DNA of 64,000 nt from Andalucia godoyi And28 (GCA_009859145.1 VRVR01000038.1:215222-279221); one strand, 5' to 3'; shown: positions 1 to 64,000, numbered from the stretch's first letter. Notes: generated from the letters alone by a model not told the origin. Made by a program: numbers and translations.

Positions 1-2
1 TG

Positions 3-1613
3 AGTCGCAGAAAGAAGGACTCTACAGAGGGCTTGGTGGCTGTGGACTCTGGAGAGGAGTTCAAGCGCGACGAAAACAAGGTGAGCGACCAGCTGCGTGA
101 GAGAAAGGTTGTCAATTTCAAGAAGATTGTAGAGAAGCAAAGGACTGCGATGACGGTGGCGAAGAAGAAGACGAGTGTGTGGACGACAGTGGCGGCTATA
201 GTCAAGGTGATGCAGAACGTGAGACCGGAGTCCAAGTACAGATCGTACTGGGAGATCTTTGTGTTCTTTCTCTGTGTGTACTTCTGGGTTGAGTGTCCTT
301 TGCGAGCTTGCTTCAATCTGTATCCAAGCATCGCCGTGTTCACCGTGAATGGGTTTTTTGATCTGCTGCTCTGCCTGGATATTGCGCTGAACTTTACGTT
401 TCCCTTTGAGCAAGGCGGAAACTTGGTAACCGACAAGAAGAAGATTCGAAAGCACTATCTCCACACATACCTAATTCCAGATATCCTTGCGTCGATTCCG
501 TTTGACCTTCTGTCCGTGATCCCGGGGGTCACGTACCACCCAGTCATGCGAATTAACCGTCTCTTTCGATTGTACAGGCTGGATTATTACTTCAATGTAA
601 TTCAACGGCGAACAGCTATGAACCCTTCCGAGGTTCGCATCCTGAAGTTTTCATTCATCATTCTGCTCACCGGTCATTTCATTGCTTGCCTGTTTTTCCT
701 TGTTGTGTATCTCGAAGCCGACAGCGCATCCAACGAGTTTACGAATGATGACGGGATCTTGGATCGTCCTGTGTGGGCACAGTACGTGAGATCTGCGTAC
801 TGGGCGTTTGCGTCGCTCACTTCGTATGGAAACACAGAGCCTCGAACGTTCGCCGAGTACGGTTTCTATCTTTTTGTGTCGATCGTGGGGATAGTACTGT
901 ACGTCACCATCATCGGTACTGTCGCATCGCTGGTGAGCAACTTGGATTCCTCTGGGCAGTTCTGGCGAGAAAGAATCGACTCCATCAATGACTTTATGCG
1001 CTTCCGAAGGCTTCCGGAAGATATGCAAAAGCGAATTCAGGAGTACTTTTCGTATCTGTGGCAGTCACGAAGAGGACTGGATGAATCGCAGGTGCTTGAT
1101 GATCTTCCGGGATATCTTCGAATGGAAATCGCTCTGTTTCTCAACAAGGACATTATCGAAAAGGTTCCCTTGTTCAAAGGGCAGAATGCGCATTTCATCT
1201 CGGCGGTTGTGACAAAGATGAAGCCCCGTGTCGTTCTTCCCGGGTACTATGTTATTCGAAAAGGAGAGATCGGACGAGAAATGTTCTTTATTGCGCGCGG
1301 AGAAGTAGAAGTCGTATCGGAAGATGGGCAGCAGGTCTTTGCGCGCTTGTCAGAAGGTTCATTCTTTGGAGAAGTGGCGCTTTTGTTCTCCGGAAAGCGT
1401 ATGGCGTCTGTTCGTGCGTCCATGTACTGCGATTTGTTCGTTCTCAGCAAGGATGACTTTTCATCGGTCTTGTCGGAATTCCCGGACGAATCCAAACAGA
1501 TCCAAGAAGAAGCTCAAAGACGGTACAATTTGAACAACGTTGCTGCCGCCCCCCCTCCAGCAGCAGTGGCGGCCGTATCTTCTGCCTCTTCTGAGGCCCC
1601 AAAGAAATCTTGA
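3..1613 (+). CDS. Cyclic nucleotide-gated/KCNH-like 6TM ion channel with C-terminal cNMP-binding domain (5'-partial; frame open to the window edge)
   Basis: S4-like MRINRLFRLYRL, pore helix YWAFASLTSYGNTEP, C-linker (RERIDSINDFMRFRRLP), CNBD motifs GEIGREMFFIARGEV and FFGEVALL...RMASVRA; stop TGA at 1611-1613. Confidence 0.9.
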   Translation, partial: SRRKKDSTEGLVAVDSGEEFKRDENKVSDQLRERKVVNFKKIVEKQRTAMTVAKKKTSVWTTVAAIVKVMQNVRPESKYRSYWEIFVFFLCVYFWVECPLRACFNLYPSIAVFTVNGFFDLLLCLDIALNFTFPFEQGGNLVTDKKKIRKHYLHTYLIPDILASIPFDLLSVIPGVTYHPVMRINRLFRLYRLDYYFNVIQRRTAMNPSEVRILKFSFIILLTGHFIACLFFLVVYLEADSASNEFTNDDGILDRPVWAQYVRSAYWAFASLTSYGNTEPRTFAEYGFYLFVSIVGIVLYVTIIGTVASLVSNLDSSGQFWRERIDSINDFMRFRRLPEDMQKRIQEYFSYLWQSRRGLDESQVLDDLPGYLRMEIALFLNKDIIEKVPLFKGQNAHFISAVVTKMKPRVVLPGYYVIRKGEIGREMFFIARGEVEVVSEDGQQVFARLSEGSFFGEVALLFSGKRMASVRASMYCDLFVLSKDDFSSVLSEFPDESKQIQEEAQRRYNLNNVAAAPPPAAVAAVSSASSEAPKKS

Positions 1614-1933
1614 CCGAGCGGTGTCCATTGTCATCGTTACTTCTTCTTCTTTGTATCTTTGTATCTTTGTATCTTTGTTTCTTTGTGTATTATTATTAAT
1701 ATTGGCGTGTTTTCCCTCCTTCTCTTCCACTGTTTCAGCCATTTCTCATCACATTTTACTTATGAATAATATGTAAGTATTTTTAAAGAACGATGTTTTT
1801 CCCCCATGTCATTCCATGCTCCATACTTCATGCCTCACGAACAAAACAAGTGGTTCCTCTTTAAAAAAGAATAAACGATGAGAAACTGTTTTTGGTCGTG
1901 CGTTGTCGTTTGTGCGGTGTGGGGTTGGTTTGC

Positions 1934-3283
1934 TCACAAGCGATGCCCTTCGGTGAGGGAGGACTGGAGCAGCCGGACTCCTGCAAAGCACTGATCTGCT
2001 AAAAATCGGCGCATCGTCATCTCATTTCTCTCCTCCGCGATGCGGATACCGTTGTGTAGTGCAAAAACATGCTCGTCGGCCATGAGTTCAATGTCTTCTT
2101 GCTCAAAGAGGTCTTGAAAAAAAGGATGCCGCATTGCATCCACTGCGGAAATCCGCTGGCGCGGATCGTATTTAAGCATCCTGGAAATCAGGTCGAGGGA
2201 GTCTGGTGGAGCATCGGGCAGCAGATTCTGCCAGCGATCGCTTGCGCCTTCTCCGGAGCTGGAAAGATACGCGAGGTACTGTGTAAGTTCCGTTTTTGCC
2301 TCTTCGGTCGCACCCTCTGCGATCTTCATTCCGAGCAAGTCCGTTTGCGACGGTAACCCACAGTGCCGAACGAGACACTTGATCTGTTCGTAGAAATCTT
2401 TTCCCGGGAACATCGGCTTTCTTGAAAAGAACTCTGCAAGAATGCATCCAGCTGACCAGATATCAATGGCCGTTGTATACGACAGGGTCCCCAGCAGAAC
2501 CTCTGGTGCGCGGTACCATCTTGTGACGACATATCCAGTCATTTGCAAGTTTGTCGTGCTTTCATCTTGAGAAAGCTCGGTCTGTGTCGAATCAGAGGAG
2601 CACCTTCTCTGTTCGTTCATGGACATGTCTGGGGAGTTTCCGTGCTGCGGGTGCTGGTGGTGGTGTTGTCCAGAGGGCGAGTGCGAGTGCGAGTGGGAGT
2701 GGGGAGCGGGAGCCGGCGAGTGTCGCCGGAATGCAGATGGATCCACTCGAGCGAGTCCAAAGTCCGCAATCTTAATTTCACATGTCTTGTTGCAGAGGAT
2801 GTTAGAAGGCTTCAGGTCGCGATGGACCACGTTCCCCGAGTGCAGATACGCGAGGGCCGCAAGCACTTGGTACATAAAATACTGGATATGAGCTCTCGAC
2901 AGCGGCTGTTTGCTTGCAAGCACATGTTCCAAATCGGTGTCCATGACTCTCGTTACCAGATAGACGTCGTTCCACTCTGGCATATTCGAGATGTCTGGAT
3001 GCCCCCGCAGCTGCGCGGGTGGCAGCACATACTCCAGCGACAACAGATTCTCATGTTTCGCACTTCGCATAATGATGATTTCTCTTACGACCCGTTTTGT
3101 GTGTTCCAGATGCTCAAACACCCGCTCGATCTTCTTGATAGCAACCCACTCCTTGTCCAACGTCGCATCCGCCAAACTCACAGGCCTCTGCACACTGCTT
3201 TTGCACACGATCCCCGTCGACCCACTTCCAACCACAATGCTCTCTTGAAACTCGTGTCCTGGACAAAACTCTCGTATAGACAT
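1934..3283 (-). CDS. MAP kinase (CMGC) with TGY activation motif and a long His-rich activation-loop insert
   Basis: VGSGSTGIV, VAIKKI, HRDLKPSN, DFGLAR, MTGYVVTRWYRAPE, DIWSAGCI. The ATG at 3283 (MSIREF) is preferred over the AT-rich upstream ORF extension. Confidence 0.92.
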   Translation of the reverse strand: MSIREFCPGHEFQESIVVGSGSTGIVCKSSVQRPVSLADATLDKEWVAIKKIERVFEHLEHTKRVVREIIIMRSAKHENLLSLEYVLPPAQLRGHPDISNMPEWNDVYLVTRVMDTDLEHVLASKQPLSRAHIQYFMYQVLAALAYLHSGNVVHRDLKPSNILCNKTCEIKIADFGLARVDPSAFRRHSPAPAPHSHSHSHSPSGQHHHQHPQHGNSPDMSMNEQRRCSSDSTQTELSQDESTTNLQMTGYVVTRWYRAPEVLLGTLSYTTAIDIWSAGCILAEFFSRKPMFPGKDFYEQIKCLVRHCGLPSQTDLLGMKIAEGATEEAKTELTQYLAYLSSSGEGASDRWQNLLPDAPPDSLDLISRMLKYDPRQRISAVDAMRHPFFQDLFEQEDIELMADEHVFALHNGIRIAEERNEMTMRRFLADQCFAGVRLLQSSLTEGHRL

Positions 3284-4192
3284 ACCCGGCACACGTCCTA
3301 GTCGTTCGCCCCAACAAACCGTCTGCGCGAATCCTCTACCTTTTAATGCAGATTTATATATCCAATCAATTAAGAATGTTAATATATATATATATATATG
3401 TATGAACAAACAAAAATGACGATTATTAGAGTTGGAAGTGAGCACAGTAACTGGAGAATGAGCTATAAGGAATGCTCTTGCGGGAGGGCGGATTCGTAAA
3501 CGATTCATCTGAAGAAGTGCGGAATCCGTCCATCTCGTGCCATCAACTCTCTGCTTCCAGACCGCGAGGAAAAACTCTCAGACACTCAGACACCAAAGAT
3601 GGCTACGTCTCCTTCTCGGACCCGGGAAACCACGTTCCACCAAAACCCCCTACAAAACCCCACAAAACAAAACGAATAAATAAAACAGTTTAGAAAAAAT
3701 AAAATAAAAGAAAGAACAGGCTAAAAAAACAGCTGTAGCAGCTCACCGTGAACCCAACTGTAATAAACAAAAAGCATCCAGATTTCCCAAAAATAGGAAA
3801 AGGAAAACAAAAAGTTCCGTTTCGAAACGGATGAAAGAGGGAATAAGGAAAACATGAAATATCATCACGTTTTCGAAATTTCGATCACCATTTTCATCTA
3901 TATATTTTTCATCTTCCAGCTTCTTGTTTTTCTTGTTTTTGATAGTTTTTCTTTTTCGCTTTTTTTATCATCTTGAAATCTGCGTTTCTTTCAAATATTT
4001 ATTTTACTCCAGTAGTTTTTGGTTTTTGGTTTTTGCTTTCCGCCAAACTCTTTCTGTGTTTCAAACTTCTTTGTGTATGTATACGTATATATAAGCGTGT
4101 TCTTTCGTTGCAGTCGTAATATTTCTGTTGAGTACATATACATATTTTTGTTGTTAGTTTCTGTAAAAAGCAGGGAGAGGAAAAGGAGGGAT

Positions 4193-6097
4193 ATGTCGTC
4201 GTCTGCTGCCAAGCCTGCGGATCCAAAGGCAGCACCAGCAGCGGCGAAAACCACGATTTCTGCGCTGTACGAGTTTGGAAAGTTTCGATCTCGATGGACG
4301 TTCCTGATTGCGATGATTGTGTTGTATGATGTGCTTGCGATCCCCTTTATGATTTGCTTCCATGTTGGAGACGATATTCCTACGTTGGTTGTGAATGCAT
4401 TTCTAGACTCGTTGCTGATTGCAGATGTCGTTCTGCAGACGTATTTTCCATTCGAGATGGATGGGCTTGTGATCCACGGACGAAAACACATCATCCGAAA
4501 CTACTTTTCAACGTGGATGATCCCAGACATACTTGCGTCCATCCCGTTTGATGTGCTGCAGGCGATTCCCTCGGTTGGAATCAACCCGCTGACGCGCATC
4601 AACAAGCTCATTCGCATGTTTCGACTGTCCTACTATTCAGAACTGCTGGAGAAGCATTCTCGGCTCAACCCGTCCGTCGTTCGCATCCTCAAGTTCACCA
4701 TGGTTGTGTTGCTTGTGAGTCACTATGTGGCGTGCGGATGGTTCCTGGTGATCTACATTGAGGGAAGCGCTGTCTCGCAGCAGTGGACGTCCGACCCAGG
4801 GTTCCTGCAAAAGCCTGTGTATTATCAGTACCTTGTCTCCTTTTACTGGTCGCTGGTGACGATGACAGGCTATGGTGGACCCCTGCCCATCACCGATCTG
4901 GAAACGACATATACGCTGTTTGTGGTGATTATAGGTGTCGCAGTGTACGTTACGATTATCGGTACGGTGGGATCGCTTGTGACGAATCTGGACTCCAGCG
5001 CATCGGCATTCCGCCAAAAGATGGACACAATCAACGATTATATGAAGTACAGAAGACTGCCGCTGGATCTGCAGAATCGCGTGCGGTCCTACTACACTTA
5101 TCTGTGGAAGTCGCGTAAAGGCCTGGACGAAACGCAGGTGTTGGAAGATCTGCCGTCGTACTTGCGAATGGAAGTCGCGCTGTTTCTGAACAGGGAGATT
5201 ATCCAAAAGGTTCCGCTGTTCCAAGGCGCGGATCCGCAGTTCATCTCCACGATTGTGATGAGCATGAGACCGCGTGTTTCGCTGCCGAACAGTTACATCA
5301 TCAAGAAGGGTGAGGTTGGAAAGGAAATGTTCTTTATTTCGCGAGGCGAAGTCGAGGTTGTTTCGGAAGACGGCGCAGTCGTGTATGCGCGTCTGAAGGA
5401 AGGATCCTTCTTTGGAGAAATTGCGCTTGTGACGTCCGGAAAACGCACCGCATCTGTTCGAGCCGCCACGTATTGCGACCTGTTCGTGTTGATGAAGGAG
5501 GATTTTGACGAGGTTTTAGCCGATTTCCCCGAGCAGGCGAAGGCTATTCTGCAAGCCGCCGAGGCGCGGTACAATCTCATCAAGAAGACATCGACCTCGG
5601 ACGATAAGGCCAAGCCTCCCGTGGCCGCTCCTTCTTCGTCTGGTAGCTCGTCATCCATCAAGGAAGATGCAGCGCCAAAGCTTCCGCAGAGTTCTTCGTC
5701 ATCGTCCGTAAAGAGCGAATCTTCCGCGCCTCCACCCAGTGCAGGAGCAGCAGCGGCAAACGGAGGAAGTGCGAATGGCGGCGGAGGGGATGGAGGGGAT
5801 GAAAGTGGAACAGCAGCGGCTGCAGTCGTTGAAAAGAAGGATTCCAGCAGCGCAATCCGAACGTCGGATGAAAGCAATCAGCCGCCGAAGCAATCGGTTC
5901 CTCCTGCAATGCCTGATACGTCTTCTTCCTCTTTCACCGCCGTCTCTACATCTGCCTCGTCGTCGTCGTCGTCGTCGCCGCCGCCACCACCACCACCATC
6001 GTTGCAGCCTGCTCCAGAGCCTTCATCCGAACAGCCCGTTGCCGCGGGACCAGCTTCGGCAGGATCGCAGCAGGCTTCTGCAGAACCCTCTTCTTGA
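4193..6097 (+). CDS. Cyclic nucleotide-gated/KCNH-like channel, paralog of 3..1613, with Ser/Pro-rich C-terminal tail
   Basis: S4 LTRINKLIRMFRL, pore YWSLVTMTGYGGPLP, CNBD GEVGKEMFFISRGEV and FFGEIALV...RTASVRA; collinear with the first channel; ATG at 4193. Confidence 0.92.
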   Translation: MSSSAAKPADPKAAPAAAKTTISALYEFGKFRSRWTFLIAMIVLYDVLAIPFMICFHVGDDIPTLVVNAFLDSLLIADVVLQTYFPFEMDGLVIHGRKHIIRNYFSTWMIPDILASIPFDVLQAIPSVGINPLTRINKLIRMFRLSYYSELLEKHSRLNPSVVRILKFTMVVLLVSHYVACGWFLVIYIEGSAVSQQWTSDPGFLQKPVYYQYLVSFYWSLVTMTGYGGPLPITDLETTYTLFVVIIGVAVYVTIIGTVGSLVTNLDSSASAFRQKMDTINDYMKYRRLPLDLQNRVRSYYTYLWKSRKGLDETQVLEDLPSYLRMEVALFLNREIIQKVPLFQGADPQFISTIVMSMRPRVSLPNSYIIKKGEVGKEMFFISRGEVEVVSEDGAVVYARLKEGSFFGEIALVTSGKRTASVRAATYCDLFVLMKEDFDEVLADFPEQAKAILQAAEARYNLIKKTSTSDDKAKPPVAAPSSSGSSSSIKEDAAPKLPQSSSSSSVKSESSAPPPSAGAAAANGGSANGGGGDGGDESGTAAAAVVEKKDSSSAIRTSDESNQPPKQSVPPAMPDTSSSSFTAVSTSASSSSSSSPPPPPPPSLQPAPEPSSEQPVAAGPASAGSQQASAEPSS

Positions 6098-6417
6098 CAA
6101 ACTTCGGCAAGCAATGAGCCGGTCGTTCAGAAGGATTGAGGAATCCTAGACTATTCACCACCATTCATTATGTATCCATGTATTCGTGTCTCTATGTATT
6201 GTTTTCCCCTTTCTTTCAAATTTGATTGCTTGTACATTTTCAAACGTTTTGCAAATCGCAACTTGTCGACAATGCGCTCCAATTGACCATCAGCATAACT
6301 TTGCACAGGAATGCAACACTATTCGATTTCTCTGATGCCTCGACAGAGAGACCAAAACAGAGAGAGAGAGAGAGAGACCAAAACAGAGAGAGAGAGACTA
6401 TTGAGCGATTTTACATC

Positions 6418-6921
6418 ATGGATATCGAAATTGATCAGCTTCCGAGCGCGTTTGCGATCGTCCGCGTCATTCAGCAGAAACCAATCACGACGTATGCATA
6501 TCCGATGCTATCGTTGGAAGACCAAGCGCAACTCGAGAACCTTGTTTTGGCCCACATCAGCACGACCATGACTACCACTACCAGCACCAATTCATCATCG
6601 TCATCGGCGGGGTTTGCCACTGCGACGGGGGACGATGCAATGGAGAGTGGACAGAGCGCAGAAGACCATGTTTTCAGAGGCAAATGCAGCACCGAGGGTG
6701 GTGGAGAGCGGTTTTTTGTTGGCCGGAAAATGGCGGTCTCATCGAATGATCCAAAAGCTGCTCAGCAGCAGCAACAGTTTGTATTTGCGTATTCGACGGA
6801 GCAGAATGACCAGAAACTAGACGCGGTCATCAAGTACCTGAAGTCCGTCTATTCGGAATCACCAGTCGACATGGTCGAAGGCTTCCTTGCCATCTACACA
6901 AAACGGAAGATCCCTGTTTAA
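6418..6921 (+). CDS. Small protein resembling the N-terminal uDENN/longin region of DENND10/FAM45A
   Basis: C-terminal FVFAYSTEQNDQKLDAVIKYLKSVYSESPVDMVEGFLAIYTK resembles the FAM45A segment I recall as SPVKMMESYIAVLTK; ATG at 6418 follows an (AG)n tract. Confidence 0.5.
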   Translation: MDIEIDQLPSAFAIVRVIQQKPITTYAYPMLSLEDQAQLENLVLAHISTTMTTTTSTNSSSSSAGFATATGDDAMESGQSAEDHVFRGKCSTEGGGERFFVGRKMAVSSNDPKAAQQQQQFVFAYSTEQNDQKLDAVIKYLKSVYSESPVDMVEGFLAIYTKRKIPV

Positions 6922-7577
6922 CACTTTGCAATTGATTTATCCGTTCAATAATAATAATAAATACGCACAGCAAGACGCCTGCGGATGTCCACCGATCACC
7001 AAAAACGTGAATCACTACTGATCATCGGCTTAGCGGTCACCAAAGACAGATCCAAGCCTCGCGTTTTTTGTTTTTTGTTTTTGTTTTTGGGCTATTTTAT
7101 TTCGGGCGAGCACCACCTCTTCCATGCAGTCAAAGGATCATCGCAACCAAACCTATTCCCCAATCGATTCAACATTCATAAAATAAACGTTGGAGGAAAC
7201 AGAATGTAGTCGGCGAACGCCGCCGCGCATGCGATGTGTTTTGTCATTGTCTCTGATGAAAGGTGCTGCTTGAGGGTTCGATTATAAATATAAGAAACAA
7301 ACAGAAAAATGGTGGAAAGAAAAAAAAAAGTGAAGAATGAAGAAACTCGGAAAAAAGACATCTTTATGCTGGTAAAAATGTTTCCGGTATGATATTGTTT
7401 GATGTTCAACGTTGATAGACACGCAAAACGGTGTGGAGCAGTCGTAACGAATTGGAGGTATTCGAGGACTTTCAATCAGAGGCAGTCGAATGTCGTCCGA
7501 ATTGTGTGTCAAAAAGAAAAAAGAAAAAGACGACGAAACAAAAGGAGAGAGGAAGCGGAAGAGGAGGAAGCAAGACA

Positions 7578-8042
7578 ATGTCGAAGCAGCCGATTGTGTA
7601 CATGACGCGAAGAGAAACGTTTTCGTCGGCGCATCGACTGCATAGTTTTGAGCTGAGCGATGCTGAAAACCAGCGGATATTTGCAAAGTGCAACAACCCG
7701 CATTCGCATGGCCACAACTATGTCTTGTATGTGACGCTTCGGGGTGCGGTGAATGCGGCAACTGGGATGGTGATGAACCTTGTAGACTTGAAAAGAGTGA
7801 TTCAAGCTGCAGTTTTGCAGCATCTGGACCACCGAAACATCGATGTCGAGGTCGCGTGGTTCCGAGACCACCAGCGAGTCTCTACCACGGAAAACGTAGC
7901 AGTGTTTGCATGGGAGAGCATCGCATCGGAGCTTGCTGCACAAGGATTCGACCAGAGTCTATTGCACGAAATTCGCGTCGACGAAACCGAGAATAATTCG
8001 TTTGTATTTCGCGGAGAAACGGACGTCGGGATCGGGCATTAA
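7578..8042 (+). CDS. PTS: 6-pyruvoyl tetrahydropterin synthase
   Basis: RRETFSSAHRL, KCNNPHSHGHNY, GMVMNLVDLK, LDHRNID, STTENVAVFAW, ETENN. Confidence 0.92.
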   Translation: MSKQPIVYMTRRETFSSAHRLHSFELSDAENQRIFAKCNNPHSHGHNYVLYVTLRGAVNAATGMVMNLVDLKRVIQAAVLQHLDHRNIDVEVAWFRDHQRVSTTENVAVFAWESIASELAAQGFDQSLLHEIRVDETENNSFVFRGETDVGIGH

Positions 8043-8368
8043 AAAAAAAAAGAGCCCGACTTTCCCGAACGCTTGTTATGTCTTCCTTTCCTTTTTGCGC
8101 GGGAAACACAGTTCAACACCCCAGACCTCGTCCAAAGCAGCCACGCAAAAAGTCGTGTCTCCCCCCCAAAAAAAAATAATAATAAAAATAATAATAAAAT
8201 AATAAATAATAATAAATCAATAAAATTAAAATAAAAATGCAAAAGAACTACTTTAGATAAAGACACCGCTCCGTTGTTGCGCTTCTCTTGTCTTTTTTGC
8301 ATTTCTCTTACTTCTTGTTTTCCCCCTTTTTTTTCACTTGGCTGTTGCTGGAGGTTGAATCTTCCATC

Positions 8369-11300
8369 ATGTCGAATTCCTCTCGTCGTCTGCACAGCGA
8401 GAATCCTTTTGAAAGCACAGAAAATGATTCCAATTATTACAATCCACAAAGTATGTACGAAGACGATTCACAGTTCCAAGAATCTGGATTCGGAGCTGCG
8501 GGCCATGAAGATTTTGCGGCCACCCAGGTATCAGCACCCGTTCCCGCTCGCCCGAAGCCGCTGCACACCTCCGAGCCGTCTTCGTGGAGACGAGAAGCAG
8601 CACCGGAAATTGTAGACGGGCTGCTGGCCATCCCTCCCGAGATTCGAAATGCGTTCAACTATAACTACTTCAACAAAATGCAGTCGGAGGTGTTCGACAA
8701 GGTGTACAACACGGACGAGTCCATGGTGGTCGGTGCGCCGACGGGCTGTGGAAAGACCGTCGTATTCGAGCTTGCTCTGCTTCGACTATTCTGCAGTCTG
8801 AGAACGGCGGATGCAAAGGCCATCTATATCGCTCCGTTGAAGTCGATTGTGCAGGAAAAGGAAACCGACTGGAACGAGAGACTTGGGTCATTTGGAATAT
8901 CATGCGTCTCCGTGACGGGAGACTCGGAGATCGACGATGTTGCGGAGACGAAAAAGGCGCAGGTAATCTTGACCACGCCGGAGAAATGGGATTCTCTCAC
9001 GAGGAGATGGAGAGAGAAGGGCAATTCATCAGCCTCCATCGTAGCAAAGACATCCTTGGTCATGATTGACGAAGTCCATTTGCTGAACGAGGACCGCGGG
9101 GCAACTCTGGAAGCCATCGTGTCAAGAATGAAGATCATTATGAAGAGTGCGCTGATGCAAGGGAAGCTGACGTCGCGGCTTCGAATGATTGCACTTTCAG
9201 CCACGATTCCTAATATCGATGACCTAGGCGAGTGGATTGGAGCTGGTGCTGAATTCGTTTGCCGTTTCGGCGAAGAATACCGTCCCGTGAAAGTTGAAAT
9301 CGATGTTCAGTCATTTCTGCAAGATCGTAACGATTATTTGTTTGACAGAAATTTGATGTACAAAGTTTTCCCCATCATTCAGCAGCAGTCCGCTGGCAAG
9401 CCGACGCTTGTGTTCGTAGGCACCCGAAAGGGAACATCAGAAACCGCCACAAAGATTCTGGAGGCTGCTGGAAACGACTACTTTGTGCGAGACCCTGATC
9501 AACGAAAGGAACTGGAGAGATCGAGTGCAGAAATTCAGGATACCGTACAAAGGGAGCTGTTGCTGCACGGGGTGGCGTGCTACCATTCGGGTATGGAAGC
9601 TCAGGATCGGAGGATCATCGAAAAGCAATTCCTAAGCGGCAACATTCGTGTACTTGTTTCGACATCTTCTTTAGCGCAGGGCGTGAATCTTCCAGCATAC
9701 TTGGTGATCGTCAAAAATACGAAGCAGTATGAAAACGGAAAGATGGAGAACCTCCCCCGTTCTGCAATTCTGCAGATGATTGGACGCGCCGGCAGACCGG
9801 GGTTTGAGACCAGCGGACGAGCAGTCATTTTAACCAGTCGCCAGACGGAGAGAATGTACATCAATCTTGCGAGCAACGCTGAGACGATTGAAAGCAATTT
9901 GCACAGGAACTTGATCGAGCACATCAATGCAGAAATATGCCTCCGAACGATCACGACTGTGCCGCTCGCACTGGAATGGCTGAGATCAACATTTTATTTC
10001 ATTCGTGTGAAAAAGGCACCTGCAAAGTACGGTCTGTCGGACACAAGCGCAATGGCGGAAATTGTTTACAGCTTGGAGAAGATGATCGGCGATCATCTGA
10101 AGCAACTGAAAGAGCACGAACTCGCCATGATGGAGGATACGTCATTGGCCGTTGCTCCGACAGATTTTGGCATTCTCATGGCCCGGTACTACCTCACTTT
10201 CGCAACCATGGTCAGCTTTGAAGATGTGAAGAACAGCAGTAATCTCAGCGATCTTCTGTGGGTTGTCAGCAGAGCCTTCGAGTATGGAGAAGGGATTGTT
10301 CGACAAACAGAAAAGAAACTGCTGAACCAGCTGAACAACGATGGAAAATTGCCTGGAGCGCCCAGGAAGAAAAGAAAAAGGGCTTCAGCGAGCGGGGCAT
10401 CCGGGGGAGAGGGCGAGGAGGCAGATCGCCAGCCCGCGACTGCTCCTGCAGTTTCCGCAGAGTCTGTCGGGCTGCGCTTCCCGATTCCTTCCAAGATCAA
10501 GACCGTGGAGGAAAAGATCAATGTGCTCATACAGTCGTCGTTCTCCCGCAAAGCGATCGACGACTTCTCCCTCAAAATGGAGGCTACCAGCATTATGCAA
10601 CAGGCAGAAAGAGTGAGTCGCTGTCTCGTGGACTACTGCCTTCTCAAAAGATTTGGCAATGCATCTGTCGACGCCATTATCCTTCAAAAGTGCTTTCGCC
10701 AAAGAATGTGGGAAGTATCTCCTTACGTCACTGCGCAGCTCGAAGGAATCGGAGAGTCTCTCTCCAAATCACTTGCATCTGCCGGCGTCGCGACCTTTCA
10801 AGATCTTGAGGAAGCTGATCCACGAAAACTGGAAGCCGTCACACATCGAAACCCTCCCTTTGGAACGCAGTTGAAGGCGCAGTATTTCTCCATTCCACAG
10901 TACTCGTGCACCATGTTTCAGACCGGCGCACATGCCGCGGATTTCAAAGATCATCATGCAATCACGATTTCTGTCAGAGCTCTGCGGAAGGAGGAATTCA
11001 ACACGCACACCACCGCTGGCAATTCCAGATCGAAGGCGAGGAATGTCAAGCGCAAGTACCACTACATTATTGTGGTGTCTTCGGGCGGAGATCTTTTGTA
11101 CTCCGCAAAGTTCTGCTCGTCGGCGGACGAAGCATCGTCCAAATTATTTCAGTTTGCTGTCCGAAAAGCAGATCCGAAGGGTCCGAAGATTACCGTGCAC
11201 TGCATTTCGGAGGATACCATTGGTTTGGATTCCCAACGATACCTGAATGTGGTCTATCCACCAAGACTCATTGAAGAAGCCAGCAATACAGCTCCGCATG

Positions 11301-13003
11301 CGGCGGAGTCACATGATATGCAGGGTTTGCAGTCCACGGCTTCTCCGCTGGAGCATACCGCAAATTCGGTGCAGAGGATGCAGTCGAAAGGTAAGCCATC
11401 GAATGATGATATCGAGCTGGACGAACTTCTTGCCGAAGACACTTCACACGTCTCGCTGTCTCATCTTAACGGGGATAGTTCAGCCGGAGAAGCGGGATCC
11501 TCTGGGGTAAAAGGTGGAAAGACCTCTCTTGTTCAGACACGCCTCTGCTTCGATCAGCGTGTCGCGGACCCAGAAGCAACGCCCAAGTCGAGGCCGCAAC
11601 TTGTGAATGCGAGAGCCACTGCAAATGGAGCGAAATCAGATCGCTTGCAAACAGCAGCAACATCATCATCAACTTTATCGCCATCGGCATCGGCTTCTCT
11701 GGATCGAGAGCTGGCTGAGATTCTGAATGAACTCGAAAACTTCGATGCAGTTCCGCTGACGACGCGCGACACTGAGGAACGGCAACAACAACGGCCACCA
11801 TCTGACGAAACTCGGCGGCCAGAAGCGGCTGCTCATAAACCTCAGTCGGCTGCGCCTCCGAGCTTGCTGCTCAGGAAGCTTGCCTCTATCAATCCTTTGA
11901 GAGGACAGCGCTCGTCGCAGAGTGCATCCATCGGAGGCAAAGCAGGCAGCGCCAATCCGTATACCCGAGGCTCGGTCACTCAAATGGCGGTTCCGACTGA
12001 TGCTGCGTCGCATCAGGTCCCAGAAAATGCGCTCGAGAATCGTGGATTTGGTCGAGTGCCTGAAATGTCATACCAGCAGCCACCGTTTGCAAAGCGCTTG
12101 AGGCAGCAAATTCCCGAAACGGAGATGGGAAGCGATGCTTGTGAATCGTACGCTTTCAGCCGAGAGGATGATTCCGAAGTGCGATATTCCTCATCGACTT
12201 CCGCATCCAAAAAGTCCACTGAGGACTTGGCGCGCAGTGTTCTGCTCAAACGGACGGATGCAGGACCGTTGCCGCAGTATTCTTGGAGGCTGCGATCCAA
12301 GGGAGATGCGCTTTCGGCTTTGCAAAGGTCGATGCACAGTGCTTCACAACTCGAGTCCTCTTTGGATCCGATGCCTGGTCGCAGCTCTGGAATCGCAGCT
12401 CGCAGTCTGCAGTTCTCCTTGTCTGCGAAGGACGCTGGTTGTCGTGAAGCGGGCTTTGAAGAACCGCTGGAGCGTTTCGAATTAAACAGTGCCGTTCCGT
12501 ATCTCTCCTTTGCAGAGACAAGATACCGGCAACAGCAACAGCAACAGCAACAGCAGCCACAACCACAACATCCACCCCAATCGCAGCCGCAGCACGGCAG
12601 TACATGGAATGCCTACCCCGGCGGAGTTCCGCAGCACCTCCCTGAATGGGGAGCGCAGGACACGTTCATGTATGATTCTCACGGTTGGTCCGGGCATTCA
12701 GGTCAAGTCTGTGCACCGCTGGCACCAACCGAGCCGTACCGTCCGATGCCCCGAGGTCCGTTCGCAGCACAATTTCAGTCTGCTTCGTTTCGTCCTCATG
12801 CGTCAAGAACGATGGATGTTTTCGAGCATCCGGAGCCCCTGGGGCGTGATCGTGCCATCCGCATGATGGAAGCTCACGCGTATCAGAAGGCAAAACCAGC
12901 ACGCCCTCGTGCTAATTTGGGCGTCCTCGGCAAGCCCTCTGCGGCTCCATTGCACAGTCCTCAGCGGGAGCATTTCCAAAATCCGTTCGGTCGTCATCGG
13001 TAG
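8369..13003 (+). CDS. HFM1: Meiotic DExH helicase MER3/HFM1 with Sec63 domain and long disordered tail
   Basis: FNKMQS, APTGCGKT, TTPEKWD, IDEVHLL..RGATLEA, LSATIPN, LAQGVNLPA, QMIGRAGRP, IESNLH..LIEHINAEI, Sec63 region; no second helicase cassette, unlike Brr2/ASCC3. Confidence 0.9.
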   Translation: MSNSSRRLHSENPFESTENDSNYYNPQSMYEDDSQFQESGFGAAGHEDFAATQVSAPVPARPKPLHTSEPSSWRREAAPEIVDGLLAIPPEIRNAFNYNYFNKMQSEVFDKVYNTDESMVVGAPTGCGKTVVFELALLRLFCSLRTADAKAIYIAPLKSIVQEKETDWNERLGSFGISCVSVTGDSEIDDVAETKKAQVILTTPEKWDSLTRRWREKGNSSASIVAKTSLVMIDEVHLLNEDRGATLEAIVSRMKIIMKSALMQGKLTSRLRMIALSATIPNIDDLGEWIGAGAEFVCRFGEEYRPVKVEIDVQSFLQDRNDYLFDRNLMYKVFPIIQQQSAGKPTLVFVGTRKGTSETATKILEAAGNDYFVRDPDQRKELERSSAEIQDTVQRELLLHGVACYHSGMEAQDRRIIEKQFLSGNIRVLVSTSSLAQGVNLPAYLVIVKNTKQYENGKMENLPRSAILQMIGRAGRPGFETSGRAVILTSRQTERMYINLASNAETIESNLHRNLIEHINAEICLRTITTVPLALEWLRSTFYFIRVKKAPAKYGLSDTSAMAEIVYSLEKMIGDHLKQLKEHELAMMEDTSLAVAPTDFGILMARYYLTFATMVSFEDVKNSSNLSDLLWVVSRAFEYGEGIVRQTEKKLLNQLNNDGKLPGAPRKKRKRASASGASGGEGEEADRQPATAPAVSAESVGLRFPIPSKIKTVEEKINVLIQSSFSRKAIDDFSLKMEATSIMQQAERVSRCLVDYCLLKRFGNASVDAIILQKCFRQRMWEVSPYVTAQLEGIGESLSKSLASAGVATFQDLEEADPRKLEAVTHRNPPFGTQLKAQYFSIPQYSCTMFQTGAHAADFKDHHAITISVRALRKEEFNTHTTAGNSRSKARNVKRKYHYIIVVSSGGDLLYSAKFCSSADEASSKLFQFAVRKADPKGPKITVHCISEDTIGLDSQRYLNVVYPPRLIEEASNTAPHAAESHDMQGLQSTASPLEHTANSVQRMQSKGKPSNDDIELDELLAEDTSHVSLSHLNGDSSAGEAGSSGVKGGKTSLVQTRLCFDQRVADPEATPKSRPQLVNARATANGAKSDRLQTAATSSSTLSPSASASLDRELAEILNELENFDAVPLTTRDTEERQQQRPPSDETRRPEAAAHKPQSAAPPSLLLRKLASINPLRGQRSSQSASIGGKAGSANPYTRGSVTQMAVPTDAASHQVPENALENRGFGRVPEMSYQQPPFAKRLRQQIPETEMGSDACESYAFSREDDSEVRYSSSTSASKKSTEDLARSVLLKRTDAGPLPQYSWRLRSKGDALSALQRSMHSASQLESSLDPMPGRSSGIAARSLQFSLSAKDAGCREAGFEEPLERFELNSAVPYLSFAETRYRQQQQQQQQQPQPQHPPQSQPQHGSTWNAYPGGVPQHLPEWGAQDTFMYDSHGWSGHSGQVCAPLAPTEPYRPMPRGPFAAQFQSASFRPHASRTMDVFEHPEPLGRDRAIRMMEAHAYQKAKPARPRANLGVLGKPSAAPLHSPQREHFQNPFGRHR

Positions 13004-13327
13004 CCTTTCGAACAGTGTTTTGAGAGTCTCCCTGCTGTTGCTGCTGTTGCTGCTTTCCTCAGCTTCATCCTCATCGTGTCCTTCATCAGCTTCATTACAT
13101 CGACGACTTTATTAATTAATCTTTTGGTGGTCCGGTGCGGCTATCACAGGAAGAAAAAAAAAAGAGAAAAAGAAAAACAGAAAAACAAGAAACCAGGGCA
13201 TATCCGTTTGTTCATTTCTTCCCCTTCCCTTCTCTTTCCGGCCCAACGTCTTGTCGTCAATTTACAAAAACGAAAAGCGAAACGCCTTCGCGTCCAATCT
13301 ACAACACCAATCACAATCCAAGGATTC

Positions 13328-13738
13328 TCAGTGGGACTTCCCCGGTTGCATCGATCTAGCTTTTCGTTCTTGCTCCAGCCTATCAATTTCTGCCTTTTCC
13401 TTGAGCATCATTCGTTGTCTGTGCATTTCCGTGTTAAACCGCGGTGCTGCATATAGCTTGTCTCCGTCGGAGCCAAGCACCGAAACTCCCGGCACACGAA
13501 TTCCCCAGTTCTTCTCCAAGTGCAAAGAAAGATCCTTCACCTCCAAGGTCGACGAATTTCGATGTCGAGCAAGCGAGGACGCTCCCGACACAACAGAGTC
13601 AATGAAGTCATCGGCAATTTCCAAAAGCGCAGTCTCGACCGCCGGCTCCAGCGTGTGGTACTGTGACAGCTGTTCTAGAAGATTCTGCAGCTTTGGTCGA
13701 TCGAGTATGTGGGGAACCGAAGCCACTTCATCCGACAT
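13328..13738 (-). CDS. TAF12: TFIID subunit 12 (histone fold)
   Basis: KLQNLLEQL..LEPAVETALLEIADDFIDSVVSGASSLARHRNSSTLEVKDLSLHLEKNWGIRVPG; ATG at 13738. Confidence 0.88.
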   Translation of the reverse strand: MSDEVASVPHILDRPKLQNLLEQLSQYHTLEPAVETALLEIADDFIDSVVSGASSLARHRNSSTLEVKDLSLHLEKNWGIRVPGVSVLGSDGDKLYAAPRFNTEMHRQRMMLKEKAEIDRLEQERKARSMQPGKSH

Positions 13739-14054
13739 ATTGCTTGCGATCTCACGCGCCACTGCACACCCCACGCAAAAACGCACGCACACAAACACAC
13801 GCGAACGAGTCAAAAGAGAGAAAAAGAGGGTGAAAGAAAGGGAGAGAATGGGGGAAAAGGCTTGAAAAAGAATGGGAAAACTTGAGGATTGAGAGACTCG
13901 AGTTTTCACTACAGCCGCTGAAGAGTGGGCAGCGGGGGAAGACGCCTTTGATTCCGCGCACTCTCGTTTACGCACTGAGCAACGGTGTGTGGGGTCACTG
14001 TTTACATGCTGAATTACTGTACTGTGCTTTGCTGTGCTGCGGAGGGGCTCGCTG

Positions 14055-15776
14055 CTAACGTGCGCGCTGTTGCGATGTCAACAGCGAAGCGATTTTCATG
14101 GGAAGCAAACTTGCCATTTGCCTCGAGATATCAACCTCGGCAGGAAGCAAGCCTGTCTTGAAACGATCTTCGTACTCAACGACCCACGAAAACATGTCCC
14201 TGGACTTGGAGAGATATTCGGGAGACGGAACTTTGCCGTACACGCGAGCCAAATGAAACTTTGAAATCATGACTGCCTCTTCGGAATCCTGCGCGTATCT
14301 CCCGTCCTTTGGAGTGAACGACTCTACAAACTTTGTGTACATATCAAGCGACTTATTGATGGTTGCGATCGCCGGCTTGACTTCTGCAATCGACGAGTAG
14401 ATCTCCCCGAGCTCAAACCACAATTGACGCAACAGCGAAGTGTAGTGCTGCGGATTTAGTTGGGAAACAATCGGCTCCAGTGCCGCGCATCTTCGCTTGT
14501 GCATTGCGACCACGCGCTCCGGATCTGCTTCAAACGAGAGCAAGGCCTTGTACAGAAGAGATATATCCTGTGCTATGGATGTGTAGTCCGTGACGTATCC
14601 ATCCAGGACATAGAATTCCTGTGCCTTTGTGAATCCATACAACGCCTTGCGAAACACCACTCGCGCATCCTCAAAGCTGCTGATCGCAGGAATATCCAGA
14701 CTTGGTTTCGGAATCCCCAGCTCTGCGGAAAAGTCGTCAAGAATCCACTCTTTGTGCACGTGCCATGCAACCCGCATTTCCTCTTCAAAAATCTGTGGCT
14801 CGTCCTTGCGCAGTGCCTCCATCTTCATTCTCCACAGCCAAAACTTTCCTCTTGCCAAATGCAAATTTGCTTGCGTCACGTCGTTCACCTTGAACCCTTC
14901 ATTCGACTGACCTTCACTTGCAGCCCGGGCATTGAGGATGACCTTTTCCGCGGCGTTCAGGCAGTGTTCGCATTCGGCAAATGCGTTCCGCTGCAAATAG
15001 TACCCAGAGAGATACACTGCGTTGTCCGCCCATTCACAAACATCGTATTTTGGAAGCGAGAGCTGCGATTTCATTGTCATGCGGATGAAGTGCGCCGCCT
15101 CGTCCTTTTGACCTCGGTACGACAGAACCTGTGCAAGATAGAACGCACTCTGCGCGTTCTGCTTCACGCGCAACGCACATCGCAAATACGCCTCGGCCTT
15201 GTCCAGTTCTGACCGGTTGTTCCATAATATACCCATGGTGTTCAGCCCGTCTAGAACAACATCCAGCTCGCCGCCGCTTATACTCGCGCTCTCACCGTGA
15301 GTGTTAGTGTTGGTGTTGGTGTCGATGACGGTGTCGATGACGGAGTCGGTGTCGGTGTCAATGTCGGACTTGCCAGTACCGGCTCGAGCAGCCTCAGAGG
15401 GCGGTGGTGAAGGGGAAGCGAGAATGTCGAGATTCAGAGCCCCTGCATAGAACCGTAGACCATCCGACAGAACCGCCTCACCAGTCCCGGTCTCTTCACA
15501 GTCAATCATGTTTTCACCGACCTTGATGCTAACCAGCGCGCGAAACTGTGCATTGGATTGCACAACGGACGACTGAAGCAGCGTTTCAAGCAGCCTTCGA
15601 GACTCGTACTTTTGCGCAAACGGAGTCTCTGCAGCCGCAGGCTGGTTTCCAAGCGCCTCCAGCTCTTCTATCTTGCCAAGCAGCGCACAAAGCGTCGATG
15701 GAACCACCACCTCCTCTCTACCCTCACCTCCGTCTCCAGGACTCTGCCTGGACGCCGTCGGCTCACTCTCCGACAT
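14055..15776 (-). CDS. KIFBP: KIF-binding protein (KBP/KIAA1279-like, TPR-like)
   Basis: NTMGILW, FYLAQV, FYVLDGYVTDYTSIAQDIS.LY, MHKRR..LE.I...LNPQHY..L.RQLWFELGEIYS match KBP conserved blocks. Confidence 0.8.
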   Translation of the reverse strand: MSESEPTASRQSPGDGGEGREEVVVPSTLCALLGKIEELEALGNQPAAAETPFAQKYESRRLLETLLQSSVVQSNAQFRALVSIKVGENMIDCEETGTGEAVLSDGLRFYAGALNLDILASPSPPPSEAARAGTGKSDIDTDTDSVIDTVIDTNTNTNTHGESASISGGELDVVLDGLNTMGILWNNRSELDKAEAYLRCALRVKQNAQSAFYLAQVLSYRGQKDEAAHFIRMTMKSQLSLPKYDVCEWADNAVYLSGYYLQRNAFAECEHCLNAAEKVILNARAASEGQSNEGFKVNDVTQANLHLARGKFWLWRMKMEALRKDEPQIFEEEMRVAWHVHKEWILDDFSAELGIPKPSLDIPAISSFEDARVVFRKALYGFTKAQEFYVLDGYVTDYTSIAQDISLLYKALLSFEADPERVVAMHKRRCAALEPIVSQLNPQHYTSLLRQLWFELGEIYSSIAEVKPAIATINKSLDMYTKFVESFTPKDGRYAQDSEEAVMISKFHLARVYGKVPSPEYLSKSRDMFSWVVEYEDRFKTGLLPAEVDISRQMASLLPMKIASLLTSQQRAR

Positions 15777-16264
15777 ATCCTCCCACCTCTTCTCCTCCTC
15801 CAGGTCACACAACAGCAAATGCAAACCAAAACACAACAACAACAACAAAACTCACAGAACAAATCAGAAAAAAACCCCAAAACAATCAAGCAAAACACGA
15901 AAATCACTTTCGAAAAGAAAAAAGGAAATAATCTGAGCCGTGTGTCGTGTCGTACTGTAGTCAGCAGTCCGAACCACCCTTTGGTGAAGGCCAGCCACCC
16001 GTCGTAGCAAGCTGCTCTTCCTAAAGTCTTTTAATCCCGGTTTTCATCTTCTTTTCCTTTTTTCCTTTTTCTCTCACTTTCTTTTATACCTTTTTTTTTT
16101 TTTTGAAGTTTAGTTTTCCTGAAGAACAGCTAAGCGCAATTGTCGTATCCGGGTTGAGAGAGAGAGAGAGAGAGGGAAAGGCTAGAAACACATACAAGGA
16201 AATAACAGTGACCATTGCTGTACGACGACTGCTTTAAGTACTCATCAATTATTGTTTATTTATT

Positions 16265-18808
16265 ATGGAACAATCAAAGCTGTCGATTGTGCTGGGATGT
16301 CGAGACCTGAAAGACATGAAGGAGGATTTGTTGGCTCAAATCGAGCGGGTCGATGACGAAATCACTAAATGTGAAGTTGAAATTGCCACGTTGCGCAAGC
16401 AGCAATCCCTGCATTATAACAGTGGATCGATGTCGGCTGTTGGAAACATGGCCGATTGTTCCTCCTCTTCTACCTCCTCATCGTCGTCATCATCATCGTC
16501 GTCATCGTCATTGCCGTCGTCTGCGGTGGCAATGCCGTCCAGTACGCCATTTATGGTGCTGACACCTTCTCGGACACCTTCTACACCGAGATTTCCAACA
16601 TTTACGGTGTTCAAAAAGCAGCAAGAAGAGCTTGGGTCGGTTGTGCAGAGGATATATGATGCCAATCGGAAGCTTTCGCTGCGGTCGCGAAATGAAATGC
16701 CGTTTCCGCCTGTGGATCCGAGCACCTTGAAGCCGATCTTGTATCGCGAGCCCAGCGAAATTCCGATATGGCGCGAAACGACGCGTGTTCACGAGCTTGT
16801 GAAGGAGCGTTGCAAGCCAATTATTCTTTCTCGAGTAATTGCACGAAAAAGAAAGGAGCGACGACTTACGGAAATCTACAAGCGACGGGAAATCATTTGG
16901 ATGCAGACGATCAGGAAGCAAGAGAAGAAGATGCAGAAGCAGATTCAGAGAACGGGAGAAGATATGATTGCTACGTACATGGATGAAATGGGATCTTCGT
17001 ACGTGGAGGAGTTTGAGATGGACGAGGTTTCTGCATCGAGAAAGAAGAAATCAATCATGTCATCGGACCATCGATCACTGCCGTCGACGGGTGAGCATGG
17101 CACGGATGCTGGGAATTCAGCGGCGCAGTCCAGTGCTGGTAGTGGCGGTGATAAGAGTGGCTCCTATGGGACGTACATGTCTTCGCATGCGGATCAGCCA
17201 CAATCGTACTGCGAACGCATGGAAAGGTATGATATGGTGCGAGCAAGGTGTCCGCCGCAGATTGGCGATGCGATGTTCGTCTCAAAGAACTCTCTTGTCG
17301 AGGACTGCCTGGCAGACAATCAGTTCCACCGTGCCAAGGAGACGAATTGGTCCGATGATGAGAAGCGCGTCTTCCTCGAAAAGTATGTAATGTATCCAAA
17401 GCAGTTCCGGAGAATCGCCACATTTCTTCCCAACAAGAACGTGTATGACTGCGTTGTCTACTATTTCAACCACAAGCATGTTCTCGGCCTGAAAAGCAAG
17501 GTTCAAGCTGCGAGCTCAAGTATCCGGAAACGCTTGCTCGAAGAAAGCAAGGAGCAGCAGCAAGGTCTGTCCACCCCTGTGCCTCAGACTCCAGGAAGTG
17601 CAATGCAGATGAGTGTTTTTGGATCCCTTCATTCGTCGTCTTCTATATCCTCTGCTTCAAATTCCAATGTCGTTCCGGTTCTCGGTGCACCGTTCTCTTC
17701 TTCCATGTTTCCGTTTGCCCCGTCTTTTCCTACCTCTTCATCGACAGTATCCTTTCCGTCGTCTGCACAGCCGACAGCTGCGGGAACCGCAGCAACGTCT
17801 GCCTCGTCCTCGTCTTCGATTGTTGGCCCTTTATTCAACCTGCAAACCGACACCCATTCGTCGATTGGCTCCGTCGTTGGTGCTGCTGCTGGTGGTGCCA
17901 GTGGTGTTGGTGTTGGTGTTGCGTCTGCGTCAGGCTTGAGACAAGGCGAACCACCTCGGAAGCGATCGCTGTTGGTGTTTTATCCTGTTGAGAAGATGCA
18001 CTACGGGTTCAAAGTCGAGGCTGGGCCGTTGGAGTCGCAGCTTCATGCACTATCATGTCTTCAAAGTTCTCTTCATACCTCGCAATTTGTTGCAAAGCAG
18101 GAGTCTTCGAACCCGCTGATCGTGGCCAATCCGGCGAATGGAAACCTTCTTGGAACCTCGCTCGTGTTTGGAAGCAGCGTGTCGACGGTCGGGCTTGACT
18201 CCTCTGCGTTTCCCATTGATGACATCTTCTCGGATTCTGACTGCTGCTCCGAGTCTGGCCACGGAGTGTCGGGAGAATTCGACAGTGTTGAGCACGAAAC
18301 GGTTCTTCAGGAGGATGGCGAAGACGTTTCTTCCCGGTGGCTTCCCCACGAAAAGGACATGTTTTTGGCCCTTGTTCGCGAGCATGGGAAAGACTTTTCT
18401 TCCATATCTACCAAAATCAAGACGAAGAGCGCAGCGCAATGCAAGAACTTTTTCCACAATTACCGCCGACGATACAATCTTGATGATACGCTTTCCGCCC
18501 CCGACTCGGCCTCGGTTCCCAACGCGGTATCGGCGCCAGCCACGCAGTTTGCAGTTCAGAAGGAGACCGTTTCCATGGGAAGTTCCAATTCCATCTTGAA
18601 CCGCAAGGGCCGGGCAGGAACGACTTGGAGCAATGAAGAAAAGAACAAGTTTATGGAGTTGCTCAAAATACACGGGAAAGACTGGATTGCCATCCAGCGA
18701 GAGATTCCAGGCAAGGAACTGAATCAGATCCAAAACTGGTTCCAGAACAACCGAGTCCGTTTACACCTCGATGAGCTCGTCCAGTCACGAAAGACTGGGC
18801 CAAAGTAG
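16265..18808 (+). CDS. N-CoR/SMRT/Snt1-like corepressor with N-terminal coiled coil and three SANT domains
   Basis: KEDLLAQIERVDDEITKCE coiled coil; SANT1 WSDDEKRVFLEKYVMYPKQFRRIA..LPNKNVYDCVVYY; SANT2 WLPHEKDMF...KTKSAAQCKNFF; SANT3 WSNEEKNKF. Confidence 0.75.
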   Translation: MEQSKLSIVLGCRDLKDMKEDLLAQIERVDDEITKCEVEIATLRKQQSLHYNSGSMSAVGNMADCSSSSTSSSSSSSSSSSSLPSSAVAMPSSTPFMVLTPSRTPSTPRFPTFTVFKKQQEELGSVVQRIYDANRKLSLRSRNEMPFPPVDPSTLKPILYREPSEIPIWRETTRVHELVKERCKPIILSRVIARKRKERRLTEIYKRREIIWMQTIRKQEKKMQKQIQRTGEDMIATYMDEMGSSYVEEFEMDEVSASRKKKSIMSSDHRSLPSTGEHGTDAGNSAAQSSAGSGGDKSGSYGTYMSSHADQPQSYCERMERYDMVRARCPPQIGDAMFVSKNSLVEDCLADNQFHRAKETNWSDDEKRVFLEKYVMYPKQFRRIATFLPNKNVYDCVVYYFNHKHVLGLKSKVQAASSSIRKRLLEESKEQQQGLSTPVPQTPGSAMQMSVFGSLHSSSSISSASNSNVVPVLGAPFSSSMFPFAPSFPTSSSTVSFPSSAQPTAAGTAATSASSSSSIVGPLFNLQTDTHSSIGSVVGAAAGGASGVGVGVASASGLRQGEPPRKRSLLVFYPVEKMHYGFKVEAGPLESQLHALSCLQSSLHTSQFVAKQESSNPLIVANPANGNLLGTSLVFGSSVSTVGLDSSAFPIDDIFSDSDCCSESGHGVSGEFDSVEHETVLQEDGEDVSSRWLPHEKDMFLALVREHGKDFSSISTKIKTKSAAQCKNFFHNYRRRYNLDDTLSAPDSASVPNAVSAPATQFAVQKETVSMGSSNSILNRKGRAGTTWSNEEKNKFMELLKIHGKDWIAIQREIPGKELNQIQNWFQNNRVRLHLDELVQSRKTGPK

Positions 18809-18922
18809 CCAATCCTTCTTCTCTTCTCTTCCCAGTGTCCCAGTGTCCCAATGTCCCCGTACACATGCACACATGCACACCTGATCTCCAATTTATCTTA
18901 ACCTCATTAAACGCACACATGC

Positions 18923-19218
18923 ATGACACGAATGTTGCTGCTACGATCCAAAAAAGTTGCTGCCACTAATTGCGATATGATGAAACAATCTAAAGCGCAC
19001 GTATACAAACGCAAAAACGAGCCCGCGACGAGAGCAGCGAAAGTGAAGACGTACCCGTCGACGAGCCAGAGATCAGCTGTGCGAAGGTGGCTCGGCACAG
19101 CGCGCTGGATCTACAACGCAGGCCTCGTGGCCGTCCGCGAAAGAAACGCGTCTCGCTCAACATCAAGGCGCTGCCCGCACTGCTTCTCAACAGTGCTTCT
19201 GAGACTGTGCAGCAACAT
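18923..19218 (+). pseudogene. Fanzor2/TnpB N-terminal relic (copy A): HTH_OrfB_IS605-like domain, frameshifted and truncated
   Basis: KVKTYPSTSQRSAVRRWLGTARWIYNAGL fits the TnpB/Fanzor N-terminal pattern K.R.YPT.EQ...L..W.G.AR..YN. It continues in the -1 frame as LNIKALPALLLNSASETVQQH. 19068-19218 is identical to 55083-55233. Confidence 0.75.
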
Positions 19219-19276
19219 TGATTATGGGTGATCAGCGATGATTATCCGTGGTTAGTGTGCAGTGTAGGTGCACTGC
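19219..19276 (+). ncRNA. Candidate structured element end shared by Fanzor relics A and B
   Basis: GGGTGATCA-GCGA-TGATTATCC (19226-19247) is a 9-bp stem with 2 G-U pairs and a GNRA loop, identical at 55305-55326; a second stem GCAGTG/CACTGC lies at 19259-19276. Confidence 0.3.
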
Positions 19277-19437
19277 TCTATCGAGGTTTTTCTTCCGACC
19301 CAATTTGCCGTGTTTCCTCGCGGATTTTTTCCTCCGTTTCTCTCTCTTTTCTTCATCTTCATCTTCAGGCTGTTTACGGAACCTTTGTGGATGACATATG
19401 CGTCTTGTGATATTCGAGAGTTTCATGCAGACTGGAA

Positions 19438-21087
19438 ATGAGTACGAAAGAAGAATGTGTGGATTTGAACAAGGCTGTTATGCTGATTCAGCTGTTTTTG
19501 TTGCAGCAGAATCTTCCAGAATCGTTGGATGCGCTGCAAGCCGAGACTCGGACCAAGCTTTCTTCGTTGCCACAATATACTCTCGATTCCGTCTGTGAGA
19601 ATGTGAAGCTTGGAAACTGGGAGCTGTGTCTTCCTGTGCTTTCCAAGCTGGAGCTTTCCTCTGCGGTTTCCACAAACATGTACTTTTGCTTTTTGGTGGA
19701 TTTGCTTGCAGATGGACAAGTGGCGTTTGCAACACGACTTGCAGCTGAAAAATCCGCATCCTCCATCGAGCCGTTTTTGTCGCTCTCCAATTCCCAACTT
19801 CCTATTGGCAAGCGATTTGCCTCGCATCTGGAAACCGCCAGGCTGTTCCACATGCAGCGATCCATCTCGCGAGCACAGTACTTGACGTTATTTGATCCGC
19901 ACATCTTGTCTAAACGAAGAGAAGAATGCAGTCTGCAGATCAAGGACTCAGTTGCCATTGAAAAGAATGATCTGCTCTATCTCATCGCACACTCCCTTGG
20001 ATCCACGCCTTTCCCCTTGGTGCTTTCCTCTCCCACTTCGACTGCCGCTAATGCTACTTCTGCTGCCACCATTGCTGCTGCTGACGGTCGTGGGGCTTCA
20101 CGGATATCGCGGCGTCCAAAGCTAGCGAACACGATTCGCTTGGACGACGTGAAAATCAAGAGCGCTTCGTTTTCTTCAACGCTCCCGATTTTTGCAGTCT
20201 GCGGCGCCGATGGCGTGTGTGAAATGTACAGCACTGCGAACTTGGCTCTCGACACTGCAATTTGCAAGTTCCAAGAAGAAGATAGGTTCCTTTCTCATAA
20301 ACATGCAATTGTGCAATCTGCGTTCTCTCCCGATTCTGCGTTTTGCTCCGTGGATTCCGCCGGAACAGTCAAAGTCTGGGACTTGTCGGGACTAGCATCG
20401 TGCGTCTGGACATTCAACGCACTCGAGTCGGGTACAGTAGTGAACAGGTTTCCAGACAGTGTCACGTTTGTGCGCTTACTACACGAGCATCTGGTCGTTG
20501 GAAAGTTCTCTGGCTTTGTCGAAGTCTACGAGATGCAGAATCCAGTATTGTTGGCTCGTGTTCGTCTGGATTCCAGAGCCGTTGACGCTGCGGTGATCAC
20601 GCAAGAAAACGGACAATGCCTTCTGCTGCTTTGCTCTGCATCGCAGCTCTACAAGATGGATCTTCCGAAGGGTGCAGGCTCCGCGAGTGCCGAAAGTCTT
20701 GCAAGCATTCACACATTTGATGTTCGCGAGGTGCTTGGAATGGCAGTAGGTTCTCAAAGTGCACCACGTGACCAGATGGTTGTTGTTTGCGGATACGGTT
20801 TGTATGTGTTCTCGACTGCATCGTGGAAGCCTTTGCAAGTTCGCAAGCTGTCCATTCTCAACTACGGAGCAAGCGAGAATGCAAACCTCATGTGGATTGT
20901 CCCAGCCGAGCACCGCGACACGCTCTGTGCGTTGTTGCTCAACGATCTTTCCAGCCCGGAGCATCTGCAGTCCATTGCGTTGCCATCCGTGTCTGCTCGC
21001 GCTGTCGTCCAGTTCATTGGGACCTCACCGGACGGCTCTTCACTCATCGTGTGCACCGATGATCAGCGCGTGCACTTGTACCAATAA
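19438..21087 (+). CDS. SMU1: Divergent SMU1-like LisH/CTLH + WD40 protein
   Basis: LIQLFLLQQNLPESLDALQAET (LisH), VKLGNWELCL, KRREECS..IKDSV, FAVCGADGVCEMY...ICKFQEEDRFLSHKHAIV..AFSPD, WD repeats. Confidence 0.65.
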   Translation: MSTKEECVDLNKAVMLIQLFLLQQNLPESLDALQAETRTKLSSLPQYTLDSVCENVKLGNWELCLPVLSKLELSSAVSTNMYFCFLVDLLADGQVAFATRLAAEKSASSIEPFLSLSNSQLPIGKRFASHLETARLFHMQRSISRAQYLTLFDPHILSKRREECSLQIKDSVAIEKNDLLYLIAHSLGSTPFPLVLSSPTSTAANATSAATIAAADGRGASRISRRPKLANTIRLDDVKIKSASFSSTLPIFAVCGADGVCEMYSTANLALDTAICKFQEEDRFLSHKHAIVQSAFSPDSAFCSVDSAGTVKVWDLSGLASCVWTFNALESGTVVNRFPDSVTFVRLLHEHLVVGKFSGFVEVYEMQNPVLLARVRLDSRAVDAAVITQENGQCLLLLCSASQLYKMDLPKGAGSASAESLASIHTFDVREVLGMAVGSQSAPRDQMVVVCGYGLYVFSTASWKPLQVRKLSILNYGASENANLMWIVPAEHRDTLCALLLNDLSSPEHLQSIALPSVSARAVVQFIGTSPDGSSLIVCTDDQRVHLYQ

Positions 21088-21176
21088 AAACACGTGCCTG
21101 ATGATGGGCATCGCATCCCAATCACTATCGTTCTCTCCCATTTTCTGTCTTTTCTTTTTCTTTTAATAAATGAATG

Positions 21177-22358
21177 TCAGTGTCTTTGTTGCTTATGATC
21201 ATGCTTGCCATCCGACTTGCCGTCTCTGCCAGCGTGGAATTTGTTAGCGCTGCTGCTGCTGTGAGTGTTGTCTTTCGCATTCTCCTTACTGTCCTTTGCA
21301 TGGTACGGCCTCTTTTCCTCTGGCTGCGAACCCTCAAAACCTGCTCTCTTTGCCTCTCTCCGAGCCTTGATGATTTGCTTTTGCTTCTCGCGCTGCTCAT
21401 CAGCCCGTTCTCTAGCTTCTTTTTTGTTGCCTCTCTGTCGAACGGCCTTTTCGCTCTTCTTGATTTGCTTCTTGAGCATTCGCGACGACGACAAGTCCTT
21501 TTCACCAAGCGCTCTTCTTGCCGCTTCTTCGAGTTTCTTGTCCCGAATTCCATCCTCACCCTTCATTTCACGAAGCTTATTCTCCATCTTTTCTGCCTTT
21601 TGAAGAAGCACCTTCTTTTGCTTCAGCGATGTCCTCTGTGCGAGCGCAACTGGGGTGGAAGGCGCGCCGCCAAACTCCACCTTTGAAAACGCCAAATCAT
21701 GCACAGGCGATCGCAACGACGACGACGAATTCGAGTGATCCGAAGACCCAGACTCGCTCAGTGCCTTGCTAGCTCCAGCTTCAACAACATGTCCTTCACC
21801 GTCCTTCCGAGCCCCTGCCTGCCGAGAGCGCTTCGCAGCTCGCTTCACCGCCGCCTTGCCCTCTTTTCCATTTCCATTCTCATCGTCCTCGCCATCCTCG
21901 CCTTCCGACTCTGACGATTCCGCCGCATCTCGCTTTCGATTCGTGTGCAATGCATCCAATTTCGCCTTTAATCGCAATCGCAGTTCATCAATCGATGCTC
22001 CATAGTGCTTTCCTTCTCCCTCTGTTTTGCCATTTCTGCTGAGCACCTCATCATCCTTTGCAGCGCCTTGATTTGCCGATTCCTTTTCAAGTGCAAATTC
22101 TTGTCTCTTTGCAGCGCTCTGTTCTTTTCGCTGTAAAGTCGCCTTTTCGACCTTGATGAGGTTCTTTTTTGCTTCTCGAGTATCCATGTTCTTTGAATTG
22201 ATCAAAAACCGAGACTTGGACTCCGGAGCATCCTCTTGAGCGAGTCCGAACACGCCGCTACTCGAACTGCTTACCGACCGCAACGTCTCTGGAACACACG
22301 AAATCAGCCGGTCGAAAAACGATGCCGACGACTGCAAGCGCGAACTTGTTACACTCAT
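21177..22358 (-). CDS. SURF6: SURF6/RRP14 nucleolar protein
   Basis: N-terminal SFFDRLISCVP (RRP14-N); IDELRLRLKAKLDAL; C-terminal AARRALGEKDL..MLKKQIKK...RAGFEG; Lys/Glu-rich. Confidence 0.8.
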   Translation of the reverse strand: MSVTSSRLQSSASFFDRLISCVPETLRSVSSSSSGVFGLAQEDAPESKSRFLINSKNMDTREAKKNLIKVEKATLQRKEQSAAKRQEFALEKESANQGAAKDDEVLSRNGKTEGEGKHYGASIDELRLRLKAKLDALHTNRKRDAAESSESEGEDGEDDENGNGKEGKAAVKRAAKRSRQAGARKDGEGHVVEAGASKALSESGSSDHSNSSSSLRSPVHDLAFSKVEFGGAPSTPVALAQRTSLKQKKVLLQKAEKMENKLREMKGEDGIRDKKLEEAARRALGEKDLSSSRMLKKQIKKSEKAVRQRGNKKEARERADEQREKQKQIIKARREAKRAGFEGSQPEEKRPYHAKDSKENAKDNTHSSSSANKFHAGRDGKSDGKHDHKQQRH

Positions 22359-22655
22359 GAAAGCAACAGCAACAACGACAACAACAATAATGAATAATGA
22401 ACAATGAACAATGAACAATGAACAATGAATAATGATAATCTAATTCCTTCTACTCGCTGCCGCACACACTCTCTACACTGTCTTTTTTAAATTAATAGGA
22501 ATAATAATAAAATAAAGTAAAAGAAAAAATCGAAAAACGAAGAAAAAGCAATGCTGAATGGGGAAAACAGACGCCGAATAAACGCGAATATCTATTGTGC
22601 TTGCATGGGATGTTAGCCAATCTGGAGTGGCGATCGGGGGATTTTTTCGAGATTG

Positions 22656-23426
22656 TTACGGCAGTTTGTCGAACGGGGTCCAGTCTTCAAAGCAAATGGG
22701 AAAGACGGTGTCGACTGCCTTTTGGGCCTCGAGTCGCGAGGAGCATGCCGGGTTGATTTCGAGGGACAGGACTGCACGTCGCTTGATGCACATCTGGTAA
22801 TGTCCGCGGAATGCTCCTCCAACTTTCCCGCGCATCACTTCCTTCAAGAACGAGCAATCTCCCGACAAATTCGCGGCGCGGATCTCCGAACACGCATGGT
22901 GCGCCAGGTTGCCCCAGTCCATGTTGCGCACTCGACAGTCGTCCAGCGCATGCACCAGTTCATGTGTCAGAATATTCTGCACTCGTTCAAGCACATGTGA
23001 AAAACCACAAGAGCATAAGAGGAACCACGGTCAGCGAAAAAAAGAGGCAACAATAACAATATTTTTTTTCAGAGTTCAACAAGCACAAAGTAAGAAAGAA
23101 CGAGATCATACATTCATGGAGGATTGGTCGCGAATGCGGTCCTCACACAGCACGACGCCGAGTCCGCGCTCGTATCCTCCACCGACTTGGAGAGTGCATC
23201 GGACGCACTTGATCGCAGGCGGCGGACATCCAAACGACTGCATCGAAGCAAGCAACTGTCGTACTTCAGGATTTAACGCCTGTGCCGCACCGGACATTTG
23301 CTCGCATGATGCATGGTCCGCAGCGTTCACACTCGGCTCGTACGGACTTCGCGACAACGACGACCCGTCTTGCTGTACCATTCCATCGTCCACACTCTCG
23401 CCACCACCACTGCCGCTGCTGCTCAT
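22656..23426 (-). CDS. ATP23: Mitochondrial inner-membrane metalloprotease ATP23 (peptidase M76); exons 23426-23112 and 22976-22656
   Basis: Splicing gives in-frame DQSSMN|NILTHELVHALDDCR (HExxH); HHACSEIRAANLSGDC, CIKRRAVLS, CFEDWTPF. Confidence 0.9.
22977..23111 (-). other. Spliceosomal intron (135 nt) in ATP23
   Basis: GTATGA donor, internal CTGAC branch-like site, GTGCAG acceptor; removal keeps the frame. Confidence 0.8.
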
Positions 23427-23792
23427 GTTTCGTGCATTCCAAAGATCGTACAGTGAGAAAACCCCGAAGCATCAACCCTTAAAGCCAAAAGGGAAATCAG
23501 CAATGGGGATGGGGCGGAAAGGCGGAGGCTATTGCACGATAGCAATTGCACGGTAACAGAAACCTCGGGCTCCCAGTCCCAATCTTCCCCTCCTTTCCAA
23601 ACTCAAAAGGCGTCCCGATTGTCGGAAGCCGGAAATGTGCGGGACTTATCCATCGTTCCAAAGTTTCGCAACTGAAGGACGGAACGATCGGAATCACAGA
23701 AGAAAAATAGTGCAACTGTGTGTAGTGCTCACATATTGAAATTTTAAAGGAAAACGGGTGAGTAGGCGGGAGAAAGAGAGAGAAGCAGGGAA

Positions 23793-26555
23793 ATGTACGA
23801 TGTGCTTTCGTCGTATTTGAATGCGGTGGCGGCAGTGTGCTTCATTGTCTTTTTGGGCTATCTGTTCTCCGAGTTTGACTTGATTCAGCACACACAGGCG
23901 GCGGCACTTGGCCGATTTCTGGTGTTTGTGTCGCTTCCTGCACTTGTCTTTCGCGGCACTGCATTTGTCAAACTGTCCTCCGTGGACTTTGACTTTGTCT
24001 TGCTGTTCCTTTCTGCGGTTGTGCTCGCTTATTTCCTCACTCTTCTATGCGGCCTCCTCTGGGGCCCAGCCATTCCCGTTCTCATGGACAATGTTCCGTC
24101 TTCTTCTTCTTCTTCTTCTTCTTCTTCTTCTTCTTCTTCTTCTTCTTCTTCTTCTTCTTCTTCTTCTTCTTCTTCTTCTTCTGCTGCTGCTGCTGCTGCT
24201 GCTACCACTTCTAATACACCTGCAACTTCTGCGATGACGAGTAGCAGTAGTGGTGTGAAGAAGAGTGGGAGTAGCAGTGCGAGTGCGAGTGGCAGTGCAG
24301 AGAATGATCCGTACAACTATAGCGGTGTTGGCATTGCGGAAGAGAATGGGAGTATGAATAGCAACACGAATCATAGCAGTAGTATGAATATCGATGATGG
24401 TGTTGGAGACGGGGGAGAAGAGATTGCGAGGCGATCGCGAGTAGGAATCTCAGGAATGATGGCACTGATTGTGGCGTTTCCATCAACCATTTTCCTTGGA
24501 GTGCCGATTGTCGAGGAGATTTTTGGTCACGAGTATGTCGTGTACTGCTTTTTGATTCCGTTTCTATCACAGTTCATTCTTTTTCCAGTGTCCTTTGCGT
24601 GCTTTGCAATCGAGCAGCAATATTCAAGAGATGCACGTCGAAGGAAAACTGTGATGCAGCTTGTTCCTTTTGTTCTCTACCGCGTGTTTTCCAACCCGGT
24701 GATGATCCCCGCGGTCATTGGTCTGTTCTGCGCTGCGCTGGAGCTCCATCTGCCAAAGGCATTTGAAGTCGGATCGTCGCTTCTGGGCGATTCGGCATCG
24801 GCAATTGCGCTCTTTTTGCTTGGGTTCAACATGAGCTCAAGACCGTTTGTTGCATCGGACTGGGTCGTGTCGTCCGTGCTGATCGTTGTCAAGCAGGTGC
24901 TGTTACCAATCGTGACGTGGTCCGTCATGCTGCTTCGTTATGATATCAACTCACCGTTTGTGTCGCTGGCATTTATTCTTGCGGCTCTCCCGACTGCACA
25001 GGTCCTGTATGCAGTGTCACTGCATGCACGACTAAAACATGGCCAGGATCTGGTTTCGTCAAGCATTGTGCTGGGCATGCTTGTGTCCGTACCTCTACTC
25101 TTCTTTTCCATCCCGCTGCTCGAATACTCTTTCACAGACCTGTTCAATCCACGGCCGCTCTCCAACCACGATATCGAGGTCATTCGCTACGTCCTGTCGG
25201 TGAATGGAGGACTTGGAATGCTCGGCACCCTATTCATCTTGGTCTCAGCTGTGCTCTTTCGACCGTTCATGCTTTCGTATCCACGACGATTCATCGTTGC
25301 GCTGTCGTTTCACTTGTTCTGCGTCACGTTCTTCTTCTGGATGGGGACCGTCGTCGGGTACGACAACCTTTATGAAAAGGATCCAGGCAGCGAGAACTTC
25401 ACTGTCTACAAGCTGTGCAAGGTGCAGGCAGCAGGCATCCAGTTTTTTGGATTCGCAGCTCTCGTTTGGTTCTGTGCAATCACACTGGATCTTTATCTTT
25501 TGATCGTCAGGAAAGTGAAGAAGCGAACATGTATGTCACTAGAAAAATGGTATCATATTGCAGCGATCACTTGCGGCGCTTCCACGACGTTTTTTGCTGC
25601 GTATGTCGATGGATTGGGCCCTGCTGGTCCGTGGTGCTGGCTCACGTCATCGGCGCTGCAGCTCGGGGCGTACTATGTCTTCATGGTCGTTCTTGGTCTT
25701 GCTGGATTCTTGTTTATGAACTCAGTGCTCCGTGCGTTCCGCCAATCCGAAATCGACACTCAGAAGTACAAGGTACGTGTCAAAAGACCTGTTGTTCTTG
25801 CGCCGATATCGTCTGCAGGAAGCGGTGTAATGTCTACCGCGGGAGCTTCTTCGTCTTCATCTGGTGCTGCCTCCTCGTCCGCTTCGTTGAACACCTCGGG
25901 GATCAGTACGGGAGCATTGGGCACAGCTGCGCATGCGGGTTCCTCTGGCGAGGCACGAAACGGTCGTCGCCGCCTCTACTTTTTTATCCTCACGTATCTC
26001 TCTCTGTGGGTGTTCGGTGCTGGAAACCGTCTTGAGCAAGCGATTACCGGCAAGCCGACGTTCTTCATGTCCTTTGCGCACGCGTACTTCACAGCTGCCC
26101 AGGGGTTTCTGGTCTTTTTAATCTGGGGATTGCACTTCAAGCTCCGGAAGCTTTACAGACTCTTGTTTGCTCGCATTTCCAAGAAAATGGGCATATGGGT
26201 TGCGACGTACTGTGCGTGCCTGCAACCGGTCCGTGAGTATCCGACGTTTGACGCCGCGTTTACAAGTGCGGATCCCGGCTACTATGCGTCGACAAGGGGG
26301 CAGTCTGCAGTCATTGCAAGTTCTCCGGGAACCTATGACCCACCACCGCTGTCCCAGAAGACCGAGTCTTGGAACTCCGAATCAGACGGTCTAGGAAAGC
26401 CTCTTCTCGACAATGAAGCAGGCAACGAGTTCGACAACGACGGCGACGACTACAACGATGGTGATGGTGATGGTGATGGTGATTATGATGGCCGGCGTGA
26501 TGGCATTCCGATGCATCCGCTGAACAGTAATAGGCATTCTTCTCCGTATCCGTAG
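23793..26555 (+). CDS. PIN/auxin-efflux-carrier-like transporter fused to a cAMP-receptor/GCR1-like 7TM domain (LYCHOS/GPR155-like architecture)
   Basis: N-half: LGRFLVFVSLPALVF, FPSTIFLGVP, FSNPVMIP, LLGDSASAIALFLLG, AALPTAQ. C-half: CKVQAAGIQFFGFAALVWFCAITLDLY, GPAGPWCWL, AAQGFLVFLIWG. Confidence 0.85.
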   Translation: MYDVLSSYLNAVAAVCFIVFLGYLFSEFDLIQHTQAAALGRFLVFVSLPALVFRGTAFVKLSSVDFDFVLLFLSAVVLAYFLTLLCGLLWGPAIPVLMDNVPSSSSSSSSSSSSSSSSSSSSSSSSSSSSAAAAAAATTSNTPATSAMTSSSSGVKKSGSSSASASGSAENDPYNYSGVGIAEENGSMNSNTNHSSSMNIDDGVGDGGEEIARRSRVGISGMMALIVAFPSTIFLGVPIVEEIFGHEYVVYCFLIPFLSQFILFPVSFACFAIEQQYSRDARRRKTVMQLVPFVLYRVFSNPVMIPAVIGLFCAALELHLPKAFEVGSSLLGDSASAIALFLLGFNMSSRPFVASDWVVSSVLIVVKQVLLPIVTWSVMLLRYDINSPFVSLAFILAALPTAQVLYAVSLHARLKHGQDLVSSSIVLGMLVSVPLLFFSIPLLEYSFTDLFNPRPLSNHDIEVIRYVLSVNGGLGMLGTLFILVSAVLFRPFMLSYPRRFIVALSFHLFCVTFFFWMGTVVGYDNLYEKDPGSENFTVYKLCKVQAAGIQFFGFAALVWFCAITLDLYLLIVRKVKKRTCMSLEKWYHIAAITCGASTTFFAAYVDGLGPAGPWCWLTSSALQLGAYYVFMVVLGLAGFLFMNSVLRAFRQSEIDTQKYKVRVKRPVVLAPISSAGSGVMSTAGASSSSSGAASSSASLNTSGISTGALGTAAHAGSSGEARNGRRRLYFFILTYLSLWVFGAGNRLEQAITGKPTFFMSFAHAYFTAAQGFLVFLIWGLHFKLRKLYRLLFARISKKMGIWVATYCACLQPVREYPTFDAAFTSADPGYYASTRGQSAVIASSPGTYDPPPLSQKTESWNSESDGLGKPLLDNEAGNEFDNDGDDYNDGDGDGDGDYDGRRDGIPMHPLNSNRHSSPYP
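24099..24182 (+). repeat. (TCT)28 coding microsatellite (poly-Ser) followed by (GCT)7
   Basis: Read directly; in frame with the 23793 ORF. Confidence 0.95.
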
Positions 26556-26936
26556 ACCATCATTTTCTCTTTCATGTTCGTGGATATAACCTGTTGCTCT
26601 TGCATTGCATTTCCTGCGATCCACTGTTTCTGTGCCTCACATTTGCGCCGTTCTTCTGTTTTCCGATTCCCCGATAGCTGTCAAGGTCGACTGCACCATC
26701 GCCACGTGCGATACTTCTACCAGTATATTATACAATTGTCTAAAAGAGAGGGACACCCAGAAAGAAAGAAATAAAGAAATAAAGAAATAAACTAATCAAT
26801 ATATTAATAAAGTAAATAGAGTAAATAAAGTAAATGGATAAATGAAATTATCAAGCGCGCAGAAACATAGCGGATGCATTTCCTTTTTTGGATCCAATTG
26901 TTTGTTTGCCCGATGCCTTTTTCGTCTGCTCGCGCA

Positions 26937-27067
26937 GTCCACGTGGATGATCCGTGTCTTTTGCGCTGTCAAGGAACCGACCAATTCCACGTGTCATGAA
27001 CACTTCTGAGGATGCGGCAGTGATGATTGCTGTATATGTATAAACAAGAGTGAGAGTGCTGACTGCT
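26937..27067 (+). ncRNA. Two tandem candidate box C/D snoRNA-like units
   Basis: Unit 1: TGGATGA (26944-50)...CTGA (27006-09) with GTCC/GGAT ends. Unit 2: GTGATGA (27020-26)...CTGA (27059-62) with GCAG/CTGC ends. No rRNA target confirmed. Confidence 0.2.
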
Positions 27068-27262
27068 CTTTTCTTTTCTTTCTTTTTTCTTTCCTCTGTT
27101 TCTTCTTTGGTAAGCCAACAAATCATCACTGCATTTCCACTAGCTTTTCCAGCGTTTCATACTCATCTTTTATTATTCTTTTTATATTAGTCTGTTCTTC
27201 GCTCTGCAGCAGCAGCAGGAGTACTTGTGGTAGTTGCCGTATTATTCTCTAGACAGCCAGTC

Positions 27263-27811
27263 ATGGGTCAGTGGATGTCTCGTGCATGGAATGCACTGAT
27301 CAGGGAAAAAGAAGTGCGTGTTCTGATGGTCGGTCTCGATGCGGCTGGAAAGACCACGATCCTGTACAAGCTGAAGCTTGGTGATGTTATCCAGACTGTC
27401 CCAACCATCGGTTTCAACGTCGAAAGTGTCCAGTACAAGAACATCAAGTTTAATGTGTGGGACGTCGGAGGCCAGTTCAAAATCCGGGCTCTCTGGCGAT
27501 ACTATTTCACCGGTTCGCAGGCAGTGATCTTCGTGGTGGATACGGCAGATCGTGACCGCATTGCCGAGGCAAAGGAGGAGCTGTGGAGGCTCTTGGAAGA
27601 AGACGAACTGCGTGATGCCAGCGTCCTGGTGCTTGCCAACAAGAATGATCTGCCCCATTCGATGTCCGTTTCCGACTTGTTCGACAAGCTGGGTCTGCGA
27701 GAAGTCCGAAATCGCCAAGTGTACGTCCAAGCAACCAATGCAATTGCTGGCGATGGACTCTACGAAGGACTCGACTGGCTGGCACACTCTATCAGCAAGC
27801 GCAAACGATAG
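27263..27811 (+). CDS. ADP-ribosylation factor family GTPase
   Basis: MG start, [48 protein letters not shown]. Confidence 0.93.
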
Positions 27812-28083
27812 TGATAGCGATTTAACACGCCGCCGTTCGCCGAGTCTCTTGCTTGCTTTTGACGCTGCCATCCTGCTGCCGCCTCTGCAACCCACTACGC
27901 ATTTTTTCATTTTTCCCCCCTCCTTCCTCGTACTGTAAAAAGCATGTGCATGCAACACTGGATCGTACCATGACCTCCTTGAAAATCTCTCCCGCTGAAA
28001 AGTTGGGCGCGCTGCGTTCTTTTTCAGTCGTATCTCTCTCTTTTTTGTTCTAATTATTTTCTTCTTCTCTTTCTCTCCGGTTC

Positions 28084-29526
28084 ATGTTGAAGATTGAGCT
28101 TGGATATGTCGGGTGTGTCTTGTTTCTCGCGCGATTTCTGCGCTTGTTTGCGTACGGCGTGGTAGCAGTGGTGCTGCTTTTGTATTTGTCGGCACTAGGA
28201 TTCGAGTCTTCCGAGATTGGGACTCTGTTGTTCCTGACGCTGTTTGGAGACGCATTCATTACAGTTACACTGACTGCGAAGGCTGATCGATTTATCGGCA
28301 GGAAAGTGACGTTGGTGATCGGTGCAGTGCTGATGTGTCTTTCTGGGCTTGCCTTTAGTGCATTTTCCATCCTGTGGGTGCTTGTGCTGGCGGCCACAAT
28401 CGGTGTCATTTCGCCTGCCGGTGGCGAAATTGGGCCGTTTCTCGCCGTCGAGCAAGCGGCGCTGACACAGATTGTTTCCAACGACAGCAGAACTGCTGTC
28501 TTTTCATGGCAGAATCTAGTTGGGGTGGGCGGCCAAGCGCTCGGTGCAGTGGTTGGATCCTGGATGGTGCAATCTCTCATGGACGCCCATGACTGGTCCT
28601 CTTTGGACGCCTACCGAGCTTGCTTCTATGTGTACGCCTTGATCGGAGCTGGCCTTGCTCTGCTGTACATTCAGTTGCCATCCGGTCGCATCGAAATCAC
28701 TTCTGATTACGCATCCTTGGCTGCTTCAGACTCTGCAATCCGGCATTTCTCGAACAGTGACGATGCAGACGATGGTGATGGTGGTGATGCGGATGACCGC
28801 GATGTCGGCGGTCGGCACTGCTGGTCTCTGGCGAGGATGTATGCACGTGTAGGATTACCGAACTCAGGTTCATTGGTGGCCAAAATATCGTGTTTGTTCT
28901 CGCTGGATGCATTCGCAGGAGGACTCGTTTTGCAGTCCATTCTTGTGTACTGGTTCCATATCCGCTATGGGCTTCGTCCCCAGACGCTGGGGATCATCCT
29001 CTTCTTTGTGAACTTGATCGCGGCTGGATCATCTCTGGCAGCCGTCCCGCTTTCCAAGCGGTTTGGACTTGTGAACACGATGGTCTTCACGCACCTGCCG
29101 TCGCACGTGCTTCTTGTCATGGTTCCCCTCATGCCCAATGTCGAGTCTGCGGTTTCTGTCTTACTGCTGCGGTTCACGATAAGCCAGATGGATGTTCCAA
29201 CGCGCCAAAGCTATGTTGCAGCCGTGGTGGATCCTACCGAACGTTCAGCTGCCGCAGGAATGAACACGCTGGCCCGTTCGCTCGGTTCTGCAGTCGGTCC
29301 TCTTGTGGCCGGCTGGATGATGCAAGATCCGTCGAGCGTGTGGTTTGACATCCCGTTCTTTCTCGCCGCAGTTCTTAAGACGATCTATGATTTGCTGTTG
29401 CGGAGAAGTTTTCTGTCCGTCAAGGCTGTGGAAGAGCGCGTTCCAGACGGGCGCAGAGAAATGATGGAGGAAATCGCTCTGGAAATCGACCAAGACGAGA
29501 ACGACTCGCTCTTTGAAAAGGGTTAA
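28084..29526 (+). CDS. Major facilitator superfamily transporter
   Basis: About 12 hydrophobic segments; ADRFIGRK, ISPAGGEIGPFLAVEQAAL, FSLDAFAGG, SQMDVPTRQSYVAAVVDPTERSAAAG. Confidence 0.9.
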   Translation: MLKIELGYVGCVLFLARFLRLFAYGVVAVVLLLYLSALGFESSEIGTLLFLTLFGDAFITVTLTAKADRFIGRKVTLVIGAVLMCLSGLAFSAFSILWVLVLAATIGVISPAGGEIGPFLAVEQAALTQIVSNDSRTAVFSWQNLVGVGGQALGAVVGSWMVQSLMDAHDWSSLDAYRACFYVYALIGAGLALLYIQLPSGRIEITSDYASLAASDSAIRHFSNSDDADDGDGGDADDRDVGGRHCWSLARMYARVGLPNSGSLVAKISCLFSLDAFAGGLVLQSILVYWFHIRYGLRPQTLGIILFFVNLIAAGSSLAAVPLSKRFGLVNTMVFTHLPSHVLLVMVPLMPNVESAVSVLLLRFTISQMDVPTRQSYVAAVVDPTERSAAAGMNTLARSLGSAVGPLVAGWMMQDPSSVWFDIPFFLAAVLKTIYDLLLRRSFLSVKAVEERVPDGRREMMEEIALEIDQDENDSLFEKG

Positions 29527-29621
29527 ACCTGCCGACTTTGTGTGTGTGTGTGTGTGTGTGTTCTGTTCATTCTTCTGGTACCTTCTTCCTCTGCGCTTGC
29601 CGCTGTTGTGGTAGTTGCTGT

Positions 29622-30263
29622 TTACTGTTTGGAACGAATGAGAGAGAAGAATTCTTGGCGTGTTCGTGGATCGGATTGGAACACTCCGAGTACCGCTGAC
29701 GTGACGGTGGAAGCACCCTTTGACTGCACCCCTCTCGAACACATACACATGTGCTGCGCCTCGATGACAACCGCAACACCCTGTGGGTTCAGCGCACTGT
29801 GAATTGCATTGGCGATTTCTCGTGTCAGCCGCTCCTGAAGTTGCAATCGGCGTGCATACGCCTCTGCTACACGCGCCAGCTTGGACAGCCCGAGAACTCT
29901 ATCTTGCGGAATATACCCAATATGGGCCTTCCCGAAAAACGGAACCAAATGATGCTCACACATGGAGTAGATTTCAATGTCGCGAACAATCACCATTTCA
30001 TTATGGTTGTCATTGAACACTGCGCCGTTGATAATGTCCGGAACGTCCTCTTGATACCCTTTTGTGAAGAATGCCATTGCCTTTGCAGCACGCATCGGAG
30101 TCTTCAGCAGTCCTTCTCGTGTTGGATCCTCACCCATGCACTCTATAATCGTCCGATACGCAGCGGCCATTCGCTCAATGCGCTCATCACCATTAAGCTT
30201 CGACACAGCACTCGTCGATCCCTGCTGCTCGTCATCTTCCACTGGAAAGTTTCTACTGCTCAT
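29622..30263 (-). CDS. GCH1: GTP cyclohydrolase I
   Basis: [60 protein letters not shown]. Confidence 0.95.
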
Positions 30264-30315
30264 TCTTTTCTAATTATCGTGTATTGTGCAAACAAACAAA
30301 CAAACATAAAAAAAA

Positions 30316-30371
30316 GACAGAACGACAGAACGACAGAAAGACAGAACGACAGAACGACAGAAAGACAGAAA
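30316..30371. repeat. Tandem 8-mer GACAGAA(C/A) x7 upstream of GCH1
   Basis: Units start at 30316, 30324, 30332, 30340, 30348, 30356 and 30364. Confidence 0.9.
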
Positions 30372-30532
30372 ATTATTATTATTAATAATAATAGCAAGAA
30401 TTCAACCACAAAAAACGAAACAGAGCGAAATCACTCAATCGGACAGAGCATCGGGGAAAACCGGAAGGAGGGTTGTATGCAAACTACAAGCGTTGTCAAC
30501 CAACCATTCGAAACGACAGGAAAAACAAATTG

Positions 30533-32005
30533 TCAGACCTGTCTGGCTGGCGACGGGGATCCAAAGAGCCGTAGGACTGCCTGAAAGATATTTTCGCCTC
30601 GGAGCAGCAATTCCGAGGTCAGGAAGTAGACTGCTAGTCGGATGTGGCGATACTTGGTCATATCAAACGACTCGGGAAGCACTGGCACAAAAGAACAAGC
30701 AGCGGACGATGGGGGAGGATGAGAGAACATGGCCCTCAGAGTCTGCTTGACAAAATCGTCCAAAGACGGACGCGCCGCCGAGCTTGCATGCGAGTACGAC
30801 GACCAAAAAGAAAACGGAGGAGACACCACATCGGGTACGCACACAAACACAGACCCCGTTGTGATGTCCATGACAAGCCCGCCGTTGATGTCCTGCACTT
30901 CGAATACCCAGTATCGCAGCGCATGTCTCAATCGTTCTTCCCTGTCTGCGATTTTCTCAAGCTTTTCATATATTCGCGGAACTCGCTGGATGTATGGATG
31001 CAAGTCTTCCGCAGCTTCGTAGTCGTCGGCATCCGGCTGATGAACACCTGACGCTACATACCCTCTGAAAGGCGTCAGCATCAGCCACATGCACAATCGA
31101 GATAGAAATGCAAATGAAAAAGACGCCGAGTTCAAATACGGTCTGACCTTCGCTTCAGAAATCAGCTTTGAATTCAGACCGCGAATGCCATTGCGTTGCG
31201 CAACACGCAGCACAAACGGAAGCAGCAACTGTCCAGCCGTTGCGGAAGATGGGGGTGGCACATCCTCAGTCGACGGACTGAGGAACGGGTAGACTTGATC
31301 GAAAAGGTCCACATAGCTTATCTTTGAGCCGACCTCGTTCCACGATCTCCACAGGGCAGATGGACAGGACTCCTCGACGAACCTTCCGCTTGTCTCAGAA
31401 AATATGCATCCGTCTTGCAGGCCGAAAATCAGCTGCAAATCCTCTTCTCCTCCTCGATGTGCGGACATTGCGTAATATCGGTTTCCCTGATGACCGCCAT
31501 CTTCTCGGACGCGCACCGATTGCGAGAACGAGGGCGACACATTCATGATGCAGCCCATCCAAAAGAAGGCTGCCGCACATTCCAAAAGCACAGTCTTTGA
31601 AAACCAGTCCACATCCGCAGTTGTGGTAGTCATTAATACATTGCACCATTTTTGAAAGGTAATGCCAGCTTGGGTCATCGTGTGCAGCGGATTCCTTTCG
31701 AAATGGGTCCACACTTGCAGACGCGGATGGCTCGGTTTCATCTCATACTGACGGTCTTCGAGCGAAGGTTCCTGATCTCCAGCTTCCTCTGAATTCTCAT
31801 TCAAGGAAGAAAAATCTTCCCAGAAGGACCCGTAGCGGTCCGCAAACGGCCCCGTCATCAGCAAGTCCTTCCACACATTCTCGGGACACTGACCTTCTTG
31901 AAACAACGCCCTGAATGAAGTCGACAGACACATCAGGCGCGGGAGATGATCAAGTCCAAGATACAGCGCAATGCGAAACACCGATCCCAGAGGCAGAGTC
32001 TGCAT
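30533..32005 (-). CDS. Putative F-box protein with uncharacterised C-terminal region
   Basis: N-terminal LPLGSVFRIALYLGLDHLPRLMCLSTSFRALF...VWKDL is F-box-like; 490-aa open frame. Confidence 0.5.
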   Translation of the reverse strand: MQTLPLGSVFRIALYLGLDHLPRLMCLSTSFRALFQEGQCPENVWKDLLMTGPFADRYGSFWEDFSSLNENSEEAGDQEPSLEDRQYEMKPSHPRLQVWTHFERNPLHTMTQAGITFQKWCNVLMTTTTADVDWFSKTVLLECAAAFFWMGCIMNVSPSFSQSVRVREDGGHQGNRYYAMSAHRGGEEDLQLIFGLQDGCIFSETSGRFVEESCPSALWRSWNEVGSKISYVDLFDQVYPFLSPSTEDVPPPSSATAGQLLLPFVLRVAQRNGIRGLNSKLISEAKVRPYLNSASFSFAFLSRLCMWLMLTPFRGYVASGVHQPDADDYEAAEDLHPYIQRVPRIYEKLEKIADREERLRHALRYWVFEVQDINGGLVMDITTGSVFVCVPDVVSPPFSFWSSYSHASSAARPSLDDFVKQTLRAMFSHPPPSSAACSFVPVLPESFDMTKYRHIRLAVYFLTSELLLRGENIFQAVLRLFGSPSPARQV

Positions 32006-32186
32006 CTCCTGCCGGTTTACGGTCTGTGAAAACCGTCACTGCGGAAAACGAAAGCGTCGGACAGCAAACTCGGAAAGCATCTCAGTTGCTGACTTGGACG
32101 GGGGCCGCTGCGGGAGAGGAGGAGAGGGAGAGAAGAGAGAGGGCAGGGGGGAAAAGATGCGGACGCAACTTAAGGTCAGCGTACAG

Positions 32187-35100
32187 TCAGTAAGATTGAG
32201 AGAAGATTTTGCGCGCCAGCTGCAGCTCCGCGAAGAATTTGGATTTTTTCGATTCTTCGAGGTGGGGGACTTCCGCAGGAGAAACAAGAACAGCAGTAGT
32301 CACCGCAGTAGCGGCGGCGGCGTCAATGTCAAGGGAGTGCGACTGCGAGTGCGAATGCGAGTCCACGAGATACTCTTCCACAGAGTCCTTGACGATGAAC
32401 CGATACACAAAGGTCCGGTTCACCTGTCCGATCCGATGAACCCTCGCCACAGCTTGTGCCTCGACCGCGGAGTGTAGAGACGGCTCGACCAGGATCACGT
32501 GTGACGCAACGGTTAAATTCAAGCCATTAGCTCCTCGATCGAACGACATGAGAAGTACGTTGCTGTTCGGGTCCGTCTTGAACTTGCAAAGCGTCTGCGC
32601 CATTTTCTTTGCCGTCCCGTTTAGCTTCAGGTAACCGATATGATTGAGCGCCAGTGATGCCCCAATAACGTCCAGCACTTCCGCCCACTGAGAAAACACT
32701 AGGATCTTCGGTGCCTGTGGCGCATCAACGGGATGCGATGGCCGACTGTCTGACAGGAGGCTTCCGACGAAGGATGTGATTGTCGTGATTTTCGTTCCGT
32801 AGTCTCCGTTCCACGTCGAAGATATTGTCTGCATTGCGAGGTCGGGACGAACCACTGAATGAGAGGTCACTTCCTTGCTGCTTTCCTCCGCGTTCAACAC
32901 CTTGATTTCTCCCGAGTCGCAATTTGAGCGACACGTAGGACAAGAAACAGACCGAGACCGCTGCTGAGACATATGGGACTGCAGGCACGGTTTGCAGAAG
33001 GAGTGTCCGCACGGGAGAATAGAGATCACCCGGGCAATCAAGTCCAAGCAGATTGGGCAATTGCCGAGTTCAGATCGATAGTTTCGAGCGACATGCTTGA
33101 GATACAATACTTTTGCTTTCTTCTGGTGTGCTTCGGTGATCGCTGATTCTCGCATACTGGAATACACCGACAGTTTGGCGTACACTTCCTCCCTCCTTAC
33201 AAAGCGGTGCTTCTCAGCTTCCTTCGGACCGTCGGATTTGTCCTTCTTCTTTGCAGTCTTCCCAGAAAATTTGTCCTCCCAGAGATCCAGTCTCATAGTG
33301 CAGCAACGCAGCTCATTAAGAAGCGACAGAGACTCGTAGGAAACGTTCCAATACGCAAGCATGCGATCGCTCTCCTGCACAAGGGTGTCAAACAACGGAA
33401 ACACATCTCCACGAAGGAAGTTTAAAAGACGAGAAAGGAGGGGTCTTTCTCCATACAATTCCCACACGTTGTTCAAATGGAAGCGAAGATTCAATGACTG
33501 CACTTCTTCAGATTCAGCGCTCTTCTTCGCTCTTGACGACTTCACAGTGGTTTCCGTACTCAGGCTCTTCCGATACGCCATCAGCAGTTTATCGCACTCG
33601 CAATGCACGCATAGCGGTCCGCTAACGTGATTTCCTTGGCACCTGCTGCAGTTTCCAAGAAGCAGAACGTCTGCGTCTCCAGGAGACTGCGGCAAGGCAT
33701 TTAGCTTGTTTGCGATGCTCAATCGTAGATCCAGCAGTCTTGCAAAGTTCGTTTGCACGTAGAAGAGGAACCCTCGTAAGTCCCGAAAGGGCGCCCGCAT
33801 GTCTGTGGCAACGAGAGAGAACCCAGCATCGGCTGGCGTATCGGACAGCGAGCGGACAATATCGGTGCCGACAAGAAGCAGGGAAGCAACCTTCTCCGAA
33901 ATTTCCTCGAATGCTCGAGTATCGTGGCGATAGGATGCAAAAGAACTGGTGATTTCCGCCATACAGGAGTTTCGATACGAAGACACCAGACATTCGTACT
34001 CGTGCTGCACACTGTTCTCTGTCAACAGCGGATGCAAATGGCTGCCCTGGTGCATCATCAGGCACTGCTGCAGATTGAACAACGCGTGTGCTCGCTGAAA
34101 TAAATCAACCTCAAAGATACCATCGAAGACCTTGATCAGCTCTCGGACATGTGCGTATCCATCAATGGCTGCAAGAAGAAGCCCGTTACCACCACCATCG
34201 TCCCCTCCAACACCCTCGGGATCGGCACCCGTTCGGATGCCATGCTGATGCTGGAGAATCCTCAAGGCAGCAGTACCATTGATTGCCAATACTGCTTCTC
34301 GGAGTGCTTCTTCGCCCTCCGAGATTTCTTGCGCCGTCATCACTTTCAGAAGCTCTTCCATGGTCAAAAAATTGTTTTTGATTCCTTGGGAAATTGGTAC
34401 GGATACAGACTTGAAGTTTGTTGGCTTCCGAGACTGGGATAGTACTTCCGACGAAGGCCGAATACCATGCGTTCCCACCTGCGGATGGCAGCAAGCCTGT
34501 CTGAGACGGAGCAGAGGATCTAGAAGCTTGGATTTTCGACTTGACGGAATCTTGTCAATTGATGACGCACTCATGAATCCGCTGGTAGATATTGCATCAT
34601 GGCCGAAGAATCGACGAAAGGACTCGATGAACTCGTCTTTGCATTTGTCAAGTTGTCGAGCATAAAAGTGCCTTTCAATGTCGGAGAGTGTCAAGCGTCG
34701 CGTCTGAAGAGATTGCGCAGGAATTCCAAGATCATCGTTGAGCAAGTGCTTCACAGATCTGCGCATGAAAGTCGGCACCGCAGAATATAACCAAAGAAGC
34801 AAAAATGAAGCGCGGACAGATTGCCGAGTGACCTCGCGAACAATGGCTCCAAACCGCTCCGCGGCAGGCAGATCATGTGGAAGCAGAAACTTCATAATTC
34901 CACACAAATCCCCGAGTCCCTTCTGAAGAGGTGTTCCCGAAACGCACCATCGAAAGGTTGCAGAAATCCTTGACGCCATCTTGGCAATCAGTGTCGACGG
35001 CGAGTCCACCATCTGTGCCTCATCAAGACACAGTCTGTGCCATTTAATTCTCAACAGCGGGCTGATCACATTGTCGAATCTCCGAAACGACTCTTGGCAT

Positions 35101-36620
35101 GCAGATCGCGTCTGTCGCGGTTCATTTTCAGAAACGCTGTGGTGCACATCCTTCTTCAGAACATCATATGTACAAAAAACAAAATCGTGGTCCGCGAGAT
35201 GATACCGGTCCTTGAATGGCAAAGCTTGTGCGCCTTCATAGACGCAGTATGAGACTCCAAGACCGTCAGCGACATGCAAGGCTACTTCATCGAGCCATTG
35301 ATGGAGGATAGCAGCAGGGGCTACGATTAGTGTCGCTCTGGAAGGGAGAACATCAGAGCATACCTTCTGTTCGCAATATGGACATAATGCAGGGGCATAA
35401 GGCCCTGTGGTCATGCAATGACCATGTAATACCCGCGGACATTGAGCGCATTTCACAAATGCGCTTCCTTCGATTGGACGATCGAATGTGGCACGCTGGA
35501 AGGCTCCACAGATGCACGCCAACTGAGGTGTCGGTCGTGTTTCCGTGCTGTCCAGTTCGTCGTCCACGACAGAAGAAAACACTCGTGTGGAAAACCGAGG
35601 AGATGCTTCCATTTTGTGCAAAAGGGAACCAAGAATGACGCATATTGTCTTCCCCGTCCCCATCTCATCCGCAAGAATTCCAGTCTGGACAGCAGAAACC
35701 GACTCGGAAACAGATTCTGCGGGGGAATACAAGTACCCAGAGCACACGTGAATGAAGAACGTTCGATTCTTCAAACACGAACAATCCACAAAAAAAGACA
35801 AGGAGTCAGCTCGTGGTTGCTTTTCCATTTCGCAAAACCAAGAAATGGACCTCTTTTGGTGCTTCCTTAGAACCAGTTCTTTCACAAGAGATGAAGAGTC
35901 CTCCGCCATCACTGGTTCATATTTCAGCGACTGCACGGCGGCCTCGTGATACAACTTATCGACCCACTCGTCACTGCTTCCAGTATCCGAAAGGCCGAGG
36001 TTGTGCTGAAAATGAGGACGGAAAACCTCCTCAAAGAACTTGGAGCACGACCAAACACAGTACACGGTGATAAAGTCAATTCCGGTGGGCGGACTCGTTC
36101 GCAGAAATCCAACGTCGATCTGTTCGTCATTTTCTCGAATCAAGGAGAGCTTCGCTCCAACAACCAGATCGAACAGCAACCGCACAGCATCTCTATCTTC
36201 GGCAGAAACGCTCTTCCTTGATTTGATGCAAAGTTTGCTATTCTTCAGCCGGAACAATGGAAAGCAGAGCCGCGCAATGTGAATCCACGGCGTGTTCGAG
36301 TGAGTATCTATTACTGAAAGTTCTGGATGGGTTTCCCATACGAACGGAGGCCGTCTTCTCTTCACCCTGCTTTGCAGAGCAACGCTTCCAACACCATCTA
36401 CAACTATGGCCGTTGTCCGATGTGCATTATGTTCTTCTGGTCCATCCTCCATGTTTTCACGCTCTCCCATAACGTCATCGAGTTCGTCATTGTCATCGAG
36501 TTCGTCATTGTCATCGAGTTCGTCTTCTATGCCTTCAACCCATGTAGACGGTCCTGAGACCAGGACTTCTTCTTCTGCTTCACGGACTCGTTTGCAAGCT
36601 GTTGCCTTGGTGCGCGGCAT
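32187..36620 (-). CDS. SHPRH: SHPRH-like SNF2 helicase with PHD and RING (E3 ligase)
   Basis: GILADEMGTGKT, PHD-like CICG...C..C...HGHC...C..C insert, LDEAQ, WCVSGTPL, LLRLRQACCHPQV, RING CPIC...CGHSFC..C...CPTC, KILVFSQW, GANGLNL, QAVARVHRIGQ. Confidence 0.88.
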   Translation of the reverse strand: MPRTKATACKRVREAEEEVLVSGPSTWVEGIEDELDDNDELDDNDELDDVMGERENMEDGPEEHNAHRTTAIVVDGVGSVALQSRVKRRRPPFVWETHPELSVIDTHSNTPWIHIARLCFPLFRLKNSKLCIKSRKSVSAEDRDAVRLLFDLVVGAKLSLIRENDEQIDVGFLRTSPPTGIDFITVYCVWSCSKFFEEVFRPHFQHNLGLSDTGSSDEWVDKLYHEAAVQSLKYEPVMAEDSSSLVKELVLRKHQKRSISWFCEMEKQPRADSLSFFVDCSCLKNRTFFIHVCSGYLYSPAESVSESVSAVQTGILADEMGTGKTICVILGSLLHKMEASPRFSTRVFSSVVDDELDSTETRPTPQLACICGAFQRATFDRPIEGSAFVKCAQCPRVLHGHCMTTGPYAPALCPYCEQKVCSDVLPSRATLIVAPAAILHQWLDEVALHVADGLGVSYCVYEGAQALPFKDRYHLADHDFVFCTYDVLKKDVHHSVSENEPRQTRSACQESFRRFDNVISPLLRIKWHRLCLDEAQMVDSPSTLIAKMASRISATFRWCVSGTPLQKGLGDLCGIMKFLLPHDLPAAERFGAIVREVTRQSVRASFLLLWLYSAVPTFMRRSVKHLLNDDLGIPAQSLQTRRLTLSDIERHFYARQLDKCKDEFIESFRRFFGHDAISTSGFMSASSIDKIPSSRKSKLLDPLLRLRQACCHPQVGTHGIRPSSEVLSQSRKPTNFKSVSVPISQGIKNNFLTMEELLKVMTAQEISEGEEALREAVLAINGTAALRILQHQHGIRTGADPEGVGGDDGGGNGLLLAAIDGYAHVRELIKVFDGIFEVDLFQRAHALFNLQQCLMMHQGSHLHPLLTENSVQHEYECLVSSYRNSCMAEITSSFASYRHDTRAFEEISEKVASLLLVGTDIVRSLSDTPADAGFSLVATDMRAPFRDLRGFLFYVQTNFARLLDLRLSIANKLNALPQSPGDADVLLLGNCSRCQGNHVSGPLCVHCECDKLLMAYRKSLSTETTVKSSRAKKSAESEEVQSLNLRFHLNNVWELYGERPLLSRLLNFLRGDVFPLFDTLVQESDRMLAYWNVSYESLSLLNELRCCTMRLDLWEDKFSGKTAKKKDKSDGPKEAEKHRFVRREEVYAKLSVYSSMRESAITEAHQKKAKVLYLKHVARNYRSELGNCPICLDLIARVISILPCGHSFCKPCLQSHMSQQRSRSVSCPTCRSNCDSGEIKVLNAEESSKEVTSHSVVRPDLAMQTISSTWNGDYGTKITTITSFVGSLLSDSRPSHPVDAPQAPKILVFSQWAEVLDVIGASLALNHIGYLKLNGTAKKMAQTLCKFKTDPNSNVLLMSFDRGANGLNLTVASHVILVEPSLHSAVEAQAVARVHRIGQVNRTFVYRFIVKDSVEEYLVDSHSHSQSHSLDIDAAAATAVTTAVLVSPAEVPHLEESKKSKFFAELQLARKIFSQSY

Positions 36621-37192
36621 TCTTTGTCGAACTGAAACAAGGCGTCTGACAAACTCGTTCGTCCAAAAAAAAAAAAGAAGAATAATAATAATAATAAAAT
36701 CAGTGAAACCCCAAACAAACGATAAGAACGATACGTCCCTTGCTCTGAGCGTTTGCGGGTGATTTTCCCCGTCAACAAAAAACCCAGCAAAACCAAGAAC
36801 GAGTGTTGCGACTCATCTCGATGCTTTAAAACTCGTGTGGAGCGAGAATGGACCTCAAGTCACTTGCCTTCTGGTTTTTCACCGACATCAAATCCGCACA
36901 GTCCAACTTTTAACAGTTTATTATTATTATCGTGGTTTCCTTTTTGGCAGGCTCCAAAGACCGCATCGTCGGAAGAAGCACCAGCAGAGCGACCAGAAGC
37001 AGAAGTAGGGAACGAGTGCAGGAGTTAACATTGAGAAAAGGAGAATTTTAATTAAAAATAAATAGAAATATCCAACAGCAAAAGTTGGAGCATCTCTTAA
37101 AAACGGGATGTGGGCTGCTTATTCGCGCAGGACGATAGGGTGGTGAAGGATCACTTGCATGCCAGCGGCCGGCAGATGTTTTCGTGCAGATT

Positions 37193-39060
37193 TTACGCTG
37201 AGCCGTGTTTTTCGGACCATTCCTTGTACTTCTTCAAGCTTTCTTGAGAGACTGTGGAGTTCACGCGGGATCGAGCTTCGTCGAGATCCTCTACCGTTAC
37301 TGGATACTCTTTGAGGCGCTCCTTTGGAAACGAGCGCACTTGATCGGGCGTCAGTCCGCGGATGGCTCTGCGGAACGGCAGCATGCACGCATCGCGGCAC
37401 AGAGTGGAGATGTCGGAGCCGGAGTAGCCTTCGCATCTGGCAGCAATCGCCTTCAGGTCGACCGACGGGTGGAGGTTTTCACTTCGAAGATTGATTCGGA
37501 ACAGATCCTCGCGTGCTTCTTGGTCGGGAAGCGGAATGTAGATTCGCTTTTCGAGTCGACGAATCAGCGCCTCGTCGAGGTCCCAGGGATAGTTCGTTGC
37601 CGCAAGAACCATGACCATCTTGGAGCCGGATTGCTCCTCCCCTTCTCCACTATCCTTCGCTGGGGCGGACGGAGCAGACTGGATTCCGTTAATTTCCGTC
37701 AGCATCATATTTTTCATCCTGCGAGACGCCTCGTGCTCACCCTCTGATCCGCGCTTTGCAAAAATACCATCAATTTCATCGAAAAAGATGCATGATGGTG
37801 CGTAGTACCGCGCCATTTGGAACAGCAAACGAACCATCTTTTCAGATTCTCCACGATACTTGGATTCCATCGTCGCAAGGGACACGTTGAAGAACGTGAT
37901 CCCACACTCTGTGGCGACAGCCTTGGCAAGCAGCGTCTTTCCAGTGCCTGGCGGTCCGTACATCAGCACACCCGACCATGGCTTTCGCATGCCTTGGAAC
38001 AACTCTGGGGCCCACAAAGGATAGACAACAGCCTCCTCCATGAGCATCTTTGCTTCTCTCAGACCCCCAATATCCGCCCACCGAACGTTGCACGCAGTCT
38101 CTAAAATGTCATGCTCAATCATCTCTGCCATGTCCTTTTCCGCAGCAGTACAAGGAAAAGTGCCCTTCTTTCGCGCACCCACTTCCGCACCACCGTCTGG
38201 CTCCGGCTCCGGTTCTGCAACGGGCTTTGCGGCGCCTCTTGCACCGCCTCTTGTATGTGCCCCAGAGCCGCTACTGTTCGAACCGGGATTCCTTCCCGAT
38301 ATCCCATTGAGCCTCCCATAGCCCGCGGCCACGTTTCGAGCTGCATTTGACTGAGGGGCTGCTGCTGCTGCGGGTGGTGGTGCAGTCTTTTGTGGAGTCG
38401 ATGCTTTGTTCTTTGAAGCAGCTGCAGCAGTCGGTCGAGCCCACGATGGCGCAGCCGCAGTGTCGCGATCGCGAGAATTGTCTCTTCCTGGCGGACCGCG
38501 GGCGTTGCTTTGCGCACCGCGATATCCGTAAGACGGTGCATTACGAGGCTCTGCTGTCGGAGGAGGCCACACATCAGGGTCATTTTCGAGGTACGTACTC
38601 CCGGATGATGGTAGCTGCTGCTGCTGTGGAGTAGACGGTGCGTTTCGGTGGTAGCCCGACTCCTTTTGCACCTGATAGCCGGAATCTTTGTGGGAGCCAG
38701 GAACCATCTTCAAGCAGAGCAATTGCTGCTGCATTTCGCGGACGAGATTGGACTCGGAGGCCAGATCATCCTTTACTCGCATCCACTTGGATTTCACACT
38801 TGGATCGATTTGAGATTTGATGAATCTAAAAAACCACAAAAACCATCGAATTAACAATCACCGTCCACACATTTTCATATTCCCGGGGGGAGAAAATGGA
38901 TGCAATTAACATTCAACAAAAGCAAAAACAAGACGACATACGACGAAATCTGCTGCATGGCGCCGTCGAAATATACAAGAGATGTGCCATAGTTGCCAAG
39001 AAGAGCGTGCTCTCGGGACATTTTTACCGTGTCGAGCAGTCCAGCAAGCAGTCCACTCAT
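37193..39060 (-). CDS. KATNA1: Katanin p60 AAA ATPase; exons 39060-38942 and 38825-37193
   Basis: MIT domain VKMSREHALLGNY..SLVYFDG; AAA motifs GPPGTGKT, SKYRGESEK, FFDEID, LAATNYPWDLDEALIRRLEKRIYIPLP; in-frame splice. Confidence 0.93.
38826..38941 (-). other. Spliceosomal intron (116 nt) in katanin p60
   Basis: GTATGT donor, TTAAT branch-like site, TTTTTTAG acceptor; joins ISS|FIKSQ in frame. Confidence 0.85.
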
Positions 39061-39524
39061 GATGGGCGATGTTCGCACGGATGAAAAAGTCGACGAGAAA
39101 AAAAACCAAACTTATTTGAAACAGAAATTCAACACGATAGTTTAAAGAAAAGAAAGAAAAAAAGAAAAGAAAAACGGAAAAGAAAAAGACGAAACGGGGG
39201 AAATTGCTTTATTATCTTTTGACAAAGCCTTCCGCCTTCGGAATTCCCGGTTTTTTTTTGCGGTCCGGTTAAAATCAAATAAAACAACACAAATCTCCGC
39301 TTCTTCCCACCAACCCCGATTTTTTTTTTTGCAGTTTCATTTGCTCTTATTTCATTTTATTTCGTGATTTGTCACCTCTGCAATGGTACCAAGCAGTGCA
39401 TCGCAGACGATTGAAAAAAAAAACAATAATAAAAATGAAAACGACGATAACACAAGTTTCAACTACGAATTTTCTTTCTTTTTAATGACAGAGAGGAGGA
39501 AAAAAAGATGAATAAATAAAAGAG

Positions 39525-40190
39525 TTACGGCGGCAAGGACTGGTTTTCGGCTTGCATTCGCTGCATCATTCGCGTGAGTTCATCCAGCTGCGATGGATCC
39601 AACCAACGCATTGCAGTTTGCAGCAAGAGATTTCGTTGATCAAATCTGTGGTTAAGCCGATCCAGTTCTTTTTGCAGCTGTTCGTTTCGCTTGACGGTCT
39701 CATCCACGATGCGGGACTGTTCCTGAAGCCGCTCCTGCAATCTTCCTCGTTCCTGCGCAGCTTGCTTGTGTGCTCTGTCAAGATCAGATTCTCGGACAAT
39801 TAGCAAATGATTTTTTTCTTCCAATTCCACCTCGGCTCTCGACAGCCTCTGAATCTTTTCTTCCAAAAGCTCCTCTAGTCTCCTCACGTCCGTTTGCAGT
39901 CCGCTGATGGTTCGTTCAAACGACGACACTGCTTGGGACGCAACGGGCTCCAGCATGGAAGCCTGGGTCTTCGAAAGTCGTTTTTCCAATTGTCGGCGAT
40001 ACGCGAGCTCCATCTCCAAGTCCGCCGCTAGATTCTGTGCTCTTCTGCGCCACTCAAGGACTTGCTGCTGCGACTGCTGGAGCTTCTCGTCTTTTTCAGT
40101 CAACAACATTCGAGAATCGTACGAAAACCGCAACGCGTCCTCGATGACGTTGTACGGAATTGACGAACGCCCATCCTCTTGACGAATCAT
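39525..40190 (-). CDS. Hypothetical coiled-coil protein (an upstream exon cannot be excluded)
   Basis: 221-aa open frame from ATG 40190, rich in E/Q/L/R heptads; no family recognised. Confidence 0.6.
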   Translation of the reverse strand: MIRQEDGRSSIPYNVIEDALRFSYDSRMLLTEKDEKLQQSQQQVLEWRRRAQNLAADLEMELAYRRQLEKRLSKTQASMLEPVASQAVSSFERTISGLQTDVRRLEELLEEKIQRLSRAEVELEEKNHLLIVRESDLDRAHKQAAQERGRLQERLQEQSRIVDETVKRNEQLQKELDRLNHRFDQRNLLLQTAMRWLDPSQLDELTRMMQRMQAENQSLPP

Positions 40191-40245
40191 GAAGTCCTTT
40201 TCGCTCAAAATAATAGTAGTGATCGCTTTTCTCTCTTTTGCTGTG

Positions 40246-40250
<5 letters not shown>

Positions 40251-40284
<34 letters not shown>
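40251..40284. repeat. (CT)17 microsatellite
   Basis: Read directly. Confidence 0.9.
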
Positions 40285-40287
<3 letters not shown>

Positions 40288-40676
40288 GAGAAATCGGGAA
40301 ATAGTGAAGTCGGGAATTTTCGGGGAACAAATATTGGGTGAGAACAGTTTTCCTTCCCATTCCATTCGAGGTGTCACTTGAGACCATTACTCCGTCATTT
40401 TTTTCTCCCTTCAGTGTCATTGTCATTGTCATTCCCGCCCCTGTTCGCGCCAAAAAAGCCTTTCAGAAAAACAAAGGATGCACCTGTCAGAACGCTGACA
40501 TTTCCCCCTCCCTCCAACACATTTCCCTGATCTGCATTCTGCACACCCCTTTTGAAATCACAATTGCATGTACTTTTTCTCCTTTTCTTATTGAAAAAAA
40601 AAGAAAAGAAAAAAGGAAACACCTAGCAGTTCTTGTAATCTTTTCCAGCTCTGTTGTTGCTGTATCGTCTGTCAAC

Positions 40677-43247
40677 ATGGCGACATCTGAAATACTTTCC
40701 GAGAATGAAATCAAAAGGAGTTTCTCAGATTTCCTCGAGCATAATTTTGGAGGCCGTCTGTACTCCGACGACGTACGCAAGCTCGTTGAACAACTGCAGG
40801 CCCGTTTGGTTCTGAATGTCAATGATCTGCGCGATTTCAACCCTGATTTTGCACGTCGAGTGCTGTCCTCTCCTGCAGATTATGTGCCGGTTTTAGAAAC
40901 TGCGCTACAGGAAAACCTTGCTCTCTTTGAAGCTGGATATTTTGAAGCGAATCCGCACTTGGAGGCACGCATTGGATTCTCTGGAGATTTTGGTGCGCAG
41001 CACGTGACGCCCCGCGGGCTCTCTGCCACGTTTCTAGGACAAGTCGTTTGTGTCGATGGCATTGTTACGAAGTGTTCTGTCGTTCGTCCCAAGGTGTCGC
41101 GTTCGGTGCACTACTGTCCGGCAACGAAGAATTTCACAACCCAGGTGTATCGAGATGCGACGTCCCTTCGCGGCTTGCCCACAAGCTCCATCTATCCGAC
41201 AAGAGACGAGTCTGGAAATCCGCTTGTCACGGAATTCGGGCTTTCCACATACCGCGACACGCAGTCTCTTTCCATTCAAGAAATGCCAGAAGCTGCACCT
41301 GCCGGACAGCTGCCCCGCTCCGTGGACTGCCTGGTTGAAGGAGATCTCGTCGATCGCGTTAAGCCGGGCGACCGTGTGCGATTGTTTGGTATTTATCGTG
41401 CGCTGTCCGGTGGCCGTGTCACCGGTAATGTGTCTGGAGTGTTCCGCACTGTTTTGATGATCAGTCATATTTCATATCTTGGAAAGCAAGCGATTGCGCC
41501 CCACATGACAGAGCGGGACATTGAGCGCATTCGTCGTTTGGCAGACCCTGCACAGTCTGGAAAGTCTGGCCCCGAAGTTGTGCAGTATCTTGCAAAGAGT
41601 GTTGCGCCGTCGATTTATGGCCATGAGGCGATCAAGCGCGCTCTCTTGCTTGTGCTTGTTGGGGGAATTGAAAAGAATTTGGCAAATGGCACGCATCTTC
41701 GTGGCGATGTAAATATTCTAATGGTCGGAGATCCCTCCACAGCAAAGTCGCAGCTGTTACGATTTGTCCTGACCGTTGCCCCCCTCGCGATTTCCACCAC
41801 CGGTCGCGGTTCATCTGGAGTGGGTCTGACTGCGGCGGTCGTCACCGACGCGGACACTGGCGATCGCCAACTACAGGCTGGTGCCATGGTGCTCGCCGAC
41901 CGGGGAGTTGTGTGTATTGACGAGTTTGACAAGATGAGCGACAGCGATCGAGTTGCTATGCACGAGGTCATGGAACAGCAGACAGTGACGATTGCAAAGG
42001 CTGGCGTCCATACAAGCTTGAATGCACGGTGCTCGGTCATTGCAGCTGCCAATCCTGTGTACGGAAATTATGACGTTTCCCGACGGCCCATGGAAAACAT
42101 CGGGCTTCCAGATTCGCTGCTTTCTCGTTTCGATTTGTTGTATGTGGTGCTTGATGCGTTGTCTGCCGAGCAAGATCGCATGATTGCGGAGCATGTACTG
42201 CGCTTGCATCGGTACCGAGCCGTCGGAGACACAGGCGATGCACTGATGACTTCCTCATCGGACCGGACGCATGGCGTCGTCGATGAAGCACTCACAACCA
42301 TGGGTGAAGGGAACGAGCGAGATGCAGACCGTGACGATGCCCTGGATCAAGATGACGACGGCGATGACGATGGCAACGCCAGTGACAGTGATATGTATCA
42401 GAAGTACCATCCACTGCTGCATCGCGAACGCGGTCTTCTATCGCTCTCATTTCTCAAAAAGTACATCTACTATGCGAAGACCCGCATGTCTCCTGCGTTG
42501 ACGGATGAAGCTCGTGATGTCATTGTGACCGCATACTCGGATTTGAGGACAGAGGCGCACGGCGACAAGAACACGTTGCCGATCACGCCGCGGTCTTTGG
42601 AGACGCTGATCCGTCTCTCGACGGCACATGCGAAGCTGCGACTGTCGCTGGTGGTGTCGAAGGAGGATGCGATGGAGGCTGTGAAGATTTTGAAGAATGC
42701 GCTGTACCAAGAAAACCTTACTGCTGGGTTGAAGAAGAAGCGGGAGCGCGAGCAAGAAATCGCGAATGCCGGCAGTGATATTGATTCGGAAGTCGAGGAG
42801 GAAGGCATTGCCAAGCCTAAGCAAAGATCGCTGGTCGATTCCGCACGAAAGGAAAGACCGAAGAGAAAGACTGCTGTCCAAAAGGTCGTGGACGACGTGA
42901 ACTCCGACGAAGAAGGTTCCGACGATCCTTTCAAGTTTGACGATTCTGCGGACAAGGGGGCAGCTCCAAAGCCTGCCAAGAAAGCAAAACCAGCGTCGCA
43001 GCCGCCAAAAGCAGCCGCCTCGCCGTCTGTGGATTCTGTATCCGCAACTGTCAGGAGTGGACAGTTCCGCACGACGCTGGCCAATATGCTTCACATGTCC
43101 GCTTCTGAGAGTGTCAGCTTACAGGAAGTGATTGCCAAGTTCCATGGAGTGTTTTCAAAAGATGAGATTCTGATGATGATCGAGGACCTCTCAAGGGAGA
43201 ACAAAGTCTTTTTCCACGCCGAATCTGGGCAGATTCACACGGTATGA
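40677..43247 (+). CDS. MCM3: DNA replication licensing factor MCM3
   Basis: GQLPRSVD, HLRGDVNILMVGDPSTAKSQLLR, TTGRGSSGVGLTAAV, CIDEFDKM, LPDSLLSRFDL, ITPRSLETLIRLSTAHAK. Confidence 0.95.
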   Translation: MATSEILSENEIKRSFSDFLEHNFGGRLYSDDVRKLVEQLQARLVLNVNDLRDFNPDFARRVLSSPADYVPVLETALQENLALFEAGYFEANPHLEARIGFSGDFGAQHVTPRGLSATFLGQVVCVDGIVTKCSVVRPKVSRSVHYCPATKNFTTQVYRDATSLRGLPTSSIYPTRDESGNPLVTEFGLSTYRDTQSLSIQEMPEAAPAGQLPRSVDCLVEGDLVDRVKPGDRVRLFGIYRALSGGRVTGNVSGVFRTVLMISHISYLGKQAIAPHMTERDIERIRRLADPAQSGKSGPEVVQYLAKSVAPSIYGHEAIKRALLLVLVGGIEKNLANGTHLRGDVNILMVGDPSTAKSQLLRFVLTVAPLAISTTGRGSSGVGLTAAVVTDADTGDRQLQAGAMVLADRGVVCIDEFDKMSDSDRVAMHEVMEQQTVTIAKAGVHTSLNARCSVIAAANPVYGNYDVSRRPMENIGLPDSLLSRFDLLYVVLDALSAEQDRMIAEHVLRLHRYRAVGDTGDALMTSSSDRTHGVVDEALTTMGEGNERDADRDDALDQDDDGDDDGNASDSDMYQKYHPLLHRERGLLSLSFLKKYIYYAKTRMSPALTDEARDVIVTAYSDLRTEAHGDKNTLPITPRSLETLIRLSTAHAKLRLSLVVSKEDAMEAVKILKNALYQENLTAGLKKKREREQEIANAGSDIDSEVEEEGIAKPKQRSLVDSARKERPKRKTAVQKVVDDVNSDEEGSDDPFKFDDSADKGAAPKPAKKAKPASQPPKAAASPSVDSVSATVRSGQFRTTLANMLHMSASESVSLQEVIAKFHGVFSKDEILMMIEDLSRENKVFFHAESGQIHTV

Positions 43248-43611
43248 TGCAGATGGGTTCCGCTCGGCGTTCTTTTCTTTCCCCGCTTTTCTCTTCATGC
43301 CTCTTTTGTTGTTCATCCCGGTGATTCAGCAAGAGGATGAATATTTAAGAATGATCGCTTGTATATGTTATTCCTGGAGGTAGTCAATGTGCTCGTTTGT
43401 ATGTCACTGCACTTTTTGTGGAGACGTGTATGTATGTTTGTTGTATGCTGTGTTTGTATGATTTTGGAATTTGGATGAAGAGAAATTGCAATAGAAAAAA
43501 AGAAAAACCCACATTCAGAAAAATGCACTTCTTTGGTTTCTTGTTTCGACAGACGTCCACAGCACACCCAACCCCATTGTCCCAACATTCGAATACGTCT
43601 ACATTATACGC

Positions 43612-43705
43612 TGAATATGCATGTCTACGAATAGACATGCATATTCAATCTTGCATCCCGTTGCCGGGAAGAGGATAGACCCCAACACGCCTCACGGCGT
43701 TCTTC
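43612..43705 (-). ncRNA. Candidate Fanzor omegaRNA scaffold: three tetraloop hairpins overlapping the ORF 3' end
   Basis: Minus strand: ACGCC-GTGA-GGCGT (43700-43687), TCCCG-GCAA-CGGGA (43669-43656), and a perfect 16-bp stem TGAATATGCATGTCTA-TTCG-TAGACATGCATATTCA (43647-43612) starting at the relic's stop codon. Confidence 0.5.
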
Positions 43706-43856
43706 AGATAGATGTTCTGCGCTCCGTTCCCAATCTCGGTCAATCGGTGAGCTACACGCGGGACATGCAAACACTTTACTTCCGCCGCTCGCGATACTCG
43801 GTCGCCTTATGGAACAAACGCTGCAAAAAGAACGAATGATAGAATAGATGGCTATG
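43645..43856 (-). pseudogene. Fanzor2/TnpB C-terminal relic (copy C): zinc finger and RuvC-III, with an internal deletion and a frameshift
   Basis: Across frames: HSFFLQRLFHKATEY / GGSKVFACPACSSPIDRDW / (+1 G at 43729-31) NGAQNIYLKN...MQD*. This matches the Fanzor2 pattern HY.F.QRL..KA.EY...GGSK.F.C..C....DRD.NGA.NI. Confidence 0.8.
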
Positions 43857-44143
43857 GATGCTGCGTTAAAGAGTGTCGAAAATGCGGAGCCTGTGTCACC
43901 GGCTGAATTTTGGCCGAGCGTGCGTAAGCACGGATTCCTGTGGAACAAACGTGCTAGTGTCGGCTGGTATTGACCGTCTCTGTTTATGGATGTTTCCGTA
44001 TGCATGCCAATGGCGTGTTATTATTCAACGGTGCCACAACCCAAAAACAACATCGTTTTTTTTTGTTTACCACCGAGAATCCGTTTTCCATCTGGAAGTA
44101 AAATACGAATTGTCCTTTTGATGTCTTGGTGAACTGGACACTA

Positions 44144-45166
44144 ATGTCGAAAGTGCTTCTTCATCCGCTTGCATTGATCAACATTGCTGATCACTTCACT
44201 CGACAGAAAGTGCGAAGTGTGCCTGAATCGGACAGATCGATTCCTTTGTGTGTCGGTGTGTTGTTTGGTTCGCAGACACCGGGAACCGACTCTGGAGATC
44301 TCTCTGTGATTGAAATTCACACGTCTTTTGAGATTGTGGCAGAGATGCGCGATGGTGTGTGCCAAATCGATTCTCAGTATTTATGCATGAAGCGCGACCA
44401 GTATCTCCAAATATTCCCAAAATACGAAGTCGTGGGATGGTACAGCACACACACGGATGTTGTGAAGTCGCAGGCCATATATGACCAATTCGTCAGTGAT
44501 TCCATTGCGGAGACTCCGCTCTCGCTGCTGCTGGATCCTACGTTTTCGTTTGAGGGATCCGCGGTGTCACGGGCGTCCTCCTCGTTGCCGCTGTTCATTT
44601 TTGAGCCGAAGGTGTCCGGCTCCAATCCATCGGCACCAACACCAGCAATAGCACCCGGACGAGTCGACTTTGGGGCTTCTGTGCCGTACTCGATTGTATC
44701 GGGAGATGCTGAACGAGTTGGTGTGGAGCATATATCGGCTGCGGGCGGTGCAGAACGAACAAGGGGGACAAAGTCACAAGTAGTGTCCGCGCTCGCGAAG
44801 TTTCGTGCTTCGTTTCGCATATTACAGGATCGAGTGCAAGCGATTGTCAGTTTTCTGTCATGCTCCGTTTCGGGTTCTCGCAGCGTGTCGGAGAAGGAGA
44901 CCCACGCTTGGATGGCGTCCAATGCGAGTCTGTTGCGGCGCTGTTCGCTTTTGGCACACCAAATGCATTCTATGGGTGGCAGCGCGTTTGACGAAGATTT
45001 CTCGGCAGAAGTTAGCAGCGTGCTCCTGGAAGTTCTTTGCGCATCCATGACCCATGCAGTGGTTCATGTTGACAGCTTTTTGAAAAGAGCCGTGACTTCG
45101 TCGTTGGATGTTTCTCAGCAAAAACAGGGGGCTATCGATGACGATATCCAGGAAATGCTAGATTAG
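44144..45166 (+). CDS. COPS6: COP9 signalosome subunit 6 (inactive MPN domain), divergent
   Basis: VLLHPLALINIADHFTR, CVGVLFGSQ, IEIHTSFE, IDSQYL..KRDQYLQIFPKYEVVGWYST, ERVGVEHI. Confidence 0.8.
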   Translation: MSKVLLHPLALINIADHFTRQKVRSVPESDRSIPLCVGVLFGSQTPGTDSGDLSVIEIHTSFEIVAEMRDGVCQIDSQYLCMKRDQYLQIFPKYEVVGWYSTHTDVVKSQAIYDQFVSDSIAETPLSLLLDPTFSFEGSAVSRASSSLPLFIFEPKVSGSNPSAPTPAIAPGRVDFGASVPYSIVSGDAERVGVEHISAAGGAERTRGTKSQVVSALAKFRASFRILQDRVQAIVSFLSCSVSGSRSVSEKETHAWMASNASLLRRCSLLAHQMHSMGGSAFDEDFSAEVSSVLLEVLCASMTHAVVHVDSFLKRAVTSSLDVSQQKQGAIDDDIQEMLD

Positions 45167-45215
45167 TCTGCCTGTGGAATTAAAACAAACAAACACACAT
45201 TCCAAAAAAACAATA

Positions 45216-45257
<42 letters not shown>
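45216..45257. repeat. (AAT)14 microsatellite between convergent genes
   Basis: Read directly. Confidence 0.9.
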
Positions 45258-45262
<5 letters not shown>

Positions 45263-45315
45263 TAACAGCAAGAGTAATAGTAATAATGATAATCGTCATT
45301 GTATCAGATTTGTTG

Positions 45316-45890
45316 TCAACTGGGTTGCAGAGTGTTCGTCTGCTTTCTCCTCTTTGAAGGGATGGCATCCGCCACGACGGATGCTGATGCACCGTGCTCG
45401 TCAGACGATGTCGCACTCGCACTCGACTGCAGCAACTCCGTACGCAGAGCCGCGAGCTTGCGTCTTGCAGCCATTTCAGGATCATACGAACTACGCACCC
45501 GGTCTTTGACGGCATCCTCGGAAACCAACGGATATAGATCGTGATGAGAGAGCGCCGATGGCAAGGTTGCAACGGAATGCACGTCCGATTGCACTCTGCG
45601 GCCAAAACCAGAAGACTCTGTCGCGTTGGATTCAGCTGCATGCGATGATCGTTTGGTTGTCCGAGGTGTCACTGCTCGTGAGCGCATGACGTCCTCCAAG
45701 TACGAATCGACATCCACTTTCGGAGACAACACTTTCCATCTCCTCCAGCAGGCATTATCTGAGCGGTCGACTTGCAGCCCCAGGGCGACTTTCGACGCGT
45801 TATACAGCTTTGCCACTTCTGCCCACTTTCCTGGCTTGCCAACCCGCTCCAAAATGGACATCAACAACTTGTCTTCTTCAGGCGTCCATC

Positions 45891-45933
<43 letters not shown>

Positions 45934-47169
45934 CGACGCCTGTGATTGTGACGTTGACGTGGACGCTGAATTCACACTCGTCACTTTGAGGATGTTTTCG
46001 TTTCGTTCTCGACATTGTGGATCCGTCCGCCCAGGCACAAGACGTGCAATGTCCCCCCACGCCTCACCTACACAGTGCATTGCAAGCAATAGCTTCTTGT
46101 CTTCATCAATGGTCCAAGGAGTTCGAGAAATCGACGGGTCAATGCTCTTTGTGTACCGGAAGAAACACTGCTGACTGGTGCGATACGACTGCTCGTCCAT
46201 GAGATGAGACACCTCTGGCCAGTTATGTGCACCTGCCATGGAAACTGCGCTTAGCAGTTTCTGGTCATCTTCAGCACTCCACTTTGACGAAACAAACAAC
46301 GGATTCAATTTCTTCTGGAATCGTGCGAGATACTCGAGAGCGGTACGCGGCGGAAAGTCGCATTCGATCAAAGGCGTGGAAGGAGGAATGCGGGAGATGT
46401 GATTCAGCAGCGAGAGAAAGTCCATGTCTGCACCGAGATACTGAACAAAAGAAGAAGAAGACACACGAATGTTGCTCAACGCACGTGCAAGAATATGCCA
46501 TGCTCGCATGCCGGAGGCCGTGGCGAAATCAACAATGCGCTTATCTTCCTCTTTTGAAAAAGGAACTGCGGCACTTCCCAACAATGATTTTCTAAGAGCG
46601 CATATCAGGACGTGGTTTAAAAAATGGAACCGGCAGTCTTGCGCAGATCTTCCTATAACAGCATGCTGCGCAATCAACTCCCAGTTCACTTCCCATATAC
46701 CCGGTGGGATATTCCTCAGCAACAAGTCGTTGCCAGTGTCCATCCTCGTGTTGGTGTTAGTGCTGATGCTGGTTCTGGTGCTGGATAAGTAGTACAAATG
46801 CACCCATCTTTCCAATTTCATCGTCCGAATCTCCAGAAACAAAACGTCCACCTCTGCTTTTCGCTCTGCAAATTCCCTCGGTCGCAAACTGTCGAGCACA
46901 AAGCTCATCATGGATGTCTGCCACTGATCAATCACGGCACTCAAAAGAGAATCCCTCTCTGCGTCTGTCCATAGATGCACATCAAAGTACAGCGGATGCC
47001 GCTCTAGAATTTCCTGCCATGCCAAGTCTTCCTGGGTGACGGGTGTCTGACCGAAGAATCGAGTGGTCGACGGTCGATGGGTATAGAAAGTCGGGGACGT
47101 CCAATATTCTGTTTCTCGCGATAGTGCCTCTTGCATTCGGAGATTGGAATCTGTCCCGGAGCATATCAT
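45316..47169 (-). CDS. Multi-Myb-repeat protein, SNAPC4/SNAP190-like
   Basis: Tandem Myb repeats WTDAERDSLL, VNWELIA...RSAQDCRFHF, FSKEEDKRI, WSAEDDQKLL...NWPEVS...RTSQQCFFRY, WTIDEDKKLL...GRTDPQCRER, WTPEEDKLL. Start codon uncertain (47169 or 47136). Confidence 0.65.
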
Positions 47170-47602
47170 TTCATTTCACTGTTTTGCTTATTCGACATCC
47201 CAACAGGCATCGCGTCCAGGAAGCAAAGCACAAAACAACAACAGCAGCAACAACAACAACAACAACAACAACAAAACAACCTCCCAACGAAACACCCTGC
47301 TTTCCCCATACTTTCTTTGTGCCCCAGTCTTTTCTTGGCTGTTCTGTTTCCCTCTGTAGACAAATGTAGACGCTCCTGTTTGGTCTTGCTGGAGTTGTTG
47401 TTTTTTTGGAACGGACATCTTTATGAACGGGCCCCACTCTCCAGTTCCCGGATTCTGGGTGCTTCAGACGCTTTAGTGCTGGGAAGTGGGAAAACACAAT
47501 CAGAGAGTGGAAAAGGGGGAGGAGGAAAAATAAATACATAAATAAATAAATAAAGGAAGGAGAGTGCGCACACAGAAAAAGGGAATCAATGTTGGATCGA
47601 CA

Positions 47603-50365
47603 ATGTTCCGTCTAGAAGTCACCCGTATCGAATGTTTTGATACATCGAAAGGTGCACCGGGGTTTGGCGACATGGATTCTTTGGAGCGCAATCAGGACAC
47701 ATCACCTTCTATGCCATCGGCTTCTTTTGAAGTGTTCTTGGACATGTCTTGCGAAGGAGAGATTCCCCAAAAATTCTTCGTTGGTCTCCTTTCCCCCAAC
47801 TCTTCTGTGGCGCTTCAGAGCTGTACGTTGGAATATTTTGCGTTCCGTCCGGTCACGTTCACGCTGTTCCGCGGAGCATACACGCGCGTATCATCACACA
47901 CGATCTCCGACTTTCTCCTTGGGTATGACATCGGGGAGTTCAGAAAAGAAATTGTTTTTTCGTCTCGAAGGTACTCAAACCTGATCTTTAAGTTGTTTGT
48001 TCGAATCATGCCGGCCGTCACCGAATGGTCCATGTCTGTCGTCCAGGTTTCTCGAACGCGCGGAACCGGATTAGAAGCGTTCGGGCTCCAGTACTTCAGA
48101 GGCTCTCCGTCCACAGATCCATTGAAGACTTCTGTGGCGAAAACTGGCAGAATTGCCACCAGATCGGATTGCGATGTTGCATTCGGTTCCTACACATCCT
48201 CGGATGTTTCGTCGCAGCACGTGTCCCACCACGGTTCTGTAATGGGCATGGGAGCCTGCACGCTGGTATGGACAGCCCAGCGATCATGGGGTCGTCAGCG
48301 CATTGTCGGCATCTCGAAGTTTCGGCTCGAGTATGAAGATGGGCGTTTGTTTTTTCTTTTTGATTCGGAAGAAGGTGTGCAGGTCTCTGTTCCGGGAGAA
48401 TGGTCCACCAGTGTTAGAATCGGAGAATATATTGTAGAGCTGCGCGTAGAGTTTCTGCGACCAAAGGTGCAGAACATGCCGCTGCTTTCGGCCGAGGGCG
48501 GATGGCAAGGGGTCAGCACCATTCCATCACGCGAGACGTCAATCAAGGTTCTCATCGATGGCTTGCAAACATTCCGCGCATATTATTCCGCATTGCGCAG
48601 GGCGACACGGTCCATCGATATTACTGCGTGGGAGATGAGTTTGTCTTTTGGTTTAGTACGGAGGAAGCCGCATAACTATGTTGGATTTCACACGACGCCG
48701 TTGTGGATTACAGTTTCGGACGTGTTGCTGGATCGTGCTTTGCATGGAGTAGATGTCCGTGTTATTGTGTGGCGACACAACATGGTGTCGTGGCTGTCGC
48801 GATGGCTGTACTTGGGGGAGGTCACGATTGAGAGAGAGTGCTCCAAGCTCCAAGACCGGGCAACGGCTCTTGGGATCCACTGCCGAATTTTCAATTCGAT
48901 TAATGATGAAGTCCCCGAGTCTGCTCTTCACTGCGCCACTGCACGTTCTGTGGGCAGCATTTCGATAATGATTGATGGCAATCCCCACGGCGTGGTTTCC
49001 TGTCACCACGAAAAGCTCGTGTTGATCGATGCAGACGTGGAAGGCAGTGAAACCAGCACGGCCTTCATGGGAGGATTCGACATGACAAAAGGTCGCTTCG
49101 ACCAGCCAGCCCACCAGTTGCCCGTTTCTTACTTTGCAACGCATGTCATTGGAGCCGGTGAGCCGCAGCGAAAACGATATGGCGACGCCGCCGTGCAGCC
49201 CATCTTCAAACATATTCGAATGCTATGGCATGATGTGCAAATACAGCTTCGCGGAGCCGGTGCGGTTGCGTTTCTGAGGCTGCATTTCGAGCAAAGATGG
49301 TATTTTTCGTGTGCCAGGGATGTGTACAAGACACGCCACTTCCACTTGGCAAGAAAAGACCTGGTCGAGAAGGCGGCGACATTGGCTGCAGTGCCGTCCC
49401 CAAACCCACTGATTCAGGAGCGTCCTCCGGAAATCGTTCCGGAATGTGAAATTGAAGACATTGAGGATCCCGCCGAGGACCCTGCTTCTCTTCCATGGTT
49501 TCGACCGACGTCCGTAGAGATCTCCCGAGGATGGCCACCCGTTATCGACTCGCGATCATTAGTAGACGCGTTCTCTAGAATCATTGGGTCTGCAAAGAAG
49601 TCCCTGTATGTTGAGCATCAATATCCGTTTCACAACGAGGCATTGACACACCAGCTGTGCTCGCAGCTGGCGATGAATCCAGATCTGCATGTTACGGTGG
49701 TGATGCCGGTAGTGTCGGATTTACCGACTGGGCTTCTGGGATCGTGGATCGACATGTCACAAGATGACGTGCACTCAAACCTTCGACTGGTTCATGCAGC
49801 AGCACCGGATCGCGTGGGCGTGTTCGGAATAGTCAGCTCCGCTTTTGAGCAAATGATGCATCTTACGGACCCAACATACCGCATGAAGCCTATCTATGTC
49901 CACTCCAAAGTCGTGATTGCAGATGACGATGCTGTTTTGATAGGGTCTGCGAACATGGACAATATGTCGCTGTTTCGAGCATCGGAATTGGCCGTGATGC
50001 TGGTGGATCGCGAGTTTGCGCATCATATTCGGATGCGTCTGTGGAGAGAACACTTGTCACCGCTGTCCGTTCCGGAGGAGCTGGACTCTGGTCTGCGATT
50101 GTTTCGTCAGATGGCAGAGGAAAACTTGCACCGACTGCATGTATTGCACGGCCGCATGGCACGGCCGCAGGATATTCCTCTGTATGGCAGGGTGGTTCCA
50201 TTGGTGCCAGCGGACACGTTTCGGATTGTCAGAAACCTTGTGAGTCCCAGATCTTCGCGTCTCTGGATTTCAGGGCTTCTCCCACCGTCCCCTGCCATCA
50301 CGGCAACCATCAGCCGCAGCGCTACCACTTCGGAGTCGGGGTTTTTCCTCCAAAGCATGCTGTGA
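47603..50365 (+). CDS. Phospholipase D with two HKD motifs
   Basis: CHHEKLVLID and YVHSKVVIADD...IGSANMD; AFMGGFD, WHDV, LYVEHQY. Confidence 0.88.
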   Translation: MFRLEVTRIECFDTSKGAPGFGDMDSLERNQDTSPSMPSASFEVFLDMSCEGEIPQKFFVGLLSPNSSVALQSCTLEYFAFRPVTFTLFRGAYTRVSSHTISDFLLGYDIGEFRKEIVFSSRRYSNLIFKLFVRIMPAVTEWSMSVVQVSRTRGTGLEAFGLQYFRGSPSTDPLKTSVAKTGRIATRSDCDVAFGSYTSSDVSSQHVSHHGSVMGMGACTLVWTAQRSWGRQRIVGISKFRLEYEDGRLFFLFDSEEGVQVSVPGEWSTSVRIGEYIVELRVEFLRPKVQNMPLLSAEGGWQGVSTIPSRETSIKVLIDGLQTFRAYYSALRRATRSIDITAWEMSLSFGLVRRKPHNYVGFHTTPLWITVSDVLLDRALHGVDVRVIVWRHNMVSWLSRWLYLGEVTIERECSKLQDRATALGIHCRIFNSINDEVPESALHCATARSVGSISIMIDGNPHGVVSCHHEKLVLIDADVEGSETSTAFMGGFDMTKGRFDQPAHQLPVSYFATHVIGAGEPQRKRYGDAAVQPIFKHIRMLWHDVQIQLRGAGAVAFLRLHFEQRWYFSCARDVYKTRHFHLARKDLVEKAATLAAVPSPNPLIQERPPEIVPECEIEDIEDPAEDPASLPWFRPTSVEISRGWPPVIDSRSLVDAFSRIIGSAKKSLYVEHQYPFHNEALTHQLCSQLAMNPDLHVTVVMPVVSDLPTGLLGSWIDMSQDDVHSNLRLVHAAAPDRVGVFGIVSSAFEQMMHLTDPTYRMKPIYVHSKVVIADDDAVLIGSANMDNMSLFRASELAVMLVDREFAHHIRMRLWREHLSPLSVPEELDSGLRLFRQMAEENLHRLHVLHGRMARPQDIPLYGRVVPLVPADTFRIVRNLVSPRSSRLWISGLLPPSPAITATISRSATTSESGFFLQSML

Positions 50366-50726
50366 TTCGCGAAATTGGGCGAGTTCCCCATCGACTGCGG
50401 TTATATGCCGCCTTGTCGCCGATTTCGCTGTTTGTTACATCCTACCGGAAATTATTTTTTAAGGCCGACTTATCTCCGTCTGTATATTTTTATGTTTTGG
50501 GCTTTTTTTTCCCCTTCTTTTCCCCTTCCTTTCTCTTCCGTTCTTTTCCGTTCTTTTCCTTCCTTCTCCCGTCCCCCTCCCTCTTCCTCTACTTCTATGA
50601 TCAGAACAATCAGTCAATCTTGAAATTCTGTTGTGCGTGCGATCGACACTTTACTTATTCAAAACCTTTTTTTGAAAAAAATATTTCGCTGGGCTCTTTG
50701 TTTTTGTTTTTCCACCCCTGCTCACA

Positions 50727-51800
50727 ATGTCATTGTTTCAGTCTATTAAGGTTGGCGCGCTGACGCTTCCGAACCGCATTGTAATGGCACCCATGACTCG
50801 TGGCCGTGCGAATGGTGACGGAGTTCCCCACCCACGAATGGCTGTCTACTACGCGCAGCGTGCGTCCGCTGGCCTTCTGATCACCGAAGGAGTTTTCATA
50901 TCACCACAGGCGGTCGGATGGGTCAATGCACCTGGTATCTACACGGATGCGCAAATCGAGGGATGGAAGTCTGTTACGAATGCAGTTCATGAAAAGAATG
51001 GGCGCATCTTTCTTCAGCTGTGGCACATGGGACGTGTTTCGCATCCCAATTTTCAGAATGGGTCGCTACCTGTCGGACCCTCAGCGATTGCTGCTGAAGG
51101 AGAGACATTTACTCCTGCCGGAAAGTGTGCCTATGTGACTCCCCACGAACTGACTGCTTCCGAAATTGCTCAAACGGTTGCCGATTTTGCTCAAGCCGCG
51201 AAGAATGCAATCGCTGCTGGGTTTGATGGAGTTGAGATTCATGGTGCCAATGGATACCTCGTGGACGAGTTCATTCGCGACGGCTCCAACAAGCGAACCG
51301 ACGAATTTGGAGGTTCGATTGAAAAACGCTGGAAATTCCCTCTCCAGGTTGTCCAAGCGGTGGTGAACGCGGTTGGGGCGGAAAAGACTGCAATCCGTCT
51401 GAGCCCTGTTGGTGGATACAACACCATGTCCGATTCTGATCCGCAGGCGACGTTTACCTACGGTGTTTCTCAGTTGAACAAGTTTGGTCTTGCATTTTTG
51501 CATGTTTTGGAAGCCGGTCCTGGACACATGATGTATAACGAGAATGCACCTGTGGTCCACCCTCATTTGCGAAAAGCTTTCCAAGGTCCTTTCTTGCTGA
51601 ATGGCGGACAAACAAAGGATTCTGCAGAGGCAGCGATGGCATCCGGCGCTGCAGACTTCATCTCGTTTGGTGTTCCGTTTCTGGCCAACCCAGATCTTGT
51701 AAACCGGTTGAAGAAGGGTGATGCTCTTGCAATGCCAGATTTTGCCAAATTGTATGGTGGCGATGAATCTGGATACACTGACTATCCTGCCTTGGAATGA
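50727..51800 (+). CDS. Old yellow enzyme / NADH:flavin oxidoreductase (alkene reductase, NemA-like)
   Basis: NRIVMAPMTRGRA, YYAQRASAGLLITEG, QLWHMGRVSH, GFDGVEIHGANGYLVDEF, RTDEFGGS, FLANPDLV, GYTDYP. Confidence 0.95.
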   Translation: MSLFQSIKVGALTLPNRIVMAPMTRGRANGDGVPHPRMAVYYAQRASAGLLITEGVFISPQAVGWVNAPGIYTDAQIEGWKSVTNAVHEKNGRIFLQLWHMGRVSHPNFQNGSLPVGPSAIAAEGETFTPAGKCAYVTPHELTASEIAQTVADFAQAAKNAIAAGFDGVEIHGANGYLVDEFIRDGSNKRTDEFGGSIEKRWKFPLQVVQAVVNAVGAEKTAIRLSPVGGYNTMSDSDPQATFTYGVSQLNKFGLAFLHVLEAGPGHMMYNENAPVVHPHLRKAFQGPFLLNGGQTKDSAEAAMASGAADFISFGVPFLANPDLVNRLKKGDALAMPDFAKLYGGDESGYTDYPALE

Positions 51801-51971
51801 GCTCGTGAGTACTCTTGCTCGCGGCAGCATGGGAATCACACGCTCTTAGAATGTTCCCTCCTGCCATAAAGAAGTTTTAATTCTTACTTCACATTTGCCT
51901 ATTTTTATTTTTATTTTTATTTTTATTTTTAATTTTTAAAAAGAATCTGTCGAGAAATGAAGGAACTCGCT

Positions 51972-53357
51972 TTACGCGACGGATCCATACTGGGATCGCT
52001 TGCGACGCTTCAAGAAGCAAAACACACCCACTGCGCCTAAAACGGCAACACCTCCGCACACTCCGCCGATGATGGCAGCCTTGTTCGGACTGTCATCGGA
52101 TCCTGACGACGAATCTGATCGTGGCTTGGGACGCGTGCATGGGACACTCGCATCGTCCTCGACAGGCCACGAAAATCCCGAGTCTTGCTCGGGCTGACTG
52201 AAGATGAGACTCCAGTCGCCGACTTCGGGTAAGAGAAACACGCTAGACCCATTTTCGCGCGTTCGGATCCAGAGCCGGACATTGTAGGGGTCGCTTGTGT
52301 ATCCAACCGCTCGGCCAGAAGTGGTCGGGAACGTGTACCTACCGCCGAGAGAAACCCATTTGAAGTCCGGCCAGTAGCGAACGTAGAAGCAGCTTCCGAG
52401 TGGACAGCGGCCGACAACAGTCGTCAAGGCCGCGACGCTTTCGAAAGAAGAAAACTCCCCAAACACCAAAGAACTGCTTTTCGCGGCATCCAATGTTGCA
52501 GGATCCCACACTCCCGAAGTTGCATTCAGCACTGCAAACGGAACATAAGAGGCATTGTCAAACATTTCAATCGTCACCAACACTGTGTTTTTCGGATATG
52601 GCAGCACTCGTGCGGAATTTCCGATGGCAAACTCCGCTGTTGACGCAGGCAAATTATGTATCTTCCAATCCCCTGTCACGGATTCAAGCACAGCAACAGG
52701 GGCCACTGGTGCCCAAAATCCGCAGACTGCCGCGATGTTGTGGCCAATCGAAAGTGACCGAATGACTGGCTCAGAGTCAGGGCCAATACGGGAATCTGGA
52801 GCGGGAAATGCACCTGGATATAGGCTCCACGAGGCCGCGCCATTTACCCATCGCATGAATGCATACGACGTTAAATTGCTGTTTGCAGCGATTGCAAACA
52901 ATGCGAACGGCTGATCCGGAAAATCCCGCGTCAGAAAATTCGTGTCGTTTCCTGCGATTGTGAGAGCACGTAACGAAACAAACGGTTCGGGCAGCGCCGG
53001 AACGTCAATCCACATTTGTAGGCGGAAATCAAATCCCAGCACAGACCGCTTTTCAAACAGGAGCTGATTCCCGGCGGTCAAGGAGAATCTGGAAGACAAT
53101 CCAAAGAAACGAAGTTCTGGCAAATCGTCCAATGCAGATTCTGAAGTGAATGCCAGGTCGTATTGATCCAAGGGATTTTCGAGCATCGAAATCTTCCCAA
53201 CAACTTCGGGGTCTTGGCACAGCGTTCGGAAGAGCCGAATCTGGTAGCCATCCTCCACTTTTGCAAGGCTGAGCGCCTGGAATGGATCGGATGCGCGAGC
53301 ACTCGTCAATAGGATAGAAAAGATGACGAGAAAAATCCCCAGCTCCTGCGCAGTCAT
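51972..53357 (-). CDS. Orphan type I membrane protein (signal peptide, single TM, short tail)
   Basis: MTAQELGIFLVIFSILLTSARA signal; TM AAIIGGVCGGVAVLGAVGVFCFL followed by KRRKR and YGSV. Confidence 0.7.
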   Translation of the reverse strand: MTAQELGIFLVIFSILLTSARASDPFQALSLAKVEDGYQIRLFRTLCQDPEVVGKISMLENPLDQYDLAFTSESALDDLPELRFFGLSSRFSLTAGNQLLFEKRSVLGFDFRLQMWIDVPALPEPFVSLRALTIAGNDTNFLTRDFPDQPFALFAIAANSNLTSYAFMRWVNGAASWSLYPGAFPAPDSRIGPDSEPVIRSLSIGHNIAAVCGFWAPVAPVAVLESVTGDWKIHNLPASTAEFAIGNSARVLPYPKNTVLVTIEMFDNASYVPFAVLNATSGVWDPATLDAAKSSSLVFGEFSSFESVAALTTVVGRCPLGSCFYVRYWPDFKWVSLGGRYTFPTTSGRAVGYTSDPYNVRLWIRTRENGSSVFLLPEVGDWSLIFSQPEQDSGFSWPVEDDASVPCTRPKPRSDSSSGSDDSPNKAAIIGGVCGGVAVLGAVGVFCFLKRRKRSQYGSVA

Positions 53358-53394
53358 TCTGTTGGGCTTTTGTGACAACAGCACACAAAAAAAA

Positions 53395-53430
<36 letters not shown>

Positions 53431-53959
53431 TTTAAAAAAATCAACATTAATACCTAAAAACCCCCCCCACCACGTATAAACAAAAGACACGCCAGAAAGC
53501 TATCGAGTCTTTTTTTCGGGGAAATCCGCGCGAAAAATGCGCAATTCTGCCAAAATCGTGAGGGAATTCGTAGCTCTTAACGTCGCCTCATTTTTACTTT
53601 TGAGTCGCGTACTAAGCATGGTGAATGCTGACGTTGAAATGACAAAGGATCCGTTTTCCAACTTGGCGGGAAGCTGCTTCTCAAATTCTCTTATTGGTCA
53701 GAAAGTCCTGTATCATTCCTCACATATATATTTTTAAATATCCAAGTACGCCATTACGTAAGGACGAATGTCGTGGGATCGAATCATGGTAAAGAAATAG
53801 GTTACTTGGGTCAGATCATTTGAGCTCCGCACACCTTCGGAACCGCGAATCAGAGTTGCGCAGAATGCTGAGTGTCTGAGCGCTCAGGGCAATATACATT
53901 TAATAATGATAATAATAAAAATAAAAGACATCGTATGGCTGGAAAATACGGAAAACTCG

Positions 53960-54020
53960 CTAGTGAGAGAGTCCCAGTGTCGATCGTCGATCATTAGCCT
54001 GCTAGACGACGGTCGATTGA
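53960..54020. repeat. Structured dispersed repeat, copy 1 (47-nt core 53974-54020)
   Basis: 40/47 identical, ungapped, to 63275-63321; 10-bp stem TCGATCGTCG/CGACGGTCGA with apical TTAG-CCTG-CTAG. Confidence 0.8.
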
Positions 54021-55075
54021 ATGTGTGAACAGTCCTTCCGATACATTCTTCATCATTTATTGCGTGTGGCTTAGTTTTTATTTCATCGCAGCGCTGCTTT
54101 CCACTCCAGATCATGCGGGATCCTACTCTATCTGCTGATCATGGCAAATAAAACACTCTGATAACCAATTTCGGTTTGTTAATAGTTCCAGAAAAGATCG
54201 CTTGGTTGTTTGTTTGCGCAGAAGGCAAGGGGGAGTACGGTTTCATCGCAATTCATGAAAGAACACAGAATCAATATTGTGTCCAAGAAAACCGTTGCGG
54301 ATAGAAGGGCGATACCGAAAGCGTGGCTTGCAGAGGTGGCACACGATGATGCCGAATTAGCAGACGGCAACAATGGTGGGATGAGACGAATCGCTGATTT
54401 TAAGCCTCCACTCAGATACGGATACGCAGCAGTGGTGCTTAACCCAAATTCTGCGAATAGTCAAGACACATTTTATCCGTCGATTGTGCCAAAAGAAATA
54501 GTGGACAGCATTTTCCTTCGCATCCGCAAGTAGACATGAGTTCTCACTGCCGTCTTGCTTCAGCATGCATGTTTGTTGATGTTCCGTCGTCAAATGTTTT
54601 CGCTTCCTTGTGTTCATCAGATGCGTCGCGTAGTTCTTCCATCAGTAATTCAGTACAAAGGCCAGGGATTTTGGGATTTTCCCGTTTCTGCATTTGTCAT
54701 CTATGGCCGATTCGATCTGGCAGCGACGCCAACCAGAGAGTGATTATCTGCCAACTGCTTTAGTCCACGATCAGTTCGCAGACGCTGCAACCACGGAGCG
54801 ACTCTTCCTTGAAAAGGCGATGTTGTCAACTCTGCTCTGCGGGAAAGGTGTCTGATGTGCAACCAAGACGGAAGGATTGGCATCCACTTCAAAAACTGAC
54901 ATTCTGTTCGGACAAGGCCGCCTTGGACACTATGCATCAGCGAGGCAAACCATTCGTTTGGACACAGATTTAAGTTTCAAAACCAGACACAGCACACGTA
55001 ACACAGAGTCGCAATTGTCAGATATATGCGAACCCAGAAAGTGATCAAATGAAATCCAGCGGTCCTCGAAGTGCA

Positions 55076-55349
55076 CGCGACGAGAGATCAGCTGTGCGAA
55101 GGTGGCTCGGCACAGCGCGCTGGATCTACAACGCAGGCCTCGTGGCCGTCCGCGAAAGAAACGCGTCTCGCTCAACATCAAGGCGCTGCCCGCACTGCTT
55201 CTCAACAGTGCTTCTGAGACTGTGCAGCAACATCCATGGCTAGCAGAGGTGCCGCCATACGACATGCGTGATATGCATGTTGCTGGGTTGCAACATTGAT
55301 TATTGGGTGATCAGCGATGATTATCCGTGGTTAGTGTACAATGTGGGCG
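55076..55349 (+). pseudogene. Fanzor2/TnpB N-terminal relic (copy B) plus shared downstream hairpin segment
   Basis: RSAVRRWLGTARWIYNAGL, then in the -1 frame NSASETVQQHPWLAEVPPYDMRD (Fanzor2-like WL.EVP.D.R); 151 nt identical to copy A; downstream homology to about 55349/19270. Confidence 0.75.
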
Positions 55350-55677
55350 TTGAGGATGAAGACATACCATGGATCCATGCAGCAGCATTCAGCATTGGGT
55401 GGAAGTTTTGGATTGCGGAAGTGATGTGCCCGATGCTCCGGTGTGGGCAGGCTGAGATTCATGTTCATCTGCTAGGACGTGTCCTTTTCGCAGGCGCTCA
55501 CATCAAAGAATTCAGGATCTTACCATGTTTCGGTGACCGACGTCGGGAAGTCCAACATTGTGTTCAAACTTCGCTCCATGAAGAAACTTAAACGGAGCCT
55601 TCGTTCCACGGAACATTTTCTGGTTTCTTCTTCTTGTGTATTACAATTTGTGATGCATCTGACTGGCCTAATACGCA

Positions 55678-57846
55678 ATGAGGTTTGCCAAGTATCTTGC
55701 GGATCATTTTGTTCCGGAATGGAAGAGCCAGTACGTGGACTACAAAGCGTTGAAGAAACTCATCTCTAGACTCTTTGCGGAAACGTCTGGAAATGCGCCG
55801 TGGGAGTTTTCACCATCCACAGCATTCACGGACCTTCTTGACAATGACGGAGTTGAAATTCTGGATGCCACTTTCAAAGTAATTAACAGTCGAAGAAGAA
55901 ACGACGTCGCTCCGGATGTCTGCGCTGCGTCTGCAATTCATCATTCCGAGTCCCGGGGGGACTTGGCACATAATTATCAAGAAAGAGTCTTTTTGGCTAG
56001 CATTTCAAAAGAGATTCAAAAGGTCTCTGCTTTCTATGAGCAACAACTTGTCACCTTGCATTCGAATATTACTGCAATGGAGGATATGTTGCTGAAGTGG
56101 CCCGGTGGAAAGCAGCGACCCAGAGAACTGGAGATGAACCTGAGGCTGGCTTGTTTGGAGTTTTATCGTAACCTAGGACTCATACGGAATTTTGCAGTGA
56201 TGAATGCCACTGGATTTTTGAAAATTTCCAAGAAATATGATAAGGTGTTATGCTCGACGATCTGGCCCACCGTCAAGTCCATGCTGCGGAATACACCGTT
56301 TTTCGATCTGCAAGCGATAGATATGATATTGGATGAATTGAAGGAGTTGTACGCTGTCAATTTTGTGGGAGGAGATCTCAAAGCTGCGTCGAGGTTACTG
56401 CGGGTCTCGCCGTCATCACAAGAATCGTCCTTCCCGTCTGTCAAGGACCGTTATGCGTTGTTTCTTTCGGGTTTGTTGCTTGGTGGTATAGGCGTTCTTG
56501 TACTGGATATCATTTATGACGTCAATGCTACTTTTAATCAAGGCCTAGACTGGAAGTACAATTTTGTCTGGTTCAATGTTTACCGAGCCGTGGCATTTGT
56601 GTTCGCACAGGCAGCATCATTGGCAGTTGCATTCTATTTCTTTACTGAATTTCAGATCAATTACGTCTTTATTTTTGATTTGAATCCCCGTGATCACTTG
56701 TCCCCTTCTCGCTATTTGTACTTGTGCCTTTGTTTCGGTGCAGTGATATTCAGTTCTATGTTTGCGTACGTCAAATCTGTCTCGCATGAACAGCACGGAT
56801 CCCATCTCCTTTTACCATCCTCGTATCAGCCTTTGGTTGCATGTGCTGTTTTGTTGTTCTGTTTGCTGTCTCCTTGGCCACGGTTCTTCTGGACGTCGCG
56901 CAGATGGCTTCTCTCCGCTGTTCTCCGGCTGTTGTGTTCTCCGTTTCTGACTGTTCATTTTCCTGAATTTTTCATCGCTGACCAGTTATCTTCCTTGTCA
57001 TATTTTCTTGGGGATTTGCAGTACGCATTTTGCATTCGCGCTGCTGCTTCTGGATTGACTGACTCTTTGCTTGTATGCGATGGGTTGTCTGTCAGCCTAA
57101 CATATCTTCTTTCTATGATTCCATCATATGTTCGGTTGATGCAGTGTTTTCGGAGATCATATGACAAGAAGAAAATCCATCCATATTTGTCCAACTCCGT
57201 GAAGTTTGTGCTGTCTTTAGCCATGCTTTCCATCGCGTTTGCGGAATCTTTTTCTTGGGGAACATCGTGGAATGCGTGGAGAACCGTCTGGATCCTGTTG
57301 AATGTATTGTCGACAGTTGTTCGTTTGTACTGGGATTTTGTTGAGGATTGGAGAATACTTCCATGGGCCGCCGTGCGTGAAAGGAATTGTTTCCGTTCGC
57401 GTTTGTTTCATCCGTCCGCTGTTCTCGTCAACATCGTTTGTCGAGTTTCTTGGGCTTTGGTGTTTTTGGTTGACTTGCGAACATTTGGGGTGTGGACGAT
57501 GTTTTTGATTCTTGGTGGTTTTGAAGTGTTCAGAAAGGCAGTGTGGAACCTGGTTCGGGTAGAAAATGAGCACGTGAACAACGTTGGAAAATTTCGCGCA
57601 TTCAAGGAAGTTCCGTTGCTCAGCTACACTGGAGATTCTAGCGCTCGTGATTTGTCTAATTTTGCACCCGATGCAAATACTGCGATCTGTGCCACCAATG
57701 CACACCATCAACCTCTGATCAACACGTCGTTGGATGATGTGACTGATGATTCTCCCTATCCACCACGTGAATCCTCGGACCATGCTCCATCGACGCTGAT
57801 GTTTTCAAGCCTCCGAGCAATCGAAAACGAGGATAATGATGATTAG
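55678..57846 (+). CDS. XPR1: SPX-EXS phosphate exporter (XPR1/SYG1/PHO1 family)
   Basis: MRFAKYL...YVDYKALKK, NATGFLKISKKYDK (SPX); INYVFIFDL, FFIADQLSSL, RLMQCFRR, YWDFVEDW, EVFRKAVWNLVRVENEHVNNVGKFRA (EXS). Confidence 0.93.
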   Translation: MRFAKYLADHFVPEWKSQYVDYKALKKLISRLFAETSGNAPWEFSPSTAFTDLLDNDGVEILDATFKVINSRRRNDVAPDVCAASAIHHSESRGDLAHNYQERVFLASISKEIQKVSAFYEQQLVTLHSNITAMEDMLLKWPGGKQRPRELEMNLRLACLEFYRNLGLIRNFAVMNATGFLKISKKYDKVLCSTIWPTVKSMLRNTPFFDLQAIDMILDELKELYAVNFVGGDLKAASRLLRVSPSSQESSFPSVKDRYALFLSGLLLGGIGVLVLDIIYDVNATFNQGLDWKYNFVWFNVYRAVAFVFAQAASLAVAFYFFTEFQINYVFIFDLNPRDHLSPSRYLYLCLCFGAVIFSSMFAYVKSVSHEQHGSHLLLPSSYQPLVACAVLLFCLLSPWPRFFWTSRRWLLSAVLRLLCSPFLTVHFPEFFIADQLSSLSYFLGDLQYAFCIRAAASGLTDSLLVCDGLSVSLTYLLSMIPSYVRLMQCFRRSYDKKKIHPYLSNSVKFVLSLAMLSIAFAESFSWGTSWNAWRTVWILLNVLSTVVRLYWDFVEDWRILPWAAVRERNCFRSRLFHPSAVLVNIVCRVSWALVFLVDLRTFGVWTMFLILGGFEVFRKAVWNLVRVENEHVNNVGKFRAFKEVPLLSYTGDSSARDLSNFAPDANTAICATNAHHQPLINTSLDDVTDDSPYPPRESSDHAPSTLMFSSLRAIENEDNDD

Positions 57847-58263
57847 ATATTAGACCAAATCTGCTTGGTGGAGTCAATTCTGAGACGTGTATTGTCTGAC
57901 ACCAAATTGCAGTTTAAATCCTGATCACAAATGTTCATCATCAGTTTTTTTTTTTTTGTTGTCTGGACACCAACAGTCTCACCATATCATATCGTTTTAA
58001 TTCTCTCAGACTATCTGGTCTGGCATGCGCGAGTTTCCCAGTAAATGATTGCAAAAGAGACAAATCTCCAACTATCAACAGACGCTTGGGGAGCGGAGAA
58101 GATATCCGAAGATTTGATCTGGATTGTCCGATTTTCAGAACAATGATTGCAAATTTGAAATGAACTTCTTACTGTTTATGAGTCACTTCTTCTTTTCACG
58201 TTTCGTTGCTGTCCTTACCTATTTCTCCCTTCCCCAAAGAAAGAAAGAAAAAAGTGTCACCAC

Positions 58264-60558
58264 ATGGTAAAATTCGGAAAATACCTTCGCGAGGCGATAC
58301 TGCAGAATGGTGAACCCTCCTGGGATCCGCAGTATGCAGATTTCAAGTACTTGAAAAAGCTCGTTAAGCGGGTGAGCAAGAAGCATCTTGGTTCCGAGGA
58401 GATGTTTGCCGATGCCGTTGATCGAGAATATCGCAAAACGAATGATCATTTCTCCCGAACCGTGAAGTCGCTGCAAATTGAGCTGGCGGCTCTGGAAAAG
58501 GAACATTCGGAAATCATCACAGCTTCGCACTCGGATTATGTGCAGTCCGAAGACGGCGTGTACAACGCTGACAAGTCAGAGAAAATTCGTGCCAAACTGC
58601 GACAAGCTGTGATGACTGCAGTTCGCATCTCCGCTTTTGGGTATATCAATCAAACTGCTCTACGAAAAGCCCTGAAGAAGCATGATAAGCAGGAAAACGC
58701 ACGTTCGCTGTCTCCTTTTTGGGATCTGCAGCTCCGCAGAACAAAACTGTGTCCTCTCATTTCTCTTGAGGCCGTTTTCTGGAGAATCTCGCAGCTGTTT
58801 CAAGCCCTGAAGCGCCGATCCGTGGCGATGGAAGCCTTGCTTAAGGACCCGAGCACATCAGAAACTGGCAAGAGCAAGGCTACGGAAACAGACTTTTCCT
58901 CGTTTGAGCGCAAGAGCTTTAAGTTTTGGGTAAACCCCACGGACGTTCCAAAGCTCATTTGCAGAATAGTCGAGAATCTGCCGATATACTGTTACACGGG
59001 GTTCGATGAAACCCGAGGAACTGTTTCGCAGGAAGTCCACTCTGTGTACTTTGACAACGACCAGTTTGATTTGTACCGAACTCGAATGGCAAGAGAAGAA
59101 GGCGCGTCGTTGATTCGTATTCGCTGGTATGGCGGATCAACGCCGGCTGATCAGTGCAATACCACCTCTGCAGCAGAAATAGAAGATCTGCCGGGGAAAC
59201 AAGGACAGAAACCGAGATCAAGAAAAGCCGAAAGCACTAAAGCAGGATGTCTCAAGGCCGGAAACGTAGTGTACGTCGAAGAGAAGGTGCATCACGAATC
59301 GGACATCTCGGGTCTTGAGTCTGCCAAAGAACGATTCAAATGGTCTGACACCTTGGTCGTTCCATATTTGTTGGGAGAGTCTTTAGGAGCCGAGGAGCCA
59401 TCAGAAGTTTGGCGAGCGAAGAATCCAGTGTATGCGGACGTTCTCCAGAAAGCCTTGGCATTGAAAATCAAGCCAATGGTTCGAACGACGTATCTCCGCA
59501 CTGCATTTCAGATACCAGGAGACAACTCTGTCCGCATCTCTCTGGATACGGGAATGAACCTGATTCGAGAGTCATGCGACATGTACGGCAATCGTGAATG
59601 GTACACCGACCCGGACTCCATTCGCGAGTCAGAAGTGTATCGGTTCCCGTACGCTATTCTCGAGGTGAAACTGGAAAAGGACTATGTCAAGAATCCTCCG
59701 GTGTGGATTGCAGAACTGATGGACGATGGCGACGTTCTGATGTCTGCCAAAGAGTCGGGCAAATTTTCAAAATACATTCACGGTGCTGCAGTTCTGTTTC
59801 CCGAGCTCGTTCCAGGATTTCCGCGATGGATTATGGAACATCCGGATATTTTCCAGATTGTCACCAGTCCGACGACGCCAAGAGCCAAGCATCGTTCGGC
59901 AACAGATGGCGAAAATGCAAATATGGACAGCATCCCTGGGTCTCCTGCTGACCACGTTTCGTTGTGGATGTCTTCGGATCCTTGTCAGGTCGTCGCAGGA
60001 CAACTCGGACAGGGAGAAGAAGAAGAAATTGTTGCCCACTTGCTGCCGGGAGCTGAAAAGAAACCACCGAAGCCAGTGTCTTCCTGGAAGACTTGGTTTG
60101 CATCTGGACAGTCTGGACCTTCGACAGTCCTCACAACGGCGACCAACCCGCTGGCGTCGCAGAGCACAGAGCAACGAATGCGGTCGTTTGCGACTGTGCC
60201 GAACGTTCCTCCCAAAGGAAGGAAAGCGAAGGGTGCCGAGCCAAAGACATACTTCGCCAACGAGCGGACGTTCTTGTCCTGGATGAATGCTGCGGTTCTA
60301 CTTTCCACGGTTGGTGTCGCGTTGTTCAACATGGACTCCAGTGCTGCGATCGGCGGATTTTGTTTTCTTCTCGTTGCTTTTCTCGTGCTTGTCTATGCTC
60401 TTTATGTGTATTATCAGCGTGGAACGGCCATCGGTGGTATGGACGCCGGGTTTCGTTGGAACGATCGATATGGACCGGGAATTCTGGCTTCCAGTATCAT
60501 TGCCGCCATCATAGTATCCGTTGCTCTTGGGGCCTCCTCTTCTGGAATACGGAAATAG
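58264..60558 (+). CDS. VTC4: Vacuolar transporter chaperone polyphosphate polymerase (SPX-VTC-DUF202)
   Basis: SPX N-terminus; FERKSFKFWV, SVYFDN, IRIRWYG, RTAFQIPGDNSVRISLDT, FPYAILEVKL, KFSKYIHG; EPKTYFANERTFLSW followed by three TMs. Confidence 0.92.
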   Translation: MVKFGKYLREAILQNGEPSWDPQYADFKYLKKLVKRVSKKHLGSEEMFADAVDREYRKTNDHFSRTVKSLQIELAALEKEHSEIITASHSDYVQSEDGVYNADKSEKIRAKLRQAVMTAVRISAFGYINQTALRKALKKHDKQENARSLSPFWDLQLRRTKLCPLISLEAVFWRISQLFQALKRRSVAMEALLKDPSTSETGKSKATETDFSSFERKSFKFWVNPTDVPKLICRIVENLPIYCYTGFDETRGTVSQEVHSVYFDNDQFDLYRTRMAREEGASLIRIRWYGGSTPADQCNTTSAAEIEDLPGKQGQKPRSRKAESTKAGCLKAGNVVYVEEKVHHESDISGLESAKERFKWSDTLVVPYLLGESLGAEEPSEVWRAKNPVYADVLQKALALKIKPMVRTTYLRTAFQIPGDNSVRISLDTGMNLIRESCDMYGNREWYTDPDSIRESEVYRFPYAILEVKLEKDYVKNPPVWIAELMDDGDVLMSAKESGKFSKYIHGAAVLFPELVPGFPRWIMEHPDIFQIVTSPTTPRAKHRSATDGENANMDSIPGSPADHVSLWMSSDPCQVVAGQLGQGEEEEIVAHLLPGAEKKPPKPVSSWKTWFASGQSGPSTVLTTATNPLASQSTEQRMRSFATVPNVPPKGRKAKGAEPKTYFANERTFLSWMNAAVLLSTVGVALFNMDSSAAIGGFCFLLVAFLVLVYALYVYYQRGTAIGGMDAGFRWNDRYGPGILASSIIAAIIVSVALGASSSGIRK

Positions 60559-61486
60559 CCAGTTTGATTTTCCTCATCCAAAGATCTACTATCTTGTCGA
60601 ATGCCATTCCATGACTTTGGTGTCCTGAAATGATCTTCATTTAGAATTAAAAAATGGACGACCATTCTCGAGATTGCTCCTATCCTGTACCGTCACTGTG
60701 CAGGACACACAGACTGCGTCGGAACCCAGTTCGTGGTTGGCGAATTGGAAAAAGAACGAAAAACCAATTTTGCAGCCCATAGTACAGTGCAACAGGTCAG
60801 ATCGGTATGGACTTTACGCCTACTGCAGTACCGGAGCGAGAAAGATCACCACCTGCAGACGCAGTCGAACCTGCCAAGAAGAACCCGCCGCAGTAGTTGC
60901 CGTTCTGGTCCTCTTGTGTTCAACAACTGTCTGCCATGGGCTGGTGGCCGACTGAGATACATCCTGGTACTTCCGGTACTTCCGATCGGCTGCTCCAAAA
61001 TGCTTAGTTCTCTGCTTCTCTCCATCAGTCTGGTATCCCTCTGCAACAACGCCGCGTTGTTTTTCCATGCTCCCCTCCATGGCGCAACGCACCACTCTTC
61101 GATGGCGGATGGGTGCAGCTTGATGACCCCTTGATGCAGAGCAATCTACATTGAAGAGTTGGTGCTCGCCCCAAATTAATAAAAACAAAAACAGCATTTG
61201 GCTTGGATCTGTCTTCGGTAACAGCTTAGCCGATTCTGGTCAGTAATGATGTATGTTTTGGCGAGCGGACTTGAGCAGATGAGATCCTGCATGAAGTGGT
61301 ACCTGTTCTCGACAGTTTATGGGAACTGACGTGTGGGTCACAGCGCGGAAGTCTGGGGGCTGTTTTGGACAATGGTTTTCCGGCTGATCTGACTGCTGGG
61401 ATAGAGGCAAGTTAGGCTTGAAAACAGAAATCTCTGGGAAAAAAGGTGTTTGAGCGGAATCTTTAATCTGAACGAAAATTTGCGCA

Positions 61487-63187
61487 ATGCAACATCACCT
61501 ACATTCGATACCTCTGATCTTCATATTCGTAACGCTGTGCGTAACGTTTCTTGGGTCTTTCGTCCTTCACGTTGCCGTCGATGCGCACCGTCGCTCTGCA
61601 TTTCTACAACGCCCAAGCGATAATGCACCCACACGAACGACACCGATCGATGGCGGATCAAAGCCTGTGATTCCAGATGCTGGCGTGTCCAAGAAAAATG
61701 CGTCAGATAACTGGGATCCGTCGGTTTCGGCAAAGCGATTTGCAGACCTTATACGGCCTCTCTCGCATGAATTCGAGCTGATTCGCCATATTGTATCGAA
61801 GAATAGAGTTGGTGATCAAAGGGAAATCGTGTTTGGTGTTGTGGCCGTTGGTCGGGACATCACATTCAATTGGATAATGCAAGTTGAAAGGGCGGGTTAC
61901 AAGAACTGGTTGCTCGTCGTTCGACATCAAGCTCTATTTGAAGAAATTGAGCGTCTGTATCCCGGTCATACAATCATGGGTTTGCAGATGATGGACAAGC
62001 TTCATCTGGGGAAGTGCGGCGATGAGTATGACGACCACATTGATCTTGAACAAAACGGTGCAAACTTCAGTGGTATAATTGAAACGGTTGTCAACTACAT
62101 GCTGTTGAGATTGAACTACATTGTGATATATGCCAATGTTGACGTTGTGTTTCGAGGTTCCGTGGACCTGACTCACATCGTGAACAATACAGACATGGCC
62201 TTTTCCACTTACGATTATCCTTATTATGGACCAATGCCAAGGACTCTTGATGTGCTGCGAAAGTTGGCGTCTGGTGTTTCTGCAAACTGGGGGTTCTTTG
62301 TGTTGTTCCCCACCAAGCGCACCATAATTTACTGGAGAGAGTATGCATTGGTGCTACTCCTGCATGAGCGTGTGTGCAATGACCAACTGTACGGGATCAG
62401 TTTGTTGAATCAGCATCCAGAGTGGGTGTGTTCGTACGGATACGCAGATTCTTCAACGGATGTGATCGAGTACAGCGGAGCGAAGCTGCACCCTGATTGG
62501 TGTGTTCGGATTCGAACTCTCGACACGCTGAAATACCCGATCTATGCCGGATACGTCTCTGGATTGGCGTCTGATGCCATCGCGATTCACATGACGAACT
62601 ATTACCTCGCGCCGAAGACTCACGGCTTGCGTTCCTTGGATTTGTTCGACATTGACAAAACGAAGGAAGGCATGAAGCATTTCCAAAGACGTGTTCTAAC
62701 GTACGACTACAAATGCGGGAATAATCTCGCAGAACGATATGCTGCTGCAAAGAAGGCCACTACTTTGGCGCTCTCATTGGAGCGAGATCTGATATTGCCC
62801 ATGTTTCCCTGCAAGGAGATATCACAGCACTTTGACTTCCCACTGCTTGCGAAGTTCAATAGGACATGGTGCCCGTATGAATTATACTTGAGCCCCACAG
62901 CATTTGTACACGGTTTGTATCCTGTGGATATTCTGGAGGATAATTTCCTTCAACGAGGCGCTGCATATGAAGAGATGAAAGATGTTCACATGTTTGAGTC
63001 GCCTACTATGGACGTTGATCTTCTGAAGAAGGTGACCAATCATGTTCTCGAGCTTGGATGTCTGGTGAATGCTCAATTATCAAATGTCCCTCGATCAGTT
63101 TCCGATATCCTTTTGGACTACGATGAACAGATGAAGCGATCAGATGACTCAAGAGGCAGTATCCTGGTCCGACTGGATCCTTTCTAG
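61487..63187 (+). CDS. Type II membrane nucleotide-diphospho-sugar transferase (GT77/XEG113-like)
   Basis: N-terminal TM; NWLLV, IYANVDVVF (DxD position), ANWGFFVLFPT, NDQ, and C-terminal LALSLERDLILPMFPC. Confidence 0.7.
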   Translation: MQHHLHSIPLIFIFVTLCVTFLGSFVLHVAVDAHRRSAFLQRPSDNAPTRTTPIDGGSKPVIPDAGVSKKNASDNWDPSVSAKRFADLIRPLSHEFELIRHIVSKNRVGDQREIVFGVVAVGRDITFNWIMQVERAGYKNWLLVVRHQALFEEIERLYPGHTIMGLQMMDKLHLGKCGDEYDDHIDLEQNGANFSGIIETVVNYMLLRLNYIVIYANVDVVFRGSVDLTHIVNNTDMAFSTYDYPYYGPMPRTLDVLRKLASGVSANWGFFVLFPTKRTIIYWREYALVLLLHERVCNDQLYGISLLNQHPEWVCSYGYADSSTDVIEYSGAKLHPDWCVRIRTLDTLKYPIYAGYVSGLASDAIAIHMTNYYLAPKTHGLRSLDLFDIDKTKEGMKHFQRRVLTYDYKCGNNLAERYAAAKKATTLALSLERDLILPMFPCKEISQHFDFPLLAKFNRTWCPYELYLSPTAFVHGLYPVDILEDNFLQRGAAYEEMKDVHMFESPTMDVDLLKKVTNHVLELGCLVNAQLSNVPRSVSDILLDYDEQMKRSDDSRGSILVRLDPF

Positions 63188-63262
63188 AAGGAACTCCTTC
63201 GAGCATCAATCATGAAGCGAGGTAGCCGCTTTTCACGGCAACTCCTGGGTCGGATAACCGAA

Positions 63263-63321
63263 CCAGTGATAGTACCAGTGTCGATCGTCGACCGCTAGGT
63301 CGCTAGACTACGGTCGATTGA
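63263..63321. repeat. Structured dispersed repeat, copy 2 (47-nt core 63275-63321)
   Basis: Same orientation as copy 1; differences fall mainly in loop positions; apical CTAG-GTCG-CTAG. Confidence 0.8.
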
Positions 63322-63811
63322 CATAAAACGTTTTGTCAATCAGTTATTATACTCCACCACACTCTTTTCACTCCGTCAACACTAGATGCATTGCAGTTGC
63401 ATGGCGTGCAGCGTCTTTCCATCCCACTGCATCAGTAAGCAATAAACACACACGTTTCATTCATGCTGAATTGATTCATTCACGTACTGCAGCCCATCCA
63501 ACCACTGTAGTGGACACCCGACGCAGACACACCGACTCCGTGCCGATCGGCACGCAGAAATCGACCGACTGCTTGGCAGACTGCCATGGACCAGGGGGGC
63601 CGGTCGGCACATTCATTTTTCTGGCCCTCCTTCTCCTCTCGCATCTCACTCTCTCCCAACGACCATGAAAACCCGCGTCATGCGCTTGTCTTCTTCCACG
63701 TCTGCTGGCTTAGCATAAAATCACTTTATTCGCATCTCATTCTCCCTTCCTCTTTCTTATTCCCAGAAACCATTAACTCCCATACATTCCAGCCACCCAG
63801 TGCCACACACC

Positions 63812-64000
63812 ATGCAGGTCCCCGCATCGACCGTGTCCATCGAGGAGATCGACTTCCGCTGCGATCTCGACTACGTGGCCATCCTCTTCCGCAGCCTGGT
63901 GCACATCCGGCCCACGGCCATCACCGTCTTCTCCAACTTCACGCGCCGGGACGTCTACTGGTTTCGCAAGCGCTTCATGAAGCTGGACGGCATCTCGTTG
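63812..64000 (+). CDS. Hypothetical protein, 3'-truncated by the window edge
   Basis: ATG at 63812, open for 63 codons to the end (MQVPASTVSIEEIDFRCDLDYVAILFRSL...), with strongly GC-ending codons. Confidence 0.5.
   Translation, partial: MQVPASTVSIEEIDFRCDLDYVAILFRSLVHIRPTAITVFSNFTRRDVYWFRKRFMKLDGISL

Follow-up and report, generated by a model that had tools for sequence, protein, structure and literature searches.

An imperfect-palindrome repeat at two intergenic sites of the Andalucia godoyi genome and its possible origin as the end of an old mobile element

Background

What is a hairpin-forming sequence that occurs twice, in the same orientation and 9.3 kb apart, in the intergenic DNA of a jakobid? 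Jakobids branch deeply in the eukaryote tree and have a very compact genome whose repeats, to our knowledge, are almost unannotated; the literature on A. godoyi and the jakobids does not mention a repeat of such a kind. If the sequence is a transposon terminus, it offers a way into the study of jakobid mobile elements, including the former carriers of relic TnpB/Fanzor genes; if it is a conserved RNA or DNA signal, it is among the first cis-elements described in this lineage. As it stands, the repeat is a small, well-defined and unexplained conserved non-coding element, not remarkable in itself. Below we report its anatomy, its setting in the window (the whole 64,000-nt stretch of DNA that was analysed) and the readings that these allow.

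Results and discussion

A genuine two-copy repeat

The first-pass annotation had described twin 47-nt core elements at 53974 and 63275, in the same orientation and identical at 40 of 47 positions, and its coordinates and counts are right. Over the full ungapped match the two copies, both on the plus strand with a spacing of 9301 nt (Table 1), are identical at 45 of 54 bases (83%), including identical blocks of 17 nt and 19 nt, and they differ at columns 3, 7, 25, 27, 28, 32, 33, 34 and 42. Self-BLAST of the window gives the match an E of 2.5e-8, shuffled sequence would be expected to yield 0.22 matches to one half and 0.03 to the other, and under a covariance model both copies reach 82-83 bits, with the next-best match in the window at 11.6 bits. 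The pair is therefore genuine and far beyond chance, and since convergence is impossible for a 54-nt match holding blocks of this length, the repeat was copied. Similarity stops abruptly at the right edge (…GATTGA); the left edge is poorly defined. On the whole, the module measures about 54-60 nt and consists of a short leader, CCAGTG, an imperfect two-tier palindrome and TTGA; its identical blocks take in non-palindromic bases outside the stems. The repeat is not coding, for the differences are not 3-periodic and stops occur in all frames. A minus-strand ORF (53884-54114) spanning copy 1 was likewise rejected as a gene, a stop breaking the same frame at copy 2.

Table 1. Coordinates of the two repeat copies, their predicted stems and the candidate leftward extensions
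Feature	Position	Strand	Remarks
Repeat copy 1	53967..54020	+	in 2.3-kb intergenic region
Copy 1 lower stem, 5' arm TCGATCGTCG	53980..53989	+	pairs with 54010-54020; RNAalifold
Copy 1 upper stem-loop TTAG-CCTG-CTAG	53994..54005	+	4 bp including U-G; 4-nt loop, sequence free
Copy 1 lower stem, 3' arm (ACGGTCGATTGA region)	54010..54020	+	RNAalifold
Candidate degenerate leftward extension, copy 1, CGGAAAACTCG-CTAGTGA	53949..53966	+	contains minus-strand CTAG; alone not significant
Repeat copy 2	63268..63321	+	intergenic, 3' of putative glycosyltransferase gene
Copy 2 lower stem, 5' arm	63281..63290	+	RNAalifold
Copy 2 upper stem-loop CTAG-GTCG-CTAG	63295..63306	+	RNAalifold
Copy 2 lower stem, 3' arm	63311..63321	+	RNAalifold
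Candidate degenerate leftward extension, copy 2, CGGATAACCGAACCAGT	63250..63267	+	contains minus-strand CTGG

Searches for further copies

No third copy is found in the 64 kb by mismatch search of the halves, by k-mers of the sub-motifs, by all-versus-all BLAST of the intergenic regions or by the covariance model with filters off. The best-looking candidate, 50610-50659 on the minus strand, has AGTGTCGATCG and GATTGAC, but its E of 0.39 is at the chance level. Elsewhere, viral contigs hold no match to either half, prokaryote genomes none to the repeat, and metagenome contigs none to the strict pattern. A gapped pattern returns 26 metagenome matches, which we discard as chance, given their G+C content of 0.60-0.75 and their lack of the flanks and interior of the motif; the contigs concerned are probably bacterial. 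As for known RNA families, Rfam 15 gives no match at the gathering score over the window, and at E up to 10 near both copies it gives only chance-level matches, none overlapping the repeat. ARAGORN detects no tRNA gene in the window, and inspection by eye reveals no convincing boxes or terminal stems of C/D or H/ACA snoRNAs or tRNA-like A/B boxes.

Genomic setting

All large ORFs of the window are ordinary cellular genes, and neither among them nor in a six-frame scan of 53385-55700 is there a RepHel, a Y1 HUH or any transposase gene. Copy 1 lies 583 nt beyond the end (53384) of a minus-strand ORF (51972-53384), and 1658 nt separate it from the ATG of XPR1 downstream; the intergenic region that holds it measures 2293 nt and is by far the longest of the 25 in the window (16.3 kb in total). 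Copy 2 starts 81 nt past the stop codon of a putative glycosyltransferase gene (61487-63187), and the next candidate ATG (63812) follows 491 nt after it. Outside the unit, the flanks of the two copies have no DNA or protein similarity to each other. The best named match of VTC4 is from Andalucia godoyi at 75%. Since the window's own proteins carry EukProt entries, such A. godoyi matches of window proteins, at 75-76%, may be paralogues; of four window proteins checked against the published Table S1, none is listed there.

Folding and substitution pattern

The conserved parts of the repeat are the two arms of the imperfect palindrome, with a 10-bp lower stem (columns 14-23 and 44-54 in the RNAalifold consensus of the two copies) and a 4-bp upper stem. 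The changes cluster in the loops, as had been proposed: 8 of the 9 differences are at unpaired positions. By position, substitutions affect 1 of 28 paired against 8 of 26 unpaired sites (Fisher p = 0.01, an optimistic value since the fold is derived from the same two sequences). The T-G to C-G switch seen in the first reading is also present, at column 28: the bottom pair of the 4-bp upper stem goes from U-G to C-G. It is the one half-compensatory change; the other 13 of the 14 pairs are invariant between the copies, and the two-copy alignment contains no double compensatory change. The consensus fold has -12.6 kcal/mol on the plus strand versus -5.8 kcal/mol on the minus strand, the former being better because several pairs are G-U. 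Compared with shuffles the fold is modestly more stable, with z from -0.75 to -2.3. Stability gives no evidence that the substitutions are co-adapted: among the 128 haplotypes formed by all mixtures of the seven core differences, the two that exist take ranks 43 and 46.

These results bear directly on the reading that the repeat acts as a structured RNA of the plus strand, either as a protein-binding UTR stem-loop or as a pair of small paralogous non-coding RNA genes from a local duplication, with stems under selection. We consider this a real though rather unlikely possibility. The strand preference of the fold agrees with it, as do the avoidance of paired columns by substitutions and the preservation of the pair in the sole stem change; the mid-rank stability of the observed haplotypes and the record of one half-compensatory and zero double changes do not. 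Copy 2 would belong to the 3' UTR of the putative glycosyltransferase gene, and no other 50-nt fold in the 250-nt stretches downstream of 24 genes is as stable (-22.4 kcal/mol); however, hairpins are not a general 3'-end feature here, the mean best fold being -13.6 kcal/mol downstream versus -13.4 kcal/mol upstream of genes, and no plus-strand ORF stands upstream of copy 1. The same orientation and the 9.3-kb spacing are compatible with local duplication, but the copies have neither an Rfam match nor a tRNA character, and by eye they have no common promoter-like block upstream and no C/D or H/ACA boxes.

Alternatively, the palindrome may be read in double-stranded DNA, as the site of a dimeric or multi-domain protein with a regulatory, boundary or recombination role. 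The contacts would then be the inverted arms TCGATCGTCG and CGACGGTCGA together with the blocks CCAGTG and GCTAGAC, and the pair of sites may bracket the neighbourhood of the SPX genes, which concern phosphate homeostasis. The 17-nt and 19-nt blocks, with their non-palindromic bases, suit sequence-specific contacts better than a pure hairpin, and exact pairing is not conserved, as the best helix registers differ between the copies, copy 2 also permitting the alternative register GTCGACCG/CGGTCGAT. It is also in favour that the copies flank XPR1-VTC4, a pair linked in a distant relative as well. We nevertheless hold such a site to be improbable: the motif and its sub-motifs occur in none of the window's 23 remaining intergenic regions, the spacing to the next plus-strand ATG is inconsistent (1658 versus 491 nt), and the shared ancestry of the 54-nt unit still requires a copying event.

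The left edge and the CTRR motif

The minus-strand CTAG (53963-53960) and CTGG (63266-63263), both of the form CTRR, are present at the left edge as the first-pass annotation had it. The similarity may not end there: aligning CTAG with CTGG requires a 2-nt indel, and a gapped alignment extends weak similarity about 11 nt past the CTRR (CGGAWAAC..CG; p about 0.06). The GA that completes CCAGTGA at copy 2 (63268-63269) is already within the core. Directly 3' of the CTRR, copy 2 has a T but copy 1 a C. The indel needed, the similarity possibly continuing past and this flanking C make the CTRR reading a weak one. On the other side, the additional similarity claimed 70-90 nt to the right (GCAGCG..CTTTCCA) does occur in both flanks, but it is at chance level, with 110 of 300 shuffles scoring equally, and we reject it as a part of the repeat. 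By eye, in neither copy do the outermost bases at the two ends of the unit form an inverted repeat, and no direct repeat flanks either copy as a target-site duplication. A MITE or a cut-and-paste DNA transposon is a poor fit, as neither terminal inverted repeats (TIRs) nor a target-site duplication is seen at the unit edges.

Element debris and the segment between the copies

The intergenic region of copy 1 also contains, 1.06 kb from the repeat, a relic of a TnpB/Fanzor gene: a frameshifted N-terminal fragment of about 60 codons with similarity to HTH_OrfB_IS605 at E 0.0015 (below Pfam's cut-off). A six-frame scan of this region finds no other protein remnants. Being the longest intergenic region and holding this degenerate fragment, the site looks like a place where mobile-element debris accumulates. 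The relic is part of a distinct repeat unit with its own edges (55083-55352, matching 19068-19275), and no hairpin is near its other copy. Another low-copy dispersed intergenic pair is found at 6992-7129 and 61146-61268. With these two pairs, scattered element-derived fragments are a feature of this genome. Transposon/virus-like sequence is also said to occur in unassembled subtelomeric scaffolds.

It had further been suggested that the two hairpins bound a cargo segment containing XPR1, VTC4, the transferase and the Fanzor relic. On such a reading they would form the left and the right terminus of a single 9.3-kb unit, IS200/IS605-like or Helitron-like. Direct hairpins bounding a segment are indeed the end geometry of IS200/IS605, a TnpB-like relic lies inside, and the A. 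godoyi homologues of the transferase, among them ANDGO_04420 and ANDGO_02217, are multi-copy with non-neighbouring gene numbers. However, both XPR1 and VTC4 are cellular genes, conserved and intact, and a linkage of VTC4 with an SPX-EXS gene, within 5 kb, recurs in an unrelated contig of a distant relative, which disfavours a mobile unit with this cargo. In addition, the relic belongs to a separate repeat whose other copy is without the hairpin, no Y1 or RepHel gene is in the window, and the resemblance of the two copies exceeds what is usual between a left and a right end, suggesting the same end twice. We thus regard a single 9.3-kb unit as highly improbable.

The reading we prefer

The repeat and its edges, its palindromic anatomy, the biased substitutions and the absence of TIRs and target-site duplication are directly observed. 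Our tentative preference, with low confidence, is that the repeat is a conserved hairpin-bearing terminal module from an old, low-copy family of mobile elements without TIRs or target-site duplication. Some DNA-copying process put the module at two unrelated intergenic sites, possibly in a rolling-circle or single-strand style (Helitron-like or HUH-like), in which some 50 nt at one end would be common to otherwise unrelated elements. The arms would be kept where the end must fold or be bound for recognition, and the loops would be free to drift. The two copies would then be separate relics and not the paired ends of one 9.3-kb element bearing XPR1, VTC4 and the transferase. That the module was mobile, what class of enzyme acted on it and which strand matters are points that we infer. 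One discrete unit common to two otherwise unrelated contexts speaks for a mobile element, and the presence of two copies only in 64 kb speaks against it; local duplication of a functional element fits same-orientation copies 9.3 kb apart just as well. Neither between 54021-55677 and 63322-64000 nor elsewhere in the window is there a block of similarity that could be a shared second end or a 5' TC terminus. The 5' end of the putative element at copy 2 could fall outside the window.

A narrower form of the terminal-module reading, which we judge very unlikely, is that the module is an HUH-type recognition hairpin of a REP/PATE-like miniature element historically tied to TnpB/Fanzor, in a eukaryotic nuclear genome. 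If true, this would be the first such REP/PATE-like HUH mobilisation outside prokaryotes and their viruses.

Comparison with known systems

UTR stem-loops bound by proteins include the histone mRNA 3' stem-loop and the iron-responsive elements. The repeat resembles them as a short conserved stem-loop with invariant stems, free loops and conserved unpaired flanks, and in having one copy 81 nt past a stop codon; it is unlike them in that it has no Rfam match and its second copy is outside a recognisable UTR.

IS200/IS605 elements, with left and right subterminal hairpins, and their miniature derivatives, the PATEs and the REP elements (mobilised by the Y1 HUH enzyme RAYT), are prokaryotic. They share with our repeat a short imperfect palindrome, conserved flanking bases, direct orientation and the lack of TIRs and target-site duplication, and a TnpB-family relic is 1.06 kb from copy 1. 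The differences are the eukaryotic host, the absence of a Y1 HUH gene (TnpA or RAYT) from the window and the location of the relic in a different repeat unit. No TnpB/Fanzor gene adjoins an element end here, only the relic in the other unit, and the 9.3 kb between the two palindromes, which hold intact cellular genes, show no sign of being a mobile unit of the IS200/IS605 type.

Helitron2 or Helentron elements have an asymmetric terminal inverted repeat (ATIR) upstream of the 3' hairpin, in the order 3'-ATIR, hairpin, end (PMC3627910). On the plus strand our unit shows a comparable order, with a conserved leader of 13-20 nt, then the hairpin, and the unit end 4 nt on. From leader to end the unit here spans about 41-45 nt, unlike the 20-30 nt of those elements, and no intergenic reverse complement of the leader (CACTGGKACT) occurs upstream as an ATIR partner, the nearby CACTGG sites being coding only.

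Helitron1 ends are described as 5'-TC and CTRR-3' with one subterminal 3' hairpin; non-autonomous Helitrons bearing Fanzor1 have in common with verified Helitrons a 3' terminal stretch of about 50 bp and a 5' terminal stretch of about 200 bp, and their copies are mostly 5'-truncated (PMC3627910). The hairpin here is larger (14 bp in two tiers over 41 nt) and, at 18-20 nt on the minus strand, further from the CTRR. Canonical Helitron1 insertion falls between A and T, which puts a T directly 3' of the CTRR, and here copy 1 has a C in that place. Weak similarity may pass the CTRR, and the window has neither a 5'-TC partner nor a RepHel gene, which combines an HUH Rep with a PIF1-like helicase. 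Like a Helitron1 3' terminus, the minus strand has a GC-containing palindrome followed by CTAG or CTGG, the unit has neither TIRs nor a target-site duplication, and the copies are similar over about 50 nt only, as are different families of non-autonomous Helitrons (PMC3627910).

Structure and conservation of the repeat

A palindromic hairpin sequence of 54 nt is present twice in the window, with both copies on the + strand at a spacing of 9301 nt. As the first-pass annotation had claimed, the 47-nt core is 40/47 identical between 53974-54020 and 63275-63321; the 54 nt alignable without gaps, whose coordinates are in the table, are identical at 45/54 positions. The pair has an E of 2.5e-8 when the window is searched against itself by BLAST, and shuffled windows are expected to contain its 17-nt and 19-nt halves 0.22 and 0.03 times. 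With a covariance model derived from the two copies, each of them reaches 82-83 bits and no other match in the window exceeds 11.6 bits. The similarity is not due to chance. The top non-self match, 50610-50659 (-), with 11.6 bits and E 0.39, has AGTGTCGATCG and GATTGAC as in the repeat and is judged to be chance, the expectation for an 11-mer being about one match.

The right edge is sharp, with similarity stopping at …GATTGA. The left edge is fuzzy: CYAGTGA is common to both copies given a 2-nt indel, and extra gaps further left add CGGAWAAC..CG, an extension with p ~0.06 on its own. A further similarity reported 70-90 nt downstream (GCAGCG..CTTTCCA) proves to be at chance level, equalled in 110 of 300 shuffles. 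In addition, an AT-rich near-palindrome, TTGAC-AT-AAAACGTTTT-GTCAA, lies at 63318-63339 and covers the final 4 nt of copy 2; no counterpart is present downstream of copy 1.

The repeat consists of a leader GAKAGTM, CCAGTG, an imperfect two-tier palindrome and TTGA. The lower stem has 10 bp (TCGATCGTCG / CGACGGTCGA, with G-U or G-T pairs), and is separated by an asymmetric internal loop from an upper stem of 4 bp (YTAG/CTAG) closed by a 4-nt loop. The nine differences between the copies fall in 1 of 28 paired and 8 of 26 unpaired columns (Fisher p 0.01, which is optimistic as the structure was derived from the same two sequences), which bears out the earlier remark that changes cluster in loops. 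The single paired change is the T-G to C-G switch noted there, U-G to C-G in RNA, and it keeps the pairing. The differences are not 3-periodic, all frames contain stops and the copy-1 ORF is interrupted at copy 2, showing that the repeat is non-coding. On the whole, it is a real, discrete, palindromic and conserved non-coding module with two copies in the window.

RNA and DNA folding

The predicted fold is modestly more stable than that of shuffled sequences, with z of -0.75 and -2.3 for RNA (66 nt) and of -2.2 and -1.8 for + strand DNA (47 nt). Among all 128 combinations of the seven core differences, the real haplotypes show no sign of co-adaptation. Owing to the G-U pairs, the + strand folds better as RNA, with a consensus of -12.6 vs -5.8 kcal/mol for the - strand. 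This asymmetry supports a + strand RNA stem-loop, as do the stop codon 81 nt before copy 2 and the stability of copy 2, unmatched by any other fold downstream of 24 genes. However, copy 1 is outside any UTR that can be recognised, the window shows no general occurrence of hairpins at gene 3' ends, and double compensatory changes are absent. We rank the RNA reading second, as possible though somewhat doubtful.

Owing to the internal repetition of TCGA-TCG-TCGA, the preferred helix register is not the same in the two copies. Such shifts, together with long identical blocks that include non-palindromic bases, would suit a double-stranded dyad bound by a protein, but the motif occurs in just 2 of 25 intergenic regions and at inconsistent distances from genes. 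The protein-binding dyad ranks third and seems unlikely.

Gene neighbourhood

Features around the two repeat copies in the window
Feature	Position	Strand	Remark
PLD-like gene	47564-50365	+	
Old-yellow-enzyme oxidoreductase	50727-51800	+	
Membrane protein	51972-53384	-	no Pfam domain
Repeat copy 1	53967-54020	+	between 51972-53384 gene and SPX-EXS
SPX-EXS (XPR1-like)	55678-57846	+	
VTC4	58264-60558	+	
Transferase (566-aa protein)	61487-63187	+	Nucleotid_trans match sub-threshold, E 0.014
Repeat copy 2	63268-63321	+	between transferase and candidate ATG
Candidate ATG	63812		

The ORFs of the window are long, intron-free and eukaryotic. All large ones in the 64 kb are ordinary cellular genes (Myb factors, MCM, SNF2/RING helicase, AAA ATPase, kinase, MFS and others); the HUH or RepHel gene sought at the suggestion of the first-pass annotation is not among them, nor is any transposase. 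Codon statistics do not separate + from - strand coding in the final 190 nt. Two neighbouring ORFs, 33-1613 and 4019-6097, are paralogous (870-1460 vs 4916-5506, 70% DNA identity over ~600 nt) and by eye look ion-channel-like, with a putative cyclic-nucleotide-binding domain. Many intergenic regions contain AAT or ATAATAA-rich tracts, often where gene 3' ends meet (8167-8240, 22480-22550, 36664-36712, 45178-45292, 51900-51937 and 53891-53939, one of them 28 nt upstream of copy 1), which may be 3'-end or nucleosome-free signals.

The two hairpins had also been proposed as the boundaries of a 9.3-kb cargo segment. XPR1 and VTC4 within it are intact and conserved, and the best named match of VTC4 is ANDGO_00918 of Andalucia godoyi (75% identity). 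This match points to a jakobid, either a near relative of A. godoyi or the species itself, as proteins of the window carry EukProt flags. A contig from a distant relative (Logan SRR15116022), whose VTC4 is 43% identical to that of the window, carries VTC4, a phosphate-binding-protein-like (PBP_like_2) gene, an MFS transporter and SPX-EXS within 10 kb (7082-16641), and no trace of the hairpin. Since SPX-EXS and VTC4, adjacent in the window, are linked there as well, the linkage is old and probably functional rather than a transposon capture; it looks like a conserved phosphate-homeostasis neighbourhood in a eukaryote. That the hairpins are both ends of one cargo element is therefore very improbable. 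Unlike XPR1 and VTC4, the putative glycosyltransferase (transferase in the table) belongs to a dynamic multi-copy family: the full-length A. godoyi homologues ANDGO_04420 and ANDGO_02217 are near-identical to each other and 76% identical to the window's protein, with some stretches identical, and ANDGO_04716 is truncated.

Other dispersed repeats

Between copy 1 and XPR1 lies a degenerate TnpB/Fanzor relic (~55083-55352), frameshifted and limited to the N-terminal ~60 codons, which weakly matches HTH_OrfB_IS605 (E 0.0015). It is itself a repeat with sharp edges on both sides; the other copy, at 19068-19275, aligns over 151 nt at 100% and, after a 56-nt gap, over 58 nt at 93%. The 19-kb copy has lost these 56 nt, which lie between GCAACAT direct repeats. 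The perfect match over 151 nt implies gene conversion or very recent copying. No hairpin module is found near the 19-kb copy, and the relic is separate from the hairpin repeat, proximity to copy 1 (1.06 kb) being the sole link. A second dispersed intergenic repeat of ~125 nt is inverted, at 6992-7129 (+) and 61146-61268 (-), with 70% identity by BLAST and 79% by MAFFT over a wider stretch; its conserved blocks ATCGGCTWAGCKGTYACCRAAGACAGATCCAAGCC and GGGCGAGCACCAMCTCTTC surround a T-rich tract, and Rfam gives no match. Two distinct repeat families bracket the transferase gene, with one copy of the ~125-nt repeat 219 nt before its ATG and copy 2 of the hairpin repeat downstream.

Searches beyond the window

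Nothing related to the hairpin repeat was found in viral contigs or prokaryote genomes, and a strict pattern has 0 matches in metagenome contigs. A gapped pattern gives 26 matches there, all high-GC (0.60-0.75) and probably bacterial, which we judge to be chance because the motif's flanks and interior are absent. Rfam has 0 matches at the gathering score and, at E up to 10, only chance-level ones that do not overlap the repeat; ARAGORN detects no tRNA. The A. godoyi genome paper does not mention such an element, and places transposon or virus-like sequence in unassembled subtelomeric scaffolds.

Comparison with rolling-circle elements

Our leading explanation, held tentatively, is that the module would be a terminal relic left by a TIR-less mobile element; the probability not given to this and the three other readings goes to something else. 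Several points speak for a rolling-circle-type origin: the repeat has neither terminal inverted repeats nor a target-site duplication; Helitron families that differ otherwise have only ~50 bp in common at the 3' end, most copies being 5'-truncated (PMC3627910); the window has two further low-copy dispersed intergenic repeats; and element debris seems to have gathered in the region of copy 1. This intergenic region, 2293 nt, is the longest in the window, and a six-frame Pfam scan of it yields only the weak HTH_OrfB_IS605 match.

The Helitron-type termini proposed in the first pass are a candidate reading. As would suit a Helitron 3' end, the hairpin is followed by CTRR on the minus strand of both copies (CACTGGGACTCTCTCACTAG then C in copy 1, CACTGGTACTATCACTGG then T in copy 2). 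However, the hairpin-CTRR spacing is 18-20 nt, the flanking base at copy 1 is not T, and the similarity, described as running up to CTRR, may extend past it. The two copies share no 5' end in the window. Compared with Helitron2 (PMC3627910), the leader differs in having no reverse-complement partner at any intergenic position, while the plus-strand order of leader, hairpin and end is alike.
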